Shown here: positions 1-64,000 of the stretch, piece after piece
Numbering within the stretch: the stretch's first letter is position 1
How the letters are laid out: every line of letters starts with the position of its first letter
DNA from: Squalus acanthias
Lineage: Eukaryota
Assembly (NCBI GenBank): GCA_030390025.1
Contig: CM059431.1
Coordinates: 132,930,001 to 132,994,000, forward strand
Length of the DNA: 64,000 nt
Direction: 5' to 3'
The notes under the pieces: generated by a model
Databases searched by the model: none
What the model saw: the letters and a program-made list of their open reading frames with translations, nothing else
What the model was told of the DNA's origin: nothing
Program-made: the position numbers and the translations under genes

Positions 1-239
1 CCCGTGGCTATGCAGGGAAATTTGAAATGTAGGGGAAAAAAGGCTGTTAAGTGTCTGGCAACAAGCTTATAATGATTTGAATTAGGTTGCCCACCCCAGC
101 CGGTTGGGACAAATGCGTCCGAGGGAAAGGCACGTGGGGGTGGAATGACGGCGGGTTCCTAACCCGCTCCGACTTTTTTCAAATTTCTCACCCTATCCGC
201 CTCTGATTGTGCCCGCACGGACCCCAGAAAATTCCGGCC
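1..239. mobile_element. Right end of a Harbinger-type element (runs off the window)
   Basis: Ends AAAATTCCGGCC, like the other Harbinger termini here, with GGCGGG/CCCGC subterminal motifs; followed by a CR1-type ATTCTATG tail remnant. Confidence 0.55.
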
Positions 240-259
240 AATGATTCTATGATTCTAAG

Positions 260-1010
260 CATGCACCTCTTGCTTTCCTGCCCTCCCCTCACCACAACCC
301 TACCCTTGTACCTTCCTCATTTTAGACACCCAAGATATCCAGCCTGCCCAGCCAGTGGTTGACTAAGAAGAGGGAGAGGAGAACGAAGAAGAAGAAGAAG
401 AAACACCATCACTCGGCTTCACACCCCCAGTCACCAATTCCTCGAGGTCGCCCTGCAAGGCCATCTGCAGTGCCCTCCCACTGAAAGTCAGCAGCCTTCC
501 ACCAGCCATGCTGCAGCCACTGGGGTAGACAAAGGCAGAAGCAAGGCAGTCACTAAGGGAATGCACAAGGGTGATGAGTTGATTTCTTGATGTCCTATTG
601 AATGCATATATGGATAAAGTTGGATTGCAAAGTTTGCTTAGTGGTGCTTTTTATTTCAGCATTGTGGCCAAGAAGATGCTGTGATGGTCAGTAACAGAGG
701 TGTGGGACAAATGTTGTAAGGGGAATTGGGGTTGTAGTCACTGGTACCACAGGCGGATGATTTGATCCCAGATATCCTGGCCAGAAAGGGGCTGTCTGGG
801 TTGCCTCCTTCCTTCCGCTTCCTCCTCTTCTGCTTCCTCCTCTTCTGCTTCTTCCTCTTCCCTCTGCAAGCAGCTTGTCCCCTCTGCTGCCTCTGCTTCA
901 GCTCCATGTGATGTTGCAGCCTAAGGGGGACTGCAACTCGAGCCCCCAGGACACAGTGTAACAGTGGGGCCCCCTTGTGATATGAACTTGATGTGGTGTC
1001 ATTTAAATGT
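260..1010. pseudogene. Internally deleted Harbinger remnant: Myb-partner exon-3 pieces (+) and transposase N/C-terminal pieces (-)
   Basis: 290-350 matches the intron/exon-3 junction at 58604-58670 (reverse complement). Minus strand GARVAVPLRLQHH resembles the transposase start MGAVVCISLDLQHD at 55827; there is also a poly-Glu tract. Confidence 0.6.
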
Positions 1011-2519
1011 GCCCCCCACATGCACATCTCCAATCTTGTGGAAAGCAGACCATGAAAACACTTCGTGAGATAAGCTAGTTATGCAGTTTTATTTATAGAC
1101 AACAAGTGAACATTCAGAGGAACAGTTATGATCGGATTTACTTAGTTCAATCAGTGCAACATATCCTTGTGTAATAATGCAAAACAATGAACACGCTATG
1201 CTTCCCTACATCAGTTTGCTGTCTTGCATGACTCTCTTGCATCCTAATCTTCTGATTCTGGGTGAATACACGTGCTGTTTTAAAAAATACTTAAATGTAA
1301 CTCTTTTTCCAAATACTTTCTGTGGATAATTTGTTTTCAAAAGTCCTGAAACATGACAGCAAGGAAGTGCAACAAAGAACAAAGAACAAAAAAGATGTAA
1401 AAAAACACAACATAGCATAGATGCATAATTAAATGCTGGGTGTAATAGGGTGAAAGAGTAAAAGAAATGTAGAATAATGTAACAATGGGAATTTCTGGAT
1501 GTGCTGAAGGCTGTAATGTGATCTATTGTTTGTATTTTTTCTAGTGTGAGGTATCATCTTTATGAGCTGTGAAAATATCAACAGTAAAATGTTACAGAAT
1601 AAAATGTTACGCAGATTTCTCTAGTTTACCCAGGGCTCTGCACAAGGTGCGTGTTTGACGGTTCTGCAACATTTCACAAATCTTTTAAATGCTGAAAATG
1701 AGATATATGTCTAAGGTATTGAAAAAAGAGTCAGCGCTGTACCACATTTGTCAGGGTCAAATCTCAGATGATTAATCTCTTTTCTAATATCTGTATGAGA
1801 GATAAATGGGTGCCATATTTATGAGAAATTGTCCCTAGCTTCAAGAAACAACACATTAAGCTTTCTTTTTGTTAAAAGAGGCAAAAATACTGTTGTCAAA
1901 GGCAGTATCTTTAATATGTTTATGCTGGTAAAAAGATTAACTACCTTAACAATAATTTACATATCCCTAACTGCTTGATCTTCTACCCCCATGTTTTGAC
2001 TTTAGCTTCCTTCTTATACCACAATAAATTTCCCACCAACTTTTATAGGACAAAGATTTGTATTCCACCTCCTCACTCTTACAACTAGTTCAAACTAGTC
2101 GCTATGTTAGCAATATTAGCCTTATGTTTAAGATCCTGCTGTATTAGTTACAACCCATTGTGAGTTGCTAGTGTCTTCTGAAAATGTGGCCCCTGGCTGG
2201 ATAGGAATGCTTACTTTGTATTAACTGTCCAGCATGCCCAACAAATACAAAGACTTACCCAACGGCTGTATCTTACTCCTTCAGAATGTTCCCATTCCAG
2301 AAGCCAGGAATATAAATTAAGTACAGTATGTGGCAAGAAAACATAGAAGCTATTGTTTTCATAGGCCTTAGGAAATAATTACAAGTGGAAATAAATATTG
2401 CTGTTTTAAAAAATAAAATGTTCTTTTCTAATTTTCTTCCCATTTCTCTCCTGATTATTGTTGGGGGACGGTTCCATAAACACCATCTCAAATGACCATT
2501 TTTCATGTCTTATCTTTTA

Positions 2520-2770
2520 CAGAGAGTGTTAGCCGCCTATTGAGCGTGGCAGCATCACAGCTAAGCTCAATGATGTCCTTACCTGATGTCCACACACATG
2601 TACATTTGAACAGGGGTCACTGGATAGCAATTAGAAGCATTTAGAAGCTGATTAGCCCAGGGATATTGAAGATAATTGTAGTGTCCTCTCTTCTGCCCTA
2701 GTAGCTAACTCAACACAAACTAAAGATTAAACCTGGGATCTTCCAGGTCTGTATGGATCAGTATCACATC
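2520..2770 (-). mobile_element. Old SINE-like repeat (same family as 22925-23330)
   Basis: Reverse complement GAAGATCCCAGGTTTAATC...TGTGTTGAGTTAGCT resembles AACTTCCAAGTTCAATCTCTGGTCTGTGCTGAGTCGGTT at ~22980. Confidence 0.4.
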
Positions 2771-2865
2771 ATCTTGTTTTGTTGGGGTGCCTGGATTGCT
2801 TTTCTTGTTGGAATATGATACTTTCATGCATGCTTGGTATTACATACAGGAAGAGGTGATGTGTA

Positions 2866-3628
2866 GGGGGTGATTTTCCCAATGGGGGCGCGTTGGAGGC
2901 GGGACTGCTGCTTGTCGGGTTTCAGTCCCGCCTCCATCGACATCTGGCCAACCCACGCTATTTTGCCTTGATTGAACTTGTTAAGCCCGCCCTGTGGGCT
3001 TAGCAGGCCAATTAAGGGAAAGCTGGTGACAGAGAATGTCAACGTATGACGTTTCATCTGTCAAACACTGACATTCTCTGTTGTTTGGTGAGTTCTTGTA
3101 CTCAAGGCTCACCAAACCTATTTCCAGAGCAGAAAGCAGATGGCTGTTGCATCGGAGAATGCAGCAGCCATTCTGTCATCTCTGCCGTGGAGATGCCGGA
3201 GCCTTCGAATCCCCAATGATTGAAGCCTGCAGGAAGAAACAAATGAAGTAAACTTTTTCGAACACTTTTCACTCACCTCACATACTTACCTCTCCACACT
3301 TGCACCCATCACTCACCTCCACAGCACACTTTTGGACCCCTCTCACCCCCGCAGACCCACTGCTCGCCTCGCCGACGTCGGGAAGCCCGCACCTCTGTTG
3401 GAAAAATGGGGATAATCCTCTTAACTGCCTGTCAACTACCTGTTAACAGGCAGTTAAGTGGCTGTAATCCCCTTCCCGCCTCCAGGAGATGGGACCTGGT
3501 GCGGGTCGGGTACCCGCCTCCTGGGAAGATGGCACGGAGGCGGGATGGGTACCCGCCCCCAGATTCTGCCATTTTCCCGGCAGTCCCGCCTCCAAACCCG
3601 CCTCCCCAGGGCTGGCAAAATCGCCCCC
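2866..3628. mobile_element. Non-autonomous PIF/Harbinger element (MITE)
   Basis: Imperfect ~45-bp TIRs (GGGGGTGATTTT...TGGAGGCGGGACTGC / GCAGTCCCGCCTCCA...AAAATCGCCCCC); 3-bp TSD GTA at 2863-2865 and 3629-3631. Confidence 0.85.
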
Positions 3629-3989
3629 GTAACTTCCAGATGTGGTCTGTCTCCTGAAACCATTTACAGTCCATGTTTAGTTTACAAAACATGTATTGCA
3701 TTCATGTGCAAATTCAGACTAATTAACCATACATTTTGAAACCCAACCCTAATGAACTTCCAAAGTATAAACTGGTTTGGGCCTGCTTCTTATAGCCATG
3801 GGCCAGTTTGGAGTCCTGGGCAGTACACAAGTGTCCACATTCCACACCTGTATCTTCTGCACCTAAAAGCAAATTCTACTACCCAACTGCCCTTCTGTAG
3901 CTATCTTGAACTCTTAGCTGCAATTCTCACCCCAACTGTTGCATGAGGAGTAACTGAAGAAATCGTGAAATAAGGTAAAAGGTAAAAGA

Positions 3990-4733
3990 TTTACTTGTAC
4001 TTCCTGCAATTTAGTGTACTGTATTCGCTGCTCATGATGTGGTCTCCTCTACATTGGGGAGACGAAATGCAGATTGGGTGACCGCTTTGCGGAACACCTC
4101 CGTTCAGTCCGTAAGGGGGACCCCGAGCTCCCGGTGGCCTGTCACTTTAATTCTCCGCTCCACTCCCACTCTGACCTCACCGTCCTCCGCCTCTTGCATT
4201 GTTCCACGGAAGCTCAGCGTAAGCTCGAGGAACAGCACCTCATCTTTCGTTTCGGCACCCTACAGCCCTCTGGACTCAACATAGAGTTCAACAATTTCAG
4301 ATCATAACCCCAGCCCCTATCACATATATATATATTTTTATTTTATTTTTTCATCCACCCTTTTGTTTGGCCTTTTTTCTTCCCTCCCAGAAGCTGGCAG
4401 CTGTCCTTCATTCTGCCAGCGCATTTCACACTTCATCTAGCCTCAACCTGTCACATTACCACCTCCTCTTGCCTTGAATATCTCTTAATCTCTCCTGCTT
4501 TCTATCCCACCACTGACCTTCCCCTTTGTTCTTTCTTCCCCTCCCCCTTTTCCCAGCTTTATACTTGCTTTAAATCTATTTCATTTCCTGCTTTTTTCCA
4601 GTTCTGACGAAAGGTCTTCGACCTGAAACGTTAACTCTGTTTCTCTCTCCACGGATGCTGCTTGGCCTGCTGAGTTTTTCCAGCGTTTTCTGTTGTTATT
4701 TCGGATTTCCAGCATCCGCAGTATTTTGCTATT
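3990..4733 (+). mobile_element. 5'-truncated Penelope-like retroelement (GIY-YIG endonuclease end plus 3' region)
   Basis: Translates FTCTSCNLVYCIRCS*CGLLYIGETKCRLGDRFAEHLRSV...GLNIEF; 15-bp TSD GTAAAAGGTAAAAGA at 3975-3989 and 4734-4748. Confidence 0.9.
4600..4636 (+). ncRNA. Minimal hammerhead ribozyme motif of the Penelope-like element
   Basis: AGTT-CTGACGA-A-AGGTC(TTC)GACCT-GAAA-CGTT-AACT: stem I, CUGANGA core, stem II, GAAA and palindromic AACGTT in place of helix III. Confidence 0.75.
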
Positions 4734-7459
4734 GTAAAAGGTAAAAGAACCTGGGGGGTGGTGGAGTGGGTGTGGGGAGGGGAGATATTGTGGATGTTAA
4801 GCCCAGTGCTACAATTGGAGCAGTTATTCAAGCTGGCAGAAAAGAGAACCATCAGATTCATCTGAGGCATCACATGTTCAGTCCTATAGCAAAAGGATTG
4901 CTGTGGTGCCGGCTGAACAGAGTTCAAAGGCTGGCACTTCATTTGGAAATTGCGTGATAGGCTTTCATATACATCTTGTTTTGTGATAATATCAGCCATT
5001 GAAAGGAAATTGCTTGCAACAAAAGGAAATATTTAACTGTGTCTCCTTTTCTTTTTCTGAAATAAAAAACAGAGCAATTCTCTGCAGGCTTTTGTTGTAG
5101 CATAAAGTTAAAAAAAAATAATTACAAAAGTTCTAAGTAACAACATGCATTTCTGAACCACTTCAAAAACATGAGAAATCATGATAAGCTTAGTCTAAGA
5201 GTAATGATAGTCAATTATCTGGGAGTATGTTCTAAACAGCGACATTATCAGTGTTCCTGGGTAGATCTGATGGTTTACCTGCTTCCTTCATTGCCATTTT
5301 CAGGGAGTCTTTCTGTTTTTTTGACCATGACAGTCCAAACTTACCATTATCAGGAACTGGCAGCATTTCCTGTTCAAACAGCAATTTCAAATAAAATGTA
5401 AACCTTTCCGCTTTTGTTGTTATAGGGAGTGTTCATGATGTATTTCCATCTAAGTGGAAAAAAATGATTAAAGTCTCTCCTAAAATGTTGATTGTACCAG
5501 ACTCAGTCATTTTGAATAGTTGCATGCAGTTGTTCATGAATCAGAACATTTCATAACCACCAAATCATTAAATGATATTTCTTGTCATGATGTATAATTG
5601 AATGATAGCCAGAGGAATAAGTGTGTCAACTCCAGTCAAACAATGGATGGTAAAGAGATATCTCTACCTAGAAGGCAAAAATCCAGATTCCAAGTTATTT
5701 TAATTAAAATCAACCTGGACTATTGCCAGGTTGTACTGAGACCCAGTAGACATAGCCATGACCTCACACACTGTGGGTGGAGCATATGAATGGAGACTGT
5801 GTGTGCTTTGTTTGTACGTAGAGTTTGCATGCTTAAACTTTGCCTTTTTAGCATGATGAGGATGATGAATGTGTTTCAGTGGTTTAGCTTTTGTGGCTTC
5901 TGATGTTGATTTGGCTCAAAGGCACTACCAAGTTATTGTTTGTGCTTTCCTATTGTGCCACTTGATGCACTAAGTGACTTAATTCCACTAGCACACTGGT
6001 AGATTGCTAAACAATAGAACTTGCTCAATCAAGTAGCACCCCAAATGTGTACTTAAAAAAAATTCAAATTAGCCTTCATTTTGTTTATATATTTCTGCGG
6101 ATTATTTATCGCACCAGATTAGTCATCCATACTTATTAATGTTAATTACACTATTACAAAATCTGTCAGAAAACTACTGGAAGTACCATTGTGGTTCATT
6201 ATTAAATTAAAAACATGAATTTAACCTATAGAATGTCAGTAATATGTGGATACTAGTGTAAGTCCTGTACAATTACAATTGCAATGTTGCAGCATTTAAG
6301 CTTTCCTAACTGGTGCTCAAATCATTTCAGGAATAGGACTTTCCATTTGTTAACAGTTGTCCAAAATACCCAAAACAGTAGCAATTCACCTTTGCAGATA
6401 ACAATAGTTTCTTTAACGCTATTTTAGGAAACACTTTTTTTTAGGAAACGTTCAACTTTTAACTTGGCCAAATCGGCATTTACAAGGCACTAGCGGCCTC
6501 AAAATGGACTTCCTCGACGTTCTACACTGTTTACGCTGAGTGTGAGGAGCACCTACTGACCTAAGTTTCAAGTCTCGGCTATTTTAACTCCTGGGCCTCA
6601 GTTAAATGACGCCAGTCCAGTTCCTGTCCATTCTGGTTGGGAAGAGAGCACAGAGCAGCTGCCAGAAAGCAGGTAATTAGTAGGGACAAGGCTTCAGGAG
6701 GGTCTCTGGGAGGGAAGGAGGGGAGTCTGGGGCAGGGGCAGCCACAACTTTCCTTGTGGGGCCCAGAGGAGCTCAGAGGAAGGTTTTACACTTACACTCG
6801 CAGGGCCTCTTCTGTCAGCAGAAAGTTGGAAAGCCATGGCAGCTTTCATGCTCAGGCATCATTAAAATGCAATTAGGGTCCTATTGTTGCAATAGATTCC
6901 AGATTTACATAATTTTATGAAGCCCCCGCCTGCTTTAGGCAGGCACCTCATCAGCCTGCAGAACTCTGCAGGTTAAAATTGGAAATGGCAACAAAAGGTA
7001 GAGTTTGAGCGGGTGAGTAACCTACTAGTTTTTAACTTCCCTCACGCCCAGTTTCCACCAGACAGGCATGGTTAAAATCAAACTCCTATGATTAATAACA
7101 CACAAAATGAAAAATGATCTTTTGGGACAGTATGCAAGGGATGTTTTTTGAGAATTGAGTTACAGGTTCATATAGATCATTACTGACAATGACATGTGAA
7201 TGATATAATTGTAAGCAGGTTCTTTGAATTGGACAGAGCGAGAGGATGCAGGTTTAAAATGAAAAAGTCTCAAGTGAGACTAGAGATTAGAAGCAGAATT
7301 ATTCCCTATAGAGAAGTGGAAATGTCAAAGTGACCCCTAGCAAAAGTATCTGAGATTGAGTTGAATAATTCTTCTGGGATGAGCTGAAAACTGATTGGAA
7401 GTTATAAGGATTGGCATAGACTAAGATGATCAAATACTCCATTATAGAAAAGTTAGAAA

Positions 7460-7572
7460 ACTGCCAATACTAGAAATCTGTAATAACAGAGAATGTTGGA
7501 AATACAGAGTAGGTCAGTCAGCATCTGTAAAGACAAGGTAACATTTTTGGCGCATACCCTTCATCAGAACAA
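7460..7572 (-). mobile_element. Degraded Penelope-type 3' end
   Basis: Reverse complement begins GTTCTGATGAAGGGTAT..., similar to 4600-4730. Confidence 0.5.
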
Positions 7573-7776
7573 ATGCTCTGTTATGCATGATAGCTTCTAT
7601 TGAAGAATAGTGCTTCAGAACAGTAAGCAATATATTTCTTAGAAAGAAATAATTGTTTTTTCCTGTAATTATGCAAAAAGCCTACACTAGTCTTCAAAGG
7701 GGAATTTCTGTTGATAAAAGAGCCATGCCTGATTTTGTCATTGGTCCATTCCATGTGATCTTGCGGGGTGAATAAT

Positions 7777-8473
7777 GGCCCAGATTTTGCTGTTGCAGGG
7801 CATCTAATGGCATCAGTCGTTAGTTAGACTTGTTCATGCACGTTTAGGTTAAAAAAAATTGTGTGGCAATTTGCTGAAAGTGAGAGCTGATAACGCGCGA
7901 TGAGGGAAACAGGGCATCTGGGACCTGAGTGAACAGGGCAAGCAACTGTGTATCTTCTCAACCAATCAGATTGAAGGATTGTGAAATAAACAGCACAGGG
8001 ACTGAGAACAAAGTATAAATAAGAGTGGGTGAATTCAATGTCAAATCAGGTACGGAAAGAGAAATAAAGAGAAGGAAAGATTGGATTAAGGGGGAGAGAA
8101 AAAAGAGATAGAAAGGAAAAGTAAAAAAAGTTTTAAATTTTAAATTTGACGTTTTAAAAATCTCCTACAACAATTAATACCTGAAAGAATGAGACTCCGT
8201 ACTATAATAGTTAATTTTCAGTGACATAGACGTAATTACGTGACTTAACTTACTGTGGTGAATTTAGTTGGTATCTACCGTGCAGATACAGCACCTTTAC
8301 AACATTCAATGCATGTCAATGGTGAGGCAGACACCGAGTTGCCGTTTTTGCGAAACTAATGGCAGAGCGGCACAAATCAGACAGTAACTTTTAGATATTG
8401 ACATTTAAGCACGCATCTGCTCCTCGCCTGAAGTTGCTGTACCATTTAAGCATTGTATATAAGATTCTGGCCC
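7777..8473. mobile_element. Non-autonomous Harbinger-like element, copy 1
   Basis: Ends GGCCCAGATTTT / AAGATTCTGGCCC; colinear with 8745-9640. Confidence 0.65.
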
Positions 8474-8744
8474 ATTATCTTTGAGGAAAAAGTCTTCCCA
8501 CCGCACGGCACATAATGATTTTCATGCTGCTGAAATGGAGAGGAGAAATTGTTGTCTGTGGAGAGTGGCAGGATTGATTAGTGCAGATATAAAGAATGGG
8601 GTTTGCCTGATAAACGTTGGCGATCAGGGAGTATTTGTACAGAATTTCCTCTGGGAGATTAAATGGATAGCGTAGATCGTACCTGATTTGTGGAAGGAGT
8701 GGGCTGGATGGGTTGAGTGCCCTTTTTTCATTCAGTGTTTTCTT

Positions 8745-9640
8745 GGGCCAGAATCTGCTGCAGCAGGGCATCAAACGGCATTTGCCGTTAGTTAGACTTG
8801 CCCCTGCACCCTTCAGCTCAAATTATTTTTGCCCACAAAGTTGCTGAAAGTGCCAGCTGATAATGGCGCAGTGAGGGAAACAGGGCATCTGGGACCTGAG
8901 TGAACACGGCAACCAACAGGGTATCTCCTTAACCAATGAGATTGAAGGATTGGGAAATAAACACAGGAAGGACTGAGAGGAGGGTGAATTAAAGGGGAAT
9001 TCAATGTCAAATCAGGTACAGAAAGAAAAATAAACAGAGGCAAAGTAAGATTGGATTAAGAGAGAGAGGAAAAAGAGACAGAAAGGAAAAGTAAGAAAAA
9101 AAGTGTAAAATTTAAAATTTGACATTTTTAAGATCTCCCTGAAAAATTCAAAACCTGAAGGAATGAGACTCTGTACCTATAATTAATGTTCCTCCTAAGG
9201 TGCGCGGGTGCGCGGCCGCACATCAATCGGGAGGTCCCGCGCAGGCCGCTCACAAGCTGTTGCTGTTGGAAGGGACCATGCACAAAAATAAAATTAGAGG
9301 GAACATTGGTTGTAAGTTATTTTTTGGTGCTAGAGAGGTTGATTGGCAGTCATTAACATTTATCACTTTGTTAAAAGGGCATTTACGCTTGTAATGACAA
9401 GACTTAATATTCTAGGGTGAGTTTAATGGGCAATTAATGGGCAAATGCAGAAATTTCCTAAAAATATGGGGGAAGCAATGGGGGAAATGCGTTTTTTCAA
9501 GGCTAATGATGGAGTGCAACTTAGACAGCAACTATTGGATATTGGCATTTAACCGCGCATCTGCTCCATGCCTGAAGTTGCTGTACCATTTACCCATAAA
9601 TAACAGTGACCGCCATTAGCATCACCGCTATTTTGACAAA
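8745..9640. mobile_element. Non-autonomous Harbinger-like element, copy 2 (contains a hAT MITE)
   Basis: Shares long blocks with 7777-8473, e.g. GAGGGAAACAGGGCATCTGGGACCTGAGTGAACA and GAATTCAATGTCAAATCAGGTAC. Confidence 0.65.
9184..9308. mobile_element. hAT-type MITE (same family as 50748-50884, opposite orientation)
   Basis: Ends TAATGTTCCTCCTAA / TTAGAGGGAACATTG; the body is the reverse complement of the 50748 copy. Confidence 0.8.
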
Positions 9641-10309
9641 AGTAAATGGAAACAATAAACACGTTTCAATTTTATCATAATTCTTTCTAAGTATTTTGAT
9701 TCTCAAATATTATAATCATGAGGTGAGAAATAAGACATACTAAATGGGATATTTTGGCCAGAATTTTTAATTTGAAGAGTGTGCAGGTTTGCGAGCGGGT
9801 GGGCAGTTAAAGTGCTGAAATTGACAGTGCGTCAGGAAGCTGGCTTCAACCCACCTTTCACTCAGGCACGTTAGACAGCGCACCAGAGACCCGCTCGGGA
9901 GAGGCGGGTGAGCTAATTAAAGTAGTTGGGAGCTCGTTAAAAGGCTATTAACAGCCTTTTTAATCTGATGTTGGAGCTTTTACTGGCTGTCCACGGGATT
10001 CACGGGCTTGCTGAACCTTGTCAATGAAAGCAAGGCGAGAGCAGAGCAGCTATTGTGGGAGGTGAATAATTGATAGAAAAAAAATCACGTAAATACTCAT
10101 ACCTCACACCTACTTCCTTTCCTAAGGGAAAGGCTCTTGCTGACACTATTTGTGCAGAGAATTTGCTTTCAGGAGTTTGCAGGTGATTTCTACAACTTTG
10201 AAGTCACTCTCACTACATTGGAAGTCACTCTCTTTACATTGGAGGATTGTGCCTCTGATCTCCACTTTACCTGGCATCTATCAGATCAGCATGGGTGCCA
10301 CTTATGTTG

Positions 10310-10848
10310 TTATGTACACTTTGCAACTGATGAAGCCAGTGTTACTGAGCGGGCGCTCGGCTTTGCAGCTCTGGCTGGCTTCCCACAGGTGCAGGGTGTC
10401 ATCAACTGCACACATGTGCCCATCAGGGCTCCCCCAGATCACCCAGGAGTGTTTGTGAACTGGAAGGACTTCCACTCCCTCAAGTGCAGCTCGTCTGTAA
10501 CCACAAATAGATCATCAGCTTCCTGCCAGGGAGACCAGGGAGTATGCCAGGGAGCTGTCATGATTCATTCATCCTGTGCCAGTCCACCCTCCCTCAGCTC
10601 TTTGCATCCTCTAACCAGACTTACCGGCTGGCTGCTTGGAGACAAGGGGTATCCACTGAAGACGTGGTTGATGACACCCTTGAGAAGGCCAAGCAATTAG
10701 GCTGATTGACGACCAGATGTGTCATAGAGCAAGCAATCGGGATGCTGAAGGTGCACTTCAGATGCCTGGACAGATCTGGAGGAGCCCTTCAATACGCACC
10801 AGCCAGGGTCTCCAGAATGATTGTCCTATGCTGTGCTCTGCACAACCC
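10310..10848 (+). pseudogene. Harbinger DDE transposase remnant (frameshifted, truncated)
   Basis: [23 protein letters not shown] and VIEQAIGMLKVHFRCLDRSGGALQY...CCALHN across several frames. Confidence 0.9.
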
Positions 10849-10859
10849 ATGTGAGGCCC

Positions 10860-13005
10860 TTGTGCATCTGCAATTGTCTCCTTTTTCTTTTTCTGCTATT
10901 TCTACAACATGCAATCCCTGTGGCTTCAGCAGAGGTAGAGGCAGGCTGCTCACTTCCCTGCTCTGACTGCTTAGACACTTTTGGCAGACGTCCTCTGGGT
11001 TTTGGAGCCTGTGAGGGCCCCGCCAATGACTGCTCCTCCTGCACCTGTGCAGGGGCAGACTCGGCCTTCGGGATCCGAGGCAGCATGCGGGGCTGACTGG
11101 GACGGGGGGGTGGGGGGGGGGCGCAGCAGGGCAACGGGGAGAAGTGGAAGCGCTTTGAGCAGATCCCCCACTTCCATGTCCCCTCTCACCATCATCCCTC
11201 TCATTGAGCAGAGCCCCGCACTTCCCTGCTGACAAGGAGCTGGAGAGCACTTTGCTGCACATCAGTGGGGCGATAAACGGCCAACTGTAGGTTTCTATCC
11301 ATCCTAGATATGGCTGCAATCAGAGTCTGCAAGCTGTTGTTCACAGCAAGCATGCACTCGTTTGACTGGTACATTTGATGCTCCGTGCAGGTGGCCACCC
11401 TTTCCATGGTCAAACACATCATTGCCATGGCCTGCAACATCATGCTGGTCATGTTGGAGATGGACAACTCCATTCCCCCTATAATCGAGCATATTGCGGT
11501 TGGAAAAGCTGCCAGAGCCTCACGTATTTTTTGTTCTCCTCAAAAATCATCCTCTTTGTCGGCGGCCCCTGAGGTTCAGCACCTGCGTCCAGCTGAGCAG
11601 AGCTTGGAGCATCCTGCGCCCTCCGATGAGGACTCTCCACTGCTGTCTCTGTCTCCAGCATCTGCTCCTGCTCACATGTGATGTGTGAGACACCACATTA
11701 CAACATTACATTCTGACTTAGTGGACCCACCAACGTGTGCGTATCTGCACTGGTGCTGGGTGTACATGGGTCGTGTGATGGTGCACCCTCAGAGTCCGCA
11801 ACCTCTTCTGAGGAGCTTGCTTCCTCCTCTGGCTGGACAGTGGGGCGGGAGACATTTGATGGGCCTGTGGGAGAGTAAAGACATAAACTGTTATGATATA
11901 ATGTTTTAAGTTACCATTATGCACATGATCATATTTTACTGGCGGCTGACATCAGGTCACCATGAGTGACTGTTGTATGTCATATGGCTGTGTGAGATTT
12001 AATTCTGTCACCAGGTAGCTGGGAGGTGCCCCTCTCTCCATCTCTCACCACCAGCAGCTCTGCAACTCCACTGATCTCCAGCACCTCCTCCTCTGCTGCA
12101 GTCAGTGGTGTCGTTACTGGAGGGCCATCTCCGGTTCTCTGCCTCTCTGCATGTTCTGTGCTCTCTTCTCCTGCAAGGAGGGAAACAAGAGACGTTTGAG
12201 TGAGAGTCATGGAATGAGTGTAAGGGATGGATGGGTAGCATCTATAGAGGGTGACTATGAGGGAGTGGCGTGATATTAGAATCATAGAATCATAGAATGG
12301 TTACATCACAGAAGAGGCCATTCGGCCCGTCGAGCCCATGCCGGCTCTCTGTAAGAGCACTTCAGCTAGTCCCACTACCCTGCCCTTTCCCCGTAGCCCT
12401 GCAAAAATTTTTCCTTCAGGTACTTATCCAATTCCCTTTTGAAAGCCACGATTGAGTCTGCCCCCACCACCCTTTCAGGCAGTGCATTCCAGATCCTAAC
12501 CACTCGCTGCGTAAAAAATATTGCCAAATGGCCTCCTTCTGTGGCGTTAATTTCTATGATTCTATGATTGCATTAGGATGAGGTTGAGTGTCAGTGGTGG
12601 ATAGTCAGATGGGGGTGTGAGTAGGTGCATAGACAGTGAGGGATGGGCGCACCTGCAAGGTAGGTTGGTGTGAGGAATGATGTGCAGGAGGAGTTTGGGA
12701 AGGCAGAGTGAGGAGGTTGGGGTGACAGGCACATCAGGATGTAGGTGAGTGTGACATTGCACTCACCTTTCCTGCCTTCATGAGGTAATTAAAGCGCGTC
12801 CTGCATTGTATCCAGGACCTGGTAACCACACTCCTGCTGCTCACTTCTTCCACGATCTCCAGTCGGGCCCTCTTGGTCTCGGCTGCTGGCCTCTGCCTGC
12901 TGTTGCCAGGGAAGAGGCCCTCCCTGCGGGCCCGGACTGCTTGGAGCAGGATTTCCAGGGAGGCATCACTAAATCTCGGGGCAGCTTTTTGGCGCTGAGC
13001 CTGTA
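10860..13005 (-). pseudogene. Harbinger Myb/SANT-like partner gene, 3 exons (~13005-12767, 12170-12012, 11864-~10860)
   Basis: AAPRFSDASLEILLQAV motif; GTGAGT/TTGCAG and GTGACAG/CCACAG splice sites; C-terminal QAPKPRGRLPK as in the 26520-29871 copy. Confidence 0.8.
12277..12569. mobile_element. Two CR1 3' ends joined head-to-head inside a Harbinger intron
   Basis: Minus-strand CR1 3' end 12277-12518 with an AATCATAG tail on the left; short plus-strand CR1 3' end 12523-12569 with a TTCTATGA tail on the right. Confidence 0.8.
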
Positions 13006-14929
13006 TTTTTGATTATCAATCTGTATAAATTTATATACCAACAAGGAACTTACTCTTTACACAATGCACTCTCTCCCCCACCAACCTCTCCTGCACCTCC
13101 ACCAACCCTCAACTGTCATCTGTGCATTGCTCCTTTAAATAGCTGAGCTGAAGTCGAGTCATCCGTGACGTCATCAGACCCACTCCAGTTAATTGGTCGG
13201 GAAACCTGGAAGTCTGATTCAATTACAGTGGCTTCGTTAAAAAGCCACTGCAAGACGCGTCGCTTCAACATCCGGGTTCCCGACACGATCCAAGGCCCCC
13301 CCACCGCACCCATTCAGCCCTTTGTATTTACACACATTAATAGTTCTGTTAAAAATTACCGAAGCGCTCTGCGTTAATCATCGAGTCTCTGCCGATATCA
13401 ATTTAGCGCCCTTACAGTGCTGAATTCAAAAACTGCTCCAAGCTAATCCTCTGGATAATATCAACAATCCCTGGGTTTTTTTGCAAGTCAATGGAAAGAC
13501 AGATATGAAAATTATGTAGTATACAAAGCTAATTGTAACATTTATTGTAATTGTTTAATTTTTTACACCCATGGGATTCCACATTTTATTAATTTGTATC
13601 TTTTTAAAAATCTGCGAGGTCCACTTTTTGCAGATATGTGCCTGAATGTGTTGGATCCGATTTTTTTACTGTTTATTTTACTGCTGGTTAACAAAGTTAT
13701 TAAAAGCTGAAGAGAAGAAAGCAGCATAATCGTGGCAAATAAAGATGAATAACTTGTGGAAAGAACATAATGAGATGCAATGTGATAAATAAAATTTTCA
13801 GATATTGTTATGCTAATCTACCATGGGAGGAGGGGGAGGTGTGATCGGAGGTTTATGGTCAATAGTTTCCAACAAAGGAGTAAAGTCAGGTTGCAATTAC
13901 AGTGAAATTCTCTTATTTTAAATTAATATCTTTTTTATTCTCCCCACCGCCAATGAATAGGTTTCTAATGGAGAGGCCTTTTTATCAGATTGTTCAAGCA
14001 AACCACCAGGAAGGTGCTGAAGAATCCAGTTGTGCCCCCTTGATTCTATGAAATAAAAGGATAATATTTATAAGAATATTGCTGCTATGACCTTCAATGA
14101 GTCATGCAATTATTGTCATAAATCACATTCACTTCACATCTCAATGATTCCTCTTCAAATTTTTGCTACGGTCCCACTAGGCGTAAATTCAACAAAAAGA
14201 ACGAAGAAGGCAAATGTCTTTCTTTTCTGGTTGAAAACTGCAGAAGATAGCTCAAAGTCCCCACAGACTCCCTCAGGGCTGAGGCTATGATAGACTATTT
14301 TCAACCATTTAGCTTTGCATTATCACTGTTCTTTTTTCTTCATTATTCTCTGCTTATCAAATGCAGCATCACTACAGCAGTCCAAATAGAGAGTTGTAAT
14401 TACCCAGCCTGCCACCTGATAGCACCCCTCCTATCAGCTCCATCTCACAGGGTCCAGCTGCTTCAGTGCAGTATAAAACTTGCCTATGGCTATGCCTGTG
14501 ATAATACATCTCAGATACATTTAAAGTTTCTTCATTTATCGCGAAACCACTGAACCCATGCAATTATTCGCCACTCTCTCCCATTTATTTGTCCATTAAG
14601 GCCACTTTACCTCCCATTTCAATCAAATACTGTCTTGCACTTTTGAAACATTCTAAGGTCATTACCAGTTATTGTTGAGCTGCAACAGAGATGGGAAAAG
14701 GAAAATAATCTCCCCTTTGAATGCAAAGAAAGTGTCTCGGTGAGAGTCTGTTAGCTGATACCAGTACACAGGCAGTTACAAAAAAATGAAAAAGAAAGCA
14801 GGTTGAAATCAACCCCTAAAATAGAGTGTATTTACGAAACGAGAAAATATATTTTTATTTTAAAATATATTTTATTAAAATATAGCAGTTCTGTTGATCA
14901 TTTGACAGTTTCATGTGTATAAATATAAT

Positions 14930-16389
14930 GGGCCATAATTTGCAGTGAGTATGACGGTGTACTCTCAGCGTATGCTGTCATGCCGCCTTTGAAATGGACA
15001 GCAAGTTTGGGATTTCCAAGTGCATGCGCTAAATCCCGAACTTGCTATCTGTCAAGTTCTGACTTGACAGATGATCCGCACTGATGTTGAAATCCTAATT
15101 GCTGGTGCAGAGTTGGGCTAATTGCCCACCAACCGCCCAGCAATTACGTATGAAAATTTTACGGCTGGTGCAAACAGGCACAGCGTAAGGGGATACCTTC
15201 TGACAAATCAAAGTATATTTAATTTCAAAAGCTATATGAGGCCTGAAATGAAGCATTTACATGTGACCCACAGGATTTTGTCCATGAAAAGTATTTATTG
15301 TCCATGAAAAGTAAAGAACTGTCTTCCAATAGATTTTTGAAGAAAGCATTATTCCCAGGTTTTTAAAATGTTTTTGCTGGGAGGAATAAAACCCAGGTGC
15401 AGCAGGCGGTTAAGAAGGCAAATGGTATGTTGGCCTTCATAGCGAGAGGATTCGAGTACAAGAGCAAGGATGTCTTGCTGCAGTTGTACAGGGCCTTGGT
15501 GAGACCACACCTTGAGTATTGTGTGCAGTTTTGGTCGCCTTATCTGAGGAAGGATGTTCTTGCCATGGAGGGAGTGCAGCGAAGATTCACCAGACTGATA
15601 CCTGGGATGGCAGGAATGACATATGAAGAGAGATTGGGTCGATTAGGCTTATATTCGCTAGAGTTTAGAAGAATGAGAAGGGATCTCATTGAAACTTATA
15701 AAATTCTAACAGGACTAGACAGACTAGATGCAGGAAGGATGTTCCCGATGGCGGGGGAGTCCAGAACCAGGGATCACAGTCTAAGGATAAGGGGTAAGCC
15801 ATTTCGGACTGAGATGAGGAGGAATTTCTTCACCCAGAGAGTGGTGAACCTGTGGAATTCTCTACCACAGAAGGCAGTTGAGGCCAATTCATTAAATATA
15901 TTCAAGAAGGAGTTAGATATATTTCTTAAGGCTAAAGGGATCAAGGGATATGGAGAGAAAGCAGGGACAGGGTACTGAATTTGGATGATCAGCCATGATC
16001 TCATTAAATGGTGGAGCAGGCTCGAGGGGCCGAATGGCCCACTCCTGCTCCTATTTCTATGTTTCTATGAAAATGTAGATGACTTACAAAATGCATTCTG
16101 CACACACCCAGACCTCCAAATCACAAATTTAAGTTATTTTTGAAGTTCTGAAGTGCAAAGACTAACGATCTCTAATAGTATTAATGAGAGACCTTCTGTT
16201 TGCTGTTTGGAGCACCGGCCCACGTGATCCCAGGTACACTTACGCAGACGGTGCACCCCTGGGATCCGTGGGCCACTACGCTGCCCTCTACTACACAGCG
16301 TCTGACAGCAACTTCTCGGAGGAGGGGTCCCCGCAGGTAAGTGCGCCTTCCATTCGGATGCTGGCGACGTAATCCGCAAAATCCAAGCC
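14930..16389. mobile_element. Non-autonomous Harbinger-like element interrupted by CR1
   Basis: Termini GGGCCATAATTTGC / GCAAAATCCAAGCC, TSD AAT. Confidence 0.6.
15394..16069 (+). mobile_element. CR1 LINE 3' fragment (ORF2 C-terminus and 3' UTR)
   Basis: LYRALVRPHLEYCVQFWSP...FFTQRVVNLWNSLP; TTTCTATG-type tail. Confidence 0.95.
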
Positions 16390-17087
16390 AATATAAACCC
16401 AAAATTGATGAGTGCGTTCTTTAAATTCCTTCCTAATTTCTATAATTTGGAAAATAATACAGGCTCAGTGGACATAAATATTATACAACAGAGGTTAAAT
16501 GTTGATGAGTGGTAACTTTCACAAGATATTTAATTGAATGATCTTGTGCCACAACTTTATTGGAACTGCAATATTAGTTAAAAAAATTTCAAAACCTTCT
16601 GTATTCTAATCCTATTTACTTATAAGAATATTTTAAAATGATTTGGGCTATATTTTGATAGATGCTATTGCATGCCTCTGATCAGTGAGAAGATGGAATC
16701 ATATATGTAAGGTACACAGACATTATCTCAAGTTTTAGACATAAATAAATAAGGACTTTAAGTTATCTGGTTGAATGGTACACACACGGGGAAAAATTCG
16801 GTTGGCTTGCGCCTCCCGTTAGCGCCCTAAGAGGGCGCTAATGGGGTGCAAAGCAACTAGCGCCCGGGCGCGGCGAGGTTTGCGCCGCTTGCGAAATTGA
16901 CTTGAGTTTTTGCGGCGGCACAAAAGTTTAGCGCCCCGATCTCCTGCGCCCGCAGATCATGATGTCAGTCAAGCGTGCAACGCCCTTGTGGCGCCCCGGA
17001 CCGGATATTGAGTGACGCCCCCCTCCTTTCCACCTGGCGCAAGCAACGACAGGGAGACTGGAATGGTGAGAGGCTGGGGGGGGGCGC

Positions 17088-17095
17088 TATTTAAA
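17088..17095 (+). promoter_or_regulatory. Putative TATA box of the transposase gene
   Basis: TATTTAAA upstream of the ORF; equivalent TATATAAA at ~55651 in element H. Confidence 0.4.
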
Positions 17096-17218
17096 GGCGG
17101 TCTCTTCCTGGCTTTTTCTGTGGTAGACATTTTTGCACCACTCATTCTGACAGAGAGAGAGATTCTGAGAGAGAGATAGAGAGACTTTCACATAGAGTCA
17201 ACGCTGTGTGAAGTAGTT

Positions 17219-18436
17219 TTGGCTACTGAGCATCACTTTGCAGGTACTTTTGGATTTGACCTTCATTACTTCGATTGCCAAGAGACTTTGGGGGCTGCAC
17301 TGATTTGGGGCGTCTTCCTGTGCCTGCAGAATCGGAGGCAACATAGACGCAGAGAGAGACTGGCAATCATGGCCAGGCGGAGGAGGGCCAACAGGCCTCT
17401 GCACAGGAGACCTTACCCTCCCAGGGTATTCTGGGAACAATTCTCCTACATTCATTTGTCTGAGGAGCAGTGTTTGCGCAGGCTGCGCTTCAGCAAAGAG
17501 GTGGTCACTGAGCTCTGCCACCCGCTGCAGCCAGATCTGCAGCCTCAACTGAGGACCAGGACGTCTCTGTCAGTGGCAGTGAAGGTCACAGTGGCTCTGA
17601 ATTTTTATGCCATCGGCTCCTTTCAAGCAGCTACTGGGAACATCGCCAATATCTCCCAGTTCGCGGTCCATTGCTGTATCCGTCAGGTCACAAATGCCCT
17701 CTATAAAAGGAGACGCCAGTACATCTCTTTCCCGATGACCCGGGCCAAACAGCATGAACGCGCATGTGGCTTTGCTAGGATAGCGGGCTTCCCCATGGTG
17801 CAGGGCGCCATTGACTGCACGCATGTGGCATTGCGGGCACCGCATGAGAATGCAGAGGATTTCCGCAACCGCAAGGGGTTCCACTCCTTAAACGTCCAGT
17901 TGGTCTGTGACCACAGACAGCTGATACTCGCTGTCAATGTCCGCTATCCTGGCAGCAGCCACGATGCTTTCATCCTGCACCAGACTGCTGTGCCAGAACT
18001 TTTCCAGGCACCACATCAGCCAAGTGGTTGGCTCCTCGGGGACAAGGGTTATCCACAATGCACCTGGCTGATGACACTGCTCCGTAACCCCAACACCCCT
18101 GCTGAGCTGCGGTACAATGAGAGCCATCTCACCACCAGGAACATCGTTGAGCAGACGATCGGCGTGCTCAAGCAACGGTTCCGCTGTCTGGACCACTCAG
18201 GAGGAGCCCTGCAGTACTTGCCTGAGCGAGTCTCCCTCTTCATAGTGTGCTGCATGCTTCACAACCTGGCAATCCTGAGGACCCAGCCAATGTCACCAGG
18301 CCTTGGAGCACCACCTGAGGAGGAGGAAGAGGAAGAAGAGGAGGATGATCAGCAGCAGCACCAAGGCGGGAGGGAGGCCCACAACGTTGAAACTGCAAGG
18401 GCCGTCCGTCAACGGCTGATAACAAGCCGCTTCTAG
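17219..18436 (+). CDS. PIF/Harbinger DDE transposase (HARBI1-like family), uninterrupted ORF; likely start at ATG 17369 or at TTG 17288, the position where homologues have ATG
   Basis: GAIDCTH (D), NRKGFHS, YPGSSHDAFIL, LLGDKGY (D), RNIVEQTIGVLKQRFRCL (E), CCMLHN and an acidic tail; no stops or frameshifts. Confidence 0.9.
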   Translation: MATEHHFAGTFGFDLHYFDCQETLGAALIWGVFLCLQNRRQHRRRERLAIMARRRRANRPLHRRPYPPRVFWEQFSYIHLSEEQCLRRLRFSKEVVTELCHPLQPDLQPQLRTRTSLSVAVKVTVALNFYAIGSFQAATGNIANISQFAVHCCIRQVTNALYKRRRQYISFPMTRAKQHERACGFARIAGFPMVQGAIDCTHVALRAPHENAEDFRNRKGFHSLNVQLVCDHRQLILAVNVRYPGSSHDAFILHQTAVPELFQAPHQPSGWLLGDKGYPQCTWLMTLLRNPNTPAELRYNESHLTTRNIVEQTIGVLKQRFRCLDHSGGALQYLPERVSLFIVCCMLHNLAILRTQPMSPGLGAPPEEEEEEEEEDDQQQHQGGREAHNVETARAVRQRLITSRF

Positions 18437-20543
18437 GCCCCTATTGAGGAAATGGCTTCTGGCATGGAGAACAACATGAATGAAAGCAACCCGCAACCCA
18501 AAAACCGGCCAAGGCAGCAATGATTCCAAAGGCCAAACCTGTACATTTTGAATACAAAAACTTTTTTATTTTACAAATTCTGTGTGTGTCATTTCTTCAT
18601 GACAAACTAATAGAAACAAACACAAAAAATCATTCATTAACATAACTGGTTCTCACAACCTGGAGATAATGTCCAAAACACTAAACAAAAGTTTGAACAC
18701 GAACCTCGCCTGTAATATCAGAGGCGACTTTCAGACTGAAACCATTAATTGGGTCATGGGTTCCCACATGCTGGAACTCAATTGCCCAATTAAGTGAAAA
18801 TTGCATCATTCATCCACATTAATCTGGAGTCGGGGGGACAACACGAAATGCGGATGACACGACCCCAACCCGACCCCAAGACAAAATCCAGGCAACTCTC
18901 TCCACAGATGCTGCCTGACCTGCTGAGTATGTTGTTGTTTTGTTCTTTAATGTTTAATTGTAAAGTCAGTGATGTACTGTGAACTGAAAGTTGGATTCAC
19001 TTTTTTCGCATATGGGCTGAATTTTGCCGGCGCTCAGAGGGCGGGTTTGGAGGCGGGTCCACTGTCAAAATTGAAATGATTGACAGCGGGTTGGGAGCCC
19101 GCGCCGAACCCGCCTCCATGTAAGTTTCCAAAGTGTCAGGTCTGCGATTTCAGAACAGACCCGACACCAAGCGGCGGGGGAGGCATTTAAGATACTTAAC
19201 TGCTTGTTAAGTGCTTGTTTACTACTATTTTGCCAGCCTTTTTCTATTTTCCCACATTTTTAACGGGGTTCACGTCGTTCGGAGATCATGTCAGGTAAGT
19301 AGGTCGGGTTCTCTGTCAGAAGCTTGAGCCTTCAGGACTTGGAAGGCACTTTTGAGCTGTATGCAGTTTGGAAGTGTTTGGAGTAAACTCTCTATCCACT
19401 GTCACCTCCTTGGAGCAAGCTCTCTCACCATTGACAGATCGCTTCTGTCATCTCAACTTCAGCTGCCATCTATTCCAGCAACATCGGTGCCCTTCAAAAA
19501 ATCTCACCTTGGTCCTCTGAATCCCTCCACGATCAGCCCCAACACCAACAGCACCAGGCACACCAACATCACCAACAACAATACCAATCTTCTCCATAAT
19601 CATCTGATGTTGCACAGGACACAGGGCATCAGCACCCGACAACATTGCTGCCCAGGAGGCCAGCGATGGCATCACCATGGCCAGATTTACTTCACTTGAC
19701 GCTGTACACCCTGGCTGCCACATGATGCGCCAGATTACCACCACCCCACACCAGCACCATAAAGCATTCCTACAATGACCAAGCCATTCCTTTCACACTC
19801 AGCACCATTGCGGGGGATACTGTTATTTCTCACCATTCACTGGAACTCACTAAGACACTTCCAAAGGTGAGCACAGATCTGTCCAATAAGGCATAGTGTT
19901 GAGAATAAAGATTTCAATGTTTGACAACACATTAACAGAAAATTTACATGAACATTGCATAAAACACCCAATGCCTACCCTTGTGTGTTGTTAGTTGGTA
20001 TGCTTACAGTAGGATGAGGGTGAGTGTGAGAGGTGGCTAGTGAGATGGGGATGTGATAATGCCGATAGAGAGGGATTGGTGGAGGTGCAAGGTAAGTTGG
20101 TGTGAGTAAGGATGTGCAGGAGTAGGGTAGGGAAGGCAGAGTTATGGCGATGTGATGAGTGACACAGCAGGATGAGGTTGAGTGTGGCTTTGCAGTAACG
20201 TTTCGTGATCTACTGAGATCATTGAAAGTTTTGCGCCACTGCAGCCTGGTCCTCCTGACGACATCCCTGCTTGTGTCCTCCTGTGCAACGTGCAACCAGG
20301 CTGCTTTGATCTCCTGGAGAAGTGTCTTCTGCCCTTGGAAGGGATGAGAACCTCCCTGCCTGCTGTGACTCCCTCCATAAGCATATGGAGGGAGTCATGG
20401 GAGAGCCTGGGTGCAGCCGTGCACCTGTAAGGGTTTCTCTGAACCTGTGGGATTCGTGTGGCTCTGTGCAGCCTGGATGCTAGTGCGGGTTTAGGCCTTG
20501 TTGCCTGTTCTGGTCTCCAGCCAGTCTGGGAGCACTAGACACC

Positions 20544-22121
20544 TGTGAGTGGTTCGACCCACTCGCCCTTACGGTTCTGACACTGGACTTAGATGCGAGA
20601 GCAGTAATGGAGAGAAAACTCAGGTAGACCCGGTTGAATGGTACGAAATGGAAAATCTTTATTGCATATTATTCAATATTACGAAATACATGTCATAAGC
20701 ACAGATTAATGACATTACAATCTTACACGCAGTTATGTAACTAATTTCAGGGAAACGAGGAACGAACGACACATCATAAATGGGGGCACACATTACAGTT
20801 ATCCTTAAAACTTAAACCCTCCCCTATCAATACCTGCTCTAAACTAGACTTGTAGGATCGAGACTCATGCTCACCACTCGTGATAACTCGGAGAATTCCG
20901 AAAACTCTGATCGGATGTTTTTCCACCGCAGCACCTGATCACCCACGTGTTGATCAGGGGTCTCTGTACCCCACTTGTTTACTCGTTTCTGCTCCGGCTA
21001 GCAGGCTGGACCGTCTGCTGTCATGAAGATCTGTGTTGTCCTCGGAGTTCCGACTCTACTCAAAAAAAGAGTCTTCCTGTGCTCTCGCACTGATGCGATA
21101 AAATTCGAAGAATAGTCTTCCTGCCAGTTGGGTAGCAGTTACTGATTTATCGAGCGCGGCCGGGGCTTACTGACCGTGACGAGATATATTGTCGTCTTCT
21201 CTTCTCATCTCATCTCATCTCATCTCATCTCGTCTCATCTCGTCTCGGGCCTTCGGTTCCAACACCGTTTACCGACTTCTCGGGATGGTGCGCCCGTTTC
21301 AAGGCTTCACAGCCCAGTTCCACACAGATCTTCGCGGCACGCCACGAGGCAGATCCTGGCGGATCGTAAAGTTCAACAGTCTTTCAAGCTGCAAGAGGCA
21401 GAGACACGAGGCAAACGGCACGAGTCGAAAGGATAAGAGCACAGGAGCAGCCACGAGGATAAATGCCAGCAAGATAAGAGGATAAGAGAGAGATGGACGG
21501 TTGGAGCTTGCAGTTATAGTGCAAAACTCTTCCTTTTCCCGCCCAACCTTAATGTCTTTTCTTTTGTTAGGGTTTTGGCGCTCAAATTTCTTGTATAGGG
21601 TGATCTCCGTTTTAATGGGTTTCGGGGATACTCGTAACTGTCTGAGTACCTGTTAATATTTCTCCCATTGTTTAATCGGTCGGTGTTCTCCCTGGAGGGG
21701 TTTTGGGGCTCCCAAATGTTTTCTGTAACTACCCACTAACGGCTCTCTCATCGTAGAGTCGTTGGGATTTTGCATATTAATGTCTTTGGATGGCTTCTTG
21801 ATTACTTGGTACAATAGCCCTTATTCGCACCTGGGAGACCGATTTCAGTATTTATGTGTATACTGCAAACCCATGATGTCTCGTGTATTATCTTAAATGT
21901 GCTTAGTCTTGATCGATCTTGCACAAATGTTTATTGGAACGCCATCTTGTCTGCTTGTCGAAAACTCTAGAATGTTCCGCCACGAGGCGTGGCGGCCATT
22001 TTACAGGCTGCTTGTGTCCACTTTGAAAACCTGACAGCATTCTGCTGAAATAAAGCTGTTTGAACGAAACTATGTGTTTTTCTCCTTATTTATAAAATCG
22101 CGATATATTGCGAATTCTACA
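20544..22121 (-). mobile_element. Solo LTR (1578 bp) of an LTR retroelement or ERV; orientation tentative
   Basis: TGT...ACA termini; 4-bp TSD CACC (20540-20543, 22122-22125); minus-strand TATAA 21514-21518 and AATAAA 20658-20663; CpG-rich; no recognisable ORF. Confidence 0.8.
21203..21247. repeat. (TCTCA)n pentanucleotide microsatellite within the LTR
   Basis: Direct reading of the sequence. Confidence 0.9.
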
Positions 22122-22410
22122 CACCTTTATGGAAACCAGCATCAAATGACATCATCAGACCCGCTTCCTTTTAATTGGCCGGGAACCCTACTGGGCGTGC
22201 TTAACAAGCCCTATTAACAGAAAATCCTTTTCACAGAGCGGCTGTAGCCGGGAGCGGAACCGGATCCCGCCAACTACCTCTCCCGCTGCGAACCTGCCTC
22301 TGCTGGCAAAATCGCGGCCATACTGTTAAAATTTAGGGGAAAGAACAGTCAACGTCACAGCTTCCCTGACTTACTCAAGTATTTTACACCATAAAATACT
22401 TTGATATTAT

Positions 22411-22545
22411 GGGGGCGAATTTCCTTAGAGCTTCTCCTGCTCCATAACTTCGGTGGAAACCCTGTTTATGCGTAAATGAGGTTTCTGCCACACTTCCATC
22501 AGAGTTACGGCAGTGGAGGAGGAGAAGCTCCGAGGAACTTCACCA
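22411..22545. mobile_element. Fold-back MITE (Harbinger-like)
   Basis: GGGGCGAATTTCCTTAGAGCTTCTCCT... / ...AGGAGAAGCTCCGAGGAACTTCACC. Confidence 0.65.
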
Positions 22546-22924
22546 TTCATGTCACAGAAACTTAAGTCACATGGGGAGTGAAATTCATGCCTTCATTAAA
22601 TTTAGCAAAAAAGTACACATTGCTTTACACTCGTGTCTTATTTTCTGTTGCTAAAATTTGTGAAGACTGGCATTTCACTTCACTGGGTCATGAGCATAAC
22701 AACATTTACTTATCCTTTTTAAATATCATGTCACTATGTGCTACAAACTGGAGAGATAATCTTACATTAAAGGTTTTCGAGTTTGGATGTTTATGCATCT
22801 TTTAACCCTTTACTCAACATTTTGTATCCTTCTATTTCATCCTATCTGCCTAAATCATTGAGATATCTACATTTGACTCACTTGAAATGGGAAAGTCTTT
22901 TCTTGTGTTTAAAAAATCTTTACT

Positions 22925-23330
22925 TGACTCAGTGAATAAATGCATTGCTGCTATTATATTGGCCAAAGGAAACCAGAAAACTTCCAAGTTCAATCTCTGG
23001 TCTGTGCTGAGTCGGTTGATCCAAACCAGAAAGCGGGGTGGATGAGCTATAATTGGCCTCAGTGTCCCCAGGCTAAGGAGAGGAAAAATCACCTAGAGTT
23101 CCTGCTCTTGATCATTATCTGTTGACCCCTGCTAGATAGTATACACGTATCAATGTCAAGCGAGGCAGTTCAGGCTCGGCTGCAATGCTCCCCAAGTCAA
23201 ATAACCTGTGAACAATCATTACCTAGGCTCAAACATTAAGAATGGCCAATTGGACAAGGAACCAGAGGGATACTGACATCCATGGAAGTGTATGGAAGCA
23301 TGTGCTATGAATCAGAGCCTTCAGAAGAGG
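22925..23330 (+). mobile_element. Old SINE-like repeat
   Basis: Degenerate B-box-like GTTCAATC; similar to 2520-2770. Confidence 0.4.
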
Positions 23331-24610
23331 AGAAAAATTGGAGAAAAAACCTGCACTGGTAATCTTTCTTTAAATTTGAGGTTGTGCTGTTTTCAGTAAA
23401 ATTCACAGTGCCATTTCATTTATCCGATAAAATAATATAACAACTTATATTTATACAGTGCCTTTTCCAAGGTACTTCACAGATGTTTAATAAGACAAAA
23501 GTCAACACTGTTGGCAATCAAAGAGTTAAGTTGAATGGCAAAATAAATGGGATTCAGCAATTTCAACACTGGATTACTGGAAATCATGAAGATACAAGTT
23601 GGTGTATCACATCAGATGTTTATTGGATTATCGGTAACTTATTTTACAGATAGTGCTAAAATCGGCTGCTACTTCTGATAGAATGGTGCCAGCACTGAAG
23701 GCAGATTGGTCTGGACTTTACTGATCACTGTGAGAAACCTCTGTGGGTTTGTCCATTTCTGTGGGTCAAGCTGTCACCTATATTTTTATGAGTTTTGACA
23801 TTTGAGGAAGATATGATGAGAGCATTTTAGTTTTTTCAAGTGAGATAGTTAGTTGTTTATAAGAATCAGTAAGTAGCATAGGATTGGGGATTTACATTCA
23901 CTGCCCTATGTGAGCAGAGCTGGAAATGAAATCCAGCTCTCACAAATGAATGTTTGTTTGTCCTGATTATAGATCCTTTCAAGTCGAGTTAATTTCAGCC
24001 CCCATGTCAAATGACATCCGGATAAGGCCACACCAAGAATGATTTCTGGTTCATTTCAAAAACTCCACCTTGTTTTCTCTAGTATTTAGATCATTAAAGC
24101 TGGAAAGATAAAGACTTTGCATTGAATAGATTCAGTAAACCGTATCTCCAAAAATATCTCACATACCTTTTAGATTATGGCTTTCACTATTGGTATTTCT
24201 AGGTATGTAGCTTTTACAGTAGAGCTGTATCTATTTGTATGTGAATTTGTACCAATGTAATACCCATTTATGGTAAGATAAATTTTATTGACTATGAACT
24301 TCTGTTCTTACATTACAGGCTAAATTTTCCGATTGTGTGCTTCCAGCATGGGGCATCACCGGCAGCACATATCAGGAAACTGTACGCATGCAGCCCATGA
24401 ATTTCTGCCCAACAATTTTAATAAATAGAACATAATGCATTGTGTGCCTGCTATTTCCCAATATGCACTACTGCCAGGCGAGAATCAATGCCGGGAACCC
24501 CTGCGTACTTATACTGCCTACACTTAGGGGTTGAATTTCAGCAAATTCTTCTGATCGTCCACTGTAACTTCGGCGGAACATCCACAGAAACCCCGGGGAA
24601 ATTATGCAAA

Positions 24611-26281
24611 CTAGGAATGAGGTTCTGCTGAGGGAGTTTGAGGAGCTAGGATCCAAATTAAAAAGCAGAACCTCAAAGGTAATAATCTCTGGATTGTTAT
24701 CTGAGCCACGCGCAAATTGGCATAGGGACAAACAGATTGGAGGTTTAAATGCATGGCTCAAAGAGTGGTGTGGGAGGAAGGGATTTCAGTTCATGGGGCA
24801 CTGGGGAAAGTGGGAGCTGTTCCGTTGGGATGGGCTCCACTTAAACCGGGCTGTGACTAGTATCCTGGCGAACTGAATAACTAGGGCAGTAGACAGGGCT
24901 TTAAACTAATGAATTGGGGGGGGCGCGGGGTGGGAGGATTCAGGAAAGAGTAAATTTAAAAGCAGCGAGAGAAATGTCAAGACTCTAGAGCAGAGTAGTT
25001 TTGGGTAAAAATAAGCAGAGTGGGTCAGGAAGGGACAGAGAGAGTAACAAAGGTAATAAGGCATCAGTGAATAAGGTGACATCAAGGAAAAATATAAGTC
25101 AAAGCTAAAGGCACTATATCTGAATGCATGAAGCATTCACAACAAAATAGATGAATTAATAGCGCAGATAGAAATTAATAGGTTTGATCTAATAGCCATT
25201 ACGGAGACGTGGTTGCAATGTGGCCAAGGTTGGGATCTAAATATTCCAGGATACTTAACTTTTAGAAGAGACAGGCAAAATGGAAAAGGAGGAGGGTTAG
25301 CCCTGATAATAAAGGATGGGATAAAGACAGCAGAGAGAAAGGATCTTAGCTCCGAAAATCAAGAAGTAGAATCAGTTTGGGTGGAGCTAAGAAACAGCAA
25401 GGGGCAGAAAACATTGCTGGGAGTTGTTTATAGGCCCCTGAACAGTAGTTGTAATGTAGGGCAGAGTATAAATCAGGAAATTAGAGGCGCATGTAACAAG
25501 GGTAATACAATAATCATGGGGGACTTTAATCTACATATAGGCTGGGCAAACCAAATTGCAGTAATAGTGTGGAGGACGAATTCATGGAATGTATGCAAGA
25601 TAGTTTTCTAGATCAGTATGTTGAGGAACCAACTAGGGAACAGGCTATTTTAGATCTAGTATTGTGCAACAAGAAAGGGTTAATTAATAACCTTGTAGCA
25701 AAGGGGCCTTTAGGGAAGAGTGACCATAATATGATAGAATTTTATATTGAGTTTGAAAGTGATTTAGTTAAATCCGAAACTAGGGTCTTAAATCTAAACA
25801 AAGCAAACTACGTAGGTATGAGGGGCAAGCTGGCTAAGGTAGATTGGAAAATTACATTAAAAGGTATGATGGTAAACAAGCAATGGCTAGCATTTAAAGA
25901 ATTAATACATCATTTACAACAAATATACATTCCTTTAAGGCACAAAAACCCCACAGGAAAAATGGTACAACCGTGACTAACAAGAGAAGTTAAAGATAGT
26001 ATTAGATCAAAGGAAGAGGCTTATAATGTTGCCAAAAAGAGTCATAAGCCTACGGATTGGGAGGATTTTAAAATTCAGCAAAGGAGGACCAAGAAATTGA
26101 TAAAGAAAGGGAAAATAGAATATGAGAGTAAACTAGCGAGAGACATAAAAACAGACTGTAAAAGCTTCTGTATGTAAAAAGGAAAAGATTAGCAAAAGTA
26201 AATGTGGGTCCCTTACAGGCTGAGACAGGAGAAATTATAATGGGGAATAAGGAAATGGCAGAGAATTTAAACAAATACTTT
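24611..26281 (+). mobile_element. CR1 LINE, 5' part: ORF1 SGNH-esterase C-terminus and ORF2 APE endonuclease (degraded)
   Basis: KVIISGLL...DGLHLN (esterase); LYLNA, IMGDFN, LGKSDH (APE); continues at 31552. Confidence 0.92.
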
Positions 26282-26519
26282 GGCTGCGATGTTATTGGAG
26301 GAGGTGGGTTGGAGTCGGGTTGCCTGGTGGGCGGGTTCCGGTCCCGCTGCAGGTTTCAGCCACTCCCGAATAACGATTTTACATTATGTGGCTCAATGAG
26401 TGGGAGTGGGTCTGATGCTGGCCTCTGCTGATGTCATTCGTTCAGTAGTTTTTAAGGGGCCCATGTAGCCTTAGCTGCTCATTTCGTTTGTGCGGCTCGG
26501 GAAATCGGCCCAGGTCACC

Positions 26520-29500
26520 ATGACTGCTGCAAGAGCAAAGGCTGCTCCTCGTTTTGCTGAAGATTCCCTCCAAGCTCTTGTGGAGGGAGTAAGAGGGCGC
26601 AGGGAGATTCTGTTCCCTCCCGATGGCCGGAGGAAGCCTCCTCAGCAGACAAAGGCAGCCTGGCTGAAAGTTGCTGAGGAGGTCAGCGCAAGGTCCTTAT
26701 GCTCACGCACATGGGTACAGTGCTGAAAACGGTTCAATGATCTTCTGCACTCAGCAAAAGTGAGTGCCACATCACACGTACCTTTAATCTGCTTCCCTTC
26801 TCTTCTCATCACAGCACTCTGCATTGTCAGCCTGCTCCTCCACATCCCACCTTACCCTTACTTCCCTTGCACCCTTACCTATCCCTCTCTCTCTGTAATG
26901 AATCACTGCACCATCCCACTATGCACCCCTCACACTTGCTCTCACTGTTATGCAATGACAACAACTAACAACGCACAGGGAGGCACCTTCCTCTTGCCAC
27001 CTCACTCCATCTTGGTCTCCCTCTAAGCTTCTAGAATCATAGGATCATAGAAAGTTACAGCACGGAAGGAGGCCATTTCGGCCCATCGTGTCCGCGCCGG
27101 CCAACAAAGAGCTATCCAGCCTAATCCCACTTCCCAGCTCTTGGTCCATAGCCCTGCAGGTTAGAGCATCCCAAGTGCACATCCCAGTACTTTTTAAATG
27201 TGGTTAGGGTTCCTGCCTCTACCACCCTTTCAGGCAGTAAGTTCCAGACCCCCACAACCCTCTGGGTGAAGAAATTTCCCCTCAAATCCCCTCTAAACCT
27301 TCCACCAATTACTTTAAATCTGTGCCCCCTGGTTTTTGACCCCTCTGCTAAGGGAAATAGGTCCTTTCTATCCACTTTATCTATGCCCCTCATAATTTTA
27401 TACACCACAATAAGGTCTCCCCTCAGCCTCCTCTGTTCCAAGGAAAACAGACCCAGCCTATCCAATCTTTTCTCATAGCTAAGATTCTCTACTCCCGGCA
27501 ACATTCTTGTAAATGTCCTCTGTACCCTCTCTAGTGCAATCACATCTTTCCTGTAATGTGGTGACCAGAACTGCACGCAGTACTCTAGCTGAGGCCTAAC
27601 TAGTGTTTTATACAGTTGAAACATAAGCCCCCTGCTCTTGTATTCTATGCCACGGCTAATAAAGGCAAGCATTCCGTATGCCTTCTTAACCACCTTATCT
27701 ACTTGGCCTGCTACATTCAGGGATCTGTGGACATGCACTCCAAGGTCCCTTTGTTCCTCTACGCTACTCAGTATCCTACCATTTAATGTGTATTCCCTTT
27801 CCTTGTTAGCCCTCCCCAAATGCATTACCTCACACTTCTCCGGATTGAATTCCATTTGCCACTGTTCTGCCCACCTGACCAATTTATTGATATCTTCCTG
27901 CAGTCTACAGCTTCCTTCTTCAGTATCAACCACACAGCCGATTTTAGTATCATATGCAAACTTCTCAATCATACCCCCTATATTCAAGTCAAGATCGTTG
28001 ATATATACCACAAAAAGCAAGGGACCTATTACTGAGCCCTGCGGAACCCCACTGGAAACAGCCTTCCAGTCACAAAAACACCCATCAACTATTACCCTCT
28101 GCTTCCTGTCTCCGAGCCAGTTTTGAATCCAACTTGACACTTTGCCCTGGATCCCATGGGTTTTTAACTTTGTGACCAGTCTGCCATGTGGAACCTTATC
28201 AAAAGCCTTGCTAAAGTCCATATACACTACATCAAACGCACTACCCTCATCTACCCTCCATGTTACCTCCTCAAAAAATTCAGTCAAGTTTGTCAGACAC
28301 GACCTTCCCTTAACAATCCCTTAACAAATCCGTGCTGACTATCCTTGATTAATCCGTGTCTTTCTAAATGAAGATTTATCATTTCCTTCAGAATTCTTTC
28401 CAATAATTTTCCCACCACTGAGGTTAGGCTGACTGGCCTGTAATTACTCGGTCTATCCTTTTCTCCCTTTTTAAACTGTTATGGAGGATAGTTAAGGATT
28501 CTTCACAGTCACTCTATCAATCTCGCTGAAACTCCACTTGTTTCCCTCCTTGCAGGAAAAGATAGCCCACAATAAGAGGGAGAGAGGGAGGACAGGAGGA
28601 GGGCCACCATCCCTGGCAACTTTGACAAGCGCTGAGGAGGCTGCTCACGACATCGTGGGAGGTGGCGAGGAGCTGGAAGTGGGGGACGGAGAGACGGGCG
28701 CAGTAGAGGAAGCTGCTGACAGAATAGATTTGCAACCCTCTCAGTTAGATTGCATGATTGACTGAAATGGCAAATGATGTTCATACAGATTGACGATAGG
28801 ATGTGTCTGCTACCTCCAAATCTGATGTCTAACTTATGTCTTTACTTTCCCACAGGATCATCAAGAGCCCCCCTCCCCATTGTCCAGGAGGAAGAGCCGG
28901 ACGACTCCTCAGAGGAAGCTGCAGCCTCTGAGGTAGCAGCGTCACCAGAACTCAGTGCATCCAACACCAGCGCAGATACACGCACCTCGACGGGTCCTTC
29001 ACGATGTAGAGTAGTGTTGTCACCTGGTGTATCACAGCTCACAAGTGAGCATCAGCAGATGGTGGAGACAGCGACAGCAGAGGAGAGTCCTCGTCGGAGG
29101 TCGCAGGATGCTCTGAGATCTGCTCAGCTGCATGTAGACGCTGTGCCTCTGGGGCCATCCAGAAAGAGAGCGGTGCTGGTACTCCAGGAACAAGTGCAGG
29201 AGTCTCTGACAGGGTTTGCATCCACAGTAACTGTGAGTGTGCATGGAATGGAGGAGTCCATCACAAACATGAGCACTGCCGCGGTGAACGCAATGGCGAA
29301 TGAATGTGCCGCCATGGAAAGGATGGCAACCACCATGGAGGACATAAATTGCCAGACTCAACAGAGCATGGTGACCCTTCTAAATAGAAGGTCTGCTATG
29401 GAGGATAGATGGGCATCTATTGAGGAGAGGCACCAGAGGTACATGGACGTCCCTGTTATGAGGACTGTCAGTACAGAGCTGGGTCCTCATGTCCCCACTG

Positions 29501-29871
29501 ATGTGCAGCAAGGTGCTCTCCAGCCACTTGCTAGCAGTGAAGTGCGGGTGACCCATGAGAGGGATGTTGGTGATCGACAACAAGGAAGTATGGGCTCCTC
29601 TCCAAGTGCTCACATGACCATGCCACTGTGGAGCCCTCGGTCAGAGCCCCAGATCCCGCACCCAACTGAGATGGTCGTCTCAGCCCCTGCACAGCCGCAG
29701 GAAGAGCAGACTGTTGCGGAGCTCGCCCAGGCTCCCAAACCCAGAGGACGCTTGCCAAAGGCGTCTAAGCAGGCCCAGCATAGAAGTGGACAAGGTGCCT
29801 CTACATCTGCTGAAGCCACCGGGGAAGCACCACGTAGAAGCACGTGTAAGAGAAAGTCAACACACAAATAG
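26520..29871 (+). pseudogene. Harbinger Myb/SANT-like partner gene, exons 26520-26759, 28556-28715, 28856-29871
   Basis: MTAARAKAAPRFAEDSLQALVEGV...W..VAEEV...RTWVQC*KRFNDL; exon 2 EKIAHNKRERGRTGGG; splice phases join in frame; one premature TGA, and the second donor reads CT instead of GT. Confidence 0.88.
27031..28476 (-). mobile_element. 5'-truncated CR1 LINE (RT and C-terminus; ORF 27121-28287) in intron 1 of the Myb-like gene
   Basis: YMDFSKAFDKVPH, GVPQGSVIGP, KFAYDTK; AATCATAG tail. Confidence 0.95.
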
Positions 29872-29969
29872 TCACAAGGGTAGTCACTTGGGTGTTTTGA
29901 TATAAAACAAAGTGAAGATTGTCATCGTTATTTCAAGTGTAATAAAGAGATGCGATAGCAAAGCTTCAA

Positions 29970-31026
29970 AGCGTTGGCCTATGTGTGCTCAGAAATGTAA
30001 GTATCACAGTGAGGGGTCAGGGCGCCTTTCATGTGTAATGATGGTGGTGAGAGTGATAGGAAACCACAGTGCCACGCTGCTGTGCGATATTTTGCAGGGC
30101 ACAGCAGACGACGAGGATTCTGATGCATCTGGTGGAAATGTGGCTCACATTGTAGCGCTCCTCAGCCTCGTTTGATGGCCTCCTCATCGGTGTCATTAGC
30201 CACTTTTTCAGGGGATAGCCCTTGTCTCCAAGTAGCCATCCAGAAAGTTGTCTTGGCGGATTGAAGAGCTGAGGCACAGTAGACTGCCGAAGGATGAACG
30301 AGTCATGGCAACTGCCAGGGAACTTGGCGCAAACATGCATAATGTTCTTCCTGTGGTTACACACCAACTGGACGTTAAGTGAGTGGAAGCCCTTGCGGTT
30401 CACAAATACAGCTGGGTTGTGATGGGGTGCCCTAATGGCCACATGTGTGCAGTCTACGATGCCCTGCACCCTTGGGAAGCCTGCCATATTTGCAAAGCCA
30501 ACCGCACGCACAGTTACACTTCCTTCATCCGTGGAGAAGTGGATGTAATTGTGGGCCTTTGCAAAGAGGGCATCGGTAACCTGCGTGATGCAACAGTGGG
30601 CAGCCGACTGGGAGATGCCGCTGATGAGCCCTGGAAGGAGCCCGAAGCAAAGAAGTTGAGTGCAGTGGTGACCTTGACAGCTACTGGTAAGGAGTGTCCA
30701 CCCACACCTCTGGGCTCCAGGTGTTGGTGCAGCATTGCGCAGATGTCAGCGACTATGTCTCATGAAAGTCTCAGCCTCCTTTGGCACTGCTGCTCACTCA
30801 TGTTGAGGAAGCTCATCCTCGGCCTGTAAACCCTGTGTTGGGGGTAGCTCCTGCAGCGAGCTGCAGCCCTGCCCTGACGCCCTCTGCCCTGTGCATCATC
30901 AGGTGGGTGAGGAGAAGGTTGGCGCTCCTGATGTTGGTGCTGCTGCTGTGCCTGGTTGTGCTGCTGCTGCGGCTGCTCTTCCTCCGAATCTGGCGACCAG
31001 GATGAGAGGATATAAATGGTTCCCAT
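29970..31026 (-). pseudogene. Harbinger DDE transposase, frameshifted, with an internal deletion removing the Glu-containing segment
   Basis: [50 protein letters not shown]. Confidence 0.9.
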
Positions 31027-31551
31027 TCCGTTAGTATATATCTCGGTTGAGGAATAGAGGTTGCAAGCGCTCAGTCAAAGAGGCCAATGGATATTCCAAG
31101 GAGGTCACACTGTAGATGGATCTCAGGTTGAACACTCACAAGATCAGTTAGCCAAAACCTCAAAGCACTAAGTTGTGGCATCTGAAACTCAGCCATGTTG
31201 TAGGACCGCTTTTAAGCTGCAGTAGCAGCTGTCAACAATTCAGGTCCTTGCTAAACCCGGCACATTGCAGCTGGCGTGTTTGTCGGACGATGGGCAACAC
31301 GCAGAAAATGCTCCAAAATCAGAATAGGCAATTAAAATAAGATTATCCTGGCAGTTAACAAGCTGTTAACTGCCTTAAGTGCCTCTCCCGCTGTTTGGTG
31401 TCAGGTCTCATCGGGACTCGCAGACCCAACACTTGGTAAAGTAGCGTGGAGGCGGGATGATGGCAGGTTCGCATCACGCCGTCAATCATTTAGCTTTTTA
31501 CTCCCGACCCACCTCCAAACCCGCCCTCTGAGCACCGGCAAATTCGTGGCC

Positions 31552-33285
31552 TTTGTGTCTGCCTTCACGGAAGAAGACGCAAAAACCTTCCCGGAAATAG
31601 TGGAGAACCAAGGCTGTAGCGAGAATGAGGAACTGAAAGAAATTACTATTAGTAAAAAAATAGTACTGGAGAAATTAATGGGACTGAAAGTCGATAAATC
31701 CCTGGGGCCTGATGGCCTACATCCTAGGCTTTAAAAGAGTTGGCTATAGAAATAGTGGCTGCATTGGTTGTCAATTACCAAAATTCCATAGATTCTAGAA
31801 TGGTTCCCGCGGATTGGAAGGTAGCAAATGTAACCCCACTATTTAAGAAAGGAGGGAGAGAGAAAACGAGGAACTACAGAGCAGTTAGCCTGACATCAGT
31901 AGTAGGGAAAATGTTAGAATCTATTATTAAGGACGTGGTAACAGGGCACTTAGAAAATAATAATAGAATTGGGCAGAGTCAACACGGATTTATGAAAGGG
32001 AAATCATGTTTGATGAATCTGTTACAGTTTTTTGAGGTTGTAACTAGCAGAATAGATAAGGGGGATCCAGTGGATGTGGTGTATTTGGATTTTCAGAAGG
32101 CATTCGGTAAGGTGCCACACAAGAGGTTATTAAACAAAATTAGGGCTCATGGGATTGAGTGTAATATACTAGCATGGATTGAGGATTGGTTAACGGACAG
32201 AAAACAGAGAGTAGGAATAAACGGGTCATTTTCTGGTTGGCAGGCTGTAACTAGTGGGGTACCGCAAGTATCATTGCTTGGGCCTCAGCTATTCACAATC
32301 TACATCAATGATTTGGATGAGGGGACCAAATGTAATATATCCAAGTTTGCTGATGATACAAAGCTAGGTGGGAATGTAAGTTGTGAGGAGGATGCAAAGA
32401 GGTTTCAAGGGGATATAGACAGCCTAAGTGAGTGGGCAAGAACATGGCAAATGGAATATAATGTGGAGAAATGTGAAGTTATCCACATTGGTAGAAAAAA
32501 TAGAAAAGCAGAGTATTTTTTAAATGGTGAGAGATTGGGAAATGTTGGTGTTCAGAGGGACCTGGGTGTCCTTGTACAAGAATCACTGAAAGTTAACATG
32601 CAGGTACAGTAAGCAATTAGGAAAGCAAATGGTACGTTGGCCTTTATTACAAGAGGATTTGAGTATACGAGTAAAGACGCCTTACTGCAATTATATGGGG
32701 CCCTTCTGAGACCACACCTGGATTGTTGTGTACAGTTTTGGTCTCCTTACCTAAGGAAGGATATACTTGCCATAGAGGGAGTGCATTGAAGGTTCACCAG
32801 ACTCATTCCTGGGATGGGGGGATTGTCCAATGAGGACAGATTGAGTAGACTAGGCCTATATTCTCTAGAGTTTAGAAGAATGAGAGGTGATCTCATTGAA
32901 ACATACAAAATTCTTACAGGGCTTGACAGGGTCAATGCAGGGAGCATGTTTCCCCTGGCTGGGGAGTCTAGAACCAGGGGTCACAATCTCAGAATAATGG
33001 GTCGGCAATTTAGGACTAAGCTGAGGAGAAATTTCTTCACTCAGAGGGTGGTGAATCTTTGGAATTCTCTTCCCCAGAGGACTGTGGAGGCTCAGTCGTT
33101 GAGTATATTCAAGACAGAGATCGATAGATTTTTGGATATTTAGGAAATCAAGGGATATGGGGATAGTGCGGGAAAGTGGAGTTGAGGTAGAAGATCAGCC
33201 ATGATCTTATTGAATGGTGGAGCAGGCTCGAGGGGCCAAATGGCCTACTCCTGCTCCTATTTCTTATGTTCTTATGTACTTATGT
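31552..33285 (+). mobile_element. CR1 LINE, 3' part (RT domain and 3' UTR), continuation of 24611-26281
   Basis: [27 protein letters not shown] tail; several stops. Confidence 0.95.
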
Positions 33286-33413
33286 TTCCGCAGATCTTCT
33301 GCCAAAGTTACGGTCGACAATCGGAAGAAACCCCATGGAAATTCAAGCAATTATATTTATAGTTTATGCTTTTTGTCTGCCAATCAGGTATGTCAAAATA
33401 AATATACTTGTAG

Positions 33414-36400
33414 TTTTTTTTTATTAGTTCCTGGGATGTGGGCGTCGCTGGCTAGGCCAGCATTTATTACCCATCCCTAATTGCCCTTGAGAAGGTGGTG
33501 GTGAGCCGCTTCTTGAACTGCTGCAGTCCGTGTGGTGAAGGTACTCCCACTGTGATGTTAAGGAGAGAGTTCCAGGATTTTGACCCAGCGACGATGAAGG
33601 ATCGGCAATATATTTCCAAGTCAGGATGGTGTGTAACTTGGAGGGGAACTTGGAGGTAATGATGTTCCCATGCGCCTGCTGCCCTTGTCCTTCTAGGTGG
33701 TAGATGTCGCGGGTTTGGGAGGTGCTGCTGAAGAAGCCTTAGCGAGTTGCTGCAGTGCATCTTGTAGACACTGCAGCCACGGTACGCCGGTGGTGGAGGG
33801 CATGAATATTTAAGGTTGTGGATGGGGTGCTAATCAAGCGGGCTGCTTTATCCTGGATGGTGTCGAGCTTCTGGAGTGTTGTTGGAGCTGCACTCATCCA
33901 GGCAAGTGAAGAGTATTCCATCACACTCCTGACTTGTGCCTTGTAGATAGTGGAAATGCTTTGGGTAGTCAGCAGGTGAGATACTCAACGCAGAATACCT
34001 AGCCTCTGACCTGCTCTTGTAGCCACAGTATTTATATGGCTGGTCCAGTTAAGTTTCTGGTCAATGGTGACCCCCAGATGTTGATGGTGGGGGATTCGGC
34101 GATGGTAATGCCGTTGAATGTCATGGGGAGGTGGCTAGACACTCTCTTGTTGTAGATAGTCATTGCCTGGCAGTCATCAGCGAACATCCCCACTTCTAAC
34201 CTTATGATAGAGGGAAGGTCATTGATGAAGCAGCTGAAGCTGGTTGGGCCTAGGACACTGCCCTGAGGAACTCCGGCAGCGATGTCCTGGGGCTGTGATG
34301 GTTGATCTCCAACAACCACAACCATCTTCCTTTGGGCTAGGTATGACTCCAGTCAGTGGACAGTTTTCCCCGTGAATCCCATTGACTTCAGTTTTACTAG
34401 GGCTCCTTGATGCCACACTCAGTCAAATGCTGCCTTGATGTCAAGGACAGTCACTCTCACCTCACCTCTGGAATTCAGCTCTTTTGTCCATGTTTGGACC
34501 AAGCCTGTAATGTGGTCTAGATCCGAGTGGTCCCGGCGGAACCGAAACTGGGCATTGGTGAGCAGGTTATTAGTGAGTAAGTGTCGCTTGATAGCACTGT
34601 CAACGACACCTTCCATCACTTTGCTGATGATTGAGAGTAGACTGATGGGGTGGTAAGTGGCCGGATTGGATTTGTCCTGCTTTTTGTGGACAGGACATAC
34701 CTGGACAGTTTTCCACATTTTTGGATATATGCCAGTGTTGTAGCTGTACTGGAACAGCTTGGCTAGAGGTGCAGCTAGTTCTGGAGCGCAAGTCTGCAGC
34801 ACAACAGCCAGGATGCTGTCGGGGCCCATAGCCTTTGATGTATCCAGTGCGCTCAGCCATTTCTTGATATCACGTGGAGTGAATCGAATTGGCTGAAGAC
34901 TGGCTTCTGTGATGGTGGGGACCTCAGGAGGAGTTCGATATGGATTTGGCACTTTTGGCTGAAGATGGTTGCAAACGCTTCAGCCTTGTCTTTTGCATTC
35001 ACGTGCTGGGCTCCACCATCACTGAGGGTGGGGATATTCATGGAGCCTCCTCCTCCCGTTAGTTGTTTAATGGTCCATCACCATTCACAACTGGATGTGG
35101 CAGAACTGCAGAGCTTTGATCTGATCCGTTGATTGTGGGATCGCTTAGCTCTCTCTATAGCATGCTGCTTCCGCTGTTTAGCATGCATTTAGTCCTGTGT
35201 TGCAGCTTCCCCAGGTTGGTACCTCATTTTTAGGTACGTGTGTTGCTGCTCCTGGCATGCTCTTCTGCACTCCTTATTGAACCAGGGTTGGTCCCCTGGC
35301 TTGATGGTAATGGTAGAGTGAGGGATATGCTGGACCATGAGGTTACAGATTGCGGTGAAATACAATTCTGTTGCTGCTGCTGGTGGCCCACAGCGCCTCA
35401 TGGATTCCCAGTTTTGAGCTGCTAGATCTGTTCTGAATCTATCCCATTTAGCACTGTGGTAGTGCCACACAACACGATGGAGGGTGTTCTCAGTGTGAAG
35501 ACGGGACTTCGTCTCCACAATGACTGTGCGGTGGTCACTGCTATCAATGTTGTCATTTACAAATGCATCTGCGACAGGTAGATTGGTGAGGACGAGGTCA
35601 AGTAGGTTTTTCCCCTCGTGTTGGTTCTCTCACCACCTGTCACAGGCCCACATGGCAGCTATGTCCTTCAGGACTCGGCCAGCTCAGTCAGTAGTGGTGC
35701 TACCGAGCCACTCTTTGTGATGGACATTGAAGTCCCCCACCCAGAGTACATTCTGTGCCCTTACTGCTATCATTACTTCTTCCAAGTAGTGTTCAACATG
35801 GAGGAGTACTGATTCATCAGCTGAGGGAGGGCAGTAGGTGGTAATCAGCAGGAGCTTTCCTTGCCCATGCTTGACCTGAAGCCATGAGACTTCATGGGGT
35901 CCGGAGTCAATGTTGAGGACTCCCAGGGCCACTCCTTCCCGATTGTATACCACTGTGCTGCCACCTCTAGTTGGTCTGTCCTGCCGGTGGGACAGGACAT
36001 ACCCAGGGATGGTGATGGAGGAGTATGGGACATTGGCTGAAAGGTATGATTCTGTGAGTATGACTATGTCAGGCTGCTGCTTGACTAGTCTGCGGGACAA
36101 CTGTCCCAATTCTGGCACAAGTCCCCAGATGTTCGTGAGGAGGCCTTTGCAGGGTCGACTGGGCTGGGTGTGCCATTGTCGTACCCGTAGCCGGTGCCGA
36201 GGTCGATGCCGGGTGGTCCGTCCGGCTTTGTTCTTCTTACTGTTTTTCCTGCTTGCTAGGTAATTTCAGAGGGCAGTTAAGAGTCAACCACATTGCTGTG
36301 GGTCTGGAGTCACATATAGGCCAGACCAGGTAAGGACAGCAGATTTCTTTCCCGAAAGGACATTAGTGAACCAGATGGGATTTTACGACAATCCGATATT

Positions 36401-36635
36401 TCTTCCTCATGTGCTCCCACAACCTATGGAAATAGGAGACAGTGCTTGCTCAGTGAGCCATCTCATTCCATTTCATGGTTTCATGGTCACCATTACTGAT
36501 ACCAGTTTTTTACTCCAGATTTATTTAATTAACTGAATTTAAGTTCCCCAGCTGTCGTGGTGGGATTTGAACTCATGTCCCATGATCATTATTCTAGGTC
36601 TCTGGATTACTAGTCCAGTAACATAACCACTATGG
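33414..36635 (-). mobile_element. CR1/L2-group LINE family 2 (APE-RT, degraded) with a tRNA-like 5' head and A-rich 3' end
   Basis: PDIVILTESYL and WVGDFN (APE); [23 protein letters not shown] (RT); 3' GCTGGCCTAGCCAGC hairpin then AATAAAAAAAA; head at ~36550-36635. Confidence 0.9.
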
Positions 36636-36929
36636 TCCATATGAAACATTCAGTACGAAACATCTGTTGATAGTGTTCTACATTCTATATTACCACATGA
36701 TAGTTGTTTGACTCTCTGCATTAACTTTTTTGTCAATACATAGACAATTCTTTCAAGCCTTTACAGATAGATCAGTAGAGAAATATTTGCATTGGTGGCT
36801 TAACCTGAGACCGATTTATTGATTATTTAATAATTCATATCTGCTGGAGTAATTAAGAAAACTCAATTGGCTGCTGATTGCCTCTTTTAAATGCAACATT
36901 AACTTTTAGCTGAAAATACTCGAACATCA

Positions 36930-37570
36930 TGCAGACAGAGGGAAGTGTAGGGAGAACTCCTCCCTGCGATAAATGGGCCCTAGACATTTTGCTGGAGGAG
37001 GTGAAACAAAGGTCGATAGCCATTATTTGGGTCGACGGGCACCTTTTTTTGATCAGAAATGTGTAGTAGGCATGGAATGAGATGGTTCACTGAGCAAGCA
37101 CTGTCTCCATTTCCATAGGTTGTGGGAGCACGAGGAAGACATTTTCAGAGCTTAAGAAAATTCCAAAAATTAATGGCCAGAGGGTGCCGACTCAAAATAT
37201 ATGCCCAAACTATGCAAGTCAGAAACACTTAAATCCCAACCTGTTGCTGCATCACCAGGTAGCATGGGAAGCTGTAATACAACCAATCTGTTCTATACTA
37301 CATGCACTCCAATGCCCATATGACTGCAGGTTACACTTTATGCCTGGCACTGAAATATGCAGATAATGTCTCACAAATTTATCTAGTAGTTCCCCCAATG
37401 CACATTGTCACTAGAAATGACTTGCATGCTGCATTATCCTGCATTCACACATGGTGAGATGAAAGCTAGACACTGAGGTGTTATTCTTTGGTTTTCTATG
37501 TTCTAACATTTATGTTTCATATCTGTATGCAGGAGAATATGGTCCATAATCACTACAAAAGAGTTAGTAC
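36930..37570 (+). pseudogene. Old Harbinger Myb-like gene remnant (exon 1, intron, start of exon 2)
   Basis: GCAG|GAGAATATGGTCCATAATC equals the exon-2 start; the intron matches the reverse complements of 44290-44343 and 47490-47525. Confidence 0.55.
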
Positions 37571-37574
37571 TAGC

Positions 37575-37745
37575 ACAAGAGATTATTAGGAAAAATGAGA
37601 GCGCACAGAATTGGAGGTAACCTTGTAACATGGGTCACCTTGGTTGTGAGGTAGGAAACAGAGTCAGGATAAACGATTCATTCTCTGATTGGTGGGATGT
37701 GACAAGTAATGCTCCCCAGGAATATGGACTGGAGACCACTCAACA
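37575..37745 (+). mobile_element. Degraded CR1 RT fragment
   Basis: Similar to 32120-32300 (RLLGKMRAHRIGGN). Confidence 0.6.
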
Positions 37746-38137
37746 GACATGAAGAAGCTGTCCTATCAATTAATAATGGTAAGCGTTTTGCATTTTGACA
37801 AGTGATGGGTTGCTTATTTAAAAGATATGGGCCTGAAGTTCCATGATCTTTTTGGAACAAAAGTGGAGTTGTTCTGGTGTAGGTGACTGAATTTGGGGTG
37901 CAAGTCAAATTTGGCAGAGTTATGCCTAGTCTAAAATACACAATAAATTCTAATGGAACTGGGTGCTAGCGGAAGATGCACATGTCCCCAAAGTATGCAC
38001 CGATGCAAATGATGGGATAATGAGGGCAAAACCTGCTGTAACAGAAATTCCACCATTTACAATACACCTGACTCAAATAATTCTTGTAGAAAAGAGGGGT
38101 AAGTTACCTGCACGAGTTGTCAAATCAGAAACTGGTT

Positions 38138-38237
38138 GAAACAAAAACTGAAGATGCTGGAAGCACTTAGCAGATCAGACAGCATCAGCGGAGAGAATAG
38201 GCAATTGAATGTTTGAGGTGTGGACCCTTGGTCAGAT
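38138..38237 (-). mobile_element. Degraded Penelope-type 3' end
   Basis: Reverse complement resembles 4604-4700. Confidence 0.45.
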
Positions 38238-39284
38238 ATTGGCACTGATGATGGCATTGGACTCTATCGTGATCCCTGCCATCTGTCTCAGGTTCTTCAA
38301 GATGGTCTTCGGTGCCTCCATGTGTATGTGATGCTCATCCAGCATCCTTCTTTTTACAACTAAACCCAAGAGAGATGAGTCCGCAGGCTTTGGAGCCAGG
38401 GCCTGACCTGCAAAGCCTTCGTTCCCCACCCTCAGATCCAACTTTCACTTCTGACTTCTCTGGCATTCTTATGTGTTGTGTCTTACTCAGTGAAAAACGC
38501 TCATTAGAACTAACTACATCACCACCCGCCCCCGCCCCCCCCACTCCCCCCCAGGTGGATTTCTCTTAACTGGTCAGTGACAGAGAAAGGCTGAAAGATG
38601 GCATGGGTCAGGATATGGCTGGTTGGGCAAAGGTGTAAAGCTGACTCCTCCTCAGTGGCATCATGTTTTGGGTTATCTAGAGAAAAAGAAAATGAAAATA
38701 TTGGGCAGCTATTTCCCAACTACCCTGACAGTTTCTCTGTAGCTTTTGAAGTTCCTGATCATGTTTGTTCCCAGTGTGTTTATGCTCCCAAACCACTGTA
38801 CAGATAAACTGCAGATGGTCCAGAAAAACTGAAGCTGCCACAGGCCCTCCTCAATCTCCATCCTCAATAGGTTTGATCGCATGGTTCCCAAGGATCTCCA
38901 AGGCTTCTTCCTCATGAGGGGTCAGTGGTCTATTGTCAGGGAGACTACTGCCTAAGATTCTCGTCAGTTATGGGCCACTTTATCCAGTGAGAGAGAAGTA
39001 GACATGAGTATTGCAGTGAGGGCTGGGCAGAGTGTTTTGTTACAACAGCAGGATACAAAAGGTTATAAGAGGAGTAGAAAGCAAGAAAGGAGAGGTGTGT
39101 GAGTTAGGGAGGCTTGCTCATGCAGAGTACACAGTGAAGGAAGGCGCGTTTCTAGGTAACAGGTGACAAAGATGGGAGATGGGATAAGAGCTTCAGGGCA
39201 CTGTCCTAGAGCACCATGAGAGTAATGAATGAAAGAGTGCCACACATATAAAGAAACAGCAAGGGAGGGTCAGGGAAGCAGGAA

Positions 39285-39500
39285 GCTTATCTTGGCAGCT
39301 CTAGTGAGGTTGTTAAACTTCTTCCTGCACTGCAAAGAAGATCTGAGGGGTCAAGGAAGGGTCACTTATGCCACAGCCATCTCCCTCCACAAAATGCATA
39401 CCACATTTTTGGTGAGACTCTGGCCCTAACTCCAAACGGACTGTTCCTTTAGCTCCCTATCTCTATAAGGAGGGCGTACAGGTCAGACTCCTTGAGTTGG
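39285..39500 (-). pseudogene. Harbinger Myb-like exon-1 remnant
   Basis: Minus strand encodes WREMAVA...QCRKKFNNLTRAAK. Confidence 0.6.
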
Positions 39501-40814
39501 CTGCTCTTATTTTGACCCTTGCTGCCAACCTTCTCACCCAAGTTGCCTGCTTTCTCCAGTGCTGCCATTTACTCCTTTAAGCAACAGCAGGTTTTATAAC
39601 CTCCTGCTGATCCAGGGTCTCTGTCTCTCCTCTGGCTATTTCCGGCCCCTCTATCTGGCAACCATTCAGAGATTCATTTTAACCCTTCCAGCAGTGCAGA
39701 AAAATGTACTCATCAAGGCCTTGTTGGGCTCCAGGGGCTCCCATCAAGTTTACCTTTTCTGGATGTGGTATTTAGGAATGTGTCAAAGGTTGACCTTTAC
39801 ACTCGATAGATTGATAAGTCCACTTTTAAAGCCACTTTTCAGCCAATAAAGACAGAGTTTCTTTTTTTTTAAGTTGCCCCTACCTACAAAATTGAAAGTG
39901 AGAATTGGAAGGAAGCAGAAAGAGGATAAGTAAAACATTTTAACATTAGTTTTAAAGTCAGATAATAGTCAGAAAAGATAGATTTGGCTGATTTTGGCAG
40001 AAAAAAGTGAAAATTAAAAGAAATAAGAATAGTACAAAAAGACAATGAGAAACAAAAAAGAACTGTTTAGATTTTTATTTTTTCAATTAACTTATATTTC
40101 AAATCCTTATTTTAGTAATTTAAACTTAATACAATAATAAGACTAGTGCTGACATTGGAGTATCCTGGCATTTGTATCAAGTTACAGTGCATGAGCTAAA
40201 AACTTACAAAACCGGTCGGTCCATGGAAAAGGGAATTTCCCTGGATCTTCAAGCAGTTTAAGAGCTAAAATGATGCTGTTAGATCAATGATTTATATATG
40301 GTTTTATAACAAACCCTAAACATTCATAAAATAGCATAATCATTTTTTTAAATGATAGAACCATTTTCTTAAAGGAATTGTATTGTCTTTTTATGAAAAT
40401 TCCACTGAGCAAAATCAGGGATGTCCAGCATGGAGGAAGCACAATGGCGAGGGAATTGCTTCAGTTGCTGTGCACAGTGACAGAGCAATTCTTCGCTCGG
40501 CGAGGCAAGTGGCCCGATATTCATTTCTTCAACTGGGTGAGCTGCCTGTGGAGGCGAGACAGGCACCAGAAACTCACCCAATTAATATTAATGAGGCCCC
40601 ACGCCCAATTTCAGGCCGACCTCGGGCCTCCTATTTTGGGCGTGTGTTGCAGATGTATCGTGCCTTCGCGCCCGAAACTGGGCACCGATGAATTTATACC
40701 TCCTAGCTGTTCTCTGTTAAGCCCTCCATGGCCGTGCCCCACCCTAATTCTGCTCCAGTCCCAAATCCTCTCTTGAATCCTCTAACCTCTGTGTTCTTTA
40801 CACTGCCGCCCCCA

Positions 40815-40960
40815 CCCCCACCCCCGCTTTCCTTCACCATTGGTAAAAGAGACTTTAGCTGCCTCAGTCCTAATCTTTGGATCTGCCTCCCTAAACCTTT
40901 CTGCCACTGCATCTCTCTCTCTCCATCTTTAAAACCTCCTCAAAAACCATCTCTTTAACT
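40815..40960 (+). mobile_element. Degraded L2 3' fragment
   Basis: Similar to 49895-50000. Confidence 0.5.
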
Positions 40961-41039
40961 TAGTTTTCGGTCACTCCTACTATTCTCTTCTGGGTACCGT
41001 GGGATTTTCTTTATATTAATAGTGCCCCATAATCGCAAG

Positions 41040-43260
41040 GGCCTAGAAATTCGATTGCGGTGGAAACTGGGCACGCAGGGGACGGGGTGCACACTGTTCA
41101 CGCCTGTTAGTGGTGTCCCATGCAGCACATAATATTCACGCTGCAAGCTCATTTATGAGTCAGGTGTGCAGCCAGTGCTACCTGCGCTATTCATTGGCTG
41201 TCCGTCTGTTTGGAGGGGCCAGAAATCGGGTGTCACGCCACTTAAAGGCAGCCAGCACCCTTTAAAGTAACAGAAATGGCTGCAGCAAGGACTGAGAGGG
41301 CACCAAGGTTTTCTGATGCTGCCTTCGAGGCCCTGGTGCAGGCAGTGGATGGGAGAAGGGAAATCCTGTTGCCCCTAGGGGGTAAAAACAACTCCACTGT
41401 CAGTGGCAAGAGATGGCAGAGGAAGTGAATGCAAGAAGCCTAGCTCCCAGGACATAGCTTCAATGCCACAGAAAGTTCAAAAACCTTACCAGAGTCTTCA
41501 ATAAGAATACTGCTCTCTTACTCTCTATTCACACCTCCACCACCTCTAGCCTCACTACTTACAATACTCTCCTGCCCCACTTCCCTTCACTCTCCTACAA
41601 TCACTGCACCACATTTCACTCCACCTTATTCTCCTCATGCTCACATACTCACCACTATTCCAACCCTCACTTTCCCACACCTCACATCTTCTACAAACTA
41701 CATACCAACTATTTTACCATGACAGGCGCACTCTCTAAACACCTCACATGACTGTCACTAACACACGCCCTTTTTTGCCGGAGAAGGTCACCCACAACCT
41801 GAGACAGGAGGCTGGCACTGTGAGAGGCCGAGCCCACCTGCACACCCTCTCCTCCGTCGAAGTGAATGGGCAGGGGCGGAGTGATGGCCACGGTGACTGG
41901 CAACGCTGGATTTCTTCACAACTTATCATCTTTTTCCCTACTTAACTCTATCTCACCCTACACACCAGCCACTTCTTTCTTTGCTCTCCCTTCACACTAA
42001 AAGTTAACCCTTGCCTCTCTTTTTCATGTCATGGGCTGAACATGTAGACGCTCCCCTGCCACGTCAGGCAGATGAAGGCGCCCTCCTAAAGATGATGCAT
42101 TACTCCATCTGACCTTAGCAGCACCAGCTCAGAGACTGGCACCATGGGTACTTTAGAGACTAGGCTGCAGGAGGGGTCTTCATGTCATGAATTACCGGCT
42201 GTCAGTGTGCAGAAGCTAGGCCATGGGGTTAGGATGCCACAGGTGCTAGCTCTCATCAGGTCGTGATCATATACTAGCTCTGCTGTAGAAGACTTAGATA
42301 CAGACTTGGAGAGCCCAGAATAGTGAAGATGGCTGATGGGCATACATCAGGAAATGCTCGGTGCACTGGGCAGCCTGCCAGCGAGCTTGCACACAATGGC
42401 TCAGAGCATGGAGGGGTCCAGCTCCAACTTGTGTCAAGGCTTCACCAGAGCATGGAGACCATTCTTTCCAACATGGAACTAATGGTCTGCTCCAGGAACA
42501 TGACATTGGCGTCCACCATGATTGAGTCTCTGCTGACAGCTGTGACAGCTTCCATGCAGCTCACACTGCTACCATTGACGTTCAGACAGCTGCCATCTTG
42601 GCCAATGTTAACAGGAACCTCCAAAGCATCACATCAGTCCTGCACTCTGTTCTCATGCAGAGCTGGAGGTGTCCTGAGGCGCAGTCCCAAGAGAGTGGTC
42701 TTGGCTCCATGGTAGAGGAACCTGCTATCCTCTTAGTATGACAGAATGCCTGCTCTCCCGCCAGCCATTCTGCCAGTGCCCTTGTTAGTACCAAACAGCC
42801 AGCTGGACCAGACTGCCCTGGCCCACACCAAGATGCTACAGGCGGACTGTCAAGGCACACAGCTGCTCGAGGTCACCCACCATGGCCATCTGACGTGTCC
42901 TCAATTGAAGTACGCCAACCAACGTTCCCTACAAGGCCGCGCACCTCTCTGCCAGTCCCGCGCAGCCCGGGACCGGCTTTTTCAATATAAAGTTTCGAAA
43001 CTCTATGGGGCGCACAGCCACTTAAAGGGGCCGCACACCAACTAAAACTATCTGCTCGATTATATTTCTGGTGGTGGCATGGTTCTCACTGTAGGCCACC
43101 TCTGCCTGCTGTGCCCGAATTCCTGACAGGAGTCACGAACCATGTCTGTAGGGGATAGTCACTTAGTCGCCAGCCTGTGACCTGATGGCCTGGTTGGAAC
43201 AAAGGTGGCACAGAGGACTGAAGTAGGATGAATGAATCATGAAGCCCCAGCATCTTGAAT
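41040..43260. mobile_element. Degraded Harbinger element (G): Myb-like gene (+, 41276-~42915) and transposase fragment (-, ~43085-43255); hAT-MITE-like piece at ~42920-43050
   Basis: End GGCCTAGAAATT is identical to the Myb-side end of element H; MAAARTERAPRFSDAAFEALVQAV; HDSFILLQSSVPPLF...YPLQTWFVTPVRN. Confidence 0.75.
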
Positions 43261-43269
43261 CTTGCCCTG

Positions 43270-44343
43270 AGAGACTCCTGTAAATTGCAACCTAAGATCT
43301 CAATAGTCACATCATTCAGGGGAAAAGCTGGATCTGGGCTTTGGACCTTTGGCTGCGCGGACTCCCCTACATATAACCTTAGATTTGCCACATGCTCTGT
43401 AATGACCTGGAGGTCTGTGAATCTGTCCTGTCCTGCTGCAGTGATATCAGACCTGTAGTTTTGAATATTACCCAACAGTCTTCGCAGGGTTCCATGAACA
43501 TTCTCAAAGGACCGAAAGAAGTGGCTCTGTTGATCTATCAACTCTTTTCTATAGACAGCTCCTGTAAGGTAAGCATTCGTGAGCCCTGCAGCAGAGCAAC
43601 ATCTGCAGCTGGCCCTGCACTTAGCTGTTTTGGGGCCCTCAGCTGCCCCCTCCACTTCTTCATCATCACTTGTGCTGTATGAATCTTTTAATGGTTCCTC
43701 CTGGCTAACCTTCTCTATATTGCCCAAGGTAGATTTCTTTGAGCTGGTGGCTGCGCAAGGTAAACTGGGTCATCCTGTTGCTGTGATTAAGTGGGCTCTT
43801 GTGCATCATTGGAAATCCCTGTAGAAAGAGGAAACATATGTTACAATTGCCAAAACGTGAAAAGGTTGTGATGCAGATAACATGTCAAGACATTACGTGC
43901 CATGCTGCTGCTGTGCATTGTATACCAGCGATTTAGTGAGTGAGTGAGTTTGCAGGAGGAACAATAAGACTAAGAAGGATACAAGTTCTGAGGGCACAGA
44001 AAGCTGCTAAGCTCCCTTTCCTCCAATCCCTAAAGGTAGTCTACCCATAATATATAGGCCAGCTTCTTCATGTCTGTTGAGTGGATGAAGATTGGGAGCA
44101 CTGTACTGGTTGCAGTGGTTATGGACCATCTTCTCCTGCAAACAGATACAAAACATATAAATGTTAGAATACGTAATAGCAAAGAATACCACCTCGGTGG
44201 ACAGCCTTCATCTCACCTTCTGTGAATGCAGGATAATTCAGCAAACAAGTCATTTCTGTTGACTATGTGCATTGGGGGAGTCACATGATAAATTTGTATG
44301 AGACATTATCTGCATATTTCAGTGCCAGCTATAAAGTGCAACC
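43270..44343 (-). pseudogene. Old Harbinger Myb-like gene remnant (continues at 47490 after the CR1)
   Basis: TTGCAG|GAGAAGATGGTCCATAAC exon-2 start at ~44136; intron homologous to 37290-37380. Confidence 0.55.
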
Positions 44344-44943
44344 TATGGAATAAAGGGGACAGTGGCAGCATGGATACAAAATTGGCTAAGTGACAGAAAA
44401 CAGCGAGTAGTGGTGAACAATTGTTTATCGGACTGGAGGAAGGTATACAGTGGTGTTCCCCAGGGGTCGCTACTAGGACCACTGCTTTTCTTGATATATA
44501 TTAATGACTTAGACTTGGGTGTACAGGGCACAATTTCAAAATTTGCAGATGACACAAAACTTGGAAGTATAGTGAACAGTGAGGAGGATAGTGATAGACT
44601 TCAAGAGGACATAGACAGTCTGGTGGAATGGGCGGACACGTGGCAGGTGAAATTTAATGCAGAAAAGTGCAAAGTGATACATTTTGGTAGGAAGAACGAG
44701 GAGAGACAATATAAACTAAAGGGTACAATCCTAAAGGGGGTGCATGAACAGAGAGACCTGGGGGCATATGTGCACAAATTGTTGAAGGTGGCAGGGCCGG
44801 TTGAGAAAGCGGTTAAAAAAGCATACGGGATCCTGGGCTTCATAAATAGAGGTCATGATGCGGAGATGCCGGTGTTGGACTGGGGTGGACAAAATTGAGA
44901 GGTCGCACAACACCAGGTTATAGTCCAACAGTTTTATTTGAAA

Positions 44944-44981
44944 TCACAAGCTTTCGGAGCTATCGCTCCTTCCTCAGGTGA
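44944..44981 (-). ncRNA. Minimal hammerhead ribozyme motif (mirror copy)
   Basis: Exact reverse complement of 46768-46805. Confidence 0.75.
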
Positions 44982-45316
44982 AGTAAATTGGATACAGAAT
45001 CGCCAGAGCATATATAGATGGAAAAAAAAAGCATGTGTACTTTACAATTGCAGACCAATAAATTAAATCATCCTGACTATCTGCCGAGGTGTGATAAAGT
45101 TAATTAAGTCAGCCAGGAAGGTACCACATCAAAAGACATAGCAAGATACAACTGAGACAATGAGGTGTAGTCGCAGGGGTTCCAACGTGTCAAAAGCTGC
45201 CGTCTGTATGTAAAACGAAAAGCTTTAAAAAAAAATTTACTTTTTTACTGGGAAAATTTTTACTTTTTTACTGGGAATCACATCTGTGAACAAGCTAACG
45301 ACGACTCGAGTCCGGA

Positions 45317-45874
45317 TCACGTCATGTATCGTGACATAAACCCAAGATCCCGATTGAGACCGTCTTCATGAGTGCGGAACTTGGCTATCAGTTTCTGCTC
45401 GATGATTTTGCGTTGTCGTGTGTTTCTAAGGTTGCCTTGGAGAACGCTTACCCGCAGATCCGAGGCTGAATGTCCTTGACTGCTGAAGTGTTCCCCGACT
45501 GGGAGGTAACAATCCTGCCTGGCGATTGTTGCGCGGTGCTCGTTCATACGTTGTCTCAGTGTCTGCATGGTCTCGCCGATGTACCATGCCGCGGTGCATT
45601 CTTTCCTGCAACGTATGAGGTAGACAACGTTGGCCGAGTCACATGAGTATGTACCATGTACCTGGTGGGTAGTGTCCTCACGTGTGATGGTGGTATCTGT
45701 GTTGATGATCTGGCATGTCTTGCAGAGTTTGCCATGGCAGGGTTGTGTGGTGTCGTGGTCGCTGTTATCCTGAAAGCTGGGTAATTTGCTGCGAACGATG
45801 GTACTTCTGAGGTTAGGCGGCTGTTTGAAGGCAAGTAGTGGAGGCGTGGGGATGGCCTTAGCGAGGTGTTTGTC
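45317..45874 (-). CDS. Truncated Penelope ORF C-terminus: Cys-rich linker and GIY-YIG endonuclease (left arm)
   Basis: PCHGKLCKTC, NVVYLIRC...WYIGET...RQRMNEH, GLN; no native start codon. Confidence 0.85.
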   Translation of the reverse strand, partial: DKHLAKAIPTPPLLAFKQPPNLRSTIVRSKLPSFQDNSDHDTTQPCHGKLCKTCQIINTDTTITREDTTHQVHGTYSCDSANVVYLIRCRKECTAAWYIGETMQTLRQRMNEHRATIARQDCYLPVGEHFSSQGHSASDLRVSVLQGNLRNTRQRKIIEQKLIAKFRTHEDGLNRDLGFMSRYMT

Positions 45875-46432
45875 GACAAACACCTCGCTAAGGCCATCCC
45901 CACGCCTCCACTACTTGCCTTCAAACAGCCGCCTAACCTCAGAAGTACCATCGTTCGCAGCAAATTACCCAGCTTTCAGGATAACAGCGACCACGACACC
46001 ACACAACCCTGCCATGGCAAACTCTGCAAGACATGCCAGATCATCAACACAGATACCACCATCACACGTGAGGACACTACCCACCAGGTACATGGTACAT
46101 ACTCATGTGACTCGGCCAACGTTGTCTACCTCATACGTTGCAGGAAAGAATGCACCGCGGCATGGTACATCGGCGAGACCATGCAGACACTGAGACAACG
46201 TATGAACGAGCACCGCGCAACAATCGCCAGGCAGGATTGTTACCTCCCAGTCGGGGAACACTTCAGCAGTCAAGGACATTCAGCCTCGGATCTGCGGGTA
46301 AGCGTTCTCCAAGGCAACCTTAGAAACACACGACAACGCAAAATCATCGAGCAGAAACTGATAGCCAAGTTCCGCACTCATGAAGACGGTCTCAATCGGG
46401 ATCTTGGGTTTATGTCACGATACATGACGTGA
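45875..46432 (+). CDS. Truncated Penelope ORF C-terminus: Cys-rich linker and GIY-YIG endonuclease (right arm)
   Basis: Translation identical to the left arm. Confidence 0.85.
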   Translation, partial: DKHLAKAIPTPPLLAFKQPPNLRSTIVRSKLPSFQDNSDHDTTQPCHGKLCKTCQIINTDTTITREDTTHQVHGTYSCDSANVVYLIRCRKECTAAWYIGETMQTLRQRMNEHRATIARQDCYLPVGEHFSSQGHSASDLRVSVLQGNLRNTRQRKIIEQKLIAKFRTHEDGLNRDLGFMSRYMT

Positions 46433-46767
46433 TCCGGACTCGAGTCGTCGTTAGCTTGTTCACAGATGTGATTCCCAGTAAAAAAGTAAAAATTTTCCCA
46501 GTAAAAAAGTAAAATTTTTTTTAAAGCTTTTCGTTTTACATACAGACGGCAGCTTTTGACACGTTGGAACCCCTGCGACTACACCTCATTGTCTCAGTTG
46601 TATCTTGCTATGTCTTTTGATGTGGTACCTTCCTGGCTGACTTAATTAACTTTATCACACCTCGGCAGATAGTCAGGATGATTTAATTTATTGGTCTGCA
46701 ATTGTAAAGTACACATGCTTTTTTTTTCCATCTATATATGCTCTGGCGATTCTGTATCCAATTTACT

Positions 46768-46805
46768 TCACCTGAGGAAGGAGCGATAGCTCCGAAAGCT
46801 TGTGA
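46768..46805 (+). ncRNA. Minimal hammerhead ribozyme motif
   Basis: TCAC-CTGAGGA-A-GGAGC(GATA)GCTCC-GAAA-GCTT-GTGA, with palindromic AAGCTT. Confidence 0.75.
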
Positions 46806-47649
46806 TTTCAAATAAAACTGTTGGACTATAACCTGGTGTTGTGCGACCTCTCAATTTCATAAATAGAGGCATAGAATACAAAAGCAAGGAAGTTATGATG
46901 AACCTTTATAAAACACTGGTTCGGCCTCAACTGGAATATTGTGTCCAATTCTGGGCACCGCACTTTAGGAAGGATGTGAAGGCCTTAGAGAGGGTGCAGA
47001 AAAGATTTACAAGAATAGTTCCAGGGATGAGGGATTTCAGTTACATGAAGAGACTGGAGAAGCTGGGGTTGTTCTCCTTAGAGCAGAGAAGGTTGAGAGG
47101 AGATTTGATAGAGGTGTTCAAAATCATGAGGGGTCCAGACAAGAGTAGATAGAGAGAAACTGTTCCCATTGGCGGAAGGGTCTAGAACCAGAGGACACAA
47201 ATTTAAGGTGATTGCCAAAAGAACCAAAGGCGACATGAGGAAAAACTTTTTTACGCAGCAAGTGGTTAGGATCTGGAATGCACTGCCTGAAAGGGTGGTG
47301 GAGGCAGATTCAATCGTGGCTTTCAAAAGGGAATTGGATAAGTATCTGAAGGAAAAAAAATTGCAGGGTTACGAGGAAAGGGTGGGGGAGTGGGAATAGC
47401 TGAAGTGCTCTTGCAGAGAGCCGGCACAGGCTCGACGGGCTGAATGGCCTCCTTCTGTGCTGTAACCATTCTATGATTCTATGATTCTAGTCATATGAGC
47501 ATGGGAGTGCATGTAGTACAGAACTGAAAGAGGGCCTTACACACAACTTGATGAAATGACACATGTATCCTGCACCAAAAATATACGTAGTGATAGAAAT
47601 TGGACCTCGATGCACCTAACTAACAGGTATAAAACTAGCACAATGAGGC

Positions 47650-48233
47650 ACAATTTCAGGGTCCAAAATTCTGGGTGCCATGGACGCCTAAAAATGTCCA
47701 ACCCAAAATTGGGCTGTGCCATTTTTCCGGCGTCCAGGGCGGCCGCCTAAAACAGGCATTGGCCCCTTGCATGTGCTAATGAGGGGCCTAACGTCTGTTT
47801 TAGGATCCCTCTGCTAAATTTGGCTGCCCTGCGTCAGATGTTGGGCCTGTTCTCCTCAGGTTTTCTGAACATGGATGCAGCCTAGCCAGCAGCAGGTAAG
47901 AATAATAATTATTTTTTAAATTGATATAAAGCCAGGAGGAGCAGTAGTGCCAATCCTGGCTCCACAGCACTTCTGACAGCCAATGTTGCGCGATTGGCCC
48001 CATCTTGCTGTACTCCCGGTACTTACCTGAGCACCACTGCTTTTAGTTGGATCCTTCAGTTGGGCAAGCTGCCTTTGGAAGCACAACAGGTACCGATGGT
48101 AGCTCGCCGTGATTAGGTAGATGAGGCCCAAGGACCAATTTGTCACTATCCCTGGGCTTCTGTCTGTGGGCACAGGGCTAGTTCCCTGCCTCCATTTGGA
48201 GCTTCAAAGTTGGCTTAAACTAATTTCTAGGCC
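47650..48233. mobile_element. Non-autonomous Harbinger-like element
   Basis: Right end AATTTCTAGGCC is identical to the end of element H; GC-rich subterminal region on the left. Confidence 0.45.
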
Positions 48234-48239
48234 ACACTC

Positions 48240-48740
48240 TCTGCATATGTGTGCTATTTTTTCCCTTTCCCTCTTTGAGTCTCTATGGTTCTCTCTATCC
48301 ATGTGCATCTGTGCTTCTTTCTCTCCTATTCTTGGTATCGGCAGGGTTCTTATCTTTCTCTTTTCTATCTGTGATGTCCTCTTTCTGTGTATTTGTGTTT
48401 TTTTCTCTTTCTCTATTTATTTATGTTTTTCTCTTTATTTCTCTCCCTTCCTGAGGTCTTCTCTATCTACGGTTTTCCATTTGTTTGTCTCTATCGATGC
48501 TCTTCTCTCTCTTTCCTATCTCTTATGTAATTTTTTCTTTTGCTCTCTTTTTTTAAATCTTTTTATCTGCATCTGCAGTTTTCTCTTTCTTTCCCTCTGT
48601 GTCTAGTTTTCTCATTTTTGCTCTGTATCTGTGGTTTTATCTCTCTCTCCCCCTATTTGTCAATCTGTGGTTCTCTCTGTCTCTGTGTGTATCTGCAGCT
48701 CCTTCTTAGTCCCTGGGTCTGCCTTGCTCGTCTATCTATC
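48240..48740. repeat. CT-rich low-complexity tract
   Basis: Degenerate (TC)n/T-rich composition. Confidence 0.85.
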
Positions 48741-49134
48741 AGTTATAGTTGCAATTTGTTTACAACACAGAAGGAGCCCATTCAGCTCACCAAGGCTCTT
48801 TTCTAAAACAGCCCAGTGCTAATCCCACTGACCTGCTCTGATTAAATTGCAGTTGTAACTGGATCTCAATAAAAGCAAATACTTTGTTCACAGCACCTAT
48901 TATACGGTATTGCTGCAGAATCAGAACAGATTAGTATTACAAGCATGAAACTGGCCAACAACGCTCGAACACAACCCCACTCACCTCCTAAAATCCACCA
49001 GTCAAGCCAACCAAAATTGTATTCTCTTCTTTTTGGTAAGAAGTTACAAAAGACGCTCCTCTGCTATTCTGACTTGCCACCACAGAACCAGGGCAAGTAG
49101 TGCTGCTGCTGATAAATCCATCTTTTATAATGTG

Positions 49135-50119
49135 GGTTCCTATTTCTTGTCAACATGCTGCCCATCGGTGACATCATCCGAAAACACAACATCAGATTCC
49201 ACATGTACGCTGACGACACCCAGGCCTACTTCATCACCACTTCTCTCGACCCCCTCCACTGCTTCTGATTTGTCACACTGCTTGTCTGACATTCAGTATT
49301 GGATGAGCAGAAATTTCCTCCAATTAAATATTGGGAAGACCGAAACTATTGTCTTCGATCCCTACCAGAAACTCCGTTCCCTAGTCACCAACTCCATCCC
49401 TCTCACTGGCCACTGTCTGAGGCTGAACCAGACTGTTCGAAACCTCGGCATCCTATTTGACCCAGAGTTGAGCTTCTGATCCCATATCCTCTCCATCACT
49501 TCCACCTCCGTAATATCGCCCATCTCCGCCCGGCCTCGGCCCATCTGCTGTTGAAAACCTCACCCATGCTTTTGTTGCCTCCAGGCTCGACTATTCCAAT
49601 GCTCTCCTGATTGGCTTCCCAGCTTCCACCCTCCATAAATTTCAGCTCATCGAAAACTCTGCTGCCCGTATCCCAACTCACACCGAATCCCGTTCACCCA
49701 TCATCCCTGTGCTCGCTGACCTACATTGGCTCCCGTTCCAGCAACGGCTCAAATTTTAAATGCTTACACTTGTGTTTAAATCTATCCTGTGGCCTCACTC
49801 CTCCCTATCTCTGTAACCTCCTCCAGCCCTCCGAAAACTCTGCCTTCCTCCAATTCTGGCCTCTTGTGCATCCCCAATTTCCTTTGCCCTACGTATGCAC
49901 CTTCAACTGTCTAGGCCGATGTTCTGGAATTCCCTCCCTAAACCTCTCTGCCTCTCTACCTCTGCACTCCTTTAAGATGGTCCTTAAAACCTACCTCTTG
50001 CCTGTCCTAATAGCTTCTTATGTGGCTTGTTATCAAAGTTTGTTTTATAACGCTCCTGTGAAGCACCTTGGGATATTGTACTATGTTAAAGGTGCTATAT
50101 AAATGCAAGTTGTTGTTGT
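49135..50119 (+). mobile_element. L2 LINE 3' fragment
   Basis: [43 protein letters not shown]; tail AAAGGTGCTATATAAATGCAAG(TTG)n. Confidence 0.9.
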
Positions 50120-50552
50120 GCTCTAGTTTACAGTCAGCAGCGTTACTGGCCTGGGTTTCATGGCAGCAAGTAGGAAGAGCAGGAGTATCTTTTGTACTCA
50201 GCGCTTCGCTTCTTCAGGCTCAGCCTAAAATTGCTTCACTCATACAGCATTTGTTCAGAACTGACCACCAGGTTTGTCCGTATGAACCTACCAAGCACAC
50301 AGAACGGATCCTATTGGCAAAGAGGGAGCCAGAGTGGTGCAGAGTACAGTGAGTAGATTTTTGAAACTCGTGTCATATGGAGATCTCACTATCTTACTCC
50401 TGTGCAACTTCCCCAGTCTGGTGCCAACTTTAAAATGAGAAAAAAGTGCAAGTTCATTTTTTTATTGTACTAAGGTTGCTGTTGGCTGCAAAGAAGATAG
50501 CTGCACCTTTTATGTCATTTATTACCAGTATTGGGATGTAAGGAGTGAGCCT

Positions 50553-50747
50553 TTGGCTCAGTGGTAGCATTCCCACATTTGAGTGGAGGGTTTGAGCCCC
50601 ACTCCAGATGACCTTGGTGAGTGGAGACTAGAATGCAGTCTCTAAATACTGGGTTAACATCCAAAGGATTATTTGTGTCCAGCTAGAGTGACCACAGGCT
50701 CAGTGGTAGTATTCGTGCCTCTGAGTCAGAAGAGTTGGGTTTGGGAC
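50553..50747 (+). mobile_element. Two tRNA-derived SINE heads (SacSINE1-like, from memory)
   Basis: GGCTCAGTGGTAG A-boxes at ~50555 and ~50697; GCCTCTGAGTCAGAAG; degenerate B-boxes. Confidence 0.5.
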
Positions 50748-50884
50748 CAATGTTCCCTCTAATTTTTTTGTGTGCGGTCCCTTTAAATTTGCTGCGCAGT
50801 ATCTTCCAGTGGCAACAGCTTGTGAGCGGCCTGTGCGGGACCTCCCGATTGATGCGCGCCACGCGCACCTTCGAGGGAACATTG
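50748..50884. mobile_element. hAT-superfamily MITE (137 bp)
   Basis: TIR CAATGTTCCCTC / GAGGGAACATTG; perfect 8-bp TSD TTTGGGAC (50740-50747, 50885-50892). Confidence 0.93.
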
Positions 50885-53421
50885 TTTGGGACCCATTCCA
50901 GGAAGCTCCCAGCGAATGGAGACCGGATGCCAGCTCTGAATACTGTGTTGACATCCGACGTCCACTTGTGTCTGACGGGTGTGGGTGGCCCTGTTCACAT
51001 AAGTATGGATGGGTTGCAGCCCTCTTAGGAGAAGGTCGTACAAAGCTAAAAACCATGAGGAAGGTAACAGGGAACCTACTCTTCCCTAGTAAGTGGCTGA
51101 TGATCTCATGCGTGAGACTTGATTTAGGATCTGCCCGAGGGCAGAACACCACAGGTGGACAGTTGGATTTGGGTGTAAAATGATAGAAATTGATTAAAAG
51201 ATCTCCCTTTGAACATAATTATATCCCGACTCTAGATGTGGAGGATGCTAGATATAAATGTCATAAGTGGCAATTTGTTTAGGTGGGTGAACTAGGATTT
51301 GACGGTCCTGCAAAAATGCTTTCAATCTCTGGTACAATGGTTTTCTGCTGCTGGAAGTCAAAGACTATTTTCATATTTAAATTTATCACCAACAATATTC
51401 AGGCATCTTACATCTTAAATGAGGAATATTGTTGACAGACGAGGGAAGAAAAGCCATCTAGCTCAGCACATACAGGAAGCTGCCTGATTTGAAAAAAGTT
51501 TTAAATAATGAGTTAAGATAAAGGAGGAGTTATTCTGTAACTGGTGTGAAATAGAAATGATGTGGCTCCACGATTTGGAAGTGATTCATCCACTGATTCA
51601 TCCCCTACCACAACTTTATACTGCTTTTTTTGGCACTGAAGCATTGACTCAGAGTATTAGGCTTCATATATATTAAATGTCATTCATTTGCTAGTTCCTT
51701 TTGAAGGAAGATTTATACCCCTCCCCCACCTCATTCTTGAAACCTTTGTTCACTCCCTGCTTGTTTATGATGTCACTAGTAACAGTTCATTTTAAATAAT
51801 AAAATAACAGAATGTGAAATCCCTGTGTTTACTAAGTGCAAATAAATAAACTTATTGTGCACCTAAAGAAATGTGAATTAGTTGTGCTGTGCTTGTTGGG
51901 GTCTAAAGCTCCGGCATCTGATTCTCAGCCACTGGTTGCAGCTGGCCTACCTCTTGCTGTGTGCTGCCAATCGCTTGGAATGGCGCTTTTTTTGTTAGAA
52001 TAGAACAAATCTGGGCTAATGTGACCATCATAAAGAGTCCTGGGGAGCCAAACTCCTCATTCTCCCTCTATTATTTCTGTTTTTTCTGCTCCTGCACTTT
52101 GGATAATTGCAGTTTAATTGGGTGACAAGAAATGAAAACTGTGTCCACATTATCCAGGATTATCTCTTTTTCCTGAAGGCTGCCACCGAATCAAAGGAAC
52201 CCATTTATCAGACCAAATAGTTGTGCCTCAGCCCGTCTTAGGAGCTGAGAAGAGTGTGAGAACAAGCTGGCAAGGATCATGTGAAGAAAAAAAGAGAGAC
52301 AGGGCTGACAACTGAGGAAAAATTATATGTGCTGCTTATCATGAAGCCCATTTATCTAATTCTTTGCAGCTTGATATGGAAGCTTTTGATTGTCATGCAG
52401 CAAACAAACCCCTAGTTCCAGCCGATGAGGGATGAACACTGCTTCACTGCACTTCCTAAAGTTGCTCTGCTCTAGTACACCCACCCGTTATGTGTGGACT
52501 GAATGTTACTTTAAAAGCCTCTTTCAAGCTGAATGAATACATTTCATTTTACCAAGAAGAACCTTGTATTGATAGTAGGAGAAAGGAACGTTGCTTAGAA
52601 AGGAAGGGGAAACAATGAAGACAAAAATGAAGAGCTTTCACTTTCCATTATGAACATGTTGCTCTATTCTTCTCAGCTGTTTATACATTCCCAGCACAAT
52701 AATGCCTTTTTGCCAGTAATATGTTTCCCTTTTTACACTATTCATAATGAAAAAGCCCTCACATCATGACCATGGTAATAAGTACTAGAGAAATGTGGGC
52801 ATGATGTTGATTTGCGTTCTGTGAGAAGATCAAGGTAAATTTAAAGGCCAAAGCATATGCTGCTAATGTTCATCCGTCTTCTCACAGATGCAGGTAATAA
52901 AAAGGACCTTGTCACTGCGCTGCATACCCTTTCAATTTTCATTGCTTTGTGTGCATATTGTGGACTAATGCATTGATTCTTTTTAAATAGAAAGAGCAGT
53001 CTTTGAAATTATCTGCTGCACTCAAATCCCTTGTTGCACAATGAGTACTCAGAAGTGGCTTCAATTCAAGCAGGAATGGAAGCTTCAGTTGGTGAGCACA
53101 ATGTGCACAAACGTCACAAAGAATGCTGAATTCTTGTTCAAGAAAAATGACTCTATTTATGTGATATTTACTTATAAACAAAATCTAAACTCGGGGAGTA
53201 AGCAATGCATCATTGTCTTTTCTGAAGAACTGGCAAAGTTTATTTATTTTTAATTAAAGAATAAATGGAAAGTTTCTGAGCTCCAACACCACAGCCAAAT
53301 TCATTTAAAACAAACCAGTTGTGAGTAAACATGGGCAAATCTGCACCAAGTACCATGCAGTGGTCTTAGTTTTAATCTGGAGCTGCTTCTGTTACGTGCA
53401 ACTCCAGCTGTAAAAAGCTTT

Positions 53422-53718
53422 GGGGGTGAAATTAGTCTTCGGCAAAAGCGTGGAATGGGTGACTGCGAATCGGCAGCCCGTTTTACACAGCACCTGATCT
53501 TATTTTCCATTTGGAAAAGAAAATCGAGCAATGGAAATGAAAATTGGACGGGATGCAAAAAGGTCTGCCGACTCGCTAAGTTCACCCCCTTTATTAAGCT
53601 GGGGAGAAATTTGTCTTGGGCGATAGTCAATGAAACAGAAAATCGGGTGGCGTGTAAAATGGGCTGCCAATGAAATATCGCCCATTTTGCACTACACTTC
53701 AAGATGAAATTCACCCAC
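53422..53718. mobile_element. Two adjacent related fold-back MITEs (~53422-53589 and ~53600-53718)
   Basis: Each begins GGGG(T/A)GAAATT(A/T)GTCTT and ends TTCACCC. Confidence 0.65.
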
Positions 53719-53825
53719 GTTAAGTATAGTTGGATTCAGCTGTACAGTATTTGGCAACAAGGAAATTGTCCTGTTTTATAGATATGACATCTTAGAAATG
53801 GTTATGTAGAGATTAATAACTGAAG

Positions 53826-54342
53826 TCATAGAGTCATAATGGCACAGAAGGAGGCCATTCGGCCCATCGAGTCCGTGCCAGCTCTCTGTATAGCAATCCA
53901 GTCAGTCCCATTCCCCCGCTCTATCCCCGTAACCCTGCAAGTTTATTTCCCTCAAGTGCCTATCCAGTCTCCCCTTGAAAACATTGAGTGGCTCCGCTTC
54001 CACCACTTCCGTCGGCAGCGAGTTCCAGGTCCTCACCACTCGCTGCGTAAAAAAGTTTTTCCTCACAACCCCCCTGTATCTCTTGCCCAAAACCTTAAAT
54101 CTGCGTCCCCTAGTCCTTGTACCATCAACTAGTGGGAACAGCCTTTCCCCGTCTAGCCTATTCAAACCCGTCATAATCTTGTACACCTCTATCAAATCAC
54201 CCCTCAACCTCCCTTGCTCTAATGAAAACAAATCCAGCTTCTCCAACCTGTCCTTGTAGCTAAGATCCCCCATCCCCGGAACCATTCTGGTAAATCTCCT
54301 CTGCACCCTCTCAAGGGCCTTCACATCCTTCCTAAAGTGTGT
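53826..54342 (-). mobile_element. CR1 LINE 3' fragment
   Basis: ALERVQRRFTRMVPG...FFTQRVVRTWNSLP; AGTCATAG tail. Confidence 0.95.
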
Positions 54343-55176
54343 TATAAGGGAGCCTCAAGATTATTGTATGATGTTATTGCAGGTGTATTATGATCAGCTA
54401 TTTGTTCGTATCTCCTAACAAACTCTTTCTTGCAGGAATTGCACATTTGAATTGTGTGTTTCTAAGATTTTGTTAGCACTTCATGAATAGTGAAAAAAGC
54501 AGACCTCTCACATTCATGATGCAAAGAGAAATTTCTGTTTTACACCTGTAGAACAACCTGCGCACAGGTGCATCAGTACATACTTTTCATCACAATACAA
54601 TATGGTTCAAAACATCAAGCTTCATAATTAGCTAGAACAAGCAATGATAAATATTTGAAACAAAAAATACACGTTTTTTACTATCAATAGATCTGCAATC
54701 TTCAAAAAATACACATCTTCATACCAACCTTCTCCCCTAAAATAACTCAGAAAAGGGTAAATCATATATTGCAGATGGACAGGATCCTAAAAGAAATTAT
54801 ACTAAACTGGATAGCTCATCCCTAAATGTTTCAAGCATCAGTAAACTCATGGCATTTAATGTGTTGCATTTTACTACAAGTGAGTCCTCGGTGCAGCATA
54901 ATCCAAAGTGGAAGGCTATCCAACAGAAATACTGCATTAGTCTGCTTGGGCTGCTGGTCAGATTCGTACATTTCTTCAAGCCATGATTTGATTTCCACGT
55001 AACCTTTCAGTCATTCACATGCATGCCTGCAAGAGACTTCCAATTTGCTAGGAGCTGTTGGTGCAGGATGCTGTACTGCTCTTTGGAATATTAAGAATGC
55101 TGGTGTGCCATTTGGAATATGCATTGTGACTTTATTTATTTGTCCAAATGCGTAGTCTCTAATTTGAAATTCTCTG

Positions 55177-55368
55177 ACCCCCAAAAGGCTGTGGATGCTG
55201 GGGCATTTGGAGCTTTCAAGACTGAGATTGATAGATTTTTGTTAGGTAGGGGTATCAAGGCATATGGAGCTAAGGCGGGTAAATGGAGTTTACAGATCAG
55301 CCATGATCTAATTGAATGGTGGAGCAGGCTCGAGGGGCTGAATGGCCTACTCCTTTTCCTATGTTCCT
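55177..55368 (+). mobile_element. CR1 LINE 3' end
   Basis: PQKAVDA...FKTEIDRFL; GATCAGCCATGATC...GCAGGCTCGAGGGGC 3' UTR. Confidence 0.85.
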
Positions 55369-55826
55369 ACAATATATGAGTAATTTGAGACATTACGGCT
55401 GAGAAATTTGGCTCCGTAGTGTCTGGTTTTTCGGCTATGCCGGACGCCATTTTGGGTAGGTCATTAGCATGGGCGCTGGGAGTGTGTGCCGGAAGTGTGC
55501 AGAGTAGGCAGATTGTGACATCAGTCAGCGTGTAACGCTGATTTGACACCAGCGCTGCCATTTTTGACCTCAACGTTCCAGCTAACGCCCTCTCTTAAAC
55601 ACACACAGCTGAACGTATGTTCAGCAGCAGGAAGGACCCCCCATCAGCACTATATAAAGGGATCATCAACTGCTTTCATGTTAGTTGCTGATTGATTTCT
55701 ACTGGCTGTTGGTGAGTTTGTAGAAGTGTTTGATGGTTTGTTATCTTATTTGAAGTTGCTAAAGTCTCCAGGGAGTGGTACAGCAGGCTACTTCAAGGCT
55801 TTTGTTCCAACCAGTTACTCCCAGAC

Positions 55827-56946
55827 ATGGGTGCAGTAGTTTGTATCTCCCTTGACCTGCAGCATGACCGGAAGAATAAGCAGAGGCGACACAGAGCAGG
55901 ACAAGATGCTCAAAGAGGGAGGAGGAGGAGGGGGAGAAGCGGCTCTCAGCAGGAGGCCATATCCATCCAGGGTAAACAGGGAGCAAGTCTCCTATCTCAA
56001 CCTCAGCGAGAACAGTGTATGCGACGTGTTCGCTTCACCAAGGAAGTGCTCACTGAAATCTGCCACCTGTTGCAGGCAGAACTGCAGCCTCGGAGCAGGC
56101 CGAGGGCGGCATTGTCAGTGGCTGTGAAGGTGAACCAGAGGCCATGAAATTTTATGCGTTGGACTCCTTCCAGGCTGGAGCAGGTGATATTTCCAACGTC
56201 TCCCAGTTTGCTGTGCATTATTGCCTAAGGGAGGTCACTGAGGCTCTGTATGCAAAGAGAGCTGAATACATTTCATTCTCTCTGGCCAGCGAGAAGCAGG
56301 TGGAGCGATCACGCAGCTTCACCAGGATAGCAGGCTTCCCCATGGTGCAGGGTGCCATTGACTGCACACATGTCGCTCTGCGGGAGCTGCATGTCAATTC
56401 TGAGATGTACCGCAACCGGAAGGGATTCCAATCCCTCAAAGTCCAGCTGGTGTGACGACCATACTCAGCGCATCATGCAGGTCAATGCCCGGTATCCTGG
56501 CAGCAGCCATGATGCCTTCATTATGCAGCAGTCCGCTGTACCATCCGCATTTGAGCGATCACGACAAACCAGAGGGTGGCTACTGGGTGACAAGGGCTAT
56601 CCGCTGACCATCTGGCTTGTGACTCTGTTGCGCAACCCAAGCACACGTGGGCAGCATGCATCTAATGAAAGCCATGCTGCCACATGGAATGTCACTGAGC
56701 AGACCATTGGGGTGCTTAAACAATGTTTCTGCTGCCTGGACCGCCAGATCGCATCCCAAGATATGTCGTGGTCTGCTGCATGCTGGGCAACCTCAGCATC
56801 ATGAGGGTACAGCCCTTGCCACCAGGCATATGGCGAAAAGCTGAAGAGGAAGAGGAGGAGGAGGAGAAAGAAGGGAGGAGGCAACCAACACAGCCCCTTT
56901 CTGGCGGGCTGCACGTGATCGACTCATCTGACTGTGGTACCAGTGA
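55827..56946 (+). pseudogene. Harbinger DDE transposase with several frameshifts
   Basis: RRPYPSRV, GAIDCTH, YPGSSHDAF, LLGDKGY, VTEQTIGVLKQ, poly-Glu. Confidence 0.92.
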
Positions 56947-57129
56947 ACGCAACCCCAATTCCCCATTCACCAACAGTCCCACACCTTACTTTCCCTCTGT
57001 TACTGACCATCACAGCATCCTCTTGGCCACAATGCTGAAATAAAAGCCACCAGAAAATAAACATTCCAACCAACTTTATAAATCAAACCATCCACTATTA
57101 CATACCAAAGTCAACTAATCACCCTTGTG

Positions 57130-59390
57130 CATTCCCTTAGTGCCTGTCTTCCATGTGCCTTTGCCTATCCTAGTGCTCTGACTGCAGCATGGCTGGTGGA
57201 AGGCTGCTGACTTTCAGTGAGGGAGACTGCAGATGGCCTTGCAGGACGACCTCGAGCAGCTCTGGGTCTGGAAGGTCCAGCTTCAGACTGCACCACCTCG
57301 GCATGGGCGGCAGCAGTCTGGTCTGGCTGGCTGACAGGCAAAAGCAAAGGCACTGATGGAGTGGCAGTGGTGGGAGGACGAATGCTGTCATCCTGAGAGA
57401 GGACAGTAGGTTTGTGCTCCATGGAGCCAGTGGCACTCCCCCGGGCGGCATCTCAGCAATCCTAGTAATCTGTCAGAGGACAGATTGCTGGACTGCTGTG
57501 ACACCCTGCAAGACCTTTCAACACAGGATGGCAGCGGTCTGAGCTTGCGTGGCAGCAAGCTGAACTTGCTTGACACAAGTATAAGCTTCCACTGCAGCAC
57601 CCAAACATTGGGTGGCTTCTACTTGTACTGCAGTGGAAGCTGAGACATCGGCCATTAGACGCTGCATCATGGTTGGGTCCACAAGTGCGCTAATGGAATT
57701 GGTCATCACTTCCACGCTGGAAAAGATGGACTCCAAGCTCTGTGCAATGCCCTGTGCAAGGTTGATGCCAGACTCCTCCATGCTCCTTGACATTGCATTC
57801 AGGTATTCTGGCAGGCCTGCCAATGCACCAAGCATTTCATTGTGCATACCCATCAGCCTTCTTCTGTAGGCCACCCCATCGAGAACCTCATCTGAGTCCT
57901 CTGCAGCAGAATCCGTGTGCGACCTCTCCCTCCAAGGAGTTGCCACCTGCATTACCCTTTCCCCCTGCCCAGGTTGCAGGCCACTCATGCCTGGTGTCTC
58001 ACCACGTGCAGATCCCGTGTCTAACCTATCCTCTAAAGTACGCAGAGTGTCAGTATCTGAGCCGGTGGCTGCGAGTGTGAAATCGAGTGACGGTGCATCT
58101 TCAGCATCACTGCCTTCTTCCTCTTCCAGTTCTTGCTTTTCCACCACGGGCAACACGGTGGCATAGTGGTTAGCACTGGTGCCTCACAGCGCCAGGGACC
58201 CGGGTTCGAATCTGGCCTCGGGTGACTGTCTGTGTGGAGTTTGCACATTCTCCCCGTGTCTGCGTGGGTTTCCTCCGGGTGCTCCGGTTTCCTCCCACAG
58301 TCCAAAAATGTGCGGGTTAGGTTGATTTGGCTATGATAAATTGACCCTTAGTGTTAGGGGGGGGATTAAATATGTGGGGTTACGGGGATAGGATAGGAAG
58401 GGATATGTTAGGGGGAATTAAATACGTGGGGTTACGGGGATAGGGTGGGATATGTGTCGGTGCAGGCTCGATGGGGATTCTGTGTGAGAAAGCAGGGACA
58501 GGGTACTGGATTTGGATGATCAGCCATGATCGTATTGAATGGTGGAGCAGGCTCGACGGGCCGAATGGCCTACTCCTGCTCCTAGTTTCTATGTTTCTAT
58601 GTTTATGCCTGGCCAGGTTGCAGCTCTTGGTTATCTGAAAGGAGAAAGGCACAAGGGTAAGGTTGCAGTAAGGCGGGGGGAAGGGAGGGTGGGGGTGCAG
58701 AAAGCAAGAGGTGCATGTTTACACCATCTGCAGCTTGTAAATCAGAAGAGATGTTGGGATGAGGAGAATGGGATGTGAGAAGGAGGATTAGGTATGCGAA
58801 TACCATCATCTTCGATTGTTTCAGCCCCGCTGCTGACCACGGGGTCAGTGATGGCCGCTCCAATTATCTCCAGCACCATCTCCTCCATGAGGGTTAGGTC
58901 ATGCAGGCATGCCTGTCTCCCTGTGGGTAGCCCCTGCTGCCTCTGGTTATGAGCCACCTTATCCTGCAAGAGAGAGGGAAGTGTGTCAGTGAGTGTGGTG
59001 CAATGTGTTTGAGTGATGGGGCTGTCATGGTTGAATAGCTGGCAGTGTGTGCAAGATGTGGGTATGAGGCTTACAGCAGTGCTTAGTGTGTGAGGGTGAG
59101 GTGAAGGTATGAGTTGTGATTGATAGAGATTGTTGGTAGGTGAGTGAAGAGGGGGCGGTGGTGAATTGAACAGTTTCTGAGGCACTGCATCCAGGTTCTC
59201 GGGGCTACACTGCTGGCATTGACCGCGACGGCTATCTGCTCCTATTGCCTTCTCACAGTTTGTCTGGAGGGCCTTCTGGCCCTCTGTGAATGGAGGATAT
59301 ATCTCTTCCTGTCCACCTCTTGCACTAAGGGCTGCAGTGCTGTGTCTGAGAACCTTGGAGCATGCTCTCTGCCCTGTTGCACCATTAGTC
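57130..59390 (-). pseudogene. Harbinger Myb-like partner gene (exons ~59390-59190, 58963-58804, 58634-~57130)
   Basis: APRFSDTALQPLVQEVDRK; TTGCAG|DKVAHNQRQ; TTTCAG acceptor; C-terminal RAARGRPARP. Confidence 0.8.
58148..58605 (+). mobile_element. tRNA-derived V-SINE (HE1-like) with a CR1 3' tail
   Basis: A-box TGGCATAGTGG, B-box GTTCGAATC, V-domain GGAGTTTGCACATTCTCCCCGTGTCTGCGTGGGTTTCCTCCGGGTGCTCCGGTTTCCTCCCACA; tail matches 15953-16069. Confidence 0.9.
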
Positions 59391-59715
59391 AGTGTTGTTC
59401 CTGCTCAGAATATCTTCCCCAGCCACTTCCAGCAACTGCTGCAACCAGAATGCACCTCCCTTTTAAAAGGTGCAGGCTGCCTTTATGTAGTGCAGGCTAG
59501 CTTTAAGTGGTGCTAACCTTGCATGGACTTGGGCCCCCTGCTGAGATATGCAGCCACTCAACAGCACATCAATGCTGGGCTGCACGCTACTATCATTTAA
59601 ATTAGAAGGCAGCCCAAAGTTTGCGTGCTGCCTCCATCGGAAGGAACAGACCATTAACCCGCGCCCATTTTTGGGCCTTGTCCAATTTCTAGGCCTACAT
59701 GCGGTAAGGAAATAG

Positions 59716-59796
59716 TAGCATAGTGGATGATGTTACTGGACTAGTAATCCAGAGGCCTGGACTAATGATCCAGAAACGTGAGTTCAAATCCCACCA
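59716..59796 (+). promoter_or_regulatory. tRNA-derived Pol III-type head (A-box 59716-59726, B-box 59782-59790)
   Basis: TAGCATAGTGG...CTGGA-CTAGTAA-TCCAG...GTTCAAATCCCACCA. Confidence 0.7.
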
Positions 59797-61462
59797 CGGC
59801 AGCTGGGGAATTTAAATGCAGTTAATTAAATAAATCTGTAATAAAAAACTAGTATCAGTAATGGTGACCATGAAACTATCGGATTGTTGTAAAACCCTAT
59901 CTGGTTCACTAATGTCCATTACCTGGTCTGGCCTATATGTGACTCCAGACCCACAGCAATGTGGTTAACTCTTAACTTCCCTCTGAATTGGCCGAGCAAG
60001 CCGCAAGCCACTCAGTTGTACGCAACCGCTATGAAAAACCATAATAAGGATAAAACCGGACGGACCACCCGGCACTGGCTATGGACATGACAATGGCACA
60101 CCCAGCCCAGTCGACCCTGCAAAGTGCTCCTCACAAACATATCTGGGGACATGTGCCAAAATTGGGAGAGCTGTCACACAGTCTAGTCAAGCAACAGCCT
60201 GACTGACATAGTCATACTCACAGAATGATATCTTTCAGCCAATGTCCCAAACTCCTTGATCACCATCCCTGGGTTTTTCCTATCCCACCAGGCAGGACTA
60301 GTCCCACCAGAGAGGTGGTGGCACAGCGGTATACAGTCGAGAGGGAGTGGCCCTGGGAGTCCTCAACATTGGCTCCGGACATGAAGTCTCATGGCTTCAG
60401 GTCAAACATGGGCAAGGAATCCTCCTGCTGATTACCACCTACCGCCCTCCCTCAGCTGATGAATCAGTACTCCTCCATGTTGAACACCACTTGGAAGAAG
60501 CACTGAGAGTAGCAACGGCACAGAATGTACTCTGGGTGGGGGACTTCAATGTCCATCACCAAGAGTGGCTCGGTAGCAGCACTACTGGCTGAGCCTTGAA
60601 GGACATAGCTGCCAGTCTGGGCCTGTGACACGAAAACGAGGGAAAAACCTACTGGACCTTGTCCTCACCAATCTACCTGTCGTAGATGTATCTGTCCATG
60701 ACAACATTGGTAGCAGTGACCACCACACAGTGGAGATAAAGTCCCACCTTCACACTGAGGACACCCTCCATCATGTTGTGTGACACTACCACCGTGCTAA
60801 ATGGGATAGATACAGAACAGATCTAGCAGCTCAAAATTGGGCATCCATGAGGTGCTGTGGGCCATCAGCAGCAGCAGAATTGTATTCCACCACAATCTGT
60901 AACCTCATGGCCCGGCATATCCTTCACTCTAACATTACCATTAAGCCAGGGGACCAACCCTGGTTCAATAAGGAGTGTAGAAGAGCATGCCAGGAGCAGC
61001 ACCAGGTGTACCTAAAAATGAGGTGCCAACCTGGGGAAGCTGCAACACAGGACTATGTGCCTGCTAAAAAGCGGAAGCAGCATGCTATAGACAGGGCTAA
61101 GAGATCCCACAATCAATGGATCAGATCAAAGCTCTGCAGTCCTGCCACATCCAGTTGTGAATGGTGGTGGACCATTAAACAACTAACGGGAGGAGGAGGC
61201 TCCATGAATATCCCCATCCTCAATGATGGAGGAGCCCAGCACGTGAGCGCAAAAGACAAGGCTGAAGCGTTTGCAACCATCTTCAGCCAGAAGTGCTGAG
61301 TGGATGATCCATATCGGCCTCCTCCTGAGGTCCCCACCATCACAGAAGCCAGTCTTCAGCCAATTCAATTCCCTCCATGTGATATCAAGAAACAGCTGAG
61401 CGCACTGGATACAGCAAAGGCTATGGGCCCCGACAACATCCCGGCTGTCGTGCTGAAGACTT

Positions 61463-63457
61463 AGAACATAAGAAATAGGAGCAGGAGTAGGCCATTTGGC
61501 CCTTCGAGCCTGCTCCGCCATTCAATGAGATCATGGCTGATCTTCTGCCTCAATTCCATTCACCGACCTTATCGCCATATCCCTTGATGCCCTTACTAGT
61601 CAAAAATCTATCGACTTCTGTTTTGAATATACCCAATGACTGAGCCTCCACAGCCCTCTGGGGTAGAGAATTCCAAAGATTCACCACCCTCTGTGTGAAG
61701 AAATTTCTTCTTATCTCAGTCCTGAATGGCCTACTCTTTATCTTGAGGCTGTGGCCCCTGGTTCTAGGCTCCCCAGCCAAGGGAAACATTCTCCCAGCAT
61801 CCACCCTATCAAGCCCTGTAATAATTTTGTATGCTTCAATGAGATCCCCTCTCATTCTTCTGAATTCAAGAGAATACAGGCCTAGTTTACTCAATCTCTT
61901 CTCATACGACAGTCCTGCCATCCCAGGAATCAATCTCGTGAACCTTCGTTGCACTCCCTCTATGGCAAGTATATCCTTCCTTAGGTAAGGAGACCAAAAT
62001 TGTACACAGTACTCCAGGTGTGGTCTCACCAAGGCCCTATATAATTGGAGTAAGACTTCTTTACTCCTGTACTCAAATTCTCTTGTAATGAAGGCCAGCA
62101 TACCATTTGCCTTCCTAATAGCGTGCTGCACCTGCACATTCACTTTCAGTGACTCATGTACAAGGACACCCAGGTTCCTTTGAACATCTGCATTCCCCAA
62201 TCTTTCACCATTTAGGAAATACTCTGCCTTTCTGTTTTTTCTACCAAAGTGGATAACTTCACATTTATCCACATTATAATCCATCTGCCATGCTCTCGCT
62301 CACTCACTGAGCCTATCGAGATCCCCTTGAAGCCTCTTCACATCCTCTTTGCAACTGACACTGCCACCTAGCTTTGTGTCATCAGCAAATTTGGAAATGT
62401 TACTTTTAGTCCCCTCATCCAAATCATTGATATAGATTGTGAATAGCTGGGGCCCAAGCACCGATCCTTGCGGTACCCCACTAGTCATAGCCTGCCATCC
62501 TGAAAAAGACCCATTTATCCCTACTCTTTGTTTTCTGTCTGTTAACCAATTCTCAATCCATGCTAGTATATTACCCCCAATTTCATGTGCCCTAATTTTG
62601 TTCACCAACCTCTTGTGTGAGACCTTATTGAAGGCCTTCTGAAAATCCAAATACACCACATCTACTGGTTCCCCTTTTTCTACTCCACTAGTTACATCTT
62701 CAAAGAACTCCAATAGGTTTGTCAAACAGGACTTCCCTTTCATAAATCCATGTTGACTCTGCCCAATCTTATTATTAGTTTCTAAGTGCCCAGTTATTGC
62801 ATCCTTTATAATTGATTCCAGCATTTTCCCAACTACTGATGTGAGGCTAACAGGTCTGTAGTTCCCCATTTTCTCTCTCCCTCCTTTCTTAAATAGCGGG
62901 GTTACATTTGCTATCCTCCAATCTGCAGGAATCGTTCCAGAATCTATAGAATTTTGGAAGATGACAACCAATGCATCCATTATCCCAATGGCCATCTCTT
63001 TCAAAACCCTAGGATGTAGGTCATCCGGTCCTTGAGATTTATCGACTTTTAGTCCCATTAATTTTGCTAGTACTGTTTTTTTACTATTAATAATTTCTTT
63101 AAGTTCCTCATTCTCACCACACCCTTGGTTTTCTCGTATTTCTGGGAGGTTTTTTGTGTCTTCCTCCGTGAAGACTGAAACAAAGTATTTATTTAATTTC
63201 TCAGCTATTTCCTCATTCCCCATTATAAATTCTCCCGTCTCTGACTGTAAAGGACCTACATTTACCTTTGCCAGTCTTTTCCTTTTCACATACCTATAGA
63301 AGCTTTTACAATCCGTTTTTATATTTTTCGCTAGTTTGTGCTCATATTCCATTTTCCCTTTCTTTATCAATTTCTTGGTCCCCCTTTGCTGATTTCTAAA
63401 AAATCCCAATCCTCAGGCTGACCGCTTTTTCTGGCAACTTTATAAGCTTCCTCTTTT
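61463..63457 (-). mobile_element. 5'-truncated CR1 LINE; ORF2 (63409-61550) broken by a single in-frame stop at 62300-62302
   Basis: Complete RT motifs ([23 protein letters not shown]); GACTT duplicated at both junctions. Confidence 0.95.
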
Positions 63458-64000
63458 GACTTGTGCTCCAGAACTAGCTGCACATCTAGCCAAGCCGTTC
63501 CAGTACAGTTACAACACTGGCATCTATCCGACAATGTGGAAAACTTCCCAGGTATGTCCTGTCCACAAAAAGGACAAATCTAATCCGGCCAATTACCGCC
63601 CCATCAGTCTACTCTCAATCATCAGCAAAGTGATGGAAGGTGTCATTGATAGTGCTATCAAACGGCACTCAACAATAACCTACTCATTGATGCCCAGTTT
63701 GGGTTCCACCAGGACCACTCAGCTCCAGACCTCATTACAGCCTTGATCCAAACATGGACAAAAGAGCTGAATTCCAGAGGTGAGGTGAGAGTGACTGCCT
63801 CTGACATCAAGGCAGCATTTGACCGAGTGTGGCATCAAGGAGTCCTAGTAAAACTGAAGTCAATGGGAATCAGGGGGAAAACTTTCCACTGGCTGGAGTC
63901 ATACCTAGCACAAAGGAAGATGGTTGTGGTGGTTGGAGGTCAATCATCACAGCCCCCAGGTTATTGCTGCAGGAGTACCTCAGGGCAGTGTCCTAGGACA

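Follow-up and report, generated by a model that had tools for sequence, protein, structure and literature searches.

Between positions 44839 and 46869 of the window, the whole 64-kb stretch of shark DNA analysed here, lies what is very probably one integration of a 5′-truncated Neptune-type Penelope-like element (PLE) into an AT-rich spot of a CR1-type LINE, and its product in the assembled sequence is a palindrome of 1966 bp in which two equal arms meet without a spacer. The apex stands beside a 12-nt palindrome that is natural to the family and has been lost from the insertion, which suggests that a palindrome guided the turn-around when the element integrated; two-ended priming is the route that is tentatively favoured. 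The layout of the insertion and of its host is as follows.

44345–44852, plus strand: left part of the host CR1-type LINE, 5′-truncated, with an approximate 5′ boundary (RVT_1, E 5e-16)
44839–44852, plus strand: left copy of the TSD, 14 bp, or 12 if the shared TT is assigned to the element
44853–44891, minus strand: PLE tail of 39 nt, on the left arm only, its end being a family boundary in run X12
44892–45874, minus strand: left arm, the 3′ end of a 5′-truncated PLE, sense on the minus strand
45874–45875, no strand: apex, a 2-nt CG common to both arms and to the family sequence
45875–46857, plus strand: right arm, a tail-less copy of that PLE 3′ end
46472–46517, plus strand: tandemly duplicated 23-nt stretch of 3′ non-coding sequence, carrying the arm mismatch (46514; mirror 45235)
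46856–46869, plus strand: right copy of the TSD, whose first 2 nt also fit the element end
46870–47490, plus strand: right part of the host CR1, up to its 3′ ATTCTATG repeats, with the frame resuming at FINRG-IEYKSK and self-BLAST matches to other CR1 3′ ends

The sequence-only reading had described a spacerless palindrome of 1966 bp with one mismatch and an extra 39-nt tail on one arm, and both descriptions hold for the assembly: the arms (44892–45874 and 45875–46857, both of 983 nt and directly adjacent) pair outward from the apex with a single mismatch at 45235/46514, where an A run gives way to a T run (A9T3 in one arm, A8T4 in the other), and the pairing stops after 983 pairs, the tail (44853–44891) being found on the left arm only. 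Within the 64 kb, this apex is the sole perfect even palindrome with arms of at least 8 nt. The two TSD copies are alike at 14 of 14 nt and the host is a CR1, as had been proposed, but the final TT of the right arm (46856–46857) fits the element as well as the TSD, so that the length of the duplication is 12–14 bp rather than a fixed 14. The RT frame of the CR1 is colinear over the site, with the translation running ...AYGILG-FINRG before the insertion and FINRG-IEYKSK... after it, and a paralogous CR1 at 27124–28320 of the window passes through the same site uninterrupted; the ATTCTATG repeats at the end of the host element (47490) are a mark of CR1. The TSD and the colinear CR1 frame on either side together indicate one integration event, in agreement with the single PLE insertion claimed earlier.

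Each arm codes for the final 185 residues of a PLE ORF, in the following two copies.

45317–45874, minus strand: linker and GIY-YIG coding end with the stop codon, left copy (tblastn, 87% to residues 460–643 of homolog P0002)
45875–46432, plus strand: linker (CX4CxxC) and GIY-YIG endonuclease (CCHH), right copy, 185 aa, open

Pfam recognizes the GIY-YIG domain at E 2e-4 and 22.1 bits, slightly below the cut-off of 22.6, and homologs make up 32 of the 214 candidate proteins, the top three being from sharks (87, 84 and 80% identity). The CCHH signature is present as VVYLIRCRKECTAAWYIG, followed by later His residues plus R, H, E and N; the CCHH endonuclease of EN+ PLEs is described as having two Cys between GIY and YIG (PMC8557442). 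The three Cys of the linker motif, C-HGKL-C-KT-C, are invariant in an alignment of 10 sequences and, since a CX2-5CxxC linker is reported for Neptune and Nematis and as absent from Penelope/Poseidon (PMC8557442), the CX4CxxC linker of the arms indicates a Neptune/Nematis-type placement by motif and speaks against the Penelope/Poseidon clade in the strict sense. A DNA-transposon reading (MITE or foldback) was rejected on the grounds that the arms, with their tail and hammerhead, represent the 3′ end of a retroelement. The RT is missing from the truncated insertion; in the homologs P0002 (87%), P0005 and P0019, the last two being full-length environmental proteins, RVT_1 lies upstream in one ORF, and a metagenome scan gave one relative, 28% identical and uninformative, in 196 pattern matches. 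The palindromic product is a dead fragment devoid of RT and is most likely without function.

A hammerhead had also been claimed for each arm, and a descriptor scan places one predicted motif on either side.

44944–44981, minus strand: minimal type I hammerhead motif, left, with an architecture as in PMC4209133
46768–46805, plus strand: minimal type I hammerhead motif, right, with the cut predicted after 46801

The custom descriptor (CUGANGA core, stem II, GAAA, UH site, stem I of 4–5 bp and a palindromic rudiment of stem III) matched three times in the 64 kb, at 46772–46805 on the plus strand, at its mirror and in another PLE remnant, and gave 0 matches in 10 of 10 mononucleotide shuffles. 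The claim is kept for both arms at the level of this descriptor, whereas the Rfam search gave no hammerhead match; eight miRNA rows at the apex, all far under the gathering score, and two other weak Rfam rows can be put down to chance or to the symmetry. Stem III of the right motif consists of the palindromic AAGCUU alone, of the dimer type, and the monomer hammerhead fold is not the minimum-energy structure (z of −0.66, −0.58 and −1.95 for monomer folds of the region against shuffles, the 33-nt core alone doing better). Similarly, the minimal PLE hammerheads of PMC4209133 have a short stem I, an unpaired base 5′ of stem II and, instead of a real stem III, a palindromic loop for dimer folding. 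Hammerhead pairs on opposite strands with a distance of 100–700 bp are on record for metazoan PLEs (Cervera and De la Pena 2014, PMC4209133), whereas the two predicted motifs of the palindrome are ~1.8 kb apart.

The position of the apex was compared with the family in contigs of 4 of the 24 listed runs, over the 1341 nt from 44560 to 45900, a stretch that comprises the left CR1 flank, one arm and 26 nt beyond the apex; runs X1 and X3 are from one sample, which may be the source of the window, and contigs fitting two places (12, 11, 9 and 0 per run), which may stem from the 23-nt tandem, were excluded. Past 45875, the family runs on with the same letters in all four runs (11, 17, 13 and 5 contigs), and these letters, together with the G at 45875, form a perfect 12-nt palindrome, GTCATCGATGAC, which encodes V-I-D-D as in the homolog alignment and is absent from the insertion. 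The insertion thus turns round one base into the natural palindrome of the family, which would begin at 45875 on the plus strand, and no palindrome of 12 nt occurs inside the 983-nt arm. The chance of a 12-nt palindrome at most 10 nt from a given point is ~0.6%, a post hoc figure derived from the 18 others found elsewhere in the window. At the outer ends, tail-less family ends at 44888–44898 are joined to other flanks in the contigs, and in X12 the loose ends of six contigs in front of 44852 differ from one another (agreement 0.53), which identifies the tail end as a family boundary as well. The family is very abundant, with 36,109 X1 contigs on the 1341-nt stretch of CR1 plus PLE. At nine of nine sites where the letter of the window is the family minority in run X1, both arms agree. 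Among the 15 of 44 joints listed there is no strand-change joint that would represent the spacerless apex, and neither locus-specific junctions nor an empty allele appear among these joints, the 24 of 1709 loose ends and the 32 of ~97,000 pieces listed.

The sequence-only reading had proposed a fold-back or two-ended priming event, and such an origin is supported as a reading, with the individual steps of either route reconstructed. The route favoured here, tentatively and with every reaction step inferred, is two-ended priming: the PLE protein would nick both target strands 12–14 bp apart, and both 3′ ends would serve as primers on RNA of one source locus, a distal start site giving the tailed arm and a proximal start site the tail-less one. 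Both cDNAs would then reach the self-complementary 12-mer of the element and be joined head to head there, either by stopping one base into the 12-mer and annealing through the 2-nt CG, or by pairing across the 12-mer with later loss of the 12-nt tip, and fill-in would leave a perfect palindrome within the TSD. For two identical cDNAs to pair symmetrically, a self-complementary site is required, and the location of the apex at such a site fits this route; the apex abuts the 12-nt palindrome in all four runs, no palindrome of that length being found within the arm, the outer ends both fall on family-wide boundaries, and the TSD and colinear CR1 speak for a single event. Head-to-head junction palindromes are, moreover, abundant in rotifer PLEs (PMC3846280). 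In vitro, the anole PLE protein, for which a dimer is predicted, cuts and extends both strands and reverse-transcribes from two sites that delimit the tail (PMC11167929), and this behaviour would account directly for a tailed arm, a tail-less arm and a TSD. Nevertheless, the agreement of the arms at nine of nine minority-letter sites demands that both templates came from one locus or transcript, the 2-nt overlap is weak, no result explains the loss of the 12-mer and the apex is absent from the read tables listed (15 of 44 joints); the argument also draws on a single locus and a post hoc probability, and the in vitro data belong to the Poseidon clade, which is another clade.

An improbable refinement, counted as part of two-ended priming, is that the 12-mer, by pairing, linked two RNAs of the element into a dimer. 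A protein dimer would prime one RNA unit per target nick, and both reverse transcriptases would stop on reaching the 12-bp RNA duplex; the cDNA ends would then be joined through the exposed CG, a course that predicts the observed apex directly but draws on one locus. If true, head-to-head PLE insertions would arise when paired RNAs undergo twin target-primed reverse transcription, and their apices would be set by the palindromes of the element itself, these very palindromes being missing. Twin priming in PLEs, an RNA-dimer model and an apex beside a lost palindrome were not found in the literature searched, although Figure 2 of PMC3846280 and Figure S2 of PMC11167929 may contain examples.

Fold-back self-priming is a close rival of two-ended priming and could quite possibly have produced the insertion. 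Here, a single cDNA would start from the top-strand nick, tail end first, proceed through the 12-mer, fold and be copied back, after which cleavage or capture would end the copy at the tail boundary, an ATT site that shares a 2-nt TT microhomology with the target, and the hairpin would lose its tip by trimming. The identity of the arms at the nine minority-letter sites comes for free in this course, and the 12-mer is placed where a fold-back primer is required; self-priming is also the published reading of junction palindromes (PMC3846280), and EN-mediated resolution has been proposed as the source of the tail (PMC8557442). However, fold-back predicts the 12-mer at the apex, or a 9-nt loop in a slipped register, and neither is present; at the present apex, just two bases of the family sequence are self-complementary, which would not suffice for priming, and an extra step is needed to end precisely at the tail boundary. 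In either route, a further assumption is needed to account for the missing 12-mer.

Less probably, a real insertion was smoothed during assembly. Its true apex would then retain the 12-mer or have a short spacer, or its arms would be less alike than they look, as a result of consensus building or polishing with reads from many other copies. The apex unsupported in the read tables listed, the sole mismatch at a homopolymer border and the abundance of the family (36,109 contigs in X1) are in line with this unlikely explanation, as is the report that tandem and inverted PLE structures hamper assemblies (PMC8557442); nevertheless, the clean removal of exactly 12 palindromic bases would be an odd error, and polishing toward the family would erase minority letters, nine of which survive in both arms. 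A single-arm insertion may instead have been doubled later by the host, through template switching or repair at the 12-mer and without retrotransposition. Host template switching generally leaves inverted junctions at short palindromes, but this course is very unlikely here, given that the duplication stops exactly at the tail boundary, does not include the flanking CR1 and lies inside an intact TSD. An origin of the entire palindrome in a fold-back read or an assembly artefact, as near-perfect symmetry and the lack of a spanning contig among the pieces listed might suggest, is hardly credible, since the symmetry ends with the element and excludes the flanks, the tail is on one arm only and the flanks are colinear halves of a CR1 with a TSD, its paralog at 27124–28320 being unbroken, and the earlier use of the TSD and the colinear CR1 against an artefact was sound.

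Regarding age, at least 90% of the X1 depth differs from the window at four sites in the 293 nt of CR1 flank, and at no more than one such site in the 1022 nt of the element (45183, 79–92% by run), both among the 40 of 44 differences listed. The excess of near-fixed differences in the CR1 (Fisher p 0.01) indicates that the insertion is younger than its host. At the mutation rate of another species, the epaulette shark (7e-10 per site per generation; PMC10587355), one difference between the arms corresponds to 0.02–4 million generations and zero differences to up to 2.7 million, and gene conversion between the arms or polishing would loosen the limit still further. The insertion had been called very recent; its youth relative to the CR1 is upheld, whereas 0–1 differences per 983 bp, the one mismatch lying at a homopolymer border, permit up to 2.7–4 million generations.

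A read-through RNA is predicted to fold into one stem of 979 mirror pairs, which follows from the symmetry alone, and in this predicted fold the sense hammerhead is paired with its antisense mirror at six of six positions checked and should accordingly be inactive. The proposals of cruciform extrusion, of read-through transcription and of silencing of the family by such double-stranded RNA did not find support. Pfam, applied to 79 of the 215 open frames of at least 75 aa in the window, a reach that does not extend to short exons, gave no host-gene domain, the domains being RT, AP-endonuclease and Harbinger-type transposase only, and the family is so abundant that one extra hairpin would add little. 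Small RNAs of PLEs are reported in rotifers and Drosophila (PMC3846280), and Penelope RNA of a lizard is heavily A-to-I edited (PMC5625713). For a hairpin RNA in a vertebrate, A-to-I editing would be the more probable outcome; the X12 counts of A>G and T>C are the same as in the DNA runs and are uninformative on editing. In the assembly, the long near-identical arms and 0-nt spacer match the pattern of fragile, cruciform-prone palindromes. Spacerless inverted repeats raise the rates of breaks and rearrangements in yeast, with a spacer threshold of ~9 bp (PMC8053094), and fragility of the 1966-bp palindrome is plausible by analogy. If the apex is confirmed and the insertion is common to individuals, the locus would show that a vertebrate germ line can retain a 2-kb spacerless palindrome.

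In itself the locus matters little, being one dead fragment from a very abundant family in a stretch full of repeats; the palindromic insertion is of interest as a clean fossil of PLE integration, and its apex, lacking the natural palindrome, yields a testable prediction. The layout published for PLEs combines an immediately adjacent, 5′-truncated copy inverted head to head, a palindrome at the junction, a tail at one end and a TSD (PMC3846280, PMC8557442, PMC8969392), and the shark insertion shows the adjacent inverted 5′-truncated copy, a one-sided tail in the 30–40 bp range and a TSD of variable length. The origin of the inverted copy is still treated as an open question in the texts of PMC3846280, PMC8557442 and PMC11167929, and the preprint 10.64898/2026.07.22.740005, in the part consulted, has nothing on inverted insertions. 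The closest parallel is Pen2a_Av and its kin in Adineta vaga (Arkhipova et al. 2013, PMC3846280), with a head-to-head inverted terminal copy, a junction palindrome and another retroelement as target, the one-sided tail measuring 31 bp against 39 in the shark and the TSD 9–10 bp against 12–14. In Pen2a_Av, however, an inverted pLTR of ~180–210 bp stands beside a long direct part, making the insert asymmetric, whereas the shark copies are both cut at the same base, so that the whole 1966 bp is symmetric and the RT is gone. The general plan of EN+ PLEs (Craig et al. 2021, PMC8557442) shares the 5′ truncation, the adjacent inverted copy, the 30–40 bp tail at one end, the terminal-repeat hammerhead and the CCHH endonuclease; equal-length arms and an apex beside a deleted natural palindrome are not described for it in the text covered. 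PAc, a Poseidon PLE of Anolis carolinensis (Frangieh et al. 2024, PMC11167929), resembles the shark insertion in ends that differ by the tail, an AT-rich target and a hammerhead near the end, and its in vitro behaviour fits both shark junctions; it differs in belonging to another clade, the Cys linker of the shark element being absent in Penelope/Poseidon, and inverted products are not treated in the portion of that paper drawn on. In summary, what is new relative to the known layout is the full symmetry over 1966 bp, together with an apex that lies beside the lost natural palindrome of the element.

Among contig junctions that join two positions of the compared stretch (44560-45900), the CR1 position 44848-44852 is linked to the tail-less end of the Penelope-like element (PLE) at 44888-44897 in five of the 15 joints listed, out of 44 in total; the cut points vary among these five, all four runs of assembled contigs are represented, and only one further CR1-to-element joint occurs among the same 15 of 44. 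These joints belong to loci other than the insertion in the window, so PLEs appear to have targeted this CR1 site repeatedly, even though the CR1 flank of the insertion has spots richer in AT than 44848-44852.

Within the PLE family, a contig found in X1 and X3, two runs of one sample, returns from 44887 to 44856 with 15 different letters in between, and is a family variant in which the tail is repeated. Small indels among the family contigs cluster at a short tandem in the 3' non-coding part of the element:

46472-46517, mirrored at 45230-45275: 23-nt tandem duplication, A/T-run unit

Other mobile elements were identified in the window by Pfam (transposase frames) and by self-comparison (LINE-derived pairs):

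3969-4283 and 4600-4636, + strand: older remnant of a different PLE family, endonuclease end and minimal hammerhead
17180-18436, 10077-10700, 30029-30745 and 56331-56804: four Harbinger-type transposase frames (DDE_Tnp_4)
31551-33272 versus 61463-63185, and 34249-36401 versus 59874-63997: LINE-derived inverted pairs

The endonuclease end of the PLE remnant shares approximately 41% identity with the homologs, the hammerhead is its own, and no inverted copy of it was seen in the window self-comparison. One of the four transposase frames is open across 418 aa, and the LINE-derived pairs, in opposite orientation, show 85-90% identity with 25-30 kb between their members.

Approximately 1 kb to the left of the PLE insertion lies an open frame without a Pfam domain match:

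43086-43769, - strand: 227-aa open frame

Possible splice-acceptor-like pyrimidine tracts occur close to it, and the frame, if truly part of a transcribed gene, would be relevant to read-through of the insertion. Pieces of the endonuclease of the inserted PLE are also present inside shark gene models (P0007, P0008, P0020, P0021, P0024, P0031 and P0032); the PLE-containing models bear host-protein names, among them septin 5a, XRCC5 and a cytochrome P450, and the endonuclease in them is the result of either exonisation or annotation error.

Follow-up and report, generated by a model that had tools for sequence, protein, structure and literature searches.

The working rule for retrotransposons assigns LINEs to Pol II and SINEs to Pol III, with Pol III RNAs taken to be short and untranslated. 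The stretch of DNA analysed here (the window: 64,000 nt of Squalus acanthias contig CM059431.1) raises the question of whether a coding LINE may depart from this rule. It contains two copies, A and B, of one LINE family with a single ORF (APE-RT), and the initial annotation had described in both of them a shared tRNA-like head with A- and B-boxes, followed about 400 bp later by the first APE motif. Both observations were confirmed: the boxes could be located (Table 1) and the head matches the Rfam tRNA model, and the first endonuclease codons of copy B, at 60121, lie 405 nt past its A-box.

Table 1. Features of the two Zenon copies, in positions of the window.
Feature	Position	Strand	Remarks
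Copy B, tRNA-derived head	59708..59795	+	A-box, anticodon-like arm, extra arm, B-box; without acceptor stem
Copy B, A-box	59716-59726	+	
Copy B, anticodon-like arm	59736-59752	+	
Copy B, B-box	59780-59790	+	
Copy B, remainder of 5' UTR	59796..60030	+	exactly the part retained in the short derivative
Copy B, candidate non-AUG start	60031..60033	+	ATG in copy B; putative role
Copy B, ORF part 1	60031..61462	+	N-terminal linker (basic), APE endonuclease (from 60121) and beginning of RT
Antisense CR1 inserted in copy B, unrelated	61463-63457	-	
Copy B, ORF part 2 (RT)	63458..64000	+	continued outside the window for ~950 nt, as far as the poly(A) tail
Copy A	33414-36634	-	head, UTR, APE, RT, 3' UTR, A-tail
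Copy A, B-box	36564-36574	-	
Copy A, start of endonuclease (APE)	36148	-	domain confirmed by Pfam
Copy A, stop codon	near 33477	-	

Copy A is 93% identical to the column majority of the family alignment described below. Its head is that of copy B minus the first ~11 nt, and it has a 73-nt insertion in the UTR and a 124-nt deletion in the RT. Stops and frameshifts disrupt the ORF in both window copies. The insertion in the UTR of copy A (36402-36474) is a 93% identical inverted copy of the flank at 37072-37142, that is, a locally templated insertion whose source lies ~450-500 nt outside the 5' end of the element. The CR1 that interrupts copy B is 85% identical to another CR1 copy at 31551-33272, which adjoins the tail of copy A; we take both of these to be HER1-type.

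On sequence comparison, the family is the elasmobranch Zenon, which has already been published (PMC13343379). The comparison with the published Zenon consensus sequences was made by eye and covers the first 400 nt of each; over this length SquAca_Zenon-1 (3314 nt) matches the 5' end of our family nearly letter for letter. Because of this match, the family, its length and its missing ORF1 must be regarded as already known, and we see no structural difference from the elasmobranch Zenon elements (SquAca_Zenon-1, CarCar, RhiTyp, ScyCan, HypSab) in the part of PMC13343379 covered. There, Zenon is described in five elasmobranchs and all Zenon are given as having a poly(A) tail and no ORF1; the lack of ORF1 is ordinary for Zenon. 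Our family has a single APE-RT ORF without ORF1, and a poly(A) tail, not a tandem-repeat tail. Its RT was placed in a FastTree phylogeny, for which 189 of 204 sequences were kept and loci under 33% identity were dropped. It fell within a clade (support 0.975) together with lepidopteran, sponge and brittle-star proteins and apart from the host CR1; this tree is without labelled Zenon, and the Zenon label rests on the by-eye match with SquAca_Zenon-1. The closest proteins are 38-45% identical, most of them 900-1050 aa long and encoded on contigs of about 3-4 kb. An assignment to canonical CR1 (HER1-type) was rejected, the family being separate from host CR1 in the RT tree and having no ORF1.

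The family had initially been proposed as under-described. This does not hold for the family itself or for its missing ORF1, both published under the name Zenon, but it does hold for the tRNA head, which goes unmentioned in the covered part of PMC13343379. The words tRNA, polymerase and promoter have no occurrence in the text covered, tRNA is absent from the supplement over the first 400 letters of each sequence, and neither tRNA nor Pol III occurs in the covered part of the preprint. To the same extent, the published account is without a promoter and without the T-run avoidance, the missing AUG and the short derivative reported below.

The head of copy B matches the Rfam tRNA model RF00005 at 59715-59795 with 23.5 bits, below the 29-bit cut-off, and the same head in a copy of the short form (L184) reaches 29.6 bits, above it. 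We describe the head as being without acceptor stem because the Rfam match spans model positions 7-64 only. No tRNA was called by ARAGORN on the whole window. The A-box is exact in 11/20 long copies and 17/26 short copies, and the B-box in 13/20 and 18/26, respectively. Aligned to the Rfam model, the anticodon-like loop has AGT (Thr); the head also has a long extra arm that we take to resemble that of tRNA-Leu, and the host tRNAs considered were limited to Lys, Cys, Tyr, Gly and two without assignment. Tandem tRNA-Lys(TTT) genes were observed ~1.77 kb apart on contigs C29, C2208 and C1484. In a fold test on five inputs, the mis-placed locus L235 being left out, single heads folded no better than their shuffles (z -0.14 and 0.45), and neither did the start region. 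Membership of the MetaSINEs, for which we looked for the 66-bp Meta-domain directly 3' of the tRNA head, was rejected: after the head, no likeness to the BivaMeta-SINE1/BivaMD-SINE1 alignments was visible by eye in the part of PMC4824008 covered. Of the metagenome loci tested, ARAGORN found no tRNA in 40/80, and Rfam none in 15.

Sharks and rays split ~270-300 million years ago. The published consensus sequences of white shark, whale shark, catshark, dogfish and stingray, inspected by eye over the part covered, all open with the head (PMC13343379). The A-box fits in 5/5 of these species and the B-box in 4/5, that of stingray being one base short, and the extra arm differs in sequence among the five consensus sets. 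No such head was seen by eye in the first 400 nt of the hagfish and coelacanth Zenon, the coelacanth 5' end being poorly resolved. As for the relatives within the Zenon clade, TTTT runs are present in 7/7 of those with DNA and an in-frame ATG in 3/3 of those with an N-terminus, and no tRNA match was found in either of the two with more than 1 kb upstream (2/2). The head appears to be old and specific to shark/ray Zenon.

The unit to which the head belongs was delimited on 40 stretches taken around head-plus-endonuclease matches, 30 of which reach the 3' end; 22 of them (2.9-3.8 kb) were aligned. In these 22 copies, column support rises from 0.14-0.50 in the 15 columns that precede base 1 to 0.64-1.0 past it, and the 5' end of the family is a sharp boundary with a terminal GGG. 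The column majority is 3312 nt long and contains a single 972-codon frame from base 330; Pfam found APE and RVT_1 on natural copies. The element is thus laid out as the head, a ~340-nt UTR, the 972-codon APE-RT frame and an A-tail, with a total length of 3.31 kb in the 22-copy alignment instead of the roughly 3.5 kb first estimated.

For an unbiased sample, the genome was searched with P0001, a distant protein of 42% identity, and the best 30 loci were taken. Of these 30 ORF-selected loci, six begin at base 1; truncation at positions 13-574 accounts for the other 24, whose flanks are unrelated. The head is reached in 11/30, and sequence upstream of base 1 is common to none (0/30), in agreement with the initial proposal that the element has no ORF1. 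Among head-selected loci, 22/29 continue into the ORF at a fixed distance and 7/29 jump to the tail. The sharp 5' end and the collinearity in ORF-selected copies support the claim that head and ORF make up one element. Linkage inside a single target-site duplication, which had been suggested for this purpose, proved not to be applicable as a test: the 32 complete copies have no consistent duplication, three showing a 5-bp match (vs 0.7 in shuffled pairs) and none a longer one. Variants common to at least 5 of 52 copies have an N/S of 0.94 and no stops, vs an N/S of 2.97 for singletons, and we therefore consider that the ORF is under purifying selection in the source elements. With 3.31 kb and a selected ORF, the full-length element does not correspond to a SINE (short, non-coding, non-autonomous).

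Several individual loci deserve mention. Four of the 24 5' truncations (L218, L221, L233 and L240) lie within the A-rich linker next to the candidate start, at 343-352, and may reflect microhomology or a processed RNA end. The locus pairs L034/L049 and L157/L158 have identical flanks and correspond to duplicated or haplotype copies of one insertion. At L069, a Zenon copy is interrupted (410-3160) by an insert with two long open frames, of 369 and of 547 aa, which we take to resemble a Penelope-type element.

The main frame raises the problem of its translation start, since its first in-frame Met is codon 286 and none precedes the endonuclease. A TAA precedes the frame in 37/44 copies, and the codon three codons past it is ACG in 25/38, ATG in 7/38 and ACA in 6/38, a mix with the appearance of CpG decay from ACG. 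We retain ACG as the lead candidate start. The distance from the candidate-start codon to the next fixed motif falls into length classes (57 copies) of 0 (10 copies), +3 (24) and -6 (4), seven further copies at -59 being probably mis-anchored; an AAT repeat, without selection, could explain the multiples of three. A conserved out-of-frame ATG, with an A at -3, lies 16 nt downstream of the ACG and begins an overlapping frame of 48 codons. Among 44 typed copies, 28 have this ATG and the other 16 have ATA, and the ATG group is the younger one (2.6% vs 3.4% non-CpG divergence). This ATG is found in 5/5 published elasmobranch consensus sets, in the part of PMC13343379 covered, and the stingray consensus is without ACG. 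Between dogfish and stingray, by eye over the same part, the differences in the overlap amount to 5 silent and 5 replacing in the 48-codon frame and to 2 silent and 7 replacing in the main frame, a weak hint in favour of a frameshift route. The unpolarised differences tied to the ATA group comprise 11 silent and 8 replacing ones; these numbers suggest that the ATA lineage coded without the out-of-frame ATG. A likeness between the basic N-terminus and protein P0004 was dropped because it depended on a 6-nt stretch absent in other sharks.

The initial annotation had proposed to look for a depletion of TTTT terminators on the sense strand. The column majority contains no TTTT at all, and the depletion is apparent in comparison with synonymous-codon shuffles for runs of 3+ T (5 vs 11.1 expected, P=0.006) and for windows with 4 T in 5 nt (1 vs 9.4 expected, P=0.003), TTTT alone being not significant (0 vs 1.84 expected, P=0.12). 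The matching A control is flat (62 vs 64.2), so that the depletion is T-specific. For TTTT, the observed/expected ratio is 0.10 over the 52 copies, which descend from few source elements and are therefore non-independent; in this genome, 55 stretches from other LINEs give 1.26. Two relatives without known head are T-poor (1 vs 3.6 in L243 and 0 vs 2.4 in L126).

At the 3' end, AATAAA is intact, ~45 nt upstream, in 96/101 ends. The six internal T3 runs are unchanged in 210/213 readings, and the sole variable T-run is the one just before the poly(A) tail: among 65 ORF-bearing ends, it has one T in 22, two in 15, three in 10 and 5-10 in 8, with 0 or an unparsed run in 10. T+ SINEs show a variable 3' T-run via truncation of the terminator and later lengthening, and T-runs beside short A-tails can lengthen by mutation alone, without Pol III (PMC8466645, in the part covered).

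In a short form of ~460 nt, the complete 5' UTR, ending near base 346, is joined to the last 100-140 nt; it was recovered at 29/30 loci, with many different junctions, and TTTT is present in 6/28 short forms. The head of the short form shares diagnostic bases with the older long copies. In a tree of heads (20 long and 26 short copies) the two forms are intermixed with weak support, in no fixed order of origin. Joins of UTR to tail occur at a different point in three more distant organisms (40-93 contigs each). The short form fits repeated internal deletion from a headed LINE, its presumed direction of origin. This UTR-plus-tail derivative seems to behave like a SINE, and would have been one from birth because it inherited the head.

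The reading that we favour, and to which we would give an even chance, is that the Zenon LINE is transcribed by Pol III and that this RNA also serves as mRNA, with a non-AUG start. The internal A- and B-boxes would recruit Pol III, with initiation at the terminal GGG, and T-runs would have been lost from the strand so that Pol III can cross 3.3 kb. Pol III would stop in the 3' T-tract and the RNA would be polyadenylated as in T+ SINEs. The uncapped RNA would then be translated from ACG or a nearby codon, and the protein would act by target-primed reverse transcription to copy its own RNA, besides mobilising the 460-nt derivative. In a stronger version, which we put forward tentatively, shark/ray Zenon would be an autonomous coding retrotransposon wholly on Pol III since the shark-ray split, giving rise to SINEs by simple internal deletion. 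The steps which this version implies, from a captured tRNA promoter to a 3.3-kb uncapped, polyadenylated and terminator-purged RNA and to its AUG-free translation, are possible and proposed with the same caution. We count against Pol III transcription the P value of TTTT alone, the T-poor headless relatives, the out-of-frame ATG and the presence of TTTT in short forms, as well as the size of SINE-like RNAs, 100-1300 nt, which has been attributed to weak Pol III processivity (PMC10886601, in the part covered).

Alternatively, the head could be a relic left by an ancient switch of template to a tRNA or SINE. In that case, the LINE would be transcribed by Pol II into a capped RNA, either from a UTR promoter or by host read-through, and its T-poverty would have another cause. 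Pol II is indeed the stated rule for LINEs in the covered parts of PMC10886601 and PMC5786205, and the nearly constant AATAAA, the non-significant absence of TTTT taken alone and the conserved ATG with A at -3, although out of frame, all go in this direction. Such a relic would however hardly be expected to keep A- and B-boxes at the exact 5' end in both sharks and ray while the intervening sequence changed; moreover, the depletion hits T and not A, and 5/7 headless relatives are without such depletion. We thus regard this explanation as unlikely, if still to be reckoned with. Labour could also be split, Pol III RNA being the genomic template and the protein coming from capped Pol II read-through of source copies. 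The head, the T-avoidance and the 3' T-run would then be accounted for without translating an uncapped RNA, but purifying selection on the ORF along source lineages fits cis action better and the missing in-frame AUG is left unexplained, which makes this scenario quite improbable in our opinion.

Two further explanations bear on the nature of the head itself. By analogy with the HDV-like ribozymes of R2 and RTE, it might serve for processing, RNase P or a similar enzyme cleaving there to free the 5' end from a host transcript. The resulting precise 5' end and uncapped RNA would fit the sharp boundary and the missing AUG; the restricted Rfam match without acceptor stem and the folding of single heads no better than shuffles speak against it, and it offers no reason for T-run avoidance, so that we hold it for very unlikely. 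The initial annotation had also envisaged that the head is an independent SINE, lying by chance beside 5'-truncated LINEs. The abundance of the short form with the same head would be in keeping with this idea, but it is contradicted by the fixed head-ORF distance in most head-selected loci, by the ORF-selected copies, which either reach the head or are truncated internally, and by the same head-ORF join in the consensus sets of five species (PMC13343379, in the part covered); we give it practically no credence.

Some of these features have precedents, here compared on the parts of the cited papers covered. The lepidopteran Zenon and its derivative Persaeus (PMC6740152) similarly combine a 3.3-kb single-ORF LINE with an internally deleted UTR-and-tail derivative and a poly(A) end, but in Persaeus both tRNA homology and a Pol III promoter are lacking, whereas the shark LINE and its derivative carry the former and, by prediction, the latter. 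The tRNA-LINE architecture is not unique, since RTE-1_DAn and elements related to it are said, in one sentence, to be LINEs containing tRNA-like sequence (PMC5786205). This nearest precedent belongs to a different clade, and the position of the head, its promoter function and the T-run content are not described in the passages covered. The T+ SINEs B2, Dip and Ves (PMC8466645) share with Zenon a tRNA head, AATAAA and a variable T-run before the A-tail; they are short, non-coding and non-autonomous, and polyadenylation of Pol III RNA, shown for them, is only presumed for Zenon. Bov-tA, AfroSINE and SINE2-1_ACar (PMC5786205, PMC4494074) likewise associate a tRNA head with LINE 5' and 3' ends, but their head is proposed to have been added after internal deletion, whereas the shark coding LINE is already headed. 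An autonomous LINE transcribed by Pol III was not described in the literature searched, which includes the covered parts of PMC4824008, PMC5499810, PMC11481361, PMC10294476, PMC3747384, PMC4494074, 10.1101/443036 and PMC10572872, with Repbase, Dfam and most subscription papers outside its scope. A coding LINE that combines a conserved, predicted 5' tRNA promoter with T-run avoidance, a putative terminator at its 3' end and the lack of an in-frame AUG thus appears to be undescribed.

If Pol III transcription is correct, the existence in nature of a coding element of 3.3 kb under a conserved tRNA promoter would contradict the LINE/SINE polymerase rule, and the element would allow one to test readily whether protein can be made from uncapped Pol III RNA. 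It would also reveal a direct route to the birth of SINEs, by deletion from an already headed LINE, and would bear on the use of compact single-ORF retrotransposons as insertion tools. If transcription is by Pol II and the head a relic, the result reduces to an annotation note on a published family.

Among more distant sequences, the viral contigs gave one distant match only. Many animal LINE contigs (L242-L321) turned out to be binned into GTDB bacterial or archaeal assemblies, likely as host contamination. In a distant LINE (L088), a DIHPNPGP motif is located ahead of the endonuclease (upstream of 1958); we take this motif to be of the 2A-like peptide class.
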